Source of the DNA: Mytilus edulis
Taxonomy: Eukaryota
Length of the DNA: 64,000 nucleotides
Assembly (NCBI RefSeq): GCF_963676685.1
Contig: NC_092349.1
Coordinates: forward strand, 7,316,001-7,380,000
Direction of reading: 5' to 3'
The notes under the pieces were generated by a model that made no database searches, had not been told where the DNA came from, and saw only the letters and a list, made by a program, of their open reading frames with translations. Positions 1 through 64,000 of the stretch are shown here, piece by piece. The position numbers were made by a program, and so were the translations under genes. Every line of letters starts with the position of its first letter. Within the stretch, counting starts at the first letter, position 1.

Positions 1-471
1 TTGTAGGTATCTTATTAATTGTCCGTCATCAGCAGATAATGGAATATTTTTTATCCTAATTCTTACTGTGGTTGGGCTTTCTTTCTCTACACATTTTGGG
101 TTTCTTGGGTAAACCTCGATGCGTTTTTTTCGAACTGTGATGGAGCTAACCACAATAGTTTCTCTGTCTTCTTCACTGTCCGGGTATATGAGCCATACCC
201 CTACAATGACTCTCTGAAGTCCGTTTAGATGGTTAGCAGGTATTGTGAGATCAATGCATTTGAATAATTCGGTATGTGTAAGATAATTGTTTTTATCAGG
301 TTTTGAGCTACCGAAAATGTCTGATTCTAAGATGAAAACAGGCTTGACGTTGAAATATTCACCATCAGGTTCTGCATTATCTTTATGAGTGTTGTTGTTA
401 TGTTTAAGTGCCATAGCATAGGAGTCCGCCATTTTTTCACTTGCCGGATTTCCACTATTTTGACCCCTCAT
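1..471 (-). CDS. ORF1 (RRM/gag-like) N-terminus of a Tx1/L1-clade non-LTR retrotransposon, 3'-truncated by the window edge
   Basis: Not in the ORF track because there is no stop in the window. ATG at 471 opens 157 codons: MRGQNSGNPASEKMADSYAMALK...KPVFILESDIFG...GLQRVIVGVWLIYPDSEEDRETIVVSSITVRKKRIEVYPRNP...TVRIRIKNIPLSADDGQLIRYLQ. The SYA-x-A-x-K, GLQR..W.IY and I.IKNIPLS motifs resemble Tx1-type ORF1 proteins. 5' UTR probably extends to about 640. Confidence 0.7.
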   Translation of the reverse strand, partial: MRGQNSGNPASEKMADSYAMALKHNNNTHKDNAEPDGEYFNVKPVFILESDIFGSSKPDKNNYLTHTELFKCIDLTIPANHLNGLQRVIVGVWLIYPDSEEDRETIVVSSITVRKKRIEVYPRNPKCVEKESPTTVRIRIKNIPLSADDGQLIRYLQ

Positions 472-656
472 GGTTGCAAAGTAGAAAAACTATACTGATA
501 AACTGATATTTTCGGGAAAGTTAATTATCGTTTTGTTTGTTGTTGGTATCGATGGAGTGACTCTCACATATGTACATTACTATTAATTGTTGTTGTTTTT
601 CTGGAGCTTGGTAAACCGTGGTCAGCCATTCAAACCGGAAATCATTCATTGCTTTG

Positions 657-853
657 TAAGTAGATCACGCCGTTAGTTTTCTCGTTTGAATTGTTATACA
701 TTTGTTATATCTGGGCCTTTTATTGCTTTCTTGTTGTATTGGTTTTGCTCATTGTTGAAGGCCGTACGGTGACACATAGTTGTAAACATCTATGTCATTT
801 GGTCTCTGGTGGAACTTTGTCTCATTTGCAATCATACCACTTCTTATTTTAAT
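657..853. repeat. Abundant SINE-like interspersed repeat (gaagatgtggtatgattgccaatgagacaac...ggccttcaacaatgagca family)
   Basis: Same sequence recurs at about 27684-27831, 30140-30294, 49612-49750 and 56005-56100, with short pieces at 22920 and 25283. Confidence 0.75.
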
Positions 854-1489
854 ATGGATAAGTATATCATTGTTTAAGGGGGTACCCAACACTATACCCC
901 AAAAAATCCTGTCGTTTAATGTTTCTTAATTTTTTTTCGTTGATAAACTAGGCCAACCTTAATATCTTGTAAAAATTTTAAAAGATTTGAACCATAGTTT
1001 AAAAAGATTTGGCAACTCAAATATGGCATCTTTTACATACTAGTATCGACCAAAATTGAAAGTTTCTAAAATATGGGTATAGGGTTGAATTTGTTAAATT
1101 TTTTAAAATTATATCCTAAATTGACAATAGCATAGCTAATAATGATAGCTGAGGTGAATATTAGTTCACTGATACCCCTTTCTTGTAAGTTTTTTATTCC
1201 GGATTTTAAATTTTGCCAGAACTTAAATAGTGGGTATCAGAAACAGCCTCGAAAAGTGAATGCTGCGCTTCTAGTATTTGAAGAAGAATTGTTTTTTTGG
1301 AAAAAAATTTGTTGTTTAATTTTTATATAAAACTAAGCATTTGGAGTGCTATACTAGTCGGTTGTTCTTGCAAATTTTTTTTAAAATTTAACCGTTAGAT
1401 TTTTTGGTATTTAAGTTTAAATTACGCCCCACCCTCAAATTGGTTCAATAAATAAGAGCAAAATCTATTAAAAAAGTACATAATATGGC

Positions 1490-2175
1490 CAATATTTTTG
1501 TTCGTCTTTTGAACTAGGCCTTAGCTATTTGGCATGTGGATGTATCATCACAGGGTTAAGTGTCTTGAATCATGATGACCTTTATGTGACCTTCAAATGT
1601 GACCTCAAGGTCAACTTTATGGTTTGTTTTGTCGTAAAAACACAACCATGTAGGCCATAACTTCTTTGCCTTTTGACCTAGGCCTTACATCTTTGGCATG
1701 TGGATGTATCATCATGAGTTTGTGTGCCTTCTTAAATTTTTAACCTTGAACTTTGACCTCAAGGACGATAATTGTGTTTTTTGGTAAGAAACACTTGTAC
1801 GAGTCATGACTTTTATGTAGTTATGAATTCATATTTATTTTAAAAAATCATATTACACAAGCTTTAGTCGACCATTATACAACAATATAGACACATTTTA
1901 TGACATGTCAACCCATTCAATGCACACGGAATACATAATGGACATGTAGTCAAATAAAATTGTTTGAAAAGGGAATCGTTTCTATTGAAGCGCAGTGTAC
2001 GTACTTAACTACTCAACAGACAGCAAAGTGAAAACTTCATAGGAATCAAACAATAGGAGGAGTTATGCCAAATAACCATATACCAATAATGGGACGGACG
2101 GAAGGACAGACGGACAGTGGTAAAACAATACCCCCCCCCCCCCCCCCCCCAAGGCTGTCAGGTGCAGGGGCAAAA
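1490..2175. repeat. HINE/DINE-1-like repeat pieces (ttgacct-rich internal repeats, gacg/gaca microsatellite, poly-C tail)
   Basis: Two copies of taggcct..tttggcatgtggatgtatcatca, then gacggacggaaggacagacggacag and C21. Related pieces at about 15120-15370, 49425-49870 and 53850-54270. Confidence 0.5.
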
Positions 2176-4345
2176 AAAGGATGTAACTGATTTTTGATTT
2201 GAGATACAAGCTGTTGAAATTAAAAGCATGACACGCCAAAAATACACATGATACATAGGGAAAAGCTTTAAAGTTGGCAGATGCTTTACATAATCAAGAT
2301 TTTCAATTTATTGGTCTTTTGGCCAGATTAGAAAATATACAAAGAACCACGTCAACCGTTTTGTTCTAAACATTAAGGAACATCACAGATTATTATGATT
2401 GTCTTGCTTTAAAAGGTAAAAAAGACCCAAAAGGATTGAACTTTAACAACTTTCCTATAATGTTCTTTTCATAATCTTCATGTTTGTTATTCCCTTGACT
2501 TATATGCGTGTTTTTAACAACATGGAAAATCAGAATTAAGTAGTATTTATATTAAGTGTTTTATAAATTTAGAAACACGTCAGAGGGAATTCCCCAGTTT
2601 TGATAAAAATGCGAGTGTTCTCTGAATTCCGAGAAACCTATTTCTGTCATATAAGAACTGAAGTGGAGTTTTTCCTATATGTTACCGTTATGAAACTGAT
2701 GTTTGAGATTGTACTTCCATAAAGAAATAGAGAACCATCTAGGTCGTTTAATAAACATTTAATATACGTTCTTGCTCCAGGGTTTGTTTTGGTAATTATG
2801 CGCATGCGTATAGTTTTCTTTACTTCAAGGGGTATAAGATTGAATGGTTGCTCTGGATTCCCCACTCAATTGTTTGATTTATAACTCATTGGATCTTTTC
2901 TATGTATGTCTGCTATTGAGGGTTATTGTTGTTGCATAATTTTAAATCATGTGCATAATTTAAATTAAAATAAATGTAGTTGTTAATAGAACACCCCTTC
3001 AGGCGAAATGGAGTCTTCCATATAATCGTTTCGAGGTGTCTCCCTTCCGGAAGGAACTTCCGTGAATTCTGAATCAAAAACAACACGTCGAAAATTAGCT
3101 CGTCCTGTCGATAAACGTCGTATTATATTAAAAACGATCTCAATTTAAACAGAGGAATGTGTACGGAAAGAAGTCATGATCACTGACCCAAAGGAAATTA
3201 AATATTTAAAGAGTTAGGGATGGGGTTCCTCCTAGAATTAACGTAGGAAAATAGGTGATAAGATACGAAGTGAAATACCATCTCTCACTCTGAGTATCAG
3301 TGCCTGCTGTGGAAAGTAAACTTGGAATTGATAGTACAAAATTAAAACACAATAGGCCTAAGTACATTGTTCATACACTTTTATCCGGGATTGGCTATTT
3401 TGTAACTATTCAGATTACGTTAATAACAGTTTACATGTGCAGTTGAATTAGTTTTGAAAATAATATTATCCAGCTACATGATACAATGGCAATCGTATCC
3501 CTCAGAGCAATCTGCTCTTTGATTAGTTAAAAGCACGACAGTTACTAGTTTCACATTATTTTTGGGGCCCCTTATTATTATAGAGAATGATTACTCTATT
3601 CAGTAATAATCTTGAATAGAGACTTAATAAACATTTTCACTTGTCACTTGCAATAACACCACACTTTCTTTTTTATATTTAATTCAAAATTGCATTTGAT
3701 AAAAAAAAAATCGGAAAAATACACAAACATGACACAAGCACAACAAAAGAAAATAACAAATTTTGCTATCCCTTTGCTATGTGTAGTTTCAGTTTCAACT
3801 ATGATTCTAAATATAGACTTTACTTTCCCTAAAATTGCAGACGGAATAGAAGACACCCGTTAATTTTCTTCACCTGTCAGGATAAAGGTTGGAGAAAAAT
3901 ACTAGAAAGATATAGTTTTTTTTTATTCAGATGAATTAAGAAAGCAAAAATATGTGTCGTGTTTTTGGACTGAATCGGACGTTTTTTTCTTCTTTTTGCC
4001 CGTTTCCGTGACATGTTAATTATAATGATGCACTGGTGGCAATCTAATTCCTCTGGGTATCTTCTAACCTTTTACATGAATATAAATCATGCAATAAAAT
4101 ATTCAATTGCACTTGAAAGAATATGACAGCAATTATAAAATTATAAATTATTCGTAATATTTTTTACATTACTACATGTATTACTACGGCCATAGTGTAT
4201 TTCATTAAAAACTACATGTTTCGTTTAAAAAAAAAGTATTGTGGAGTCAATTCAGTTTAATCAATTTGATAAGAAGATCTACGAACATAAGCATTGTGTA
4301 ATTGTCCAGGGATTCTTATTTATTTGGTTAAAATTTTATTGTCGG

Positions 4346-4830
4346 AGGGATCTACCATTTGAGAGGGGGGGAATAGGAGGGGTCCTGATCCCGAAATCCC
4401 GGCTTAAAAACACGAAATCCCTAAGGTCCCGAATTTAAATAAATTTAAATCCCGACATCCTGAAATTCGAAAAAAAGAAATTCCAGATCTCGAAAGGGTC
4501 AATCCCTAAATCCCAACCTTAAAAACCCTCGATCTCGGAGTCCCGATAAACGTCCTATCCACTCTCATTTGAGGAGCGGGGCTTGGATGAAATTTGAAAA
4601 ATGGCAAGACAGGCTTTTGAAAAAACAAAGGCAGGATCAGTAATTTGGCATAACAAGCAGGATGACAATTTATGAAAAGAATTTCAGTAAACTAATGAAA
4701 ATTGCAGGTCCGTAAAGAATGAAAAATAAAAAATGCAGAACAGTAATGATGATTACAACTATAAAAAAAATATGCAGGACAAAATTTTAAATCCTAGCCC
4801 TCCCCCCTAAAATCAAATGGTAGCATCCTT
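4346..4830. mobile_element. MITE with a second MITE (4363-4566) nested in its left TIR
   Basis: Outer TIR-like ends agggatctaccatttga / tcaaatggtagcatcct. The inner element starts GAG and ends CTC, is made of atcccg(a) repeats, and is flanked by the direct repeat ATTTGA (4357-4362 and 4567-4572). Confidence 0.65.
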
Positions 4831-5339
4831 AGACTTTTGACTTTTTGTACTTCATTTTATTTTATTTAAGACCTAGGCATTGCCAAGTAAAAAACGAAAA
4901 CAGTTATGGTCCTTTCTCTTTCTGTTTCCCTCCTTTTCTAACGTCCTGGTTTTCTTTTGGTAAATTTATTTCACTTTGAAATTTCCCTATTATGTCTCAT
5001 TAAAGATTCATTTATGGAAAATGAGTAACTTTAAATGAATTAAAAGATTATTTAATAAATGAATAACAAAGGGTGTACAGCTGGTCTTAGCAATAATGAT
5101 CATGATCTTTTAAAAGCTTGCATATTGCACATAATTTTAAGACGTAGCAATGAATCAGACTATGAGTAAGAATTATCTTTTCTTAGGTGGTCTGTACACC
5201 CTTAATCAATATTTTTGTTAATTGTGTGTATTCATACTTTTTTGACAATTGGGAGGTATAAAGGAACTGGGACTTCTATAACACAAGTATTACAGAAGTC
5301 TCAAAAGGTAAAAGTTTTTTTAAAAGAAGAGTAACACTG

Positions 5340-6330
5340 TATCATTTTAAAAATGGAACAACTGAATGCATCGAAACTTTTTCAGTCCAATTTAGATAAA
5401 GGCATATGTTCTAAAAAAGTATCACATTGTTTAATTTTAATATGGCGTGCAAAATACAGTTAGGTTAGTTCGACTTTCTTTTTAGTGTTTTAAAGTATTT
5501 CAAAAGGTATGATGTGAGAGGTTCTTTGAAAAGAAGCATTGTGTATTGTATCAGTTTGGAAAAAATGGAGACAACTGAAAGTATCGCAGCTACTTACCAT
5601 TTTCCCTGAAACAAATAGTTCCTCCTCATAACATATTTCCGGGATATGTAAAGTTGTAGGATAATTTTTTTTCCAGATTATTTCGGATAAAAGCATTATC
5701 GCAATAATATTGCGTTGCTTTACCGTTATTTTCTGTGTATTTTGACGTGTTTGTATACGCCCCTGGCAAACGAATTTGAGGGTATATGCTAGGATCAACA
5801 TGTTCAAACGACTGTCTGTTTAGAACTGTTGAGTGTTGACAGTTTATGATGTGAGTAGTTGCAAAGATATATTTAAACAGAAAATGGAGACAACTGACAG
5901 TTTGGTAGCTACTTCCTCTTTCTATGAAACAGTTATTTTCTTTGTATGCAATATTTCTGGGATAAGAAAAAGAGCATTAAATGTAAAATTAGAGGCTAAA
6001 TGTATCAGACTAATTCAGATCAAGGTATAATCTGAGAAAAGACAATATGTTCTTAATGGTGTTTTGTTGAATGTGTTGCATTTTTAAATGTCTTGCAAAC
6101 TATTTGAAGGTATAAATCAGTTTTCCTCCCAATATACATGATATAACACGAAACAATGTTTCGTTTTGAAAAGAAAAGAGACACAACCGAAAACAGCGTA
6201 ACTTCCTCCTTTTCTTTATTTCACTGGCTACATACTTTTCTTCTCTAAAATATTGTCAAGATTAGATTATTGACATGAGAAATTGCAGATTAAAGGTAGA
6301 CCAATATAGACGAAGAATATATGATCTAAT
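5340..6330. repeat. Highly diverged tandem repeat, about 210-320 bp period, 3-4 units
   Basis: Anchor atgga(g)acaactga... at about 5353, 5566, 5884 and 6178; ttaaaggta / atatg.tctaatg motifs recur. Confidence 0.5.
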
Positions 6331-6611
6331 GGAGGAATTGCATTTTTTTAAATTTTAAGTTTTGAAGAAAACATAACAGCTGTTGATCGAATTTCCGATC
6401 AATGAGTACTCACTCTATTTCCAGGATAAAAGTATTGCAATAAAGTTGAACATAACACTCAAATTCAGAAGCAGTAACTTATAGCTTGCCATATATTTCC
6501 GAAAAAAATATTTTCATTGCATATTTCCGACAAGATTATTTTTTTCCCGTCAAACTAAATTTGCAAGCTTCCTCAAGTGAACAAGTGTCTCATAAGAGTC
6601 TGAATAGCTTA

Positions 6612-6821
6612 AGTAGTCAACTTCATACGTATAGATCACTTTTCCCCGCGTGTTTTTAAAAGATGACGTAATAATGCATATTACTGTTATCATGTCATAA
6701 TGCATATTGCTTATTTACTAATTATGTAATAATGCATATTGCATTAATTGCGTAATATTGATAATTGACTTCTTGCGTAATATTGATAATTGACTTATTG
6801 CGTAATAATGCATATTACAAG
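6612..6821 (+). repeat. Polinton left TIR
   Basis: agtagtcaacttcatacgtatagatcacttttccccgcgtg... is the reverse complement, with few mismatches, of 14661-14845. Has an internal duplication of ttgcgtaatattgataattgact. Confidence 0.92.
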
Positions 6822-7304
6822 TTTGATGCAATAATGTATTTTTTTATATGATTAATTGTAATATATGCATTCTGTAGTAAATAAAGACGTGATAATGGGA
6901 TATACGCAATAGTGCTATGTAATGAAATATCATATGCAACTGTAGTGCCAAATAAAAGAAAAGCAGTGCAGCAAATGCTAACGAGCAAAATGGGTGCAAC
7001 ACGTACTTAAAAAAAATTTTAATATGAGAAATTAGCCTATTAATTAGTACATTGTTTACGACTTGTTTTCACTCGACCTTTTTTGTCTTGTTTGCATAAA
7101 GATAATTATATGGCCTTGATATTTATCGATATGAATTTAGATTACCGGGCAAAAAGACAACACTATTTAGAATGGTTTGTGTTATGTTAATGTATTGTTT
7201 TTCTTCTTTCTTGACGTTTCTTAATAATTTTATTTTTGGCTTAAAGGAGAAAAAACAAGTAAATATATATTTTTATTACTATTAAAAGCAACATTCCACT
7301 GACA

Positions 7305-10300
7305 TCACATTCCATAAGGAACTGTTGTATAGTTGTCCTTGAGCACTATTTTATTGAACACGATTCTATAGTCCTTTTCTTCCACACATGTGATGATATC
7401 ACTGGATTTGACGTTTCTTCTAATTTTGTACTCGTCGGTCACTGTTATCGATTTCATTCTTCCCTTAACCATCTCTTTTACTATTTCAAAGTTCAGTTCT
7501 AGTGAATTCTTATAGTTCAACGTGATGCCACGTATTTTACAGCATGTTTGGTTTCCAGCTTTGTCAGGTTTTGTTAATTTGAACGCATAGTTCTTAGGCC
7601 CTCCACTTACAAACACTTCAATTTTATGTTTGGCAGCTCATCAGTCAAATCACCCAAATAATCTCCAATCATCGGTCGCCAATCGCCTGGTTTTGAAGCA
7701 AATATAATTGAATCAGTGTCGCAATAGAGTGATCCTAGGTGTTCAAGGTATTTGTACAACTGTAGTCAAGCTTGAGCCGTAGTGTATGCAGCAATTAGTA
7801 CATTAGTTTTTCCAGATTCTTCAACAAATTTTTCTTTATTTATCCATTGAAGACGAACCATCTCTTCTGATACAAACTAACATCTTTAACTTCCTGTCCT
7901 TCGCTTGTCAGTATGTCAAAATAAGTTGCTGCATCTTTGACATATGTCATCTTTGGTTCAAACGTTGTCCAAATTAACCCCAGAAGCTTGAAAAGAAAAA
8001 AAAAGTAATATTTATTTATCAAATATTTATTAATGTTTATATTTGAAGTATGTGTTTAATTTTGGTGTGTTTTATTTCTAACTTAGTATAAGATATTAAA
8101 TTCTTTACCTATTTAATATCAATTTGGCAATTTGTCGTAAACATGGATTCTCTTTAATGTTTTTCTCGTCCAGCCAGATTCCCTCCTTTTCTAAATAGTT
8201 CTTTATATATGTGTGTTTATCTTGGTCAGTCAAACACCACTCGGGCCAACCACTTGCCTCTTGTTTAATCTTCAAAAACGTATTTACGTATTCTGTGAAG
8301 ATTCCACCTTCTTTGGTATCAGGATTGTACTGTGATACTTCGTCAAAATGCCACACTTTATACATTTCTGTTATTGAATACCCTTTTGATACAGCTGTTT
8401 TTATTTTTACATCATAGTAATCTATTGTATCTCCTTTGGCTTCTATGTAAATTGTAAATGCCTCAGTTCGACCTACATAAAAGTCGTCTCGGGGTTCCAA
8501 TGGATCTTTAATGCCTTGATTTTTAACAAAATTCATCATCTGTTTATAACTGTTTAATTCATTGTCAAACTGGCATTCCCAAATCGATATATACTTATAA
8601 CCATCTCTTTTAAGATATTTCCTCTTGTCCATTGTTCGCAGGAAAAGATCGGCCATGGTGTTACCAGTTACTGGATTTACGGTAGATCTTCCAAAGCATT
8701 TTTCACAACCGTGCCAGAAACAACCATGAAATTCATATACTTCTCGTTCACCCTCTTCTGTTTCCCGACATCCATCTACCAGAAACGAACAAATTTGTTT
8801 CTCGCTTCCATTTCCTGCATGCATAATGTCGATAGTATCTTGTACTGACAAATATTTCAACCATTTCAAAGCTTTGATGGACTGCTTTTGGTCACATCTG
8901 TATCCATTAGGTGGTATAATACCGATACTTTGATGCTCCAAGAAATTTCTTCTAAAAACCAGGTTACATGTCGTGATGCTATCGTGATGCAGCTTTCGAA
9001 AGGGTCGATTCCATCTAAAGCGCCTTTCGTTGTTATATCCATAAAGATCTTTTTGAACTCTAAACAACCTTTTCGTAAAATATCCTCATCAGATCTACAA
9101 TATTTTAACAGTTCTTCTTGGAGTTTGAAAGGATCGTTTTTGTGTTTTTCATACCACTCCATAAATGTGGATCTTTTGTCCCTTGTCATTCCATCTGGAT
9201 TGTAGAACTTCAAATCAGGAAGATTCGGTAGATTTGTATTCGGTAGATTGAGTATTGAACAAGTGTTGGAAGAAACCTTTAACCATTTCCTTAAGACCAA
9301 ATGTTTTAGGAAATGTATCTCATGACATTGGTAGAAAATTAATCGAATCAATAAATCTAATATTGCACTGGGGAACGTCGATTGACATAAACTTGGATCC
9401 TGTAACAATTACCTCTGGCAATATAGCATTTTTGTATAGATATTGCAAGATATGATAGCTATCATAACCTTTAAAGTTGTGACATAGTACTTTTGATTCG
9501 GCAAACAACCAGCGACAAAAGTCGTCTCTTGAAGATTATCCACTAAATATATGTTCATGTTTACCACATGAATCACACTAACTGGTTTTGTCAACGATTG
9601 TGTCTTTGCACAATTCGCATATCTTGTGAGCATACATAAAGTTGGTATGTGCTGTCTAGATCCACACCAAGACTGCTTGCAACTTTTACATGCACATCCT
9701 TCGATGTTTTTTTTCGTACCCCATGTCACACTGTAAGACCTTGTCTTGTGTACATTCATAGTAAAAAAATATGAACGTTTTTGTATATTTCTTCTTTAGT
9801 TGTTCCCCATTTCTCCAAGCTTTGGCGTCATGCTGCACTGTATCTATATTGTCAGAGCATGCTGGTAACATTTACACAATCTTTACATGTCTTGCAATAA
9901 TGTTCACCGCATTATGATCTGTTTTATGTAGTTTTGTATATACAGACTGATTACACTTTCTGCATCTAAAGTTAGTGTAACAGGTTGATTTTCCTGTTGA
10001 AGTTTCCTGCTTATGCATTTTATAACATTTAGCACTTTTAAAGTATCTGTTACAATCATTACAGTATATCCAATCTTCATCAGTAGAGTCATGGGTTTTG
10101 TAACATTGGTGACAGACATTGTTACAGGAGTGATCTGCTTTATGATCGTACCCCTTGTTACATTTTGTGCAAAAAATAATTTTGACTGAGAAAAGCAGGC
10201 ATTGTTGTTATGACGTCAGAATAGTGATCTTGGAGGTAAAGGTAAATTTTCTTTTCTGCAGCTGGTCCTCCATATATTATGGCATTAAAATGCTCTTTAG

Positions 10301-11313
10301 AGACAACATGTATTTTGTAGCCATCTAAAATTCTCTGGAAGGTTTTAATCTCCTCTATTCCACGTCTTCAAAATGGAAAACCAGCTTTATTGTTCAACTC
10401 TTTGGCTAATTCCCCTTGTATTTTTCTGCCAAGTCGGATAGAATTCCATTTTTGTGCCCATCTAATCGAGCTTTAGCAGTGATAATCGCTCTGGCGCAAC
10501 CTAAATCATCATTGTTTTGGATTTGGAGGAAACATCGTTTTTCATTCAATGTCTTTTCTAAGTATTTCTAACATATTTACAACGCTTTCCAATACCACCA
10601 GATGGGAGACTTACATGAATCAGTCCAATTTCAAGCGTTTCATCTGAAACAAATTGTTTGTAGGATTGGAGAACTCGTTCTATTTCTGAGAGTAAGCGTT
10701 CGGTATGCAGTTGTGACAATTGAATAAACGGCAACGAGATTGGAAAGTCCAGTTCTGGAAATTGGACTGACAGTCGAACGAGATCAGTTGGATCCATAAA
10801 CTCTGTTTTTTTAATGATGGAATCGAAAAGCACTTTTAAGCTCTTTAAAATATTAGGAATTCCTCTTATGTCTAAATCTTTGAAGGTAACTTTGTATCGT
10901 GTTGAAGTTGTATTGAATTTTGGCATTCTATGTTCTCCCGTAACTTTTATGGTATACATATCTTTAGAATTATCGTTTGTTAATTTTCTTTAAACGGGTG
11001 GTCCTAATTGTTTTTGTACTTGTCGCTTTTGACCTCTTCCAATCTGACCATGCGTATGCCTATGGTGTAATTCCGGTTCGAAAAAGTGTTGAAAGCATAT
11101 GTTGCAACGATAAACGTTGACTCTGTCGTGTCTCTGTCTATGAGTGTCCAAGTTATCTTTTCTGTAAAAATTCTTATGACAAACATCACAGGAAAATAAG
11201 TCTCTATGCCCAAGTATTCTTTTGTGCTCATCTAATAGACTCCGTTTGGAAAAGACTGCCCCGCAATGCAAACATTCGTACATTTGTGACATCTTCCCTG
11301 ATTGACGATCCAT
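7305..11313 (-). pseudogene. polB: Protein-primed family B DNA polymerase (pPolB) with N-terminal C2H2 fingers, TP/vOTU-like region and internal Vsr-like nuclease domain; several frameshifts and stops, one intron (7987-8108)
   Basis: Fragments: 3 C2H2 fingers (10990-11313), in frame across one TAA with MYTIKV..LLSEIERVLQS; QNNDDLGCARAI; exonuclease FFYYECTQ, HNFKGYD, FIDSINF, KYCRSD; EVYEFHGCFWHGC..IWECQF; motif B spliced as IAKLILN/SFWG*FGQR; motif C LYCDTDSIIF; FVSGGPKNY, KIRGITLN, TVPYG end. Confidence 0.93.
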
Positions 11314-11509
11314 TCTTAAATGATGATTTCCTGTAGATTAAAGGAATATATATAAATGAAATGAATACACAGATCTATAAAACCAATGTGTCTTGATATA
11401 AACTGTCATATGAATGTTTGATTTCAAAGTGGAAAGATGTACCAGTGTCCTTATTGTTTAAAATCCTTTTCCAGAAAAGACAATATGTAAAGACATATAA
11501 AAAATAACC

Positions 11510-12993
11510 ATGGAAAGAATCAACAATACCTTGAACAGAAGGAACATTCAAATGCAGAAATCCTCTCTCCTTCAACATTAACACTTGAAGACAATGCCAT
11601 TTTATGTCACCCATTTACCATGATGTTGGCCGGACCTACAGGATCGGGAAAAACGTTTTGGATGAAAAAGCTTTTGGAGAGGGCAAGGAGTATGATAAAA
11701 CCATCGCCAGAGAGGTTAAAATGGTGTTATAAACGATGACAGTCATTGTTTACTGAAATGCAACATACGCTCAAGAACATTATTTTCGTTCAAGGGATAC
11801 CAGATGATCTTAACAACGCTTGATTTATATGCACTAAATACCCTAGTCTTGTCGTAATAGATGATCTTATGAAAGACGCAAAAAATAGTAAAGATGTGTG
11901 CGAATAATTTGTCAAGGGAAGTCATCAATGTAACTTGAGTGTAACGTGCATTGTACAGAATGCTTTTTCAAAAGGAAAGAAAAATAGACCGATGAGCATT
12001 AATAGTCAGTACATAGTTCTCTTAAAAAATCCACGTGATCAAGTAACACCTGCTGTATTTGCTAGACAGATGTATCCAAACAATTCAAAAAGATTCATAA
12101 AAAAATATATGGAAGGAGTTAAAAGACCACACGGCTACCTGTTTGTTGATCTAAAGCAGAACACATTAGAAGAAGAGAGATTAGAAATTGATATATTTAA
12201 TGATCAATACCAAAAAGTAGAGAGTTCGGATGTCATGATTGGTGGCGGTATGGCGCAGTATAAAAACGATGAAGGTAAACATATCGACCAGTTTGAAGTA
12301 AGAAGAACAAGCGAGCAGTCGCGTTTAGGAGACTATTCAGAACTTTTTGAAACTAAAGAAGAAAAAATGCCTTCATGTGACGAATGTGGATTGATGTTCG
12401 AAAACGTATCTTGTTTAATGAGGCATATTAAGAGATGGGTCTAGAAAATAACGATTAGAAGCGTAAATTCAACGAGGAATATGAGGATATTCCTTCAAAG
12501 AAATTCAAAAAAGAAATACAGATTGAAGACGGGGAGGAAGATGTTTTTAAGAAATTAGCTATATATGCAAGAGACGAGACAGAAGACCTTTTTGAAAAGA
12601 AAGTTGACAAGTACTTGAAAAATGGTATGAGTGAAACTGAAGCAAAACATAGAGCTAACCGAAAACTTCGACAAGATTAACTTGATAAGTTTATGTGGAA
12701 ATATGCAAACTTGGTACATTATATTTTACAACTTAGTGTTGGTAGATTGCATTTAAAGGTAGTAAAGTTTATTGAAAAACTGGTACAAGAAGGAACTGAA
12801 TATAAGAAAGCAAAAAAATGGCGATAAGAAAATACAAAAATGAAATTGATAATTATCTTGATGAAGTCATTGAGGAGGAAGAAGAAGGAGAGGATGGGGA
12901 GCAAGAAAAGGGTGATGATGATGATGAAGATGAAGAGGAGGGAGATGAGGAGGGTGATGGTGATGAAGAGGAGGGAGATGAGGAGGGTGATGG

Positions 12994-13048
<55 letters not shown>

Positions 13049-13105
13049 GAAGAGGAGGAAGATGAGGACATTGATGATGACAAGGAAGAGGAGGAGGAGG
13101 ATTAG
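11510..13105 (+). pseudogene. A32/FtsK-like genome-packaging ATPase continuing into a C2H2-type finger, a helical domain and an Asp/Glu tail
   Basis: Walker A HPFTMMLAGPTGSGKT (about 11608-11656), Walker B LVVIDDLM, GSHQCNLSVTCIVQN, INSQYIVLLKNPRD, PHGYLFVDL. The same ORF continues to CDECGLMFENVSCLMRH; after a frameshift and a stop it runs to the poly-D/E tract ending 13105. Start is approximate. Confidence 0.88.
12870..13102 (+). repeat. (GAT/GAG)n trinucleotide expansion encoding the acidic tail
   Basis: Direct reading. It explains the spurious poly-M, poly-S and poly-H ORFs in the track. Confidence 0.9.
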
Positions 13106-13237
13106 AACTATTAATGTAAATCATTTTCGCTCTCTCGTTTTTATGTTCGCTTCAGGAGGAGGAGGAGGAGGAGGTGGGATTATGAATTGAAAACTAAAAT
13201 TATGTTTCATTTTATTTTTGACATTCAACCAGTGCAC

Positions 13238-13321
13238 ATGGCGTCATATTTTGTGAAATGGCTTTATTGGCCAGATATCTTTTCATCATGGGTTAACACC
13301 CGCGATTTACAAGACTTGTAA
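13238..13321 (+). pseudogene. C-terminal chromodomain remnant of the Polinton RVE integrase
   Basis: Translates as MASYFVKWLYWPDIFSSWVNTRDLQDL*, matching the Y.VKW.GW....NSW chromo motif that ends Polinton integrases. No DDE core was seen upstream. Confidence 0.75.
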
Positions 13322-13546
13322 ATACTGTATTACTAGTTTAATAAAATATGTTTTTCTTGAAAAGGTTTTGTTGTCTTTGTATTTGAAATATTTGATCGGT
13401 TAAACAATTTATATAATAAATTTTACCTTAAGCAATAAATTGTCAAAGTTATTCCATACATCAATTCCCCGTGTATGTCGTCGTTAATTACACATTTAAA
13501 TGTGGTGCAAATATTAGCAGGCATGCGCATTTAAATTGATTTTAAG

Positions 13547-13702
13547 GAATTCAAATAATTCAACAGAAGAATTCAAATAATCCAACAGAAGAATTCAAAT
13601 AATCCAACAGAAGAATTCAAATAATTCAACAGAAGAATTCAAATAATGTAGCAATAAGAATTCAAATAATTTAGCAATAAGAATTCATACAATTTAGCAA
13701 TA
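13547..13702. repeat. 22-23 bp minisatellite gaattcaaataat(t/c)caacagaa, about 7 copies, inside the Polinton
   Basis: Directly visible tandem array. Confidence 0.9.
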
Positions 13703-14660
13703 CGAAGTCAAGTATGTGTGAAATATTTTGTTTTCAAACTGGTAATTACAAAGGCAGCTGGTGTATTTTAACTAGACATAATTAAGTGTCTAAAGAGATA
13801 ATCATCTGTTCATTGGCTTTTATTCATAGGAACTACTCAATTTTAAATCATGATCTTTGATGTTAATCATGGCGTGACCCGCTAGTTATATGGTTGATTA
13901 AGGACATTTGTCTTTAGAAGCTACAGTTTCTACAGAAAATATCTACTTTAATTTCGCTATAAGTATATATACGAGGGATTTTAAATGATAACTAGAAAGA
14001 GGTTTTGTTTTTAATAATTTTTAGGATTAATTAAAAAAGATAATCTAAATTACATAACGGTAGTTTATTCGTTGAAATAAAATTCCAGTTTATTTTAAAC
14101 TTTAAAAAGTATCTAATTATTTATTGAATTAAATACGAAAATTAAAACCAGATGCACATAGTCAATTTAAAAGAAGTGTGATCAATTAAACGGCTTTGAT
14201 AAATATTCAACTTATATTCAAAGTTTGATTATATATACTACAATTTGTCTTGTAAGTGACAAAGCGTCAGGCCAGGTGACGACAATTAACAATAAAATCC
14301 GTGTTGAGAGCTGCAAGGACAGAGGTTTTCATAATCAAGTGTGAAACAAATCATTTAAATCTTTATCGTCAAGCTACAACGAAAAACAATAAATTAAACG
14401 ATACCTATTAATAATAATAATGATTGAAACCTAATTTAATTCAACAGAGCACTATATTTTTACATGTTTATATTATCTCTTAAGTATGACATTCTTCTAA
14501 TCATTTAAATATTAAATTAAAAGGTCGAGTGTACTAATTAGTCTAATTACTCACTATGCATATCATTTAAATATTAGATTGAAAGGTCGAGTGGTCTAAT
14601 TACTCATTATGCATATATTACACATAAATCCTATTAAAAAAAATCAGTATTACATCTAAA

Positions 14661-14845
14661 CTTATAATATGCTTTATTACGCAATAAGTCAATTATCAAT
14701 ATTATGCAATTAATGCAATAAGCATCATTACACAATTAGTAAATAAGCAATATGCATTATGACATGATAACAGTAATATACATTATTACGTCGTCTTTTA
14801 AAAAAACGCGGGAAAAAGTGATCTATACGTATGGAGTTGACTACT
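14661..14845 (-). repeat. Polinton right TIR
   Basis: ...cgcgggaaaaagtgatctatacgtatggagttgactact, inverted copy of 6612-6821. Confidence 0.92.
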
Positions 14846-16471
14846 AGCTCACTTGTCAAAAATATATATTGCATTGCTGATCATTTATCAGTTTCTACTC
14901 TTTTTTTTTTTTTTTTTTTTTTTTTTATTGTTGAAGAAAAATGTACGAAGACGACGACGCTCAGTGATGACAATAACCATGCTGATATGCGTTAAAAAAA
15001 AACAAAAAAAAACTGCGATACACTTATGCACGTATATATGGTATATTTTTTATAAAATGTATGAATCAAGGATATCTTATATAAATTTTCGATTTCTACT
15101 AGATCCGTAGGTGAGTGAACCAAAAAAGGATAGTACCATGCCGTACAATACTATTTGTATATAAAAGAAAGAAGATCTAATTTTCTCAACAATTTTCTTA
15201 ACATGTAATAATCCTTTCTGCACATCATCCGGTTGTGTTATACAACTGTGGAAATTTTCATCAAATATATGCCGACCCGTTTAGGCGGAAGTTACGCTTA
15301 CAAAGCACACCGGTAATTAAGCAGACGAACATACAGATTTATTCGTGTATGTACATATCAAAACTTTGTTTGCGGTGGAACAACTATTTTTCCCGTTGAT
15401 TGATACAAAAATAGAATACGAACTTTAAAACTGCAAGATTGATGGAAATAAGATTACATTTGGTTTCCTTTATTCATAAACATTTCTTATAAAGTTGATT
15501 TGATCTTTTGTGTGCGTTTTTGGGTAGAAATATGCATTTTATTTAAATAGCTATACTCCTTAAAAACTGTGCATTCAATATTTACATTATGGTATTTTCT
15601 AGATAAAGAGTAAATACATTTGTTTTTGAGAGAAACGAATTGCAATTGTCTCCCTTTATATCAAATACAAATTTTTTAATGAATTCTCCCTTTACCAATA
15701 ATTAATTCCATATTTGTGCATTTTATTCCAAAAATATTTATCAATTTATTACATACCCTATTTGAAGACTCACTATACAATATTTTGTTTGTTGATCTAT
15801 TTTAGAAAAGTTTTGTTTCCTGGTTAAGGATAATGGATACAGGTAAATGTCCAGGTTAAGTGTTATTCATGGACAAGTGTATGACAAGCGTAAGAGGGAA
15901 TAACAAGAATTCAAGAAGGAAAACGCAATGAAATTAGATCACTAATTACATTGCAATTGTAATCAGCTATAACAAATTGTTAAGATAAAGTAGTTAAGAA
16001 CAAACATTTCAGCCGTTTTTTTCCAGTTGCCTTCTTTGGTTTGCTTAGGGTAGGGGAAACCACTACTTCAAAAATAAGCCTGGCTCCAACTTAACAATTG
16101 CTGATATTTTAGTTAATAAAAACGTTCGGACCTGGTGACAAAAACGAAAAGCATTCCTACTGTCCGCTACGACTCACTTACGAATACTAAAGTTACGACC
16201 TAGCTGTAACAAAAAAGATTTTTTAAACATTATAATGGTATGTCTTTAACTAGATACCAATTCATCAGCTTTATATTTTCTTTATATCAGTAACGGTTAA
16301 TTTAGGTCACATATTTTTGGAATGGGGGAGGGGGGCACTGAACTGGCCAGGGAGGAGGTCTCAGGGGAGGTTATTATATAATAAGGCAGATGGAAATCGT
16401 ATGTTTATTATCGCTATTTAGGTTGCAATTTTTCTTGTCACAAAAATGCTTAGAAGCTACAAATTTTCACA

Positions 16472-16633
16472 GGTCCCAAGACTTTATGGATTGCTGGAAG
16501 ATCCCTTGTTCATTGGGCCAATGTAGAGGCAAACAAAATATGATAGAACCAACCTGAAACTGGAGTCCAAAGAAGTCACAACATACTGGATTGGTAAACC
16601 TGGTTTACAGTTTACAGATTTGCACTCCCTACT
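16472..16633 (+). pseudogene. SGNH/GDSL-like hydrolase fragment typical of Ngaro/DIRS-group tyrosine-recombinase retrotransposons
   Basis: GPKTLWIAGRSLVHWANVEA, then after a frameshift YDRTNLKLESKEVTTYWIGKPGLQFTDL. Resembles the VWI.G.S.V.WA...NL.L....V.W.G..G motif. Embedded in a GC-richer block at about 16330-17100. Confidence 0.55.
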
Positions 16634-17796
16634 TTACGCGAAAAGGGAATATTTACATTCTCTTTGTTAAGCACAACAAAATCAACTTTTCCACATTCAA
16701 TTCTTTAATATATAAAAAAAGAGATGAGAACCCACGTAAGATTATTTAGAAGCCGACTTGGGCTCTCGTGTGGTGGTCCAGGGTGACTGTTAGTGGTTGG
16801 GGATTATTTCACTCGGCTCTTTCTCTGAGTCTGACAAGTTATACAATTTACAGGTTTGGAAAATATGGTAAGTGGTAACCGGGGGATCTACGATGGGTAA
16901 CTCTGGGACCTCCCCACCTCATGTTATAGAGGGGAGGCCTACACCTGCCAACATGTTTGTCACTAATAACTTGAGCATTGATAATACGAGTGTTTTTCCC
17001 GGTCACTCCTCATGGTAGGTGGTGGTGTAACCGCGTTAAACTACCAGGGGTTTTATGACACTATGTTAACATAGGTCAGCTGATAGCCATTGTGTATAGA
17101 TAATTAGTCAACATGTTGCCTCAACAAAATATTATAGAATACTCTGTAGCCGAAAAAAAACATGTATATTCTTCTCATGAAAATGTAAATACATGTTGGC
17201 GTCATAAAATGTTAATTTAATTTGAATGATTTTTTTTTTGTATAAGTGGTAAAGGTTATCAATGAATAACAGAGGATGGAACCTCAACACAACTGAGTAT
17301 ATCATAACGACATCATGTAGTATTTCGATATTGGTATCTGCATGTGAATTACAATATTACAAATCAAAGAGAGACAAATCTATAACAATTTTAATCACTT
17401 TGTGATTGAAGAAAAGACTTAAACACAGTTTTAGAAAACAACAACAACTCTCGATCGTTGCTCTTCATCTCATTGTTATTAAATCAGTATTATTTAAGGA
17501 TCTTCTTCTATAAGTATTGCATTTAAACTGACTGAAGAGTACGCCTTTTCGAGTAATTTTTGTAACGTTAGGGCAAAAAAAATAATAAAAACTGTAGTCA
17601 ATAATGTTTAAAGGGCGTAATAATTCCTTATACTAATTTTCATAAATATTAGGTATTATATTTGTGAAATAACTGTCTAACATTCCAATATTGGTCTCAT
17701 TCTTCAGTCCTTAGCTTAATATATTTTACATGAACCTGATTTTTTAATCTAATATTTGAAAATGAAATTTATCTACGGTACGTTAGAAGTTGTATA

Positions 17797-18213
17797 TACT
17801 AGAAATTTATTAAACCAAGAGTTCCAAATGGTGAAGTTGAAATCATTTCTTCATTGATTTTACGGACGCCATCACGACTTGATTGACCGTTATGGAATAT
17901 CCGTTTCACAGATGATATTAGATATGTTCCTAATGTCTACAATCCCGTAACCTTTTCACGAATGTGACCTACCGAATTAGATTATTTTCCGCGTTTGTAA
18001 TAACATGAGAAACACGACGGGTGTCACATGTGGAGCAGGATCACCTACCCCTCCCAGAGCACCTGAGATTCCTCACAGTTTTTGGTGGAGTCTGTGTTGC
18101 TAAGTGTTTAGTTTTCTATGTTGTGTTGTGTGTATATTCATTTTGTCTTTTTCTTTTTAATCCATGGTGTTTCGATCTATGAGTCTGAATGTCCCTCTGG
18201 TATCTTTCGCCCC
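17797..18213 (+). mobile_element. Penelope-like retroelement 3' fragment (family A)
   Basis: ttattaaaccaagagttccaaatggtgaag... is near-identical to 21288-21620. Confidence 0.75.
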
Positions 18214-20399
18214 GCATGTATACAGTATGTAGGAAATAATTTGAATTGCAATAATAATATTCATGTTAGGTTTCTAAAAACAAACAAACGTTCATATAAC
18301 ATACTAAACACTCTTACTGTTAATATACTCTACATTATTTAATACATCACTTCTTTTTTTAATAAACAAAAATAATATTTAAACACTTTGTTATCCTTTT
18401 ATCAATCAAATAGTTCGTGTCCTTTGAAACTGTATTTGCATTGCTTAGATAATGTTAAATATATTGCAGTGGACTTTGAACCATTAAGGCTGATTCATAA
18501 GTTTGGCAAACTCTTTTTTGAATTCTTTTACTTGATATCTATACCCCTCCTACAGTTTGATGTATCATATCAAAATGACCTCTTAACTAAAACAAGAACG
18601 ATAATTTTAACATCCGGGTTTGTTTTTTTAAAATGTTTCAAATATATGGCATTAAACTATATATCTGTTTATCACAAGTTATTTTTAGTAAGTACTTTTT
18701 GAATTATTATCATTTAAATGCAATATATAAAATCATACTTGTTTACATTTGAATACATAGATAAGGCAAGGGGTTTCGACGGTTTTACTTACAATATCAA
18801 GGAGACAGTAACATTATTTTTGTAATATTGAAATTTGTTAAAAGTTTGCAAATCTAGTTGTCACTTGCTACAACATTTCTGTTTGCCATTTCGATAATGA
18901 TCATTCCTCATCATGCAATGTTCAATCATCATGCAATACTTTTGCAGACTGTTTATCCTATTCACCTGAACAAATTTAAACTCTCTTACTGGTAAAATAT
19001 TTTGATGTTACTGTGAAATTAAAAATCAACAAAATACACAATTTAACATGCTTCCGTCCTTTTAATGTTTACATGAAAAAGTACTGTTGTGTGTTTGAAG
19101 TTATTTATTGATCATCTTTATGTAAGAGTGTTACCTTTTCATAACTTACTTTTTACAAACCATATCATATTGTTTAAAACAATTAAAGAATTGGTTGTAA
19201 TATTTAACATGTTAAAATCGACATTGCTGAGGGTGTGCACTGTTTCACCTTCAATATTAGCAGACAATGAAAAACATAATACATAAGTTGAAAGAAAAAG
19301 AGCAAACAAAGAATGATTGACATATGTTTTGTTAAGGTTTTGTTTTTGTATGGACTTTTAGCGAATTGATTTCATTGTGTTCTACACAGATCCAACATTA
19401 TAAATAACATATGGAAAGTTGATATGTTTGAAACCAAAAAGATAAAACACATTCAATTGCAACGTGCTCCTTTTCTCGCGCTTTGGTGATTTTTATTCAT
19501 TAAATGTCGAATGAAATATATTTATTGTTTTAATCTTTCTCTTCGAGAGAAATCAGCTAATTCATCATATTTCTTAAAAATGTAATAAAAAAATTGCCAT
19601 ATAACATGATAATACATTGATATGTACTACATAAACCCACACAGGAAATGCAAGTGTTTGTGTCTGCCCATTTATATATTATATCAACAAATGAATTATA
19701 TAAACTGTCTCTCACTGTGAAGCTATCAATAATTAGTTATTTATACTCAGTCATCCACACATTTTGTGTCATTATGTTTTAAGAGACTATTCCGGTTAAA
19801 TGTTGTGTGTGTATCAAGTTAATCATATAAGTAGGCCTATAATGATGTGAATATGGCGTCGTTATAGTTAATCTTTGGCCGTCACGTGGTACAATTGAGA
19901 TTAAAAGATCGGAAAACCAAATATGTAATTAGTTCAAAAGCATTAAAAACGAAAATGTACTTATATAACCGTTTATGTGTTGTTTAAGTTGATAATGCAC
20001 ATTTCGTAACATCGATCGTCAATTGAAGTATATTAAATCACGCAAAATTATGGGATCTCGAACAGTTTTCTCGACAAAACCTCACCGTGAAAACTGAAAC
20101 CATACCAACAATAAAATGTTTTTTACTGTGCGAGAAGCTTAATCAATGTATCCTTTTAAATCATGTCACCACATTTAAACCCTCGTACTGGTAAATTATG
20201 TTTCTGTTACTGCGACCAAAAATTCACGATTTAACTAATTTCTGTCCTTTTGAAATATATCGATGAGAAAGTACTGGACAACCTGTTTGTGTGCTATTTA
20301 TTGATTTTTTTTTATGTGTGTTTTACTTTTCATCACATACTATACACAATATTATATTGATTAATATTTAAATCGATGTTGACTTGCAAAGGGTCTTAA

Positions 20400-20916
20400 G
20401 GTAGATAGGGTGTCTTCCTCCATCTTGGATTTTGAAATACCAGAAAACAATGTCTATATCTTTGATAAAATGTGCAAATTTTGAGATAAGTAGGTAATTC
20501 ATGTGTAAGATTTTTCATTATAATATAGAAAATGCAATGTTTTATCATATTTATGATTGTATTTTTCCATTAACCGAATACTTTTGTTTGATTCATTTTT
20601 TTCCAACTTTGCCAAATAAGGGGAGATAACTCAAATGCAAGGGCAGATAATTCAGATTGTGTTATTTTTACAATAGAATGTGGTAGGAATTTACCCATTT
20701 TATTATGTAGCAAGAAAACGAGTTCGGTGACCTCCATTTTTCTTTTTATTATCTGAAAGAATAATATTGCAGCCATCTTCTCATATTTTATCTTAAACTT
20801 CTATGGTGTAGTTTTCGTTTTAATGAGGAAAATTGGGTTTTCCATGCATATTCTATACTAAATCTGACAATTTTACACAACCTGTAGTGTGAAAATAAGC
20901 CCTGTGACCTATTCTC
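20400..20916. mobile_element. TTAA-flanked MITE (Kolobok/Crypton-like)
   Basis: TTAA at 20396-20399 and 20917-20920; imperfect termini ggtagatagg / cctattctc. It truncates the second copy of the upstream module. Confidence 0.5.
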
Positions 20917-20941
20917 TTAATTAATGTTTTGAAACAAGCAG

Positions 20942-21627
20942 GTTATAAACTAGATGATGTTCTTTTACTAAATAATTCAAAATTTGGTGACTACGTGGAT
21001 ATATCCCATCGAACTAGAAATAAAGGATACTACATATACATGTACAGTAAAGTCGGCCTCAAATCTTGACTTACATCTAGAAATTGACAATAAGGGTCGG
21101 TCGAAAACAAAACTTTACGACAAAACAGATGATTTCAGCTTTCCAATTGTGAACTTTCCATTTCTAAGAAGCAACATTCCAGCAGCACCTGCATACGGGG
21201 TATATATCTCCCAATTGATACGATATTCCCGTGTTCGCATTTTTTATCATGATTTTCTTGAGAGAGGGTTGCTGCTCACAAGGAAGCTATTAAACCAAGA
21301 GTTCCAAATGGTGAAGTTAAAATCATCCTTTCGTAAATTTTACGGACGAAGTCACGAGTTGGTTGACCGTTACGGAATAACCGTTTCACAGATGATATCG
21401 GATATGTTCCTTACGTCGTAACTACATTCCCATTCCCTTTCATGAATGTGACCTACCGTATTAGACTATTTACCGGAATTGTTATCACATAAGCAACACG
21501 ACGGGTGCCACATGTGGAGCAGGATCTGCTTACCCTTCCGAAGCACTTGAGATCCCTCCTAGTTTTTGATGGGGTTCGTGTTGTTTATTCTTAAGTTTTA
21601 TATGTTGTGTCAAGTATACTATTGTTT
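20942..21627 (+). mobile_element. Penelope-like retroelement, RT C-terminal/thumb fragment plus 3' region (family A)
   Basis: ORF 20984-21421: IYPIELEIKDTT..ASNLDLHLEID..TKLYDKTDDFSFPIVNFPFL.SNIP..PAYGVYISQLIRY; degenerate 'IDDV' RT motif just upstream. Confidence 0.85.
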
Positions 21628-21845
21628 AAAATAAAATTTAGAATGGAAATGGGGAATGTATCAAAGAGACAACAACCCGACCATAGAAAAAAACAACAGC
21701 AGAAGGTCACCAATAGGTCTTCAATGTAACGAGAAATCCCCGCACCCGGAGGCGTCCTTTAGCTGGCCCCTAAACAAATATATACTAGTTCAGTGATAAT
21801 GAACGCCATACTAATTTCCAAATTGTACACAAGAAACTAAAATTG
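21628..21845 (-). mobile_element. 3'-end fragment of Penelope-like family B
   Basis: Near-identical to 31866-32080; another short copy at 52441-52515. Confidence 0.7.
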
Positions 21846-23641
21846 ATGCAGGCAGAGGAGACATTATTGTTACCTAGTGGTTTGCACTTGCTTGCAGACA
21901 CAATTTATCTAACTGAACACCACATGATAATTTCTGATAATATAATTTTGAATCATCATTAAGTATGTTTACAGACAATTTATCCTATTCATTTGACCAC
22001 TTTAAAACCTCGTACTGTGCTACATGTATTATGTTATTGCGAACGGATATAAAAAAAAAACAATCAACAAAATACAAAATACATAATTTAAGCAGTTTCC
22101 GTCCTTTTAAATGTTTCGATGAGGAAGAACTGGACAAACCTGTAATCACTTTTGTTTAAGTGTGTTTATTTTTTCATCACTGAGTTTAATACACAACATC
22201 ATATTGATGAATATTTAGATCGACTGTTTTTCCTTCAATTATAAGTAGACAATAAAATCATTAATCGGTGATTATCAGCAATACTAAAGTCTCAATAAAA
22301 TGAGCAAATAATGAATGATCCACATAGGTCAAATGTTGTAGTATGGTTGTGTTTTTGTATCGACTATCAGGGATTTGATGTCATTGCGTTCTATATAGAT
22401 CCTAGATGTGGACATTTTATATATTTGCAACCAAGAAGACAATTGAAATGTGTTCCTATCCTCGTGTGGGTTATTTTTATCTATTTTAATGTTAAATGTA
22501 ATAAATGAACTTTACATATTATTTATCTTGGAGAGAAATCAGCTTATTTATCATAATTCCGAACATGTAATTAAATAGAATTGATCTTTCTCGTAAAAGA
22601 GGGGCGAAAGATACCAGACAGACATTCAAACTCATAGATCGAAAAAAAACTGACAACGCCATGGCCTAAAAAAGAAAACGACAAACAGTCAAATAATAGT
22701 ACAGAAGACACACAATAGAAAACTAAAGACTAAGCAACACGAACCCCACCAACAAAGCGGAATTTATTGATCATTTTTATTTATTGATATGATACCTCAA
22801 TGATATGTTTTACATAAACTAACAAGAAACGTTGTGCGTGTATCAAGTTAACCACATTAGTACTATATGTTTTTCTTTTGATACATTCTTATTTTTGTAT
22901 TGACCTTTTATGGTAAACATAAGAAGATATGGTATGATTTTCAATGCGACAACTTTTCACAAGAGACCAAATGACACAACATTTCACACTTATATTCAAC
23001 GTATGTTCTTGTATATGTCATCATTTCATAAATAAAGCAAATGCTTACTTTCATAAGCATAATCGTCTGCCTTTTCCTCTAGTTTATAATGAATATTTTG
23101 TAACAGTGATTTGTCATTTAAAGTAAATTTAAACAAGTAGTAATAAAATGCATCAAAAACAATTCATGAATTTTCTCTCACCTTGAACTCTCAAACCACA
23201 TCAACAATAAAAAGTAATGCCAAAATGTCATTGCCTCTAGATCGTTAATGCGTCAGGAGCTATATCAACAGAAACGACATAAACAGAATAATCAAATACA
23301 ATTTTGTATTAAAGGAAAGTGAACCTTAGTTTCTTAATAATTTTCTTTATTCATAGTAAAAAAAACACCTAGTTAAAATGAAGTGATACATTTCAACATT
23401 TAAGGTATTGGTTAGTATTAATAATTTTCCCAATGTAAAAACAAAAGGCTATTTTTAAGATAAAATACTGCCTAATTACATAACTTCGTGTCCAGATTTC
23501 TGAAATATGTCATGAAAAAACTATTCTAGATCTGTAACGAATTTTTGATTTAAGACACAGCGTGTCATAAGAAAGAATTTTATTTCTAACGATATTCCTT
23601 CTTAGGAAAGCCAACTTTACATTTATTGGTCCTTGTTTCAG

Positions 23642-24034
23642 GTATTCTGGCCGTGAACATTTTCATCAACCAAAACATCACTGGACTTGTTGGCAAAAAT
23701 GACACACATTTAACATGCTCTTTTATCAACGATTATAAAACAAATTTTATCAATGCAGCCATCATTGCAAGGAACAAAAATGGGACTTTCTGCAAAAATG
23801 AACCGATTGCAGTATTTCAACCTGACAAAGAAGCAATGCTTCCTCTATCAGGTGATTATCTCTCAGGAAGAGTGACACTGACAAATATAACAAAAGTATC
23901 GACTACGGCGACTTTGAGATTCGATGACCTGCAATGTGAAGATGAAAAGGACTACATGTGCATTGCTTACTACATGGACAAATTTGGTGTTATAATCACA
24001 GTTGAATCAGAATCTACCAGGGTATTGGTTAAAG
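23642..24034 (+). CDS. Exon: Ig V-set domain
   Basis: tttcag| acceptor and |gtaagt donor; HLTCSF...YLSGRVTL...ATLRFDDLQCEDEKDYMC (D-x-x-x-Y-x-C). Confidence 0.9.
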
Positions 24035-27000
24035 GTAAGTTTTTTTTCTCCATCGGTATTTTCTGTGGACTTTACCTTAAAATTCTGAAGCTATTTTTTT
24101 AGCATTTAACTATTATGTTTCCCTCAGTTTTTGTTTGGTACCCCGATTTTGTTTTTTGTCCATGGATTTATGAGTTTTGAACAGCGGTATACTTCTGTTG
24201 CCTTTATTTACCTTAAAAATTTTAACAGTTGTGATTCGTATGTTGTTCGGATTGTATAAAACGATCAATAAAATTTGGATTTTTAAGAAGTAAAAAAAAA
24301 AGGATATAAGGATTGAGTCAATGACACGCATGATAGAAAAGTTTATCACATGCTTTCCATACACATGTTTAAAAAAAAAAAAAAAAACGTAGAACACTGG
24401 TTCTCCGTTAAAGCGCCCAACGTCAGCATGGTCAAAGTAAAAAATGATAAAATATAAATTGCATCAAAACCTGCTTATAAAGAACATAGAACATCTTCAT
24501 AGTGTATTCTACCCACCCTATAAATTTCAGCATGTAATATTTCACCGTTAATTTGTAATGATCGAGACAGTTTAGATGAAAGAAAATTAAAAAAAAGATA
24601 TATTTAACGTCCTTTTATTTCCTTTGACGTCGTGATTTTCAGTACTGAAATGCTTAACAATTTTTTTTTATTAATTCACGTAAACTTTTATTTCTTGTTT
24701 CTCGTTTTTCTTGTTAGTTTAAATTAAGCATAATATCCAGTCATGTCTGCATTATTATATAAGTCTTTTTTATCTCTTCAACCCAATTTAGGTGAGAAAT
24801 CTGACTTTCGGCTTTTTCCGTGTGAACAAGTATGCTAAACAATCCAGTCAGGATGTCAGATCTGTACAAAGCAGGATAAATATTGATATCGTATCATATC
24901 GTATTATCATGCTTTCAACCCTTATATGTATATAATTCGCCAATGAATCCTCCTTCTTTTCATCTTATTTACCAATCTGTGCTACCATGACTTATTACTG
25001 ATGTGGTCATACTTATACCGTAAACAAATATATAACTTTTAGACTGTTTCAATTTCAGAATGCACACGAATGGCGTATAACGTTTGAATCCCTTGCTTTA
25101 GTCTAGTACTATTTTGAAAATTTCTTTCGAAGCCGAAACTCAACTCTTGTATCTTTGATGGGTTCAATGTTTCGGAAATTTGAAAAAAACAATAAGGAGA
25201 GAGACGAGAAGTGTCTATTAGTTTTTTGTGCAGACCAAGGGGAGTATGTCCTTAAAATTGAACATTCTAATATAACAATTAGAAGATGTGGTATGATTTT
25301 AAATGAGACAACTCCAGTATACATTTAACAAATCAAGATAGTCGGTAGAGTAAATTCGTTACATAGTGTGTTAGTGACCTAATACGATATATACAGGATC
25401 AGTAAATTCCATATGAGTTTTTATTTTGGCTCAAACTCCATTATGGAATTTACTAACCCCTTATATATCGTATTACATGTAGGTCACTAACACACTATGT
25501 AACTGACAATATCTGACCAAAGTTTAAGCGAATCACTTATTTGATAATGTTTATAGTTTTTATAATACTACAATTTACAAATATAGTATATAAAATTTAT
25601 TGGTATATGTTTTCTGAACGCACAGTTGCAAATATTTCATGTAGATTTATGACCGGGAGATGAATATTTAAAAAAAAAATAAGATCTTACATGCGTTGTC
25701 GGTGATAAATAATTTAAAAAGGTTTAATATAAATACATAAAAAAAAACAAGAGACAACCATAAACGACCAAATAAACAGCTTCTTCTTATAGATCCGCTT
25801 ATGCTAGTAGAATTATGCATCCTATTCTGCTTGAATATCAGATAGTTATTTGAAATAATTCAAGATATATGAGATGGTTTACAAATTAAAAAATAAAGAC
25901 AACATCCCCTCCCCCAACCCCCACCCCTAAAAAAAATAAAGGAAAAAGGCAATCAAGTTAAGAATAGAAATAACATTATTTGGTTGAAAGGTAAAAAAAA
26001 TGAAAATTGAAAAAAGGTAAAATAAAAATAACAGAAATAAATGATTTGAAGAATAATGAAACCTTGCGTCTTCTGCATATAAAATTTATTATTGACAATA
26101 TTCTAGTAGATCATTCCCGATAAAATGTTTAACTTGCAAATTGGTAATAAACGCCACTGTTCAAATGCAATTACGATGTATATTTCATACATTCATAAGC
26201 ATCGGTGTTTTTTGCTAAACTCCCGATCTTGCACGAGTTAACGTATCATTTCGTCTCCTATTGCAGGCAAATTTAACCTTACATCCTCCTCCTGCATTGT
26301 GTCAACAATTATTTTTATAGTTTTACTCACTTTGAAAAAATAGTTTGTGACATATGTCAGAAGCAACAAAAAGATCTGCAATAGTTGGTGAAAAACAAGA
26401 TAGAAATTCCATGCGTCCGAAGCGTTTTTGTTTTATCTATCTTCATCATTTACGCCCAGCGACGAGTATTTGAAATATAAGGATGTCAAAGAAATGAATG
26501 AGTTGATGAGCTATATGACGAAAAGTACTGTGACAAAAATAGTCAAATCAGTCGATTGTAACATTGATTGGTTGAGGTGACACCTTAGGTATCTTTATAA
26601 TTCTAAAACCTATTACTGGACAATTGATTGGAATTGTAAGAATTTGCAAAATCAAAACATTGTTATAATTATTGCGTCCTCAGTTTCATACTGATGCGTG
26701 AGGACGGATGACATTGTCTTCGATTTTTTTGGGGGTATACTATTTCATTTAGTACCAAAAAATATTAAATAAATTTTAATATGCTCCCGAAACAATTGAT
26801 TGATAAGCAATGTTTCTTTCTATATTGTGTTGGACAGATAAGTAATTAAGGATAACCATCTATTTTTAATGATCAAATTTTTATTCTCTCCGATTTCAGG
26901 TATCTTTCATGTCGGTTAACTACATCGGTACTGTCTCTGAACGTTCAGCTCCACATTACTATTACCCCAGATCACAAGGAAAATATGATCAAATATATCT

Positions 27001-30000
27001 CATGTCATCTTTACATTTGTACATTATCTCAGCTTTCCAACTTATTTCGAAAAAAAAGAAATACTTGGTGTTTTTTTTTCTCCAAGTTTGATTTTAATTC
27101 TAATTGATATATGATATCATTTAAGCAGTACAGCGACAGAATAAAAAGGGGGTTATATGGAGTAGTGTCGTCATTCGTGTGTTATTAATACAGGCAAGAC
27201 AATATATCTTGTCAAAATTTTATCGTATACAGAAGTTTTCAAATGCAGGAACTGAACATAAGAATTTTACAGAAAAGTGCATATATTTCTCACTGACTAG
27301 AGAAAAATGGGCAAAAGAATTACAGAGTTCAGAAATGTAGACCCCCTCACCTAAAACAGACCGTAATATATATACAGTACATGTATCATTGTAACGGGTA
27401 TTTTTGTTTAATCTATTTTCGAAGAGAATGTTGTACAATGTTTTGTTAATAATATATATAATGCCCTTTAGGCCGACGTCGTAATTTCATTTTATTAATG
27501 AAAGAAAGTACACTACAGCTCAGGTGGATTTTGCTTTGTCCACCCAATCACAGTGGTAGTGGACACCGGGTGGACAAAATTTCTAGCTTGCCCACTCTGC
27601 CCAACCATAGGATTGGGCATGCAATTTCTTATGTTTAATTAAAAGACTGGCAAGTACAGTCAATTGAAAAAAACAGATAATATAAAAAAGAAGATGTGGT
27701 ATTATTGTCAATGAGACAACTGTCCACAAGACCCCAAAATGACACAGGCATTAACAACAATAGGTCACCGTACGGCCTTCAACAATGAGCACAGCCCATA
27801 CCGCATAGTCAGCTATAAAAGGCCCCGATAAAATATTTGTAATCACTATTTTTACAAAAAATGAGATTATAGCTAGGTTAGGCTGCCCACGGTGGGCCGG
27901 TGTAAAAAGCAAAATCCGACCGGGCTGTTGTGTAATTTAAAGCTTCCCTCCTTGTGCAATACGAAAGCACTCATAAGAAAGAGCAATTTGTATGGCTACT
28001 TGCAGTTGCATAATTGTTAAATCTTGTTGAATTCAATATCAAATTTATATTATTCACAGAAGTTTCATATCTTGAATATTGATAACGGGTTTAAATTATT
28101 TACTTGCTATAAAAAGGTCCGTTTTTGTTTTCTTCTAGATTTGAGAAATAAGCAACTCTGTTACACTCAAACAATTGATTAATAAAAATTGGTACATGGT
28201 GTCTTCGTATGTATTCTGATAACACTATATTATTGATATTTAAGTGATATATCCACCATCTGTTATAAATATCTAATATGTTTATTTGGCATGCCATACG
28301 TGATAAAAAGTGCGGACGTGACAGAAAGCACCCTTTACCAAAACGTCAACGGAGATTACATTCCAGAAAGGTTACATTTCGACAATTTCGTCATTTATGA
28401 ACCATAATATGAGTATTTGAAGATAAAAGTTGTTCTAAAATTAAATGTTGACACCGTTATCGATCTGTTGGATGTGGAGTTTATTTACAAAATTGGTGTT
28501 TGTTAAGAATTGACCATTCCACGGAGATTACATGCTTAACAAATCAGTGCAGTTTTCACCTTGCTTAGTTTTTCAGACTGATGCAATTTGGAATAAATGA
28601 CCATTGTTATAAATAGAATTATTTATGGTAACCTTATTATCAAATTTTACTTATATCACACTCTGTGTTGTACTAAATATTTTGTCCTGCTTGGTCTTTT
28701 ATCCATCTACGGAAATTTCAGGTTCACGAAGAAAACATTATGGACGGCCGGTACGATCACTATCGTTGTGAAAACTATACTAAACTTTATATAAATTAAA
28801 AATATAGATAACAAAGAAATCTAAAATTCTCAGGTATAAGTATAACAAGTTAAGGGTATATTACTCGAAGTCGTTAGGTTTGCTTTCTAATGGTGAGACA
28901 AAATAACGTCATAAAATGGGCGCTTTAACGGAGAACCAGTGAGAAACGATTTTTCGAATTGGGTAAGGCATTCTATTTATTTTTCATTTATACTAAAATC
29001 ACAATTACATCGTTAATCCTTAAGTAGATATAAGACGATATAAGCCACAAATATCTATAGAGACGCAACGTAGGAGGTTTAATGAGAAACATAACTTGGT
29101 CCATGGCAGTTCGGAAAAAACTTTCACGACTTTCAAATTAGTGTTAATCTTATTGATAAAAAATATATTAATTTAACGTGTTAAATACAGGTCATTTATG
29201 ACTTCAACACATATTAAGATTGAACTAGTTGATAAACATTGACAATTTAAAGCATCATTATCGTACAAAAAAATTACGAGTAAAACTTTATTTCTAAAGA
29301 TATTTTACACACATTGGCATAGAATGTTTCTTCTAATTTTACCTTTTTTTTATCATCGGTGAATAATTCAGAAAAAACAGAAAAATATGAATATGGTATG
29401 TATTCAATTGTCATATTTGAACACTTTGCATTCATAAATTCATTTGTATTACCACAAGGCTTGTTGTATTTATATAGAATACACTGCAAAAACATCAACA
29501 TCACCACGTTTTCATGTTTTTCTTTTTCTTTTATATCTTATATTTCATTTGATTTTTTATTTGTGAGCATTTATAGGTATTTTTGATTTTGATTGCATTC
29601 ATGCATATATAAAGCTTAATTTGTAGTTTTGTTGTAAATAAAGAAGAAAATACAAAGTCATTTGTATGCTTCACTGACTATGATGTCATACAGTAAGGCT
29701 GGGGCCACTATATTGCAATGCAATGTAATGCATAATATTACAATTATTTTGTGATTCTTCAATTACAATAATTACAATTACAATTACAATGTCTGTGTAA
29801 AGCATTACATTACACATAACCTTTCAATATAAAAAATAAAAGCATTTCAAAAACAGATATTTTTAAGAAATTGATAGAGGTATTGGTACACATATGTGAT
29901 TATAACAGTAATCAATTAATCATTGAGACATCATAAAGTGAAATAATAAATGTGTCATTAAAGGATTATTTTGTTAAATGCCAAAGGGCTCTTTGAGGAA

Positions 30001-33000
30001 AAACATAAGTTGAAAAGATTTGATTGCAATAAAAAGATTTGATATTAATTAGGTGAAATAATAAAACAGGACCCAAACCACAGTTTGGTGTAAAAATGTT
30101 GGTTGACCTATTCAATTTTCCATTGAAATACCTATAATATAAAAAGGAAGATGTGGTATGATTGCCAATGAGACAACTATCCACAACAGACCAAAATGAC
30201 ACAAATATTAACAACTATAGGTCACTGTACGGCCTTCAACAATGAGCAAAGCCCATACCACATAGTCAGCTATAAAAGACCCCGATAAGACAATGGTGTG
30301 TATAGAATTATGAAAATTTTACTTCATATGCTTTCCATTCGTCTATATAGTTTTGTTTAGTAATTGTTTAAGAAGAGTTTCCATAGACCATCACACACCA
30401 AAATATTCCGAATATCATTTTAAACAAATATCAGAAACCAAGATCAAGACTTGATGAATTACATCATTCCCATGCCCCCTCTTTGTAAATTAAAGAAGTT
30501 TTATGTTTCTAAACTTAATGCGTGTTTTAAAAATTTCTTGTGGAGAGTTTTCTCATTGGAAATCACACCACATTTTTTTTTATAATTAAAGTTTGATGCA
30601 ATTTTCAAACTTCCGGTTATCAAGGCTGAACAATGTTTGCCGTAATTAATTTCATTAGTGTCAGGTGGTAAGTCAAATTGGTCTTTTTATTCTGTATATT
30701 TGCTGGATAAAACTTAAGTTGACAAGGAGGATTTATGTATGGATCCTTAAAGAAAAGTGTCAAAGGGACACAAGCTGTCAAATTCATGTTCTCCGAGTTG
30801 ACTCACATTCTCACGTTTGATTTATAACAATGTAAAATATTTATCCAAACTATTAACAGTCTGTAATCAACAATGATCAGGACATGGGTATGATGGCACG
30901 TAGCTTCGTGTCGTGTGTATATTAGTCCAGACGCCATATAATTAACTATCGAGTTGAACGCCAAAGTCATCTCATGACCATAAAAACGATGTAAACATAA
31001 ATATATAAATAGATTCAGGGAACTCGTGTTTTGGGATTTTATTTTATGTCCGTTTAATTTCATGGAATAGTTATCAAAGGTACCAGGATTATAATTTAGT
31101 ACGCCAGACGCGCGTTTCGTCTACATAAGACTCAATATCAAAATATTTATAAAGCCAAACAAGTAAAAAGTTGAAGAGCATTGAGGATCAAAAATTCCAA
31201 AAAGTTGTGCCAAATACGGCTAAGGTATTCTATGCCTGGGATAAGAAAATCCTTAGTGTTTGGAAAAATTCAAAGTTTTGTAAACAGGAAATTTAGAAAA
31301 ATGACCACGTTATTGATATTCATGTCAACACTGGAGTGTTGACTACTGGGCTGGTGATACCCTCGGGGACGAAACGTCCACCAGCAGTGGCATCGACCCA
31401 GTGGTGTAAAAGTTATCAAAGGTACCAGGATTATAATTTAGTACGCCAGACGCGAGTTTCGTCTACATAAGACTCATCAGTGACGCTCATATCAAAATAT
31501 TTATAAAGCCAAACAAGTAAAAAGTTGAAGAGCATTGAGGATCCAAAATTCCAAAAAGTTGTGCCAAATACGGCTAAGGTATTCTATGCCTGGGATATAC
31601 AGGTAAATAAACCAAAAACATAGAATACTTATTTATGTTTTTGGTCTTTTTACCTGTATAAGAAAGATTTTTTTGTGGATCGAATAAGTCAGTGAATTGA
31701 TTTACGTTTATTTCTCGTTGACATTCGTTTCCTTTAAATGACTTTACTCAACAATTGACCTGTTATTCATCTATAACTAAGGGTTTGATTGAAGTTCACA
31801 TGAATACGGATTCAATGAGATCGAATTATTCACTTGTAAGTGAATAATTCATCATGAATGTTTCTAATAAAATTGAGAATGGAAATGGGGAATGTGTCAA
31901 AGAGACAACAACCCGACCAAATAAAAAACAACAGCAGAGGGTCACCAACAGGTCTTCAATGTAGCGAGAAATTCCCGCACCCGGAGGCGTCCCTCAGCTG
32001 GCCCCCAAACAAATATACACTAGTCCAGTGATAATGAACGCCATACTAATTTCCAAATTGTACACAAGAAACTAAAATTAAAATAATACAAGACTAACAA
32101 AGGCCAGAGGCTCCCGACTTGGGACAGGCGCAAAAATGCGGCGGGGCCAAACATGTCTGTGAGATCCCAACCCTCCCCCCATACCTCTAACAAATGTAGA
32201 AAAGTAAACGCATAACAATACGCACATTTAAATTCAGTTCATGAGAAGTCCGAGTCTGATGTCAGAAGATGTAACCAAAATAAAATAGAAAATAAACAAA
32301 ATGACAGTAATACATAAATAACAACAGACTACTAGCAGTTAACTGACATGCAAGCTCCAGACTTCAATTAAACTAACTGAAAGATTATGATTTCATCATA
32401 TGAAATCAGGCACAATCCTTCCCGTTAGGGGTTTAGTATCATACCATCATAACATATATGAGAAGAACATAACCCGTGTCATGCCAACAACTGTTTTTAG
32501 AATCAATGTGTTTAGTTCCGATGCAAAGACCTTATCAGTGACTCAATATTAACGCCAAAATATGCAATCTTTAATGACTTGACAACAGTATCGTAATTAT
32601 ATCCCTTCTTAATAAGTCTATTCAAAGGTTTTGTAAGTTTCTGAGGTGAATACTGACACCTTTGTGCTTTATAAAGAACATTTCAATAAAAAATTGGATG
32701 TGAAATACCTGAACGTATTAGAAGTCTGCATGTTGAGCTATATTTACGAATGATGTCTTTATATCGATGATAAAATTTAGTAAATGTTGATATCGAAAAC
32801 CCTGGTGTAATAATTTTTTCAGTAATACATAAATTTCTCTCGTTAAAATCTAAAACATTGTTACATACACGAGCGAATCGTACAAGTTGAGATATATAAA
32901 CACCGTAAGATGGTGACAAGGGAACGTCACCATCTAAAAATGGATAATTAACGATAGGAAATGAAAAATCATCCCTTTTATCATAAATTTTTGTATTCAG

Positions 33001-36000
33001 CTTTCCATTAGTGATATAGATATCAAAATCGAGAAAAGGGCAGTGGTCATTCTAATCTTATTTTGAAAAGTTTAATCATACTGGCAGCTAAATATGCTAA
33101 AAGCGAATAACTATTTCACTCTTTTACTTTTATTAATGATTTAAGAAAAAAAATCATATGTTAGATTTTTTATATATCTCGTAGTTTATGCCACTTTAAG
33201 GGCTTACTATCGATAAGATTATAATGAGTTATAAAACTGGTACCTTTAATAAATATTATGTATTTTTCCAATTTGTAAAGAATAGTAATGTACAGTTATA
33301 GAGGTATTACATTGATTTTAAACTAAAGTAATCATTACATTACATGTAATTGTATACAGAAAAAAGTAAAATCACAAAAAAACTGAACTCCAAGGAAATT
33401 TCAAAACGGAGAGTCCCTAATCAAATCAAAAGATAAAACACATGAAACAAATGGACAACGACTGTCATATTTCTGATTTGGTACAGGCATTTTCTTATGG
33501 TAAATCGAACCTCTCACTTATATGACAGTCGTATCAAATTTCATTATATCGACATCGATGCCTGAAAAATAAACATAATAGGTAAAATTGTCAAAATATG
33601 ATTATAGCAGTCATCCTCGTGTCACAATCTAAATTAGAACAAAAACAAACAAATTTGATAAAGAAGCACAAAAAGCATATACCAAGTTTTACAACTACAT
33701 TCATTGCTAATTTATTATTGTATTTCATCTATGTATGTTATATCAACCCATAAGGAATTGCAGTATTTTAAATTTTTTGACAGAAATGCGTATTACAAAT
33801 TTCTTTGCAATACATGAGAAAATGTAATATTACACTGCATTACAATTAAAAATTACCATTTACCCAGACCAGCACGAAGTAATAGAATGCTACTTTAACA
33901 AAAAGGAAATATATCACATTGCAGTTAAATCACTTACAAGGCTTACTATATACAGATTATTGGAATGAAATAAGCAAGGATCGTCTATAAAATTATTAAA
34001 CATGGTTCGGCCTAACTTATTAAATGGTGTTTATGACTTGTCTTTATCCTCATCTCATAGAAATTGTAAATAGACTGGCTTATCGCGTAAAAAAGTTACT
34101 GGAAACATGGAAGTATTATATTGACAGGAACTACAACGATTAATTAGCATTTATTTATAACCCGGGTAGCCCTGTAGAAAATATACGGAAACTGTCTAAT
34201 TAGTACGCTGTCGTTAATTTCTTTTGTGACTATCTGCGATGCCGCAGTCATAAATTGACCAGAGATACTTCTTATCAATCACGTGGTTTTAATCGAGACA
34301 GCTTTACAATATTACCTGTCGGAAAACACCTTTACTTATTTCAATCGAGTCGGTAGACCTTTATTCGTGAACAACTTATTTAAACAAATCGACTGATGCA
34401 TAAAAAATGAAAATCGGCCCAGAATTATTTATTCTACAACGATCTGAAATAGTGAGTAACATTATTTTATTAGTTTGTGGGTGAAGTTTAAATCGCGATT
34501 AAGGTGTGTTCCGGTTACCGCCGGTTAACAATAAATATATTTGATAAATATTAAAACTGTGAAGTTTAGAGTAATACATATGGTTAAGTTACTAGATAAT
34601 CCTGGAAAGTAGAAATTTCCAGTTAACAATACGAAAATTAATCGAGCAAGTACCAATCAATAAAGTACAGCAGAAGAAAACCGAGATCTAACTACGTTAT
34701 ATAGATATTTATATAATACATTTCTGTCCCCTAAAATATGTTATCACTATCCGACCAAATGAAACCGTCCAAATGATACTGGTAAATATTATTGAACAGT
34801 CGCACAAGAATTTGTACAATGTCACTATACAAATACTTGAGTCGCAGTACTAAAAAAAAATTCAACACATCGGGGTTCAGCTGAACATTCGTATATACCA
34901 ACCAATGATCTTACCCTACATTTATTTAAAATCTCTTTGATCTTTTGATTTTATCAGAACGATCATTTACAATCGTCTTAAATATGCAGGAAATGTGTGC
35001 CACTCAATGGAGTAAACAGTAGTTATTATATAATCACAACTTGCGATATATATTACATATAGTGCAATTTCTACCGAAAAAATAAATAAATAAAAACGGG
35101 GCATTTATTCAATAAATTTGGTACAAATTTCCATCGTCAACGTGTTTTTCTATAGAATTAATGATGACTCGCATTAATCCATCAATCACTCAATCGGCAT
35201 AGTTAGGTAACGGAATCTGCCGAAGTTTGCCGATTGCTGTTTCCTAAGAATTTATCACAACTTTTTTTCGATTTCTTCGTTTATTTCCGTAATCCCGAAA
35301 TCAACCGAGAATGACAATATTGTAGGGCACCACATGCTGCTATGTAAATAACGTGCCATGTTTCAACATAATTAACATGTCATTAAATTGGGCGCGGCAT
35401 CGCAGATGAAACGTTTGAAGTCGGGTCGTAGTAGTTCCTGTCAATATAATACTTCCATGCTGGAAATAACACAAAGTATTAATTTAAATATTCAATTTTT
35501 ACTAAGCGAATAAGGGTTCAATTGCTTATTTTGTTGATGCCGAAATATTTCCATTTGTTCTGAAAATTTGAAATATGTTTTTGACGACGTTTGCTGCTAT
35601 TATAGTAGAAGTGGGACATTTAAAGACGTATCGTATCCGTATCTGATACGTTGACGTATCTAAACATATATATGGGTTATTATTCAAGTGATTATTTACG
35701 TGCTTAAATAGTAATCGAGAAAAGTGGAAAGGAGATGGTGAAAAAGAAAGGGCAATGCAAATGGTTGATCTCTTTTATTTTTAATATATAAATTGTTCGT
35801 TTAATAAGGTTGAAATAATGTTTAATTTATGTATTTTTTGTGTTTACATACTTGTTTATTGGGTCAAAATCTGGATTTTTGGTTTATGACCCCTTCTGTA
35901 GCCATTTTTGTACGACCTTTTAAAACTTCAATTGTATCGAAACTACAGATATAATGAATAATATAGATAGGCCATTTTGTGTATATACAAGGGGAAAACT

Positions 36001-39000
36001 TGATGCAAAACATTATTATTTACTGTTTCATTGCATTTAATAGATATCAATGATAGAAAGATATCTTAAATAGAAAAACACATATTTAAACATGAAAATA
36101 CTCTTTTAAACAATAACACATAGATATTTTCTCAGATACGTCAACGTATCAGAAACGGATACGATACGTCTTTCAATGTCCCACTTCTATTTGTATAAAA
36201 CCACAGACTTCCTGTTAATATGCCCTTTCCTAAAAGGGCATCGATTGTGTACTCAACAGTAAACTTGGGATGTTGACGATGGTGTATTGAAATGAAAACT
36301 TTTAATAGATTAAAATGTAATCACGTTTTAAATCAAGTGTCTTTTGATATACTTGCTAAACTACAAATAAAACTGTAGCGCGCAGCTGTTTTCTGTCGTA
36401 AAACGTTGTTTTGTTAAAGTACCTTTAGTTAGTAAAATTCAAATAAAATCTACACATCGTAAGTAAATTAGATGCAAAGTATTTTTAAAGAAAACTTTGT
36501 TGTCTTTAAGCGTGCTAACCTGACAAAAATAGTTGCATGATAACTGCAGCTCCAATGACTCTTGGATTTTTACAGTGTTGTTTTCATCTTATTTACCCTT
36601 GTACTTATACTTTACTTTATATGTGCATTATTGCTATTTGAATATTAGCAATGTTAGATAAATGACTATTGTTGACAATTGAGAGTCGATAATCTAATTG
36701 AGACATTTAAATAAAGGACCGTCTAAAAAAAGTTGAACCAAATATTGATTTACTAGGTGCAACAATATAAGTTTTTACATTGCTAGATAGGCGCGGATCC
36801 AACCATGTAGTACATTTTGGACGGTGTGTTTAAACACTCAGAACACCATGAAACATTCATATAATTTAAAACAATCGGAAGACATGGGCGAATTCCAACT
36901 CCACATCGGCTAATGCTACCTTACTCGACGATAAAGTTTTGCAGTTCAGAGAGCCACGTCACACTATATATCATGTTATATATTTTTGTTTATCATGAAA
37001 TACTGATATATTAACCAAAATTTCAATGACTCATAAACTAAGGTATTCTGTTTATTTTAATGAGAATCAGAATGGATGAGATTCTAAGTTAATACAGAAA
37101 ACCTTTAAAAATTTGGAACTTGTCTCCTCATGAATTGGTAATATGCAACTAGTCTCCCAGAAATCGCCTTTTGATGGTCAGTTTGGGGCTGAGAACTTGA
37201 TTTTATTCGTGGCATTCGATTTTGTCTTTGTCTTTGTGGTTTTATTTTTGTTTATTCACTATGTACTATACAATTGACGGTATAGAATCGTTTTTGTAGG
37301 AGATATTTTCTACATTGAATTTTAGCCAGTATGAAAAACAAACGAGATATTTCAAGGATCAAATAGAGTGAATGCAATCAATTCGATGCAATTATACGGC
37401 CTTAAGCAATGAGAAAAAAAACATACCGTAAAGTCGTCTCCTTGATAAATATGAAACAATCCAATTGAGAAAACTAAAAGTATAATCTAAAATAAAACAA
37501 TATACCTTAAACAAATATGTCAGACATGAACCAACGACAACCACTTAAATACATGACTCTAAAGTGGTACATTTACACCTAACCGGGACAGTGATATAAC
37601 AACACAAAATAAGAACGCAATGTAAAAACGGTTGTTAATAGCTGAAGTCATCGGATTTATTCAAACAAGGTTTTGATTGACAACGAAATCCCATGCGACT
37701 TGTACGCGTCGATTTCCTAATCCACCAAAATGATGCACAATAATTCAACTCGATTCAAGAAAAATGGACACGGACTTGAATGTGAAGATTTTAACCTTTT
37801 TATATATAGCGGATAGAATGTATGCTTACCGTTAGGATACTGAGTTTGACTTTTCATTATACATTACATGTATATTAATGATACAAAAAAAATAAATCAA
37901 GACGACTCCGTAGAAATGTTTATCGTCTCTCGACTTCGTTTGTTGTTTGTATACAATAAACAGTTTCTAACACGTCAAATAATATGTTGTATACCATGCT
38001 TTGTGTACTTTTGTGGCTGCTTTACCATGTCGACTTACATCCATGTAAGGGACGACATCAAAAGATCAATGTAGGAATGCAAAACTTAATTCAAATAGGT
38101 TGGGGTAGATAAAAATTCCTGCACGTTTTGTTTATTTGACATAGATTTAAAACATATCGATAATGTCCAATCATAGAAAAAACGGGGGTATTCAGTGAAC
38201 AAACTACGTGAATTTTATATTTTTATGCGACATTGAACTTGTGATGTTGTCCTTAGCTGAACGGTCGTTGATATATACAACATGTGATTTTGTAAGGTTT
38301 ATTTACCTTACCGTTTGTGAAGTTTTTAAGGATTTTATAATTCTTTTAAGCGTCTTCTATTTCTAAATTGACAGATCCTAAACATGAGACATACTTAAGA
38401 TATAGAGTATGAACTATATATTAAATCTATTAAATACCATGTAAGATTTTTAACAACTTTAAAGTATCTATAATGAAAACTGACTACCATAATTTTTTTT
38501 TACTAAAAAGTAATAAAGGAGGTTGGTCTGTATAATGTATCAACAAGCAAGTTACACTAAACATATTCTGTTTGAATATAAAAAAATAATTTTAAATACT
38601 TTCAGCCTTTCCGTCAATGCCTGGCAGTATTTCTTATGTCGTAATTGCATCAATTGAAGTAGAGAAAGAAGACAACAATTCCACAAATGTCTCGAAAAAT
38701 CGAAACAACGTATCTCTCAGTACCAATAGAAATAGCAAGTCATCAATTTATATCACGTTTACTGATACAGTAACTTTAACTCCCACTCCGTCCACTGAAA
38801 AATCTGTTCCAAGTTTCCGTGAAGGGGAAATAATTCAGTTTACTTGTATGGGTAACATTGGAAAGCCTCCAGGCAAATTTGTATGGCAGATAATTCCACA
38901 ACACGGAGAGCCCATAGTCTACTCCAATGAAACTACGGTAGTTTTTGATCAGATACCTAAACTATGTTCCTTTAGAGGCACCAGCAACTTGACAGTTGAA

Positions 39001-42000
39001 ATTTCAGCAGATCATGTCAAAGCAAAATTCCGATGTTATGAAGAATCGCAAGCCGATGTTTTAGGAATGTTTGTAGAAACTGAGCCCCTTGATGTTTTCT
39101 GTAAGTATAATAAAAGTTTTATATATACATTGGGGTATGGTCAAACTATTACTCTAAATGGAACCAGTAACGAATATCAAAGTCAATAAATGTGATACAT
39201 TTTAAAAAGTATTTGGCTATTGCATTAGTTATTTGTTATATTCGATTAAATACTCCAGAAAAGAAATTATTGATTTAAAAATCAACAAAAAGAGGACACC
39301 AATAAAGACATAAAGTTACAAAAAACACACCTGTACGTCCATTGGCAACGGACAATCCCTTAAAACATATTGTTAGCTACATAAGTCCATCTACTTAAAC
39401 TAAATGTAAAAAGACATAAAATAAAAGTGTGAACTGGAAGTAAAATGATATGGAGGTTATAAATCCTATTTATATTTTGAAGCTTTGAAATATGACAAGG
39501 ATATAACTCATTTAGGGGAATACACACATTCGTATCACGCTCTATTTCTTTGCGCTTGGTTTAGTCAATTTTAATAATGGATTTTGTGCTTGAATAAATG
39601 CACCTTATCTTTTTCTTCCGTAACTAGGTGTGGTTTACACGTGTTTTTCGACAACCCTAAAAAATCACTTTTTGAGAATTATTCAAGTACAACATAGAAA
39701 TATCTGAAAGATGTAAGACAACTTATGTAATGTTATATTCAGCATATACAGGGTGTAATTTTATGTCTAGTATTGATAATCAAATTAATGTTATAACTCC
39801 TAAATAATATATCAAAACATATCTATTAAAAGAAAAAAATTCAAATTATTGTCAAAAACTTAAAATAAAAAAAAATATTGAAAGTGAAAACATTACTTCC
39901 ATTTGACCATCGGAAAGTACCAAGACTTTATAGATAAATATTCAGTGTCTACATCCCCCAAAAAATGCTCTTGAGTTATAGATTCGAAGAGATGATGTTA
40001 TTTATCTTGTTATCTATTTACAGTTTTCCCTTTATTTGGCTTTACGCTAGTAGACTCCTTTTTTGACGTTTTACTCTTGACGTGTCTCGTGACGGGTATT
40101 TCCGCATCCAACAATCAGATGCTTTGCTGTATTCGCTTCTGGGTGCAGATGGGTTGGATTCGTACACTTGTATTTATATTTGAAATTGACGAGACTGTCA
40201 TTAAAGTGAGAGGGTTAGCGCTATAGAACCAGGTTTAATCCACCATTTTCTACATTTGAAAATGCCTGTACCAAGTCAGGAATATGACAGTTTTTGTCCA
40301 TTCGTTTTTGATGCGTTTTGTTATTTGATTTTGCCATGTGATTATGGACTTTCCCAATTGATCTTCCTCTAAGTTCAGTATTTTTGTGATTTTACTTTTT
40401 ACTTGATTTCTTCATCAAGAAAACTTCTACTACATTATATTTAAAAAACAAAGGATTGTACCATCAACTGCAAAAAATATCTTGTTGTTGGCATCTATGT
40501 CATATTAGGATGTTTTAGTCAGTTATGTTGTATGTATATGTATGTAACGTATGATTGCACAGTTCTGTCAACTATTGTCATTGAATTTTACGGAACCCAT
40601 CACGAGTTGGTTGACCGTTACGGAATAACCGTTTCACAAATGATATCGGATATGTTCCTTACGTCGTAACTACAAACCCATTCCCTTTCACGAATTTGAC
40701 CAACCGAATAAGACTAATGGGATTTGTCATCACATAAGCAACACGACGAGTGCCACATGTGAAGCAGGATCTGCTTACCCTTCCGGAGCACTTGATATCA
40801 ACTCTAGTTTATGGTGGGGTTGGTGGGGTTTATTCTTTAGTTGTCTATGTTATGTCATGTGTACTATTGTTTGTCGGTTTGTCTTTTTCATTTTTAGCCA
40901 TGGCGTTGTCAGTTTATTTTTTAATTAATGAGTGTGACTGTCCCTCTGGTATTTTTCGTCCCTCTTTTGTCATATTTACCAATTATGTCTATTTGTGTTG
41001 TCCTACCAAATTTGTCAATACAACTATAACAATAATATTTTTGAAAATAATTTGTTTTGATTGACCATTTCCTTTCACAATTAATAATACCAGGAACTAA
41101 TTTAGCAAAAATATGCATCGACTAAATTGCCCTTATTATTTTGATAATTGATTGATGCTCTTAACTTCGAGTTTTATCCACTTTTACACATCTGATTGAT
41201 ATCAATATATATGAAAAGAAAATATTAAATATACGACATTTTTGTCTTTCTTCTTTTTAATTTATCTTATTAGTAAATATTGTAAGCATTTGATATCGAT
41301 TTTGCCAGTTGTACTAAATTTAGGATTAATTGTATTTGTCAACTATTTCTGTCTAAAGCATCAGAGAAGACAAATATTAGTCTAAATGCGCATTTGGTGC
41401 GGTAAAATAATGATAATATTGCAACCAGACGTCTTTTCGAACTATACTGTTCAATCGTTTACATTGATATTATGACCACTTTGTCTTTAAAACAATGAAT
41501 TGATCCACTTAAGTCAATGACATTATGCAACCACTAATCAACTAAATTAAACCTTTCCATTTTAAACTTAAGATAATTGTTTTCAAGCTAATTATTTTGA
41601 AAAGTTTCGAAATTTCGCATCTCAAATCAAATGTCGCCTCTCCTCAGTTAAAAAGCCCACGAAAAACAGACGAACTCGTTGCACACAAGAAGCATACAAC
41701 ATAGCCATGTAACTACTTTATTGTAAAATTTTTAATTTACTTTACAATTTACTTGGTTTGGCTTTAATTAATCTTCTTATGTTTTAACTGTTCTTGGATG
41801 GAAATTGGGTTAACACATTCTTTTTGATCATGACCCAAACTGTAGTACAAAGGAAATAACTGTTTTGTCTTGATGAATATCGTCTATTCAAAAAGAGGGA
41901 CGAAGATACCAGAAGGACAGTCAAACTCATAAATAAAAAAAAACTGACAACGTCTGGCTAAAAATGAAAGAAGACTAACAGGCAAACAATAGAACACATG

Positions 42001-45000
42001 ACAACGGTTGCTATTTTGTAAATATAAAAACTCTACAATTTACCATAGAAACTCCCCTGCGGCTAAAACTGTGCCACTTTTACTATGAAGTTTTGTGAAA
42101 AATTATATCCCATAACGAAATATTGATATGCACAGCTATATTATCATGATTATTCAAAGGTTGGAATATAGGGCTGTGTGGCATATATCCAACATTCATA
42201 TTCCCTGAACATGCTGAACTTCTTAAAAACTACTACAAAATCGCTATACTACCCATTTCTCCACTTTTGGACCTCCTTTGAATTAAATTTTAGGCGCTTC
42301 TATTTTTTTTCATTCTGGAAAGAAGAAACCCAGATACCATATATTGGAACTAGTACGTTAATAAATCAACATATATATGAATATTATATATCTCCCCACT
42401 TGTGGCTTGTGAAATAGCCGTTTTTACAAAGTGCAACCTAAACGAAGTACAGTTTGTTATGTACTAACCAACTGTAGGTATCCGTAGTACACATTTAAGG
42501 ATTAACAAACTACTGTTCATTGCATCTGTATGTATTTCCATTCTTATAACTTAATTTTATAATATTCTTTTTTAAACAGAATAAAGTAATTTTTAAACAT
42601 TTTTTGTAGATACCGTTAGACATGTCAATATCACCAAACAGCCAAACCAAGCAGACTATGACAGAAAAACATCCAAGATTACTTTGACATGCAAAGGTGA
42701 TGGAAATCCTCAACCAACCTACAAATGGTTTAGGCTGGAGAACACAAGCAGTATACTTTCATCAACTAATCTCTATATCATTGAAGATGTAATACAAAAC
42801 AATAGTGGCGTGTATATCTGTGAAGCTTATAACACAATAGATGACGTTGAATACATAGCAAATTACTCAGTGCAGATTAATATAGGTGGGTTGATTGTGT
42901 TTTTGTAGCTTTTTGGTAATAAGGCAATATTAACAAAAACAGAATGACGCACATTTCTCATTTAACCGTCTTCTCGAATGCCTAAAGACAAATATTTGAA
43001 ATACAAGGATGAATAAGTACAGAAACGAATGAAAAGCAATACGACTAAATGGGACCTAAGCAAAAAGTAATCAAATCATTCTTGGGTAAAATGTGCCTGA
43101 GGGAGTTGAAACCTTAGTTTCCCAATAAATTATAAACGGAATCTTAAGAAATGTATGTTATAAATCATGTAAGTACAGAATCACTGACTACAGAGCTAAT
43201 GGTATCATCGGTCAAAAATTACCAACCAGCAGTGGTATGAATCCCGGGATATAAAAATGAAGATAAAACTTTCTAAATTGTATGCGTCTTTCTTGATATA
43301 CTTTCATCAGGACGATCAAAGACAAATATATAAAAGCCGACACAAGTTAAGAACTGTATGACTAAAAGGGACGATTTCACTTCAAAAATCACTTTTATTA
43401 TTGAATACATCCTTTGATTACTGTATATATACAATAAAGTATTACTGTATAAATACCATCATATTCATTAATATATCAGCCAATAAAATTGCAATTTCAC
43501 ATATATAAACAATCAACGATCATTTGCAATTATCAATAGGAACATTTCATTGTATCCGACGTCCTTAAATTGGGTTCTATGCCAAAAACTATCAATCTGT
43601 AATGATATGTTGACGAACTGTTTTCTATTCTATTTTTTAGTTGTATTTGTGGTGGTTGTGGTTTAGGGGGTGGTTTTGGATTTTACGCATTTACATCTAA
43701 TGTCATTTAAATAAATCAATTAACATGATTAAGATTTTAACCTCAGCATCACATTACCAAAATAATGCTGTTTCTCATTTTTGCTTATTGCTGGCATGAT
43801 TATAAATAACTCATTGATGCTTATATAGTACAATATGCCCAATAATATCAAATGTTTACTATGATTCTCAAACAGTCGACAAGTTGTGGTCATCAAAAGA
43901 ATCAGACTCATTAAAGAATGCAGCAGGTAAAATGTACATGTTTTATAGTTAACAACTATCAACTGAGCCAAACGAATTTTCCCAATTCGTGTTTTTAAAC
44001 CAAGGTATATAGCTAATTTAATTTAGACCTTTTTGTTTTAAAGTTTCAAACTCCTCTTATAATTGATACCTGACAAGTTGAGTCTTAGTTGAAAAAAGTT
44101 GTGAGTGTCATATTCTTTTATCTTTGATGTTTGTTTAACTCTTCAAAGCGTCCTTGCTAATCAGACAAACATCAAGCGTACCAAATGAGAATTTGGGATA
44201 TAAGAATTGTTTTTTTTATCTTAAAATTTAACATCAACCTTGAATTACAAAACAATCATTTTCATTCACTACGTTCCAATATTTGTTTCCATCTGACGAA
44301 TCAAACGTTCATTTCATTTTGCACTATATCAGAACTATCGAACGCAGTTAATTATTGATACACATTTAAGTAACGAAAATTATTTAATAAGTTTATAAAA
44401 CATATTTGATTGGTAGCAAGGTTAGTTTAATACCTCAGTTTGGAATATACCAATTGTTATCCATTTTTTATGGGTTTAAGGTTCAAAAGATGACATTTGA
44501 TAAGAGACTTTCTGTGATAAATTTTCCTAGTAGTTTGATTTATTTAAATTTAAATGCCATTGCGTTGTAGGGTTGTATTGATTATTATTTTGTTATTTTT
44601 CGCCTCTTCCTTAATAAATATGTTGCATGTGTTTTGCATGTAATTAATGACATTTGACGGAAACATTTAACTACCGTTTTAGGTAAATACGATTGTTAAT
44701 TCAGCTGTGTGATATCTAACAAATATTAACCATATTGATAACAACTTAGTAATCACACTTCAGTGAAATAAAGAAACAAAAATCCAACTTTTTCTACTAA
44801 AACAACGCATTTCGTCTTATTAACCAGCGTTATTATTCTATCCACAGGGAAGCAAATAGGGATATTCTGTTTGTTCGATGTTTGTCACTTTAAAAAACAA
44901 ATAGATGTTTAAAATGTTCGTCATTAAAATAAAAAATACCAAACTAACAGGAGGATAATTCAAATGCAGTAAAGAATACTCTTCAAAGATACCGTGCTTA

Positions 45001-48000
45001 TGATTTCATGCTGTGTTCATATCCATCATCAGTGAAGCTCGATTCAAAAAGCCTAGTCAAAATAGTATTAATTTTGATAGATCAACTGGCTAGAGACTAC
45101 CATTTATTCGTATCAAACAATTTAAATTTTTTTATTAAATTTCAAGCTATATTCAAAAATACCTGCCATAATTTCACTATAATATGCAAACTGTAATTTG
45201 TTTCAACAATATGTCTTATTTTTATTTGTAGTTCATGTAGTATACGTGATTCTCGTCATATTCGCAGTAGTCATTGGTGCATTGGTAGTAAGAAAATACT
45301 ATTATAAACCAGCAAACAAAAAGTAAATCAAATATAAGTTAAAATTTGAATTAAATTCTTCTATCATTGATGATCTTGTATTTTCATCGGAAGACATTTC
45401 TGTGAACCCTTTACAGCCATATATTGGTAGTACTGACCTGGAACATGTTTAAATAATTTAGTCGGGGATTGATACAAAACATATATAATACTTGCTTTTG
45501 CAGTACAATCGTAGCTAAGTAATTCTCTATAAATATCAAAGTATTTGGAAAAATCAAGAAACGCATAGTCACAGATTTTAATGAAATTTTGTATCAAGAC
45601 TTCTTTAAGATGTCTTATTGTGGAAAAAATAAAAAAAGTCGAAAAAAAAATCTGGTTGCCATGGAAACTGATTACCCTCATTTTGAGCCATTTTTCATTG
45701 GAAAAACATGATTTTTTTCAGATTTTCAGCACTTCATATTGCAAAATACACAAAACTTGCTACAATGAAGCTTATTCTGTTCAAATATATCACACTTTAA
45801 CTTTATAAAACTAAAGTATTAAAGATTAAAACTAATTTCTAGACATGCAGTGGCATGCATATAAAGTAGTCATTTGGCACTTTTGTCATAAAGCTAAAAA
45901 AGTGATTTTTCAGCCTTTTTTAAGAGTCTAACAACAAAAAACTGGACAACAGACCTTATTGAAACTATTTGACAATGAAGTTCCATTAGTTATCATCACA
46001 ATATTAAAAAATTAGAGAGGTGATATTTTTGGTATTTTTTTTTTTTTTTTTAATTTGAAAATTGCTCTAAATCCTGATATTTGACAAAATCTACATACAT
46101 GCAGTGATACATAACCGGTATATAACCAAACTGCATAAGAGTAATATTGAGACAAACTTTCCAAAAGAAATCTTATAAACAGCCTTTTGAGAGAAATAAA
46201 CAACACTTTTTCAGTTTTTATCATTTTATGTGGTTGCCATGGAAACATAATTTGTCTATAAATAGCCTATTTTTAGCATGAAATCAATAGAGATCATATA
46301 TCGCTTTGCATAAGATTATTAAAATCAACATGACAGTGTGAAATTATTTTAAACATGCATGAATTAAGATAATACATGTAAACAAAAAAATCAGTTCATC
46401 AACAACAACCAACTCTCAACCACACCCACCCCTCCCCCTTTTCCCGATTTTACAAAATTCGAATAGGGGCAAGAATTTTACAATATCAGCCCTGTATTGA
46501 TAATATGGAACATTCAGACCTGGATACCCTATTCTTTTACAGCATCAGACTAATGTATGTGACCTTCTGGCCAAGGACCAATTACCAATGTTGCATTATA
46601 TAACTCAGTTGTTAACAGGAATTCTGTATTAAATGTTAAGAAAGTTCGCTGTTCAGTTTCAAAATAAAGAGCTTTCTATAACACTATTCTAAATTAATAG
46701 GGATTAATTGATGAATCAACAAAAAAAATGTGCTTGTTTTCGAAGTATTATAGCCATTGAAATTTGGCAGGAAAAAGTTCTCTCTTGATTTTTCATAGCT
46801 TTAATTATCCTTGACCAGTTTAAGCTCTCAATAACAATGGCTTATAATTTTATATGTAAAAGATTTATGAAAAGAAAAATGGGGTCCATGGGCAAAATTT
46901 TTCAAGGCATTCAAATGGATAAAAGCAGAGAATTTCTAAAAAATATAACAAAAATACTAAAATATGACAAGCAAATATCCTTAACCCCTTTAGATTGATT
47001 GATTAATAATGGAAAAAAAATATAGAGTTTGATTTTTTGAGTTGCCATTTTGGAATTCTGATTAGCATCAAATTGATAATAATTATTATACAATGATCAA
47101 GACCTTGATATTAACATACACACTTAAGTTTGGTTTCAATTCTGACAGAGGTTCTTAACAGGATAAAAATAGCTCTCTTTAATATTGTGTAGAGGCTCTC
47201 ACAGAGAAATGAACTTATATAACAATATATAACACAATAAATAGAGTTAATTGTCTGAATTGATTTGCTGAGTCAAATTGCTGATGGTTTCCTCCCTGGC
47301 TGCGTCAGAACCGGATTCATCAAGCTTCAACTTTCTACATAACCGGGAAAAATAACTGGTAATTTGTTGGACTGAGAGTATTTCACTATAATGGAAACGC
47401 CTAGAATCATCTTCATTTTTTTCAAGCAACATTGCTTCAGACACACTGTATGGGTCTTCTTTTCTACCACTTTTTTGTCCTTTATTGAATTTTTCATGAA
47501 GATAATCTGTTTGATTTTTATTAAACCTCTTATTTTTTCTTTCGTCTTTCAACGCCCAACCCATGTCCAATTCAGAATCAGATGTTGATAGTTTAGTTGC
47601 AGATGGCATGATCATTAGTTGTTTATTCACACTTGATTCAGCAACCTTTTCAAGGTATTTGACTTTGGCTATATCAGAGCTGCAACTAGATTTTTGATCA
47701 AATACAAGTGTACATTTTTCTGAATATAAGTGATACGTTAATTCTTCATTGGTTGCAAATGTTTTTGTGCAACCCTCAGTTGAGCAAACCACCACATCTT
47801 CTGAATCTGTTTCAGGTATATTCATCTTCTGTTTCAGTTGATGGAAATGTATGTGACCTGAATCTTCTATCACTTGGAGTTGTATTGACTCTACTGAACT
47901 TATGTTTGAAATAAGACATTCTAGAAAGAAAAAAAAAAAAAAAACTTTCACTCACATATTCAGACTTGTATGTGCTAATTGGTGATTTAATCTAGTAAAT

Positions 48001-51000
48001 ATGCACCAATAAATTTCTTTAAAAACCTGTTTTAATCATACAATAATTCTAATATCATTTGCATATCTATAAATACTTGAATTGGATTGGTCAATTAGAA
48101 TTTTTCTCTTGGTTTACACTTCGATAAACCATGTTTCCGAAACTACTTTTGTAATCTATGCATGCGCAGTACACATTCTTGCAAGGATATTGGGATTGTC
48201 AGCAAGTTGAGATTATAAAACAATTGCATCACAGGTGTTTCTATTGTAATGCATATATAACAAAAAAAAACAAAAAAAATGCCCTAAAGCTTCAAAAATG
48301 TATAAAATTAAAATTTTATTACAATTCCGCGAAATTTCATGAAGGATTTGGTAAATTTACGTCATGGCAAAACATGATGTATGTCACACGAATGAAAATT
48401 TTCAATTCGGATAAAATCTAATTAAAATGAAGTTTTTGAGGAAGGTGATATTTCATTTTAGATTCTGTTGCATTTTTTGGACATTAATGGTTTTTAGCAA
48501 GTCAAGATGGCGGCGTACTCCTTAGTTTCGACATGCCATTGTGCTTTTGATGGTAAATTATAGTAGCTGTCAAACAAATAATTTAAATTAATAATGGTGA
48601 ATGTTTGACTGAAGAATTAAAAGGATTAAACAAATTTTTTCTAGATGTTATTGATGTGTAAACTGGGTCTCTAACTCACAAACTTACGATATAAGTCCTT
48701 TGGGACTTTTATTCAGTTTGTGAGTTAATCGTATAATAAACAATAACTTAATTTTTTTAATCTTTTTAAAAACTACATGTATACAAGTGTTAGCTTTTAG
48801 CCCAATTTTGTTCTAAAGTTCATGATGAAGCTGCTGGTCATTATTTTTTAGTAAGTTTTGAATTCAAAAGTTTAGGACAGAGGCACGATTGATAATTCTT
48901 CAACAGGTGTAATTTTGGTGTAGAGCAACTGGTGGAAATTAACTTCTATGAAAGATTTAGTCTTATATATATATAATTTAAAATTTCTTTCTTTGAATCT
49001 ATAACTCAATTGAAGAGCATTATATAGAACTAAATCTTCATCAACCTCTGCATTCACGAAAATTGTCAATTTATAACACATACCTTGGCCAATATTGTAT
49101 GCCTTCCATACTCTGATTCCATTCCTCTCAAAGGTGAAGTTTGAATAACTTGATATTGATGGAATGACACGGTCCACACTTTTAGGTTTTGCTGTCATAT
49201 TGTCTACCACTTTTATTCTGTATCTAACTTTCTTCATTGACTTGTCAATGGCCTGAAAAAAACAACAACAATATATTGATTGCTAATTTGGATAATTTTG
49301 CATTGATAGTCAATATCTTGTGACCATGAACAATTGAAAGCTTTTGGTTTTAAACTATGAAATTGCTGTCATTTACAAAAATCTAAAACAGAGTTATATT
49401 TTTAATCAAAATATTATACACTTTTTATGCCCCATTTATATGCCCCATTTAGGACCATTATGTTTTTACGTTTGTGCGTCCCTTTGTCTGTCCATTCTTT
49501 CGTTCTTTCATTCCTCCGTTTGTCCTGCTTCAAGTTAATGTTTTTGGTTACAGTTTTAGGTGAAGTTAGATTTGAGGAAGTTGAATCCAGTAGACTTAAA
49601 ACTAAAGTCTACTATATAGCTGACTATGCGGTATGGGCTTTGCTCATTGTTGTAGGCCGTACGGTGACCTATAGTTGTTAATTTCTGTGTCATTTTCTCC
49701 TGTTGTGGAGAGTTGTCTCATTGGCATTCATACCACATTTTCATTTTTATACATGTATGTTCTATGTAATAATCGTTCTAATTTTTATGCAAAATTATAA
49801 TTTTGACCCCAATTTCACAGTATAATGAACATAGAAAATGAATGGGGCATCTGTATACACATTCTTGTTTATATATATTTTAGTAGAAAGGAATCAATGA
49901 TGATTTAAAAAAGCATTTGTAATAGACTTGTTTTAATTTATAATACCATTCTCTCATACAAAAATATCATCATTAGAAAAAAAGCAGTATTGAATGTGTT
50001 GACAAAGTAATTTCAAGTAACTCACCTACATGACCTAGTCCATTAGGAATAAAATCAAAAGTATTTGGGATAAGTCTAGTTTTGAATTTTGAAATTACTT
50101 CTGATTAATGTAGAGCAGTGTAATGATGTTGCCAAATTAAATACAGTTTTTAAAAGTGTTATTCTTGTTAATATTATTTTGTTGAATTTAACACCAAATC
50201 TAATCACCTACATCACTTTAATGATGTTTTATAGGTACATAAATGTATCATACATGAAAAGAAAAGTTCTTACCTCTTTCATGTGATTGGCAGTTACAAC
50301 ATCATTTCCTTGGTTGATGTATCTTCTTATTGCTGATTTAACAGTTGCTGCTGTCCTATCACAGGGGCCTTTGCCATTCTGTGCCTCACAAAAGTTGTAG
50401 GTTTGTACACTGCCCAATTTAAAGAGTTGTGCCATCATTTCCGAGGATTTGTAACAGGCAGCATTGTCAGACCAAAGATGAAACTTTGTGCTCTGGTTAT
50501 CATCTTGGATTGATGTGATGACACCCTGTATTATGCCACTGGTAGTGTGACTATCCTGTGAGGTCTGGTTTGAAAATATATGGATGAATCCAAGAGAGTG
50601 TAGAGAATTATCAATTTTCTTAAATGCTATTGACAAATGCCATGGAATCCCCCTCTTTGCAAACCAGTCACACTGACTTTCTCTAAATTTTCTGGGCAAA
50701 AATTTCATAGCCCAATCGCAAACTATGAAGACTTCATTTTCCTTCATTTGTTCAAATGTGTCATTTTTGGCTTGGTCTTGTATTTGACACCTAACAAGAT
50801 GTTTCTTCAAGTTAATGATACTTTGTGCTGCCTGGTTGATTTTAAATCTCATATCATTTGCTGCATCCTCATGTTCTGTAGTGTTGGTTACTATTTTTGT
50901 CATCGCTGTTATGATTTCTTTCAGCTGCTCACATGACTCACAAATATGTGTATGCGAATGATTGCATTCAGATTTAAAATTTTCATCTTTGGGATCGCTT

Positions 51001-54000
51001 CCTCCATATGTAAGACAATGGTCTGCAACTTGGCATGACTGAGCAACATGGACCTGAAATTAAAACAGCAATATATAGTATATAGATATACCATGCTTTC
51101 TAAAAAAAATATCTTCCATTTACAAGTATTTGGTATTTTACTTTTTACTGTTTTTGGAATTTACATTATTAAATCTTGTTTTAATGTCCGGACATCACTC
51201 ACAAGTCAAGTTTAGTGTTGCATGGAATTTAACACCAAGAGGTTGACATTATATGCAATAATTGTAGTTTGTTATATCATTCATACAAACTTACAGGAAA
51301 GTGTCATTTTTTTTCTTATTTTATTTTTCCTTATTTTATCTAGGCTTATAGACTTCATTGACCTAGGACTATATATAGTATTGCTACTTTTTATTTAAAA
51401 AAATAATTGTATCAATACCTTCTATTTTAAATAAAGAACAGTGTTTTACTGGACCCTACCCATCACAGTGCAAAGGGCAATAACTCCTAAAACAAATAGG
51501 GTATTACAATCAAATAAAAATAAAGTGTTGAGATTTCCTTGATAGCTACAATGTAGATGTAGATGGATGGACAGATAGATGCATAACAATACACTGTTCC
51601 TACATAGATGCGCATATAATAAATTTTAAAATTGTGTTTTACTGTCAGACGAAATGAAAATAGAAAGGAAAAACTGCATGTATATATATTCAGAGTACTA
51701 AATATTCACACATACCCTAAAATCTGCCTTCATGTATCTTCTTGACTGCACCAACAGTTTGTTGATATCACTGAATTCAGTTTGAGTCATCAGATCAAGA
51801 CTGTGTAATTCTTTAGCTACAGCCTCTAGGGTAGCAAAAGCCCTCCCAACTTCAGCCACAAAATAGTCAACACCTTCAAAGCTTTGTCGGATGGTAGCTG
51901 TACATTCTGATAAAATTTTGTACATTGTACTTTCACCTGCAATAAAGAAGTATAATTAATATTCATATTCATACAGCTGAGTTTGATTTTAAAACCACAT
52001 TTTCAACAAAACAAAGTTCTGTAACTCTATGATAACACTAGAAAAAGTCATTTAAATTGAGGTGGGATCTTATAATGAATATGACTCTATCATTCAGTTA
52101 ATATACTTTTTTGTGAAAGCAATCTTGGTTTATTTTTGGAAATGGTAAAACAATTTTTTTTTTCATAAACAAAGTACTGTAACTTCATTATGAACTCTTG
52201 GACAAAAAAAGAGAAAATCATAATACATTTATGTATACCAAATAACTTTTACCTATCAGTGACTAGTGGTTTCCCCATAAACTATCCTAATCACAAATTA
52301 ATACATGTAATATAAGGAAAAGTTTTAAAATCGATAGACCTTGACTAGCATATCTAAGTCTTTCTTTTTTTAATACATCAAGGTAAGACAAATAACAAAA
52401 AAAAAAGGATTTTTTGTAACAAGTATGCAATATTATATAAGATAAAATTGAGAATGGAAATGGGGAATGTGTCAAAGAGACAACAACCCGACCATAGAAT
52501 AGACAACAGCAGAAGGAAGAGGCTACTTGAAACTTCTTGATTTTATTCTTACCTAATGGGATAATAGTGTTTTCTTCACAATATAGTTTATACTGTTGAA
52601 TGATATCTGATGAGCCCATGCATCGAATCAGGTTTGGCACATTTTGAACTGTTCCATCAGATAATTTCAATTTCTTTTCACCATATGGTAGATCTCTGAT
52701 AATATGTGGTGATGTTATGAATTCTAAGAAGCTGTCCAATTTCATTGGATCCATTTTTTGTCTGTGTGTTTCTGCTTGTGGTACAGGCAGCCCATAGCCA
52801 AATTTCTCTCCATGTTTTTTGGAAGTGTAGTATTTAAACTCTGTTAAGTCAGGGATAAGTTGCAATACTTCTTGGTAGGTCATAAACAATGAAAGCATTG
52901 ATAATAATTGTCTTCTATGCTGCCAAGATTCTGATTTCTGGTAAAACTCAGCAATTGTTGATAAGGTTGCAAGAGGTTTGATATTTTCTTCAGAAGAGAC
53001 CTTCGCAGTTGAGTTTGACAGAAAAATCTGCTGTGAGACATCACTAAAATTCTCAGGGAAAAAACATCCTATGACACAGTCAATAATATTTTGTAGTCTA
53101 TCAACATACAAGTATTGAGATTTCTTGGATAGTTCAAACCAGGACTTTGACGGAAGGCTGGAAATAGTTTTGCTGCCATTAACTTCTAAAAAGCGATTTA
53201 AATACTGAAGTGCCTCTTCTCTTTGGTAACTGGCCTGTGATTCCTGTAAAAAAAATGTTCATCATTTAGGTTCATAAAATAAATGTGACAAATTAATGGT
53301 CAAATAATACAGTATTCTTTACTCATTGTATTAATATTGATATTCAGTATCAGGTCTGATCTACAAACTCACTATGGTGAATAGTCAAGCAAAAGTCTGT
53401 AAAAACTTAAGCTTAGGTTAACAAATTAAATGATGATAAAAAATATCTGTGTTCCCTGTTGTCTACTTGTATATTATTCTTATTGCGTAGGTATATATAG
53501 AGAAATTATTCTTCTTATGAAAAGATATAACATACACGGGTAGAGCTAATTTTATATGCAGGGATCTGGAAAAAACAAAGAGAAATTTTATTTTAAGCCC
53601 AACATTCAGCAGCTATTTTGATGCATAAACAAGGATGAGTATATGAGCAACACAAAATGTTAATTTTACATAAACATAGAGGTTCTAGATACCCTTAATT
53701 TTTTTTAGGCCAACTGTGGTTTAATTTGTATTTTCAGAGTAGAAGATCTTTGTTAAGGTTTCAAAGATAATTCAAGTTGATAACCAACTTGATCAAACAC
53801 TGCAAAATTTCTAATTTATGGGCAGCAACCCAACAACAGGTTGTCTGATGTGTGGGAAAACTTCTGACATGGCAAATTGAATGTGACTAGAGGAAAAAAT
53901 TTTGGTCTTAAGTTCCTGAGACAGATGAGACGATAAATATTCATGGGACGGAGGGACGGACTGACAGACAGACAGACAAAAGTAAAAAAAATAAACCCCA

Positions 54001-57000
54001 ACTTAAAAAAAATGACAGAAATTTACAAGTTAGCTAATCATGTGTAAACTCATGTAAGTATTTAGTAAGCAGGAAGTCGTGGAGTGATGAAACTGAAAAC
54101 ACATGGTTACACATCAAACGGTATAGCTGACATATATAAACTCTAAAACCAAATTTCAAAAATCCTTCTTATGTAATTCCTGAGAAAGGAGCGATGAAAA
54201 ATATTCATAGGACAGAGGGACAGATGGCCAGACAGAGGTAAAAAAGTATACCCCCTTTATTAAAGCGGTGTTATAATGATTCAGCTTAACTGAACAATAA
54301 ATGATATCATAAAAGAGTTATAAAATTTTATACCTGTGTAGATTGCTGTTCAATTGTTTCTGAATCTGAAAAAATATTACTTCCATCATACACCATTTGA
54401 CATGTCTCATGGGTCTGTAAGTAAATCATATAAAGATTAAATTCACCACAAGGCACAAGGCAACAGTAAATCTGAGAGGATTACATTTTTTTAACTTGCA
54501 CATTCTGTTGATGGGCCTTACTGTGAATTTTAGATGAATAACAACAATGCAGTGCTGTTCTTTTGCTTTTTGTGTTTATTTGTTATAGTGTGTCTACTGA
54601 TTTTTTGTTATGGATGGATACCCTATATCCTTAGTTTTTATACGATCGCAAACAAATTTTTGGGATCTTATAATGGTATGATGTCGTCTTCTGCTTCGTT
54701 GTCTGCATCATCCTCTTCGTCTTTGTTGGTTTACGAACAATAACTTTAGTTTGTAAATGATCTCTATGAAATCTAAGAAGGTTCAATATTACAAAAGGAA
54801 AGCATTTTTGTAGTTTCTGGACAATAACTTGTGTGTAGGATAATGGATCTCTTTGACATTGTACCATGTACAAGATTCCATATCACAAAAGGAAGGCCTG
54901 GATCATGTTAGGAGGTAATTGCTCAATTCATGCAGGAATAGGGTGTAAAACAGGGCCAAAAACAAACATTTTTCGAGTTTCGAGACAATTATTTGTGTTT
55001 AAGAGTATGAATCTCTCTGAAATTGTACTTCAAGGTCCCATACTACAAAGGAAAGGCTAGTATTCAGTGTGGGGTTAATTGCTCCAAGTGGGGATTCAAT
55101 AGTTGGAAGGGGGGTCTAAATTTTTTTGGAAATTTTCAAGAAGAATCTTTAATTGTACAGTATTGCGCAATAGATTTGATAGATCTTGACATTTTTTTTG
55201 TGTCAGAAACCTATACTATGTAAAAAATTTGATCACAATCCAAATTTCACCCAACTGTTCAGGGTTTAACATCTGCGGTTGTATCGGGCTGCGCTCAGCA
55301 AAGCAATTTATTATATTATATTATAAAACTATAACATGTTAACTACAATCTGTTAAAAAAGATCAAAATGAAAAATAATTATGTTGTTGACACCAGAAAT
55401 TTGTTTCAGAGGTAATGTGCTCATGATGACTGCAATTATGAAAATAAAATATCAACATATCTATAAAACTATATGCATTCATACATGAAATCTTGATCCA
55501 ACCAATTTTTATAACAACTATCAAAATGATGAAATTCCAATATTAGACATGTTAAACAGACCGCTTTCATATCTAATATGCCATATACCAAATTTGAATT
55601 ATTCTATCATAATTGAGCATAAAATCAAATTTCCATAAAGACTATACAAGTTTTGTAGTACTTACAATTCCATCTGTTTGTGTCTCAATTGTATTTTGGC
55701 TCTCAATCAAAGTATCCATACAATGTATTGAACTGTCTTTAACCTAAAAATAGAAAGCATACTTGAATACTACAATCAGACAGACAGACAGAGACAGACA
55801 GACAGAAAGACAGAGACAGACAGACAGACAGAAATCTGACATGTCTGACAGAAGTTAAGACCCTTTTTACCAAAGATGAAGATTATGCTTCATTAAATGT
55901 GTTAAATTATCATATCTGTACTATAAATGAGATTTTTATCAGTATATGACATCTATAAAATCATTCTTACTAGACACATTCAATTTAACATATTTGTATA
56001 GATGTAGGAAGATGTGGTGTGAGTGCCATTGAGACAATCCTCCATCCAAATAACAATTTATAAAAGTAAACCATTATAAGTTAATGTACGGCCTTCAACA
56101 TGTATAGATAAAATGATTGCAAAAAAATGCTAAAATCAAATATAAACTTTTGAAAAATTAAATTTATCCTATATATTTTTGTTGCCAACTGGTCTTATTT
56201 TGGTACCTTTGATGAACATTCCTCATATGTATATATATCCTCATCTAGTTCTTTTCTTGTAAATTCTTTTCTGCAGCTAATACAGACAGCTACAAATGTA
56301 AAATTAGATAAGTCAAAATATTATAAGTAACATAATCTGCCTGGTGTATGTTTGTAGAATATATATTGTTAACTATAAAGAATATTTTATCTAAAATATT
56401 ATCTAGCATTGTATTGATATACAGTTGAGCTTAATCACTTTTCAAGTACAGACATGAATTTATTCAAAAACAATAATTTCAAACTTCAAGTTTAAATATT
56501 TTTATAAAACACCATCATCATCATCATATATATATGCAAAATGTTTTATAAATTTTGTCATCATGTACATGAAAATTAGACATCATCATCATATATATAT
56601 ATATGCAAAATGTTTGATAAATTTTGTCATCATGTACATGAAAATCAGACTTCTGTTTGAGTAGTTGTGGCAAGTGAGATTTTCATTATTAATTCACTTT
56701 GATATTTATAAATCATGTTTCTATACATGCTATAAGTTCAGTCATGTCAGTTATAATTGAATGTAACTTTAGATTTAAACAACACTACTGGCTTATTGAC
56801 CTGTTAGGTGTTTGGAAGCTATAAAAACTTTGTTAACAGATTTTTTTACTATATTTTTTCATCCATAATCTTGTCCCCGTTTACTTTTTTAATTGTAATT
56901 GAAATGTCTAATTGTCTTTCTTGTGTTACTGGGTTTCTGTACCCATTGACCTCTAACATAAGAAATAGTGATAGGGGAGTGATAGTCTTGTCATAGTGTA

Positions 57001-60000
57001 CATTATTTGTTATAGTTTTACTATAGATGCCTGATGACTTTGATATTCTAGGAGGTAAGGGAGAGAGGGTTCAAGGGGATTTGGGAAATAAATGGTCCAA
57101 CTTTATTAAAAGCAGAAATAATTTCTGCCTAAATATTATTTGAAACTAATTAACTTTCACAATAAAGAAAATAATTTATTGTGATACTTTGACTTCAGGA
57201 TGAACTTTTAAATCTACAGGCCCAGGGCTCAATTGTGGGACAAATTTAGTTAGATTATGTTGGCCTGTAGAAATGATTTTCATAGGCCCAAAAACAGTTT
57301 TACTTGCCTAGGCTGCTGGGCCTTTGTGAAGACTGCATGGATACTTAAACTAAAGAAGAATAAAAATATCTGTTTTCTTAAACTAGAACCTGTCCCCATT
57401 GAGAATATCCAAATGTAATTCTAGTCAAATTGGCACCTGGTTAAATCGGCACCTGGTTAAAACGGCCCTTAATTTAGTCATTTCGGCACCTATGTAAAAT
57501 ATATGTGGAATATGCCTATTTTTTCAATAAAATAAATGTGTTATCTGGCAATTATCGACTTTAAAATATCTTTGTGGATTTAAGTATGTTTTTTTGTTGT
57601 TGTTCAACTTAATATGTCTTCAAGGTATTGGATATTTGTAAGATACAAAGGCATAGCACCCCTTTAAAAATTGAGTTTTACAATTGGACATCATTATATC
57701 CCCCACACCAACCCATATACAAAAGTACATTGACTTACGTGTTCCTACTGGCAGAACAACACCAGTTTTTCTGAATAAAGTTGTTACATCATCAAAGTGA
57801 AGACATTTGCTTCTTTTTCTCTTCTTCTCATTGTGGCTTACAACTTCTGACGAATGGGTGTGGTCTATTTCTGGATGTGTACTAATGTGAGATGGTACCA
57901 GGCAAAGAAGTCTATTTCTTTTCTTTTCATTTAGTTTAAGAAAGTTATTGAAATGTGACGAACAAATAGAATAGGTATTAGCTAACACATTTTGTGGTAA
58001 AATACCAGCTTCAGTAAGCACAATAATAATGTCATCATATGAACATGTTTTTAAATGGAAAAAGTCTTCAGAACATCTGATAAATTCTTTGGATAACGAT
58101 CCAAACTGGCAGAAAGTCATTTTTCAATCACCCTGAATCATTATTTGTCGATCACAAAGCCTTGAATCTACTATAAAGTTAAGATGATGGTTGTTTTACA
58201 TCTTGTTGTCTGCTGACATCTTGTTTATTTGTTACCTCATAATAGGAAGAGTTTTTAACAAGGGAGATAACTTTATAGCTATGTTGGAATAAATATTGAT
58301 GTTAGCACTAGCTGTACTTTATAAACAGCTATATGCACTAAACAAAGATACTTATTTTTATTTATATTATATATTACATTAAAAATAGTACTCTAGTGCA
58401 GCATTTGAAAAGAATATTTATTTCAAATCACAAAAACGTCACCATTTTTTTTAACAAATTATATACAAATATAGGGCCAAAGCAATGCATTTAACTTTTT
58501 TATTTTAAATATCACCTCTCTATAATTTAACATACGTTGAAAACAATATCTTCAAGATTTATCCCTAAAAAATCCTACAGATCTGTTGTCCAATTTTTTT
58601 TTTAATTTGTTTTGAAAATTGCTGAAAATGTTAAATTTGAAAACTAGTGTATTTTCCCAGAGTTCCACAGGCTGGTACAGTAAAACGAAAATATGCACAG
58701 CTTTCATTTTTTTTAATTTGTGTAGAACTATAATAATCCTTTCAGGGTATTAACAGTGATAAAATTACAACTACTTCCTTGTTATGTTAAGATAGTTTAA
58801 ATTTTGGTTTTTTTTCCAGATTTTGAATCGAAAAAAAAAACAGTCTTTTTAAATATGTTGTGTTACCATGGCAACACATATTTTTTTAACATTTTTTTTT
58901 ATTTGAATATTGTTTTATGCCTATAATGCACCATTCAGCCAAGTTTTGTCTGATTTCATGACATACTATTTCCTTGTCATTTTGGTGCTTACAGAGAATG
59001 ACTCTTAAAACCATGTACAAACTAGTGTTAAACATATAAAAAGTTTATTATAAAAGTACAAAACTAGTCACTTATAATTCATTTTGGAACAAATATTTTA
59101 CTTTTTACTGACATCACATTATGATTATAATGATTGTTTTCATCACATTGGTTGTGATGAATGAATTACCGTGATTTCCCAGTGACATAAAAACCAATAA
59201 TTTCAAATAAATCTACACATTTTACTCCTCTTACATTTACGTCATACAACAACGTGTGTTATCAAGACGTTGTCTATGACAAAGCAACAAAACAACTGAG
59301 AATGCGTAGAATTAAGTTCTTTTCATTTTCTACAGTTTTTCCATTACGAAGTTCATGGTCAATGGAAAAAAATAACTGATCCAATAATTACTCACATTCG
59401 TCAATTAACGTGTTGTTTTGTTTCTTGTTATTTCGGTATTTGAATTATTGGATTAGTTATTCAATAATCAACATAAGAGAAGTATATTATGTTCGTACAT
59501 TTTCTGTACTCGTACTTTCTGTTGTGTATAAAAAGGATAAAAGTTTTGCAAAAGAGTTTTTGAAATCTTATATCAACAAAACGTTCTCCTAAATGACACA
59601 GGCATTATTCACCCTATTGAAGAAAAAACCCGTAAAGTTCACACCAGAAATGTGGTACAATACAGATATTAGGTATTTAAAGAAGTGCTTGACCTTTTTG
59701 CAATTAAAAATTAGTTACCGTTATATATTATGTTTCCCATTAAGAACTCGATATAGAAGATTTTCTGCGAAATGCATATCTGGTGCAGTAGAATTGGTAT
59801 CCTCAATGTTATTTTATAATATGATAAACCTAAGATGAATACGTTTACTATGTTTTAAAGATTACCGTTATTCCACTATTACATATAGCAATCATTTTAA
59901 TTCGGTTTAGTGTCTTACAGTCCTAAGTAATAATATGTTTGTTTTTGTATGTAGAAAAAGAACGCAGAACTGCTGCCAAAAACTGATGGACTGTTCAATG

Positions 60001-61056
60001 AAATGTAACGACGATAGCAATGTCAAGACCATTGCAAAAAGCACTATACCCTTAACCAAATTGGAATCTGGTTCAGATGATAACAAGGAAAGAGAAAATC
60101 ACAGCAGGAGCAGGTATGTGTTGATATGAACATGCATGTTGTTGACACTTTTGTATTAAAATTATAGCATAATTAAAGATGTATGTCAATTGAAATATAT
60201 TCAATTAATTTTAAAAAATGTGGCTTATTGATAAAACGAATTACCGGAAAAGATATATTGAATTACTAGATCTTCATTAACAAAAATGAAATAAGAGAAG
60301 GGGACTTGAGTTCTAAATCATGTCATTGTGTTTAATATATTTGATATATAAAAATATGAAAGTTATAAAATCATCCTTCATATAGAGAGACAAAATTTAA
60401 CAAAGGAAGTTTAGTTTCATATTTAAATATACATATGATTGATTTAACTTGTTTTATAGCTAAGTAAATCTCTCACGTGACAGTCATATAGAATTCCATT
60501 ATATTGACAACAATGTGTGAGCAAAACAAACAGACATAAATGGCCATTTGTCAACTAAGACATAGACACACATTTTCACTCAGTTTAATGTCGTACAATA
60601 TTACTGTGATATTAGTCTTACTATATTGTCGTCCTAATGTTTAGAAATAAGGAAGAAAGCCGCAGCCAAAATTTGGATGACAGCTTTATCAGCTGTCATG
60701 GTATCACTTTCGACCCCGAATATACACCCGTAATCTTCATAAACAACACTGTTAAATCAGGTGACTTGGAAGATACGTTCGATGTTGATAATACCATAAC
60801 TGAAAACAAAATCAACCGTAGAAGCAAGTATGTAGCAACACTGACATGCATGCCGTTATCGATTATGAAATTCACAAGTGATTTAAAAATCCTCAGATAC
60901 TAATTCTTTATACCTATACCATTTATACCAATCGAATGTTAAAAATTGGTTTCCTCTCTGACTTTTATGAACAGATGTGGCGTATGGAGTACCAGGATGA
61001 AATGTAGAAGATTATTTTTCTGTTGGGCAAATTTAATTAAAAAATCGTTTATATAA
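23642..61056 (+). CDS. Type I membrane Ig-superfamily receptor/cell-adhesion protein (V-C2-I-TM-cytoplasmic), about 559 aa without leader; join(23642..24034,38606..39100,42610..42885,45232..45322,59955..60113,60645..60827,60975..61056)
   Basis: All junctions are GT/AG and phase-compatible (1,1,1,2,2,2) with no internal stops. The signal-peptide exon was not identified. The tail exons are less certain than the Ig exons. Confidence 0.75.
25358..25503. mobile_element. Fold-back MITE (long inverted repeat with short spacer)
   Basis: gttacatagtgtgttagtgacctaatacgatatat..agtaaattccata versus tatggaatttact..atatatcgtatta[catgta]ggtcactaacacactatgtaac. Confidence 0.75.
27511..27932. mobile_element. 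Degenerate TIR element with a nested SINE-like copy (27684-27831)
   Basis: cactacagctcaggtggattttgcttt versus the inverted aaagcaaaatccgaccgggctgttgtg. Confidence 0.5.
31066..31597 (-). mobile_element. Retrozyme: about 350-bp tandem unit (1.5 copies) with a hammerhead ribozyme
   Basis: gttatcaaaggtaccagg at 31070 and 31412 (342-nt period; the first unit has a deletion of about 12 nt in the ribozyme core). Matches the known metazoan non-LTR retrozyme organisation. Confidence 0.85.
31443..31486 (-). ncRNA. Type I hammerhead ribozyme
   Basis: Minus strand reads GCGUCA CUGAUGA GUCU-uaugu-AGAC GAAA CUCGCG UC^ UGGCGU: helix I, conserved core, helix II, minimal helix III and a GUC cleavage triplet. 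Confidence 0.88.
31866..33052 (-). mobile_element. Penelope-like retroelement family B, RT C-terminus plus 3' region
   Basis: Minus-strand translation CPFLDFDIYITNGKLNTKIYDKRDDFSFPIVNYPFLDGDVPLSPSYGVYISQLVRFARVC. Confidence 0.85.
33359..33700. repeat. Interspersed repeat (aaaagtaaaatcacaaaaa..ctgaact family)
   Basis: Inverted, better-preserved copy at about 40190-40402. Confidence 0.6.
34106..35459. mobile_element. Non-autonomous P-superfamily-like DNA transposon (1354 bp)
   Basis: 34-bp TIR catggaagtattatattgacaggaactac(a/t)acga with 1 mismatch; 7-bp TSD CTGGAAA (34099-34105 / 35460-35466); CAT..ATG termini. Confidence 0.8.
35606..36189. mobile_element. MITE with about 56-bp TIRs (TAG...CTA termini)
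   Basis: tagaagtgggacatttaaagacgtatcgtatccgtatctgatacgttgacgtatct and its inverted copy ending at 36189. TSD not resolved. Confidence 0.75.
38606..39100 (+). CDS. Exon: Ser/Thr/Asn-rich segment plus Ig C2-type domain
   Basis: ttcag| acceptor and |gtaagt donor; FREGEIIQFTCMGNIGKPPGKFVW...SNLTVEISADHVKAKFRC. Confidence 0.9.
40577..40968 (+). mobile_element. Penelope-like family A 3' fragment
   Basis: Near-identical to 21335-21625. Inverted copies of its tail lie at 22597-22753 and 41890-42005. Confidence 0.75.
42610..42885 (+). CDS. Exon: Ig I-set/C2 domain
   Basis: tttgtag| acceptor and |gtgggt donor; KITLTCKGDGNPQPTYKWF...NNSGVYICEAYN. Confidence 0.9.
43010..43370. repeat. Old degenerate retrozyme-related copy
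   Basis: Eroded matches to the 31066-31597 unit (tgcctgaggga..accttagttt, ctgactac, accagcagtgg, ttcatcaggacg). Similar relics at about 23200-23340, 26400-26620 and 41355-41405. Confidence 0.45.
45232..45322 (+). CDS. Exon: transmembrane helix plus stop-transfer signal
   Basis: tttatttgtag| then (V)HVVYVILVIFAVVIGALVVRKYYYKPANK; donor aa|gtaaat. Confidence 0.8.
47247..58120 (-). CDS. Sola3-type DDD transposase, 1052 aa, 9 exons; complement(join(47247..47920,49084..49252,50274..51053,51716..51936,52553..53243,54334..54414,55666..55743,56207..56289,57739..58120))
   Basis: All introns GT-AG and phase-consistent; total 3159 nt with no internal stop. Motifs VLPVGT/PVCISC, DHCLTYGGSDP..C.H.H..C..C, VCDWAMKFLP..RESQCDWFAKRGIPWH, WSDNAACY, EAQNGKGPCDR; C-terminal C2H2-like finger and GWALK..RF..Q..YL helical domain. 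Confidence 0.88.
55778..55832. repeat. (GACA)n microsatellite in a transposase intron
   Basis: Direct reading. Confidence 0.9.
56510..56650. repeat. Tandem duplication of about 69 bp
   Basis: catcatcatcatatatatatgcaaaatgttt.ataaattttgtcatcatgtacatgaaaat.aga occurs twice. Confidence 0.85.
59955..61056 (+). CDS. Cytoplasmic-tail exons of the Ig receptor (59955-60113, 60645-60827, 60975-61056)
   Basis: Phase-2 symmetric exons of 159 and 183 nt with gtatgt donors. Open frame KRTQNCCQKLMDCS.../NKEESRSQNLDDSFISC..EYTPVIF.../CGVWSTRMK...SFI*. Confidence 0.62.
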
Positions 61057-64000
61057 TTTCAAGGGCATGAAAGGGATATAAATGTATTTCAAAAATACTT
61101 TTCTCCCCGTTTTGACCATTTCATTGGGTTTATTCAAAATGATAAATAATAAATGATTCATTGTCAAATGTGCTGGTAAGCACATGGATGGTAGAAATTT
61201 ATACGTTTTGATGTTGTTACAAATTGTCATTATCTGATTCACCATTTCACATTCTTTTCAAATGCCTTACTGGACTTACCAATTGCTCCAGGAATCTAAA
61301 AAAGATTTGAGCGAAAACATCCAATCATAAACATATGTAGAGACTATCAATCGATTCCTCGTAGCACATACTTTATATTCTGTTTTGGATTTAATTTCTA
61401 TTCTGAAAAACCTTTATTATAGTTGTACTTTAAGGTCAACTGTAAATACAAATACAGTGGTCCAGCTAGGTCGTTTTCACAGGGCGGTCCGTCCTTCCCC
61501 GATTGCCGCCCTGTGCCCTTTTTTCAGACGCTCTGTGCCCTTTTTTAGTCTATTCCTTTATTGACTAATACTAATGTTTGCCTTATCTTTTTTGTTGCAT
61601 CAAATATTTTTTAAACAGGTTCTCGTTTGTGTATCATATTCAATAACGGTTAATCCACTAATTTTGATACATTTGTAAACTTTAAATGTGAATTGAATAT
61701 TAGTACTAACGACTGAGCGTTATAAATATAGAGACTTGGAGTAGCAATACATGTTGTTTATTTGAAGTTAATATTAATCAAACTATTTGCATGTTCAACA
61801 TTCAGAACTTGAATGAATTGTTTTTAACCTAATTTTGAAGTTCTATATTTTAATTTATTAACCCATAGCCTTTAAACAAATTTTCGAAGAAAAACATACT
61901 TGTAAAATGTGTTCTTAAATTTCAATTGACAATGACAAAGACATTCATTTTAAATCAAATGATAAGTATTTTAATGACAACACGTTATGTTTTATTCTGT
62001 TTTTAAGATGTATTAAATTGAAAAATATAATGACCGAAAACAGATTAATCTGGCTTGTGGACCTAAAGAATTATGCAACAGTCTGATTTTGATTTGTTTT
62101 AAATGTTTTAAAATTACCAAACAAGTACTAAAGTTAACTTCATACTATCATTAACATTCCCATTATATTAATTTATGTCTATTTATAATTATGTAACATA
62201 CCCTTTATTGGCCGATGATTAGTTTAATAGAAATTGTATTAGTAGAACAGCTACATGAAATTATACTGCTTTCATTTGAGTGTGTTATACTAAGATATGT
62301 GTGAAAATACATATATTGTATATAACTGCATTTTACGTGGTTTCAAAATATGTACTGTACCATGACTTTTCAGTGTTTTGTTTAATGGGCAATGTGAGGT
62401 ATGTCATCATTTATCGTCCATAGTCGTTGTCCATTGTTCTATGTCGTTGATGTAGTGATCATTGTCAACTTTCCGTCACTTTATAAATATCCTCTCTTAA
62501 CCTACAGAATCATTTCATTCAAACTGAAAAAAGTTAGATTGATTTACTGAGTATAAAGTGTAAAGGGCTTTTGGTCATTGTTGATCAATTGAAATGGGCA
62601 CACATGTTGCATTCATTCAGAACATAAAAGAAGAAGGTAAGTAATAAAATGAATAATTTTCCAAGATCTTCAACAAGATGCTATAGCAGTTTACAAATAT
62701 TCAAATGATCAAATGTTTAACAATATTTATCAAAACACAAAATCCGATAAAAATTTACAATGGTGCAAAACCGAATTTGTCGATAGGGAAATCATTGTTA
62801 AACGTCTCCAGCCTTCCATAAATCACCCCAATTGTGAATGCAACTCTGTCTCAGTATCGTACCCTGGTGAAAAGTTAACGGTTTTAAGATCAGACGATAA
62901 TTCTGATAATTTTGTCCAGAGTTATTTGTCCCCCTTGTGTTGAGAGACAAACATGTCATATCAGGTACCATGTTCGATTTGATTGATTTAGGGTGTTTAA
63001 CGCCACGTTTAAGCACCAACGACTTCGATAGGAAAACTGACAATATTAGTAAATTACGATTGGAATCAAATGCACCTGACTAGCAGGGTTCGAAATCACT
63101 ATATCAGTGTTTACTAGCTAGTGAGCACTGTAGCAACTACATAGACCACTCAGTCACTGAGGCCCCTATCCTGTTCGAAAATTTCAAATCGTTCTTTCAT
63201 GTAACCCCACTGAAGAAAGATCTATGCACTTCTATGATTACTAAAAGTAAATAAGATATAATGTGAATTAGATAATATGTAATGCATCGATTGAGTTATA
63301 AAGCGATATCAAATGGGACAGACAGGTGACATTTCTACTTCGAAATGGTAAATTGAGAATAAGATAAGTTAAATAGCATGAAAGGTGGAAATGTTCATTA
63401 AAAAAAATCATATGTCTTACTGGTGAAGGATTAAGGCTTTTTGGAGTTGTCTGATTGTTTTTTTTATGTATTTGATTCTTATATATATTATGCAATTATT
63501 GATTAATATTCTTTTGATATCGTATTCACCTGTTATATAAGAGGTAAAAATTATTTTTTTCGAAGCGGAGAAGAAAAAAACCTGGTGACAACTGTCGATA
63601 TAAACCCAATATTGGAAGCTACTTCTGATTCTATATATGCTGATCCATGTGATAAAATCAAATATGGACACGTAAGCGATGAAACAGACATAGACATCAA
63701 GTATGTATATCTTATAAAAGCTATCTAACATACATATTTTTTCTTGTGGGATTTTTAAAAATTCATACACTTGGTGTTCTAATTTAACGAGTTCAGTTAT
63801 CATAATCTTTTCGTTACTGACTGTAAAAAATAAAATACAAACTAAATGAAATGTATTAACAATATAAACTCATAGAAACCTCACTGCATAAGACCACACA
63901 CAAGAATACACCTGAATAAGTAATGTAAAAAAAATCGATAATGGGATAAATCAATATCGAATTGCCTTTAAATTCATTCGATTCCAAGACACATAAATTA

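Follow-up and report, generated by a model that had tools for sequence, protein, structure and literature searches.

Introduction

The window analyzed here, a 64,000-nt stretch of Mytilus edulis contig NC_092349.1, contains a Polinton/Maverick element whose gene encoding protein-primed DNA polymerase B (pPolB) is broken within catalytic motif B by a short AT-rich segment with the ends of an intron. This raises the question of whether the host spliceosome removed the segment in the element's lineage, and, if so, how old such an intron is and what it may do for a virus-like transposon.

Published accounts describe genes without such introns. Vertebrate Mavericks have no introns in the genes that intact elements carry, with Kapitonov and Jurka (2006) cited for the same statement (Barreat and Katzourakis 2021, PMC8097293). 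Endogenous viruses are stated to lack introns (Bellas 2023, PMC10120064) and are treated as intron-free (bioRxiv 2025.04.19.649669). The accessible text of the adintovirus paper does not mention splicing (PMC8502044), and that of PMC11296320 discusses only self-splicing introns. A pPolB survey required ORFs of ≥900 aa and mentions no spliceosomal introns in its accessible sections (Jeong et al., bioRxiv 10.1101/2023.08.22.554363); under that requirement, multi-intron pPolB genes would drop out. Because the assumption of intron-free genes and a filter for long ORFs are built into surveys of Polintons and endogenous DNA viruses, lineages that carry introns would be counted as decayed or overlooked. 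Our literature search turned up no account of pPolB in animal Polintons with conserved spliceosomal introns; outside its scope lay the founding paper, two reviews and Repbase, any of which may record spliced Polinton genes.

A Decayed Compact Polinton in the Window

The element was a decayed 8.2-kb Polinton/Maverick (6612–14845; Table 1) bounded by terminal inverted repeats (TIRs) of 171 nt each. Its pPolB was broken into about 20 frame segments with several stops and a 273-nt deletion at 8406/8407, and a Pfam search with these fragments gave no match. Domains were recognized in a relative on contig C2, with PF03175 on its pPolB (E 1e-36), PF00665 on its rve integrase (E 4e-14), of which the window holds only a remnant, and Pox_A32 above cut-off on its ATPase, the match being weak in the window. 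The hallmarks of Polintons/Mavericks were found, namely a protein-primed PolB, an rve integrase, a packaging ATPase, and TIRs with a 6-bp target-site duplication on either side. The copy in the window is a fossil without any function of its own, and cannot itself need splicing.

Table 1. Features of the Polinton/Maverick element in the window (positions are those of the window).
Feature	Position	Strand	Remarks
Target-site duplication, left, 6 bp	6606..6611	+	matches right at 5/6
Left terminal inverted repeat	6612..6782	+	starts AGTAGT
pPolB exon 2: rest of motif B, motif C YCDTDS, C-terminus; decayed	7305..7986	-	in-frame stop 7976-7974
Predicted GT-AG intron, phase 2, motif B Ser codon	7987..8108	-	same position in L020-L022, L080, L081, L083, L087
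pPolB exon 1: zinc fingers, exonuclease, Vsr-like HGCFWH stretch, motif A, first half of motif B; decayed	8109..11313	-	PF03175 match on C2 relative
Putative acceptor-like site before pPolB start codon; possible leader intron	11331..11360	-	
Packaging-type (A32/IVa2-like) ATPase, zinc fingers, acidic tail; decayed	11437..13105	+	Pox_A32 in C2 relative
rve integrase gene remnant	13200..13321	+	~1 kb missing at 13245/13246; PF00665 in C2 relative
Right terminal inverted repeat	14675..14845	-	starts AGTAGT; 94% complementary to left
Target-site duplication, right, 6 bp	14846..14851	+	

Copies on contigs C1, C2, C3, C5, and C10 of the same genome had the same three-gene plan, with pPolB, the zinc-finger/acidic-tail ATPase and the integrase between TIRs, in 9–11 kb. 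Neither an ORF nor room for capsid and protease genes was found between the TIRs of the window, C1, C2, C3, and C10 copies, and C5 had the three-gene plan without them as well. This compact capsid-less layout was common to intron-bearing and intronless subfamilies (copies on C1, C2, C3, C5, and C10; L049–L068). Elements without a major capsid protein are also known among other Polintons, nine of which lost protease and ATPase together, whereas the 9–11 kb mussel family keeps its ATPase (Krupovic et al. 2014, PMC4028283).

The HGCFWH stretch lay between the exonuclease and polymerase domains; it matched Vsr weakly (E 0.52), and a PDB search with it gave no match. The mollusc host, the position of this stretch and the weak Vsr match are shared with the pPolB2 of molluscs and marine nematodes that carries a VSR nuclease insertion (Jeong et al.), which suggests, as far as so weak a match can, that the mussel gene belongs to that VSR-bearing type. 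A 22-nt tandem repeat (13547–13656) separated the right TIR from the integrase remnant, and recurred in the C5 copy. In the C3 copy, an insertion of 280 nt immediately ahead of the pPolB start (L055, 4528–4808) shared sequence with a host repeat at 31063–31134 of the window.

A Probable Spliceosomal Intron in Motif B

The interrupting segment, which the initial annotation had read as a very AT-rich intron of 122 nt, was exactly as described in position and sequence, with GT...AG ends and a length that is not a multiple of three. Exon 1 ended with AAT AG at 8109, followed by GT at 8108–8107 (GTAAAG), and the 3′ end of the segment was a pure pyrimidine tract (14/14) with AAG closing at 7987, after which the gene resumed with C TTC TGG. 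The GC content of the segment was 0.16 compared to 0.37 in both flanks. The break fell in phase 2 of the Ser codon of motif B, KxxxNS/xWGK (the slash marks the break), and its two sides were the halves of the motif as seen in continuous relatives (KLMLNSFWGKFGQR). Removing the segment restored collinearity, so that the sides abutted exactly as in motif B of 26 continuous loci of the same genome. The rebuilding of the KxxxNSxxGK motif that splicing would bring about, with a stop in place of K, was in this way borne out.

The U2-type signals (GT donor, pyrimidine tract, AG acceptor) were all present. Five relatives had a CAG or TAG acceptor; that of the copies in the window, C2, and C3 was AAG, an uncommon type. 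Candidate branch-point words of the form YTRAY occurred at -36 and -47 in the window; they are common in AT-rich DNA, and were absent in L081. A DNA search for the 122-nt segment gave matches in pPolB copies only, and none outside pPolB. A group I/II self-splicing intron or an introner, for which a conserved RNA core, an ORF, or repeated near-identical copies would be expected, is improbable, the segments at this position being 71–196 nt long, AT-rich and unalignable between lineages. Judged from sequence comparison, the segment is very likely a real and old host-type spliceosomal intron.

The Same Break in Relatives

A protein search of the mussel genome gave 60 matches, from which 30 loci were fetched, and the counts given here cover those 30. 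The motif-B intron was present in four of them (window, 122 nt; C2, 173 nt; C3, 173 nt; C5, 196 nt), while 26 were continuous through motif B. A donor-pattern search of the same genome returned nine matches, including the four known copies; a reversed control gave four. In metagenome contigs the acceptor pattern was found at eight loci, five of which were pPolB genes with the acceptor at the motif-B position, and four of these five also had the donor, giving introns of 158, 115, 169, and 71 nt with a GC content of 0.20–0.37 compared to 0.45–0.57 in exons. The metagenome matches L082, L084, and L086 were dismissed as chance matches. Viral contigs had no match to the acceptor pattern, none to the donor pattern, and no relative in a protein search; none of eight pattern matches in prokaryote genome contigs was a pPolB.

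The matches listed in a protein survey comprised 120 of 209 short homologues, 83 of which reach motif B, and 120 of 1309 long ones. At least 23 of these 83 listed short homologues ended with N-R and a stop or short tail, which is the signature of an AG/GT donor; 18 diverged after SxWG (one of them, P0270, probably through a mere frameshift), three ended there, 28 continued and 11 were otherwise broken. Among the 120 long homologues listed (of 1309), four ended at the donor and two broke after SxWG. Database proteins display the donor signature and not the DNA, and the proteins are not all independent, P0204 being the L080 element itself and P0263 a Mytilus relative. In an ENA record, the two exons stood as distinct open frames, 1,185 and 214 residues long. 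Gene models from NCBI, which are predictions, joined the exons at this junction (P0001, P0121–P0123, P0125, P0130, and P0132).

The segment is not the private insertion that had been considered from the outset, with the same break in four of the 30 own-genome loci and in four metagenomic ones, and its position was conserved to the same base and phase in distant Polinton pPolB genes.

Selection on the Flanking Exons

The C2-type and C5-type subfamilies were sisters (support 92; 96 with P0220), and their synonymous differences were saturated (pS of 0.80 upstream and 0.83 downstream of the intron). Their pN was 0.185 upstream (95 codons) and 0.152 downstream (110 codons), with amino-acid identities of 68 and 75%, respectively, the downstream codons being no less constrained than the upstream ones, and their introns could not be aligned (z 0.3). 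In the downstream exon of L080 and L081, dN was 0.06 and dS 1.5. An exon that lies behind a frame-shifting, stop-laden insert and is still under selection implies that the insert must be removed, i.e., spliced. Between the window and C2, dN was 0.033 and dS 0.13 upstream of the intron; with dN far below dS, the window's lineage also diverged under selection before the copy died. The window intron was 83% identical to the C2 intron over aligned bases, with many gaps, and the flanks were 94–95% identical. A conserved position, a diverging interior and flanking exons under purifying selection were thus found together. On these comparisons, it is highly probable that the window's lineage spliced the motif-B intron.

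RNA at the Site

The site was compared with four of 24 listed RNA runs, which gave thin cover, X1 alone covering it. No spliced junction 8109/7986 was seen in X1, in which one contig ran 39 nt into an intron and none skipped it; the initial annotation had looked to such spanning reads, and none was seen in the four runs, one of them with cover. The contig that reads into the intron may be unspliced RNA or DNA. Another X1 contig began at 7988, a start that would be expected where spliced and unspliced paths part, although other causes are possible and the sign is weak. X24 gave no reads.

That the segment is an inactivating AT-rich insertion, intron-like in appearance and never spliced, would agree with the dead state of the window copy and with the lack of a spliced read. 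It is, however, scarcely credible given that unrelated inserts, all GT...AG, occupy the same base in distant lineages, with downstream exons under purifying selection, and we regard this reading as largely refuted by the comparative evidence.

Other Intron Sites and Shifted Positions

Introns were not confined to motif B. Only junctions checked by eye were used, as an automatic intron scan also scored junctions in an intronless copy. The L080 gene had five GT-AG introns with open exons in its last ~770 residues. Donors at other sites were found in 12 of the 26 own-genome copies without the motif-B intron; in the other 14, none of the four donor patterns occurred within the 3.3 kb retrieved. 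One intron, at motif A, was common to L100, L103, and L080, another, at DYLG, to L080, L081, and L085, and the EFxG and motif A positions were common to mussel families and distant metagenomic elements. Within the mussel genome, further Polinton families (L097, L100, L103, and L106, on C7, C11, and C12), which also have a protease and a capsid-like ORF, had pPolB introns at EFxG, FFGGRT, and motif A, with EFxG in three registers.

Several sites existed in neighboring registers. Those at EFxG were 0 (L080 and L100), +1 (L106), +2 (L097), and +5 nt (L087), those at FFGGRT 0 and +4 nt, and those at motif B 0 and about +8 nt, where 17–18 proteins break after SxWG. Proteins with the second motif-B site, ~8 nt downstream (the P0222–P0253 group, P0082, and P0106), fell mostly into a single clade with strong support, which has soft-coral proteins among its members; this site is known from protein break points only.

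Some intron-bearing families had an adenovirus-type protease (Pfam) and a capsid-like ORF (among its atlas neighbors, 30% of members carry a DJR-like domain). The idea that introns mark capsid-less elements was ruled out, because a capsid gene is missing from the intronless C1 and C10 copies too, and because introns occur in families that have a protease and a capsid-like ORF.

Origin of the Introns

The carriers of the motif-B intron were scattered over a tree of 76 rows, on which parsimony required 15 changes, at least five of them forced by strong branches; five second-site rows were labeled continuous in this analysis, which leaves the first-site count unaffected. A single clade of carriers was rejected (p-AU 1e-57) in a 28-row subset whose rows were chosen after the trees had been seen. 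The trees were built from 182 columns with quick searches, and parsimony on the 76 rows did not distinguish many losses from many gains.

The reading that we consider probable from these comparisons is an old spliceosomal intron that was inherited, precisely lost in many lineages, occasionally shifted by a few bases, and routinely spliced. It is preferred because distant elements share several positions together and because of the +1/+2 ladder in a G run. Precise loss could occur through recombination with cDNA made by enzymes of host retroelements, and the shifts of 1–8 nt would represent intron sliding. For an integrated element, host RNA polymerase II would make the transcript and the host spliceosome would remove the introns, and carriers would depend on the nucleus for a polymerase with motifs B and C. 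The proposal that this lineage needs host splicing for its polymerase is supported for the carriers, which would need it for both motifs.

A real intron could also be the product of many separate gains within the same short stretches, either at proto-splice sites (AG/Y, G/GT) in conserved motifs or through a targeting intron-generating element. The scatter of carriers among continuous relatives, the unalignable introns of different lineages and the neighboring positions 1–8 nt apart agree with this, and continuous copies often hold G-GTAAG exactly at the second site. Yet at least five separated groups have the break at precisely this base and phase, and AG/Y serves poorly as a proto-splice site. 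Distant elements have several positions in common (L080 with L100/L103; L080, L081, and L085), which is simpler as inheritance, and the +1/+2 ladder resembles sliding. Introners do occur inside dinoflagellate eupolintoviral proviruses (PMC12166617), a precedent for gain and for spliceosomal-type introns inside Polinton-like elements; those introners are copies of active intron-generating transposons, whereas the pPolB introns described here cannot be aligned with one another and keep a fixed position across distant lineages. Repeated gain is, on balance, unlikely, and inheritance with loss and sliding remains the preferred reading.

Regulation and Possible Benefit

The initial annotation also proposed a tissue-specific or latency switch. 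In Drosophila, the third intron of the P element is its last intron, its germline-specific splicing is regulated, and its retention truncates the key enzyme. A comparable switch in the mussel element would give a polymerase-dead protein of ~1,180 residues when the last intron is retained, and the replicase when it is spliced in the germ line. The geometry would allow this: the mussel lineage has no coding intron besides this one, which is thus also the last, and the frame meets a stop at the donor or shortly beyond it, so that a retained intron would cut the protein short ahead of motif C. The single RNA-labeled contig at the site is unspliced; it may, however, be DNA. What the two have in common is that keeping the last intron would shorten the key enzyme, while regulation is established for P only. 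Against a switch, the intron interior is not conserved between sister subfamilies, intronless sister families persist in the same genome with young copies (TIRs 99.5% identical), and relatives carry two to five introns at other motifs, like ordinary intron content. Neither spliced nor tissue-resolved RNA was seen, and with no spliced RNA in the four thinly covering runs, the switch is unsupported; we consider it very improbable.

Another lead comes from silencing. In human cells, the presence of introns works against HUSH silencing (PMC8770142), and TASOR-like proteins are present in invertebrates (PMC10578480). One partial DUF3715 match was found in the mussel genome, which could equally be TEX15-like. 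Escape from a HUSH-like silencing of long intronless transcripts is a possible benefit of the introns, and is offered as a lead only. In its broadest form, the proposal would be an overlooked marine-invertebrate branch of Polintons, both capsid-bearing and capsid-less, with ancient catalytic-motif pPolB introns that slide, are lost wholesale, and are kept to license nuclear expression, through HUSH-like escape or germline-restricted splicing; as a whole, this is rather doubtful. Were introns to license expression, the sister families with and without introns that reside together in a single mussel genome would offer a natural way to test the intron's benefit to a DNA virus-transposon.

A Candidate Acceptor Upstream of pPolB

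The second acceptor that had been suggested ahead of the start codon is present, as an AG at 11332–11331, 18 nt before the ATG at 11313, and is still a candidate only. Its tract has 11 pyrimidines of 14; in the host flank, 88 of the 2185 YAG sites (4%) reach that level. The acceptor-like site was kept in the C2 and C3 copies, and similar sites occurred in C5 and in an intronless C1 copy. A comparison of the copies found no donor common to all of them.

The intronless C1 and C10 copies shared the word GCATTATGGGTAA shortly before the pPolB start (L062, ~5600–5720; L066, ~5520–5600). In C1, this word was followed by a strong acceptor-like tract, and a tiny leader exon is possible there.

Relation to Known Elements

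The mussel elements share pPolB, the rve integrase, the packaging-type ATPase, TIRs, and the 6-bp duplication with Polintons/Mavericks (Eupolintoviridae, adintoviruses; PMC8097293). They differ from the vertebrate Mavericks described in the same source in that pPolB is split by GT-AG introns and in that the window's family has no capsid or protease gene. Fixed introns imply that elements without an RNA replication stage were expressed through the host nucleus over long times. With its patchy intron presence and shifts of 1–8 nt, pPolB is a compact system for the study of intron loss, parallel gain and sliding, to which the window adds a selection test, co-resident sister families with and without the intron, and a ladder of shifted positions.

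Other Sequences in the Window

Outside the element, open stretches on the minus strand at 47247–58123 (DWAMKFLP, WSDNAACY, and EAQNGKGPCDR) looked like exons of a large DDE-type transposase, which we take to be Academ-like; they had no Pfam match. Fragments at 20972–21421 and 32683–33051 resembled the C-terminal part of Penelope-type retroelement proteins. On the plus strand, 23590–24102 and 38596–39189 were exons of a probable host gene with immunoglobulin domains, with a weak V-set match.

Follow-up and report, generated by a model that had tools for sequence, protein, structure and literature searches.

The question raised by this locus is whether a complete transposase gene lodged in an immunoglobulin (Ig)-superfamily gene of Mytilus edulis is an ordinary mobile element or a gene that its host has tamed. 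In the window, by which we mean the whole stretch of 64,000 nucleotides analyzed here, there is an intact nine-exon Sola3 transposase gene in a 13.5-kb, TTAA-ended element. Very probably, this element recently jumped into an intron of the Ig gene, and the damage at its 3′ end likely blocks its re-mobilization. An ordinary recent mobile element is more likely than a tamed host gene because near-identical copies are apparently located at other places in other mussels. The first-pass annotation of this DNA had offered either a recently active master copy unable to move itself or a domesticated gene; the former option is retained here and the latter finds no support.

The gene itself is as that annotation described it. 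In the window sequence, nine minus-strand exons splice to 1052 codons and a stop without any in-frame stop, and the introns are GT-AG in 8/8 cases. The splice model places exon 1 (amino acids 1-127) at 57739..58120, followed by exons 2 (56207..56289), 3 (55666..55743) and 4 (54334..54414), which probably encode a linker without structure, a low-confidence region of the predicted model. Exon 5 (52553..53243) encodes amino acids 209-438, exon 6 (51716..51936) carries a private G468V change seen in the protein alignment, and exon 8 (49084..49252) has both of its junctions spliced in one RNA contig, with exon 9 (47247..47920) running up to the stop. Exon 7 (50274..51053) contains, according to the alignment, the Sola3 profile and the predicted fold, the RNase H-like core and a private D689G change. 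The motifs CDWAMK, SDNA and GPCDR begin at residues 624, 707 and 741, so the full D-D-D triad already noted from these motifs is D625-D708-D744. A RefSeq M. edulis protein, P0085, is identical to the spliced product at 1052/1052 residues; this record probably annotates the very locus studied here and so supports the exon model and not the copy number.

The assignment to Sola3 made from the sequence is borne out by the RNase_H_Sola3 profile from the supplement of Muszewska et al. 2017 (PMC5751038), to which the core aligns without gaps, scoring 40.7 bits at positions 17-37 and 19.8 bits at positions 93-102, a match of two segments of 21 and 10 positions for which the emissions were read by hand and the Sola3 profile alone was scored. 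The same paper describes Sola cores as lacking a Pfam hit, and the mussel transposase contains no Pfam family. Among aligned proteins, D625 and D708 are each conserved in 44/45 and D744 in 45/45. The Sola3 group was reportedly placed in the Sola superfamily by Bao et al. in 2009; its marks are a TTAA target and 5′-GAG...CTC-3′ termini, and the type elements have long terminal inverted repeats. The available portions of PMC4455052, PMC8634313 and bioRxiv 2021.09.26.461848 yielded no definition of the group. In the predicted structure, the triad has the strand-strand-helix placement of an RNase H fold; the core is compact, D708 and D744 being separated by 35 residues. The best matches of this predicted core are SIV integrase (6rwl; Z 12.3, rmsd 2.5, 125 aligned), Mos1 (4mdb; Z 11.7, rmsd 3.1, 155 aligned) and Metnase (3k9j; Z 11.2, rmsd 3.5, 158 aligned); Foldseek with the model of the whole transposase returned nothing at E <= 0.001. 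The compact fold and the 35-residue spacing of the second and third acids are shared with retroviral integrases and Tc1/mariner cores, although the identity is 9-12%, the mussel protein has 1052 amino acids with other domains, and its target is TTAA rather than TA.

The element spans 13,486 bp (45519..59004, minus strand), with boundaries taken from comparison with sister copies. Its 5′ end is intact, with TTAA (59005-59008) and then GAGTCATTCTC, and is followed by a subterminal region (58200..59004) whose inverted likeness to the other end is in patches. The two ends match closely over ~25 nt, beyond which their likeness is confined to patches across ~500 nt, in agreement with the patchy terminal repeats noted at first. 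At the 3′ end (45515..45522), the assembly has CTAA and then G-TAATTCTC, whereas two sister ends, on C3 and C12, have TTAA-GAGTCATTCTC; two nucleotides have therefore been lost, one base has been altered, and the T of TTAA is now C, which confirms the terminal defect at 45519 noted at first. The GAG-type terminus is intact in 2/3 of the sister 3′ ends recovered. Fragments of the 3′ subterminal region (45519..46766) elsewhere are 98.3% (C3), 95% (C12), 93% (C5) and 89% (C11) identical, and the end motif with TTAA occurs at 19 places in assembly G000, with the reversed control giving 0. The introns have collected repeats, as had been suggested: besides tandem repeats, read depth together with copies elsewhere in the window marks high-copy pieces in introns 7 (49615..49751) and 2 (55998..56100), and read depth together with sister comparison marks one in intron 5 (52442..52516), which is not in the C10 and C4 sister fragments and which contigs from sequencing run X15 reach on both sides.

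Compared with what is known of Sola3, the mussel element is alike in its profile match, triad, TTAA target and GAG...CTC ends, and unlike in its eight introns, its 13.5-kb length and the short likeness of its ends, in contrast to the long inverted repeats of the type elements. Distant mussel Sola3 copies have the same peculiarities. Five intron positions (after amino acids 127, 438, 512, 772 and 828) recur with GT or AG and in the same phase in four copies ~45-55% identical, each of which has at least three of the five. A 17.3-kb element on C8, as well as 3/6 of the non-coding relatives fetched, has TTAA-GAG-type ends on both sides that are alike for only ~25 nt. Because many introns and short end likeness recur in these copies, they are family traits. 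The window copy is a member of the known Sola3 group and not, as had been suggested, an undescribed system. The available portion of a survey of bivalves (PMC10294476) reports Sola3 as 64 elements or signatures and none among its curated full-length families.

Evidence for mobility comes from other animals. A 1759-nt contig from run X15 matches 57427-59008, from exon 1 to the element end, and its last 162 letters depart from the window directly after TTAA in a query extended to 59800 (one contig, one run). This copy is ~99% identical to the window copy and has the same introns with a different right flank; across eight X15 contigs, 68/7426 bases (0.92%) differ. Read depth, which is not a copy number, is 0.48-1.29 over the flank and 7.7-13.1 over the element in X15, and 11.8-17.3 and 45.5-85.4, respectively, in X2. 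The first-pass annotation had named a polymorphic insertion with the same intronic content as the sign of an ordinary young element; the X15 copy agrees with this, but no empty site was observed, and the paralogous intron in G000 supplied none, the left flank being unique and the right flank matching only a dispersed repeat from base 87.

In other Mytilus assemblies, the annotation places copies with 91-98% identity on several chromosomes or scaffolds (placements from the 15 listed members of a 24-member protein cluster, nine being unlisted). Contigs and scaffolds were told apart by the sizes given in the protein annotation. The M. galloprovincialis RefSeq copies (98.3, 97.8 and 96.0%) are each on a contig of their own (133.1, 81.3 and 97.1 Mb, respectively), unlike the nearest Ig homologue, which is on one of 103.0 Mb. 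In three scaffold-level data sets, for M. coruscus and, in older versions, for M. galloprovincialis and M. edulis, 0/7 copy scaffolds match in length any scaffold on which a listed member of the Ig family occurs. The proposed synteny check thus separates the copies from the listed Ig members, but the M. trossulus copy is unplaced since no M. trossulus Ig homologue was among 32 matches; a long conserved exon, sought for this placement in the 200 kb beside the window, was not found either. Within G000, broken fragments of the family (73-98% identical) occur on C1, C3, C4, C5, C6, C7, C10, C11 and C12, and the window copy is the only whole copy found and has the only catalytic exon above 48% full-length identity. 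The expectation of dispersed relatives is therefore borne out as to their existence and not as to their number, the copies being few. A scan of metagenome contigs for the element 5′ end gave 0 matches and has no bearing either way.

One alternative is that this is a mobile but host-maintained gene: its copies relocate, yet selection on the mussels preserves one or two of them whole and spliced for a host function. We consider this unlikely, although whole frames, dN/dS below one, a spliced contig and a sole whole copy in G000 also fit selection at the level of the host. For three species, RefSeq includes whole frames of 1052 amino acids at 95.7-98.3% identity, with a 957-amino-acid frame at 92.4% in M. 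coruscus, and 14 sequencing runs of several studies, labelled as DNA or without a label, contain 76-88% of the words of 49000-53300, from which no frequency follows as the runs were picked as holders. Comparison with six dead sister fragments gives a dN/dS of 0.29-0.65, a lineage measure that does not separate selection by host from selection on the element. One RNA contig in run X16 (depth 4.4), whose source may be another copy, is spliced at 2/8 junctions, those of exon 8, but raw RNA reads of X24 reach a depth of only 0-0.9 in the bins dominated by exons, with 6% of that run read, so the suggested test of the eight junctions gave a mixed answer. Against host maintenance, a second Sola3 family, with copies of 1048-1081 amino acids on three M. 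galloprovincialis contigs, behaves likewise, which suggests the ordinary life of such elements, and 2 of the 11 private amino-acid changes in the window copy are at conserved sites (D689 is D in 40/45 aligned proteins, and G468 is G in 26/33 without a gap). Under drift, a frame that has taken up 11 private changes would stay unbroken with a probability of 0.06-0.44, and the open frame agrees with drift at a divergence of ~1%. On the neutrality proposed as a mark of an ordinary element, the results point two ways: dN/dS against the dead sisters is below one, but the X15 exonic differences (7 non-synonymous, 3 synonymous; 10 sites from 40/528 listed rows) are not distinguishable from neutral (P = 0.45).

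An equally improbable variant combines host-selected Sola3 genes that change address with a piggyBac-like insertion, TTAA being carried on the element ends, as the origin of the CTAA/TTAA asymmetry. piggyBac has a TTAA target, a D-D-D triad and CCC/GGG-type ends, and its insertion at CTAA or TTAG leaves unequal flanks. The mussel element shares the target and the triad, and its CTAA/TTAA flanks resemble the unequal piggyBac flanks, an analogy that may serve as a lead only; its Sola3 ends differ and it has no piggyBac Pfam match. To our knowledge, no transposition mechanism has been demonstrated for the Sola superfamily.

The element is in an intron of the Ig-superfamily gene on the opposite strand, between a transmembrane exon (45233..45323, plus strand) and the first cytoplasmic exon (59956..60113, plus strand), which upholds the antisense nesting first reported. 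This position, with a paralogue of the host gene ~70 kb away, one damaged end and the sole whole copy in G000, would suit a domesticated recombinase or DNA-binding gene that became fixed at the single Ig locus and took on a RAG-like role, a reading that we regard as very unlikely. The X15 copy has a different flank, the copies are on other chromosomes or scaffolds than the listed Ig members, and the element retains one end in perfect form as well as 0.8-1.2 kb of subterminal DNA. RAG1 and Transib have a D-D-E triad with a large insertion domain between the second D and the final E, a 5-bp duplication and CAC ends. The likeness to RAG1, Transib and ProtoRAG is in the RNase H-type fold and the Ig-superfamily locus, whereas the mussel protein has a D-D-D triad with no insertion domain and folds most like integrase and mariner, and the element has a TTAA target and GAG ends. 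RAG1, Transib and piggyBac are absent among the 50 VIA fold matches listed for the predicted core, an absence that excludes nothing. The host gene is a single spliced gene of the type I membrane class, and neither a gene-segment array nor a RAG2 partner was seen. The RAG analogy drawn earlier, like domestication, is not supported.

That the damaged end is an assembly error in a fully competent autonomous element is likewise a very slight probability: the junction is known from the assembly sequence, and elsewhere the 3′ region matches the intact-ended C3 fragment at 98.3% identity, but three separate changes fall within 13 bases (Poisson P ~0.0015, for a window picked after inspection) and outside any homopolymer, and the sister end on C5 shows damage at these very bases. 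On the preferred reading, the clustered changes were probably left by the repair of a transposase cut or by an insertion that was imperfect, and the damage likely stops this copy from moving again. It may still supply the enzyme that moves intact-ended relatives in trans, to which we give somewhat less than an even chance; otherwise it is newly dead.

For the preferred reading, a young mobile element, we propose that the family persists at very low copy number, with perhaps one or two whole copies per genome, and spreads by cut-and-paste into TTAA. Each jump would need a working enzyme, so that frames would stay open and dN/dS would remain below one along the lineage, and the introns would gather repeats inherited by all later copies. 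After its insertion, the window copy would have begun to drift, acquiring its private changes, D689G and G468V included.

As an ordinary element, the window copy is of modest importance. Great length, many introns and a low copy number characterize the Sola3 elements of mussels; for this reason annotation lists them as 'uncharacterized protein', and curation based on single open reading frames may miss them. In mussels, a single copy with splicing, an intact frame and dN/dS below one is not proof of domestication. In the literature searched, where most subscription papers were missing, we found no transposition assay for Sola3; with copies at different places between animals, this family is a natural candidate for the first transposition test.

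Splice reconstruction of the Sola3 transposase gene agrees with the first-pass annotation, giving nine minus-strand exons from 58120 to 47247, all eight introns bordered by GT-AG, that join into 1052 codons plus a stop and encode a full catalytic triad (D625/D708/D744, conserved in 44, 44 and 45 of 45 aligned relatives, respectively). RefSeq model P0085 is 100% identical over all 1052 residues, probably because it is the annotation of this very locus. A second RefSeq model, P0083 (isoform X2), lacks residues 439-448 through an alternative acceptor in exon 6 (51936-51907, minus strand), and two short frames of 2 and 7 codons (58240-58232 and 58219-58196, minus strand) precede the start and could damp translation. 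A Pfam search of the transposase matched no family. Two ungapped core segments fit the published RNase_H_Sola3 profile (40.7 and 19.8 bits), the comparison covering these segments and the Sola3 profile alone. The core is predicted to form a compact RNase H fold (pLDDT 87.2), its top fold matches being SIV integrase (Z 12.3), Mos1 (11.7) and Metnase (11.2); Hermes scores 7.9.

We consider it very probable that this gene belongs to a low-copy Sola3 family that still transposes, or did so until recently, between TTAA sites in Mytilus, and that the window copy sits in a host intron, has lost an end and is drifting. At least half of the sequence words of 49000-53300 occur in 15 of the 24 sequencing runs listed, and four runs were compared with 44500-59800. 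In run X15, eight contigs show 68 differences in 7426 bases (0.59-0.68% in exon-rich pieces, 0.57 and 1.27% in intron-only pieces); one of 1759 nt follows exon 1 through base 59008 and continues with 162 letters unlike the window, so that X15 appears, on this one contig, to carry the same element at a different site. Flank coverage in X15 and X2 is far below element coverage, although depth is to be read with caution. Of the 24 members of the transposase's protein-database cluster, the 15 listed include a whole 1052-aa copy from M. galloprovincialis (98.3%) and another from M. trossulus (95.7%), copies of 1025 aa (97.8%) and 957 aa (M. coruscus, 92.4%), and fragments. M. galloprovincialis has its three RefSeq copies on contigs of 133.1, 81.3 and 97.1 Mb, none of them the 103.0-Mb contig that carries the nearest Ig homologue, P0125; across three scaffold-level sets, the seven copy-bearing scaffolds all differ in length from every scaffold with a listed Ig-family member, a placement that is indirect and leaves out the M. 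trossulus copy. Whole copies of a second Sola3 family are scattered in the same way. As to the genome-wide copy number that the first-pass annotation proposed checking, the 1.37-Gb source genome, where counts are lower bounds, shows no second close copy of the catalytic exon: the best full-length of at least 148 matches reach 46-48% identity, and DNA-level matches (65-85%) cover partial stretches only. As to expression, one X16 RNA contig, at depth 4.4, runs spliced from exon 7 through exon 8 into exon 9; raw X24 RNA reads, from the 6% of the run read, barely reach the exons.

Same-family fragments are scattered through the source genome. Sequence comparison locates 3′ ends on C3 (98.3% over 1250 nt), C12, C5 and C11, exon 5 on C11 (96%), C10 (89%) and C4, exon 9 on C11 (90%) and C1, and, on C6, exon 1 together with the 5′ end (78%); sister coding fragments have stops in five of six and gaps in all six. 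The exact terminal motif with TTAA occurs in at least 19 places, and the reversed control in none. The patchy ends and repeat-laden introns that the first-pass annotation had set against the intact frame are traits of the family. Introns after residues 127, 438, 512, 772 and 828 recur in the same phase in four copies (C1, C6, C8 and C14; about 45-55% identity), the exon 4/exon 5 boundary not being placeable by this method. A complete multi-exon element of another family (17.3 kb, C8:46773175-46790531, with stops in two exons) has both TTAA-GAG ends intact and similar over about 25 nt only, and three of six non-coding relatives fetched (6.5-8.3 kb) have both such ends with likewise short similarity, the second end of the others not being inside the 10 kb fetched. 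Since distant copies share both, introns and short, unequal ends are old family features and not signs of decay. The repeat at 52442-52516 is absent from the C10 and C4 sisters, but X15 contigs run up to it from either side, so that it must have come into the lineage a single time and been passed on. Elsewhere in the genome, L016-L018 and L025-L027 are Sola3-related (30-36% identity) with long open frames lacking several of these introns, and the non-coding L114, L115 and L118, 6.5-8.3 kb long, have ends of the Sola3 type, match no transposase and belong to a dispersed family (83-96%).

The dN/dS ratios proposed as a check, 0.29-0.65 against six dead sister fragments and 0.20 against a distant family, show past purifying selection on the lineage. 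Only a working transposase makes new copies, so such selection is expected along an element lineage; the pattern is also expected under host selection, as it would be for a mobile gene maintained by the host, a reading we hold to be unlikely. For the window copy itself, the ten exonic differences from X15 among the 40 of 528 rows listed, of which 7 are non-synonymous and 3 synonymous, cannot be told from neutral change (P = 0.45). The window copy differs from both P0091 and P0094 at 13 sites, 11 of them private once P0092 and P0001 are considered, including D689G (D in 40/45) and G468V (G in 26/33), and X15 has the family residue at five. A frame with 11 private changes survives drift with a chance of 0.06-0.44, depending on the assumed indel rate; its intactness calls for youth, not for domestication. 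A fixed domesticate with a RAG-like role, an analogy that the first-pass annotation drew from the Ig-receptor locus, is very improbable; X15 appears, on one contig, to carry its copy at another site, and the insertion domain of RAG1 and Transib is absent, D708 and D744 being 35 residues apart.

The window spans C6:7316001-7380000 of the source genome, which protein matches assign to the blue mussel, Mytilus edulis. The 13,486-bp element is indeed antisense to an Ig-superfamily host gene that carries the annotation IGSF11-like (P0124), and occupies the intron that follows the transmembrane exon (45233-45323) and precedes the first cytoplasmic exon (59956-60113). A V-type Ig exon at 23644-24036 shares only 72.5% identity with the first P0124 domain, against 98-100% between the remaining P0124 exons and the window, and no closer match to that domain lies within 100 kb either side; the cytoplasmic exon 60647-60882, which P0124 has, is without a counterpart in the M. 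galloprovincialis homologue P0125. A paralogous Ig-superfamily gene lies downstream of the window at a distance of about 70 kb (C6:7440001-7460000; L132-L133), and broken frames at 7305-12444 resemble, from reading translations, a Polinton/Maverick-type remnant with DNA polymerase B-like pieces (7305-9795) and a packaging ATPase-like frame (11908-12444).

The element's 5′ end (59004) is intact, TTAA-GAGTCATTCTC. Comparison with intact sister ends on C3 and C12 confirms the damage reported at 45519, where two nucleotides are missing, one base is altered and the flank is CTAA. These three changes within 13 bases, against 1.7% elsewhere (P about 0.0015, for a region picked post hoc), are unlikely to have arisen by chance; the C5 sister end shows damage to these bases too, and an assembly error is very unlikely. 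We infer either repair following a transposase cut or imperfect insertion. One possible form of the latter would be insertion into a CTAA site, the element itself bringing the TTAA, as piggyBac can do. Since older relatives too have altered TTAA flanks, the C may also have arisen by ordinary mutation.

The account we favour retains from the first-pass annotation a recently active copy with a lost end. The Sola3 family would move, now or until lately, among TTAA sites at low copy number in Mytilus; the window copy would have inserted into a host intron, where splicing would remove the antisense insertion, and then lost one end. It would now be drifting, perhaps still a source of enzyme in trans.
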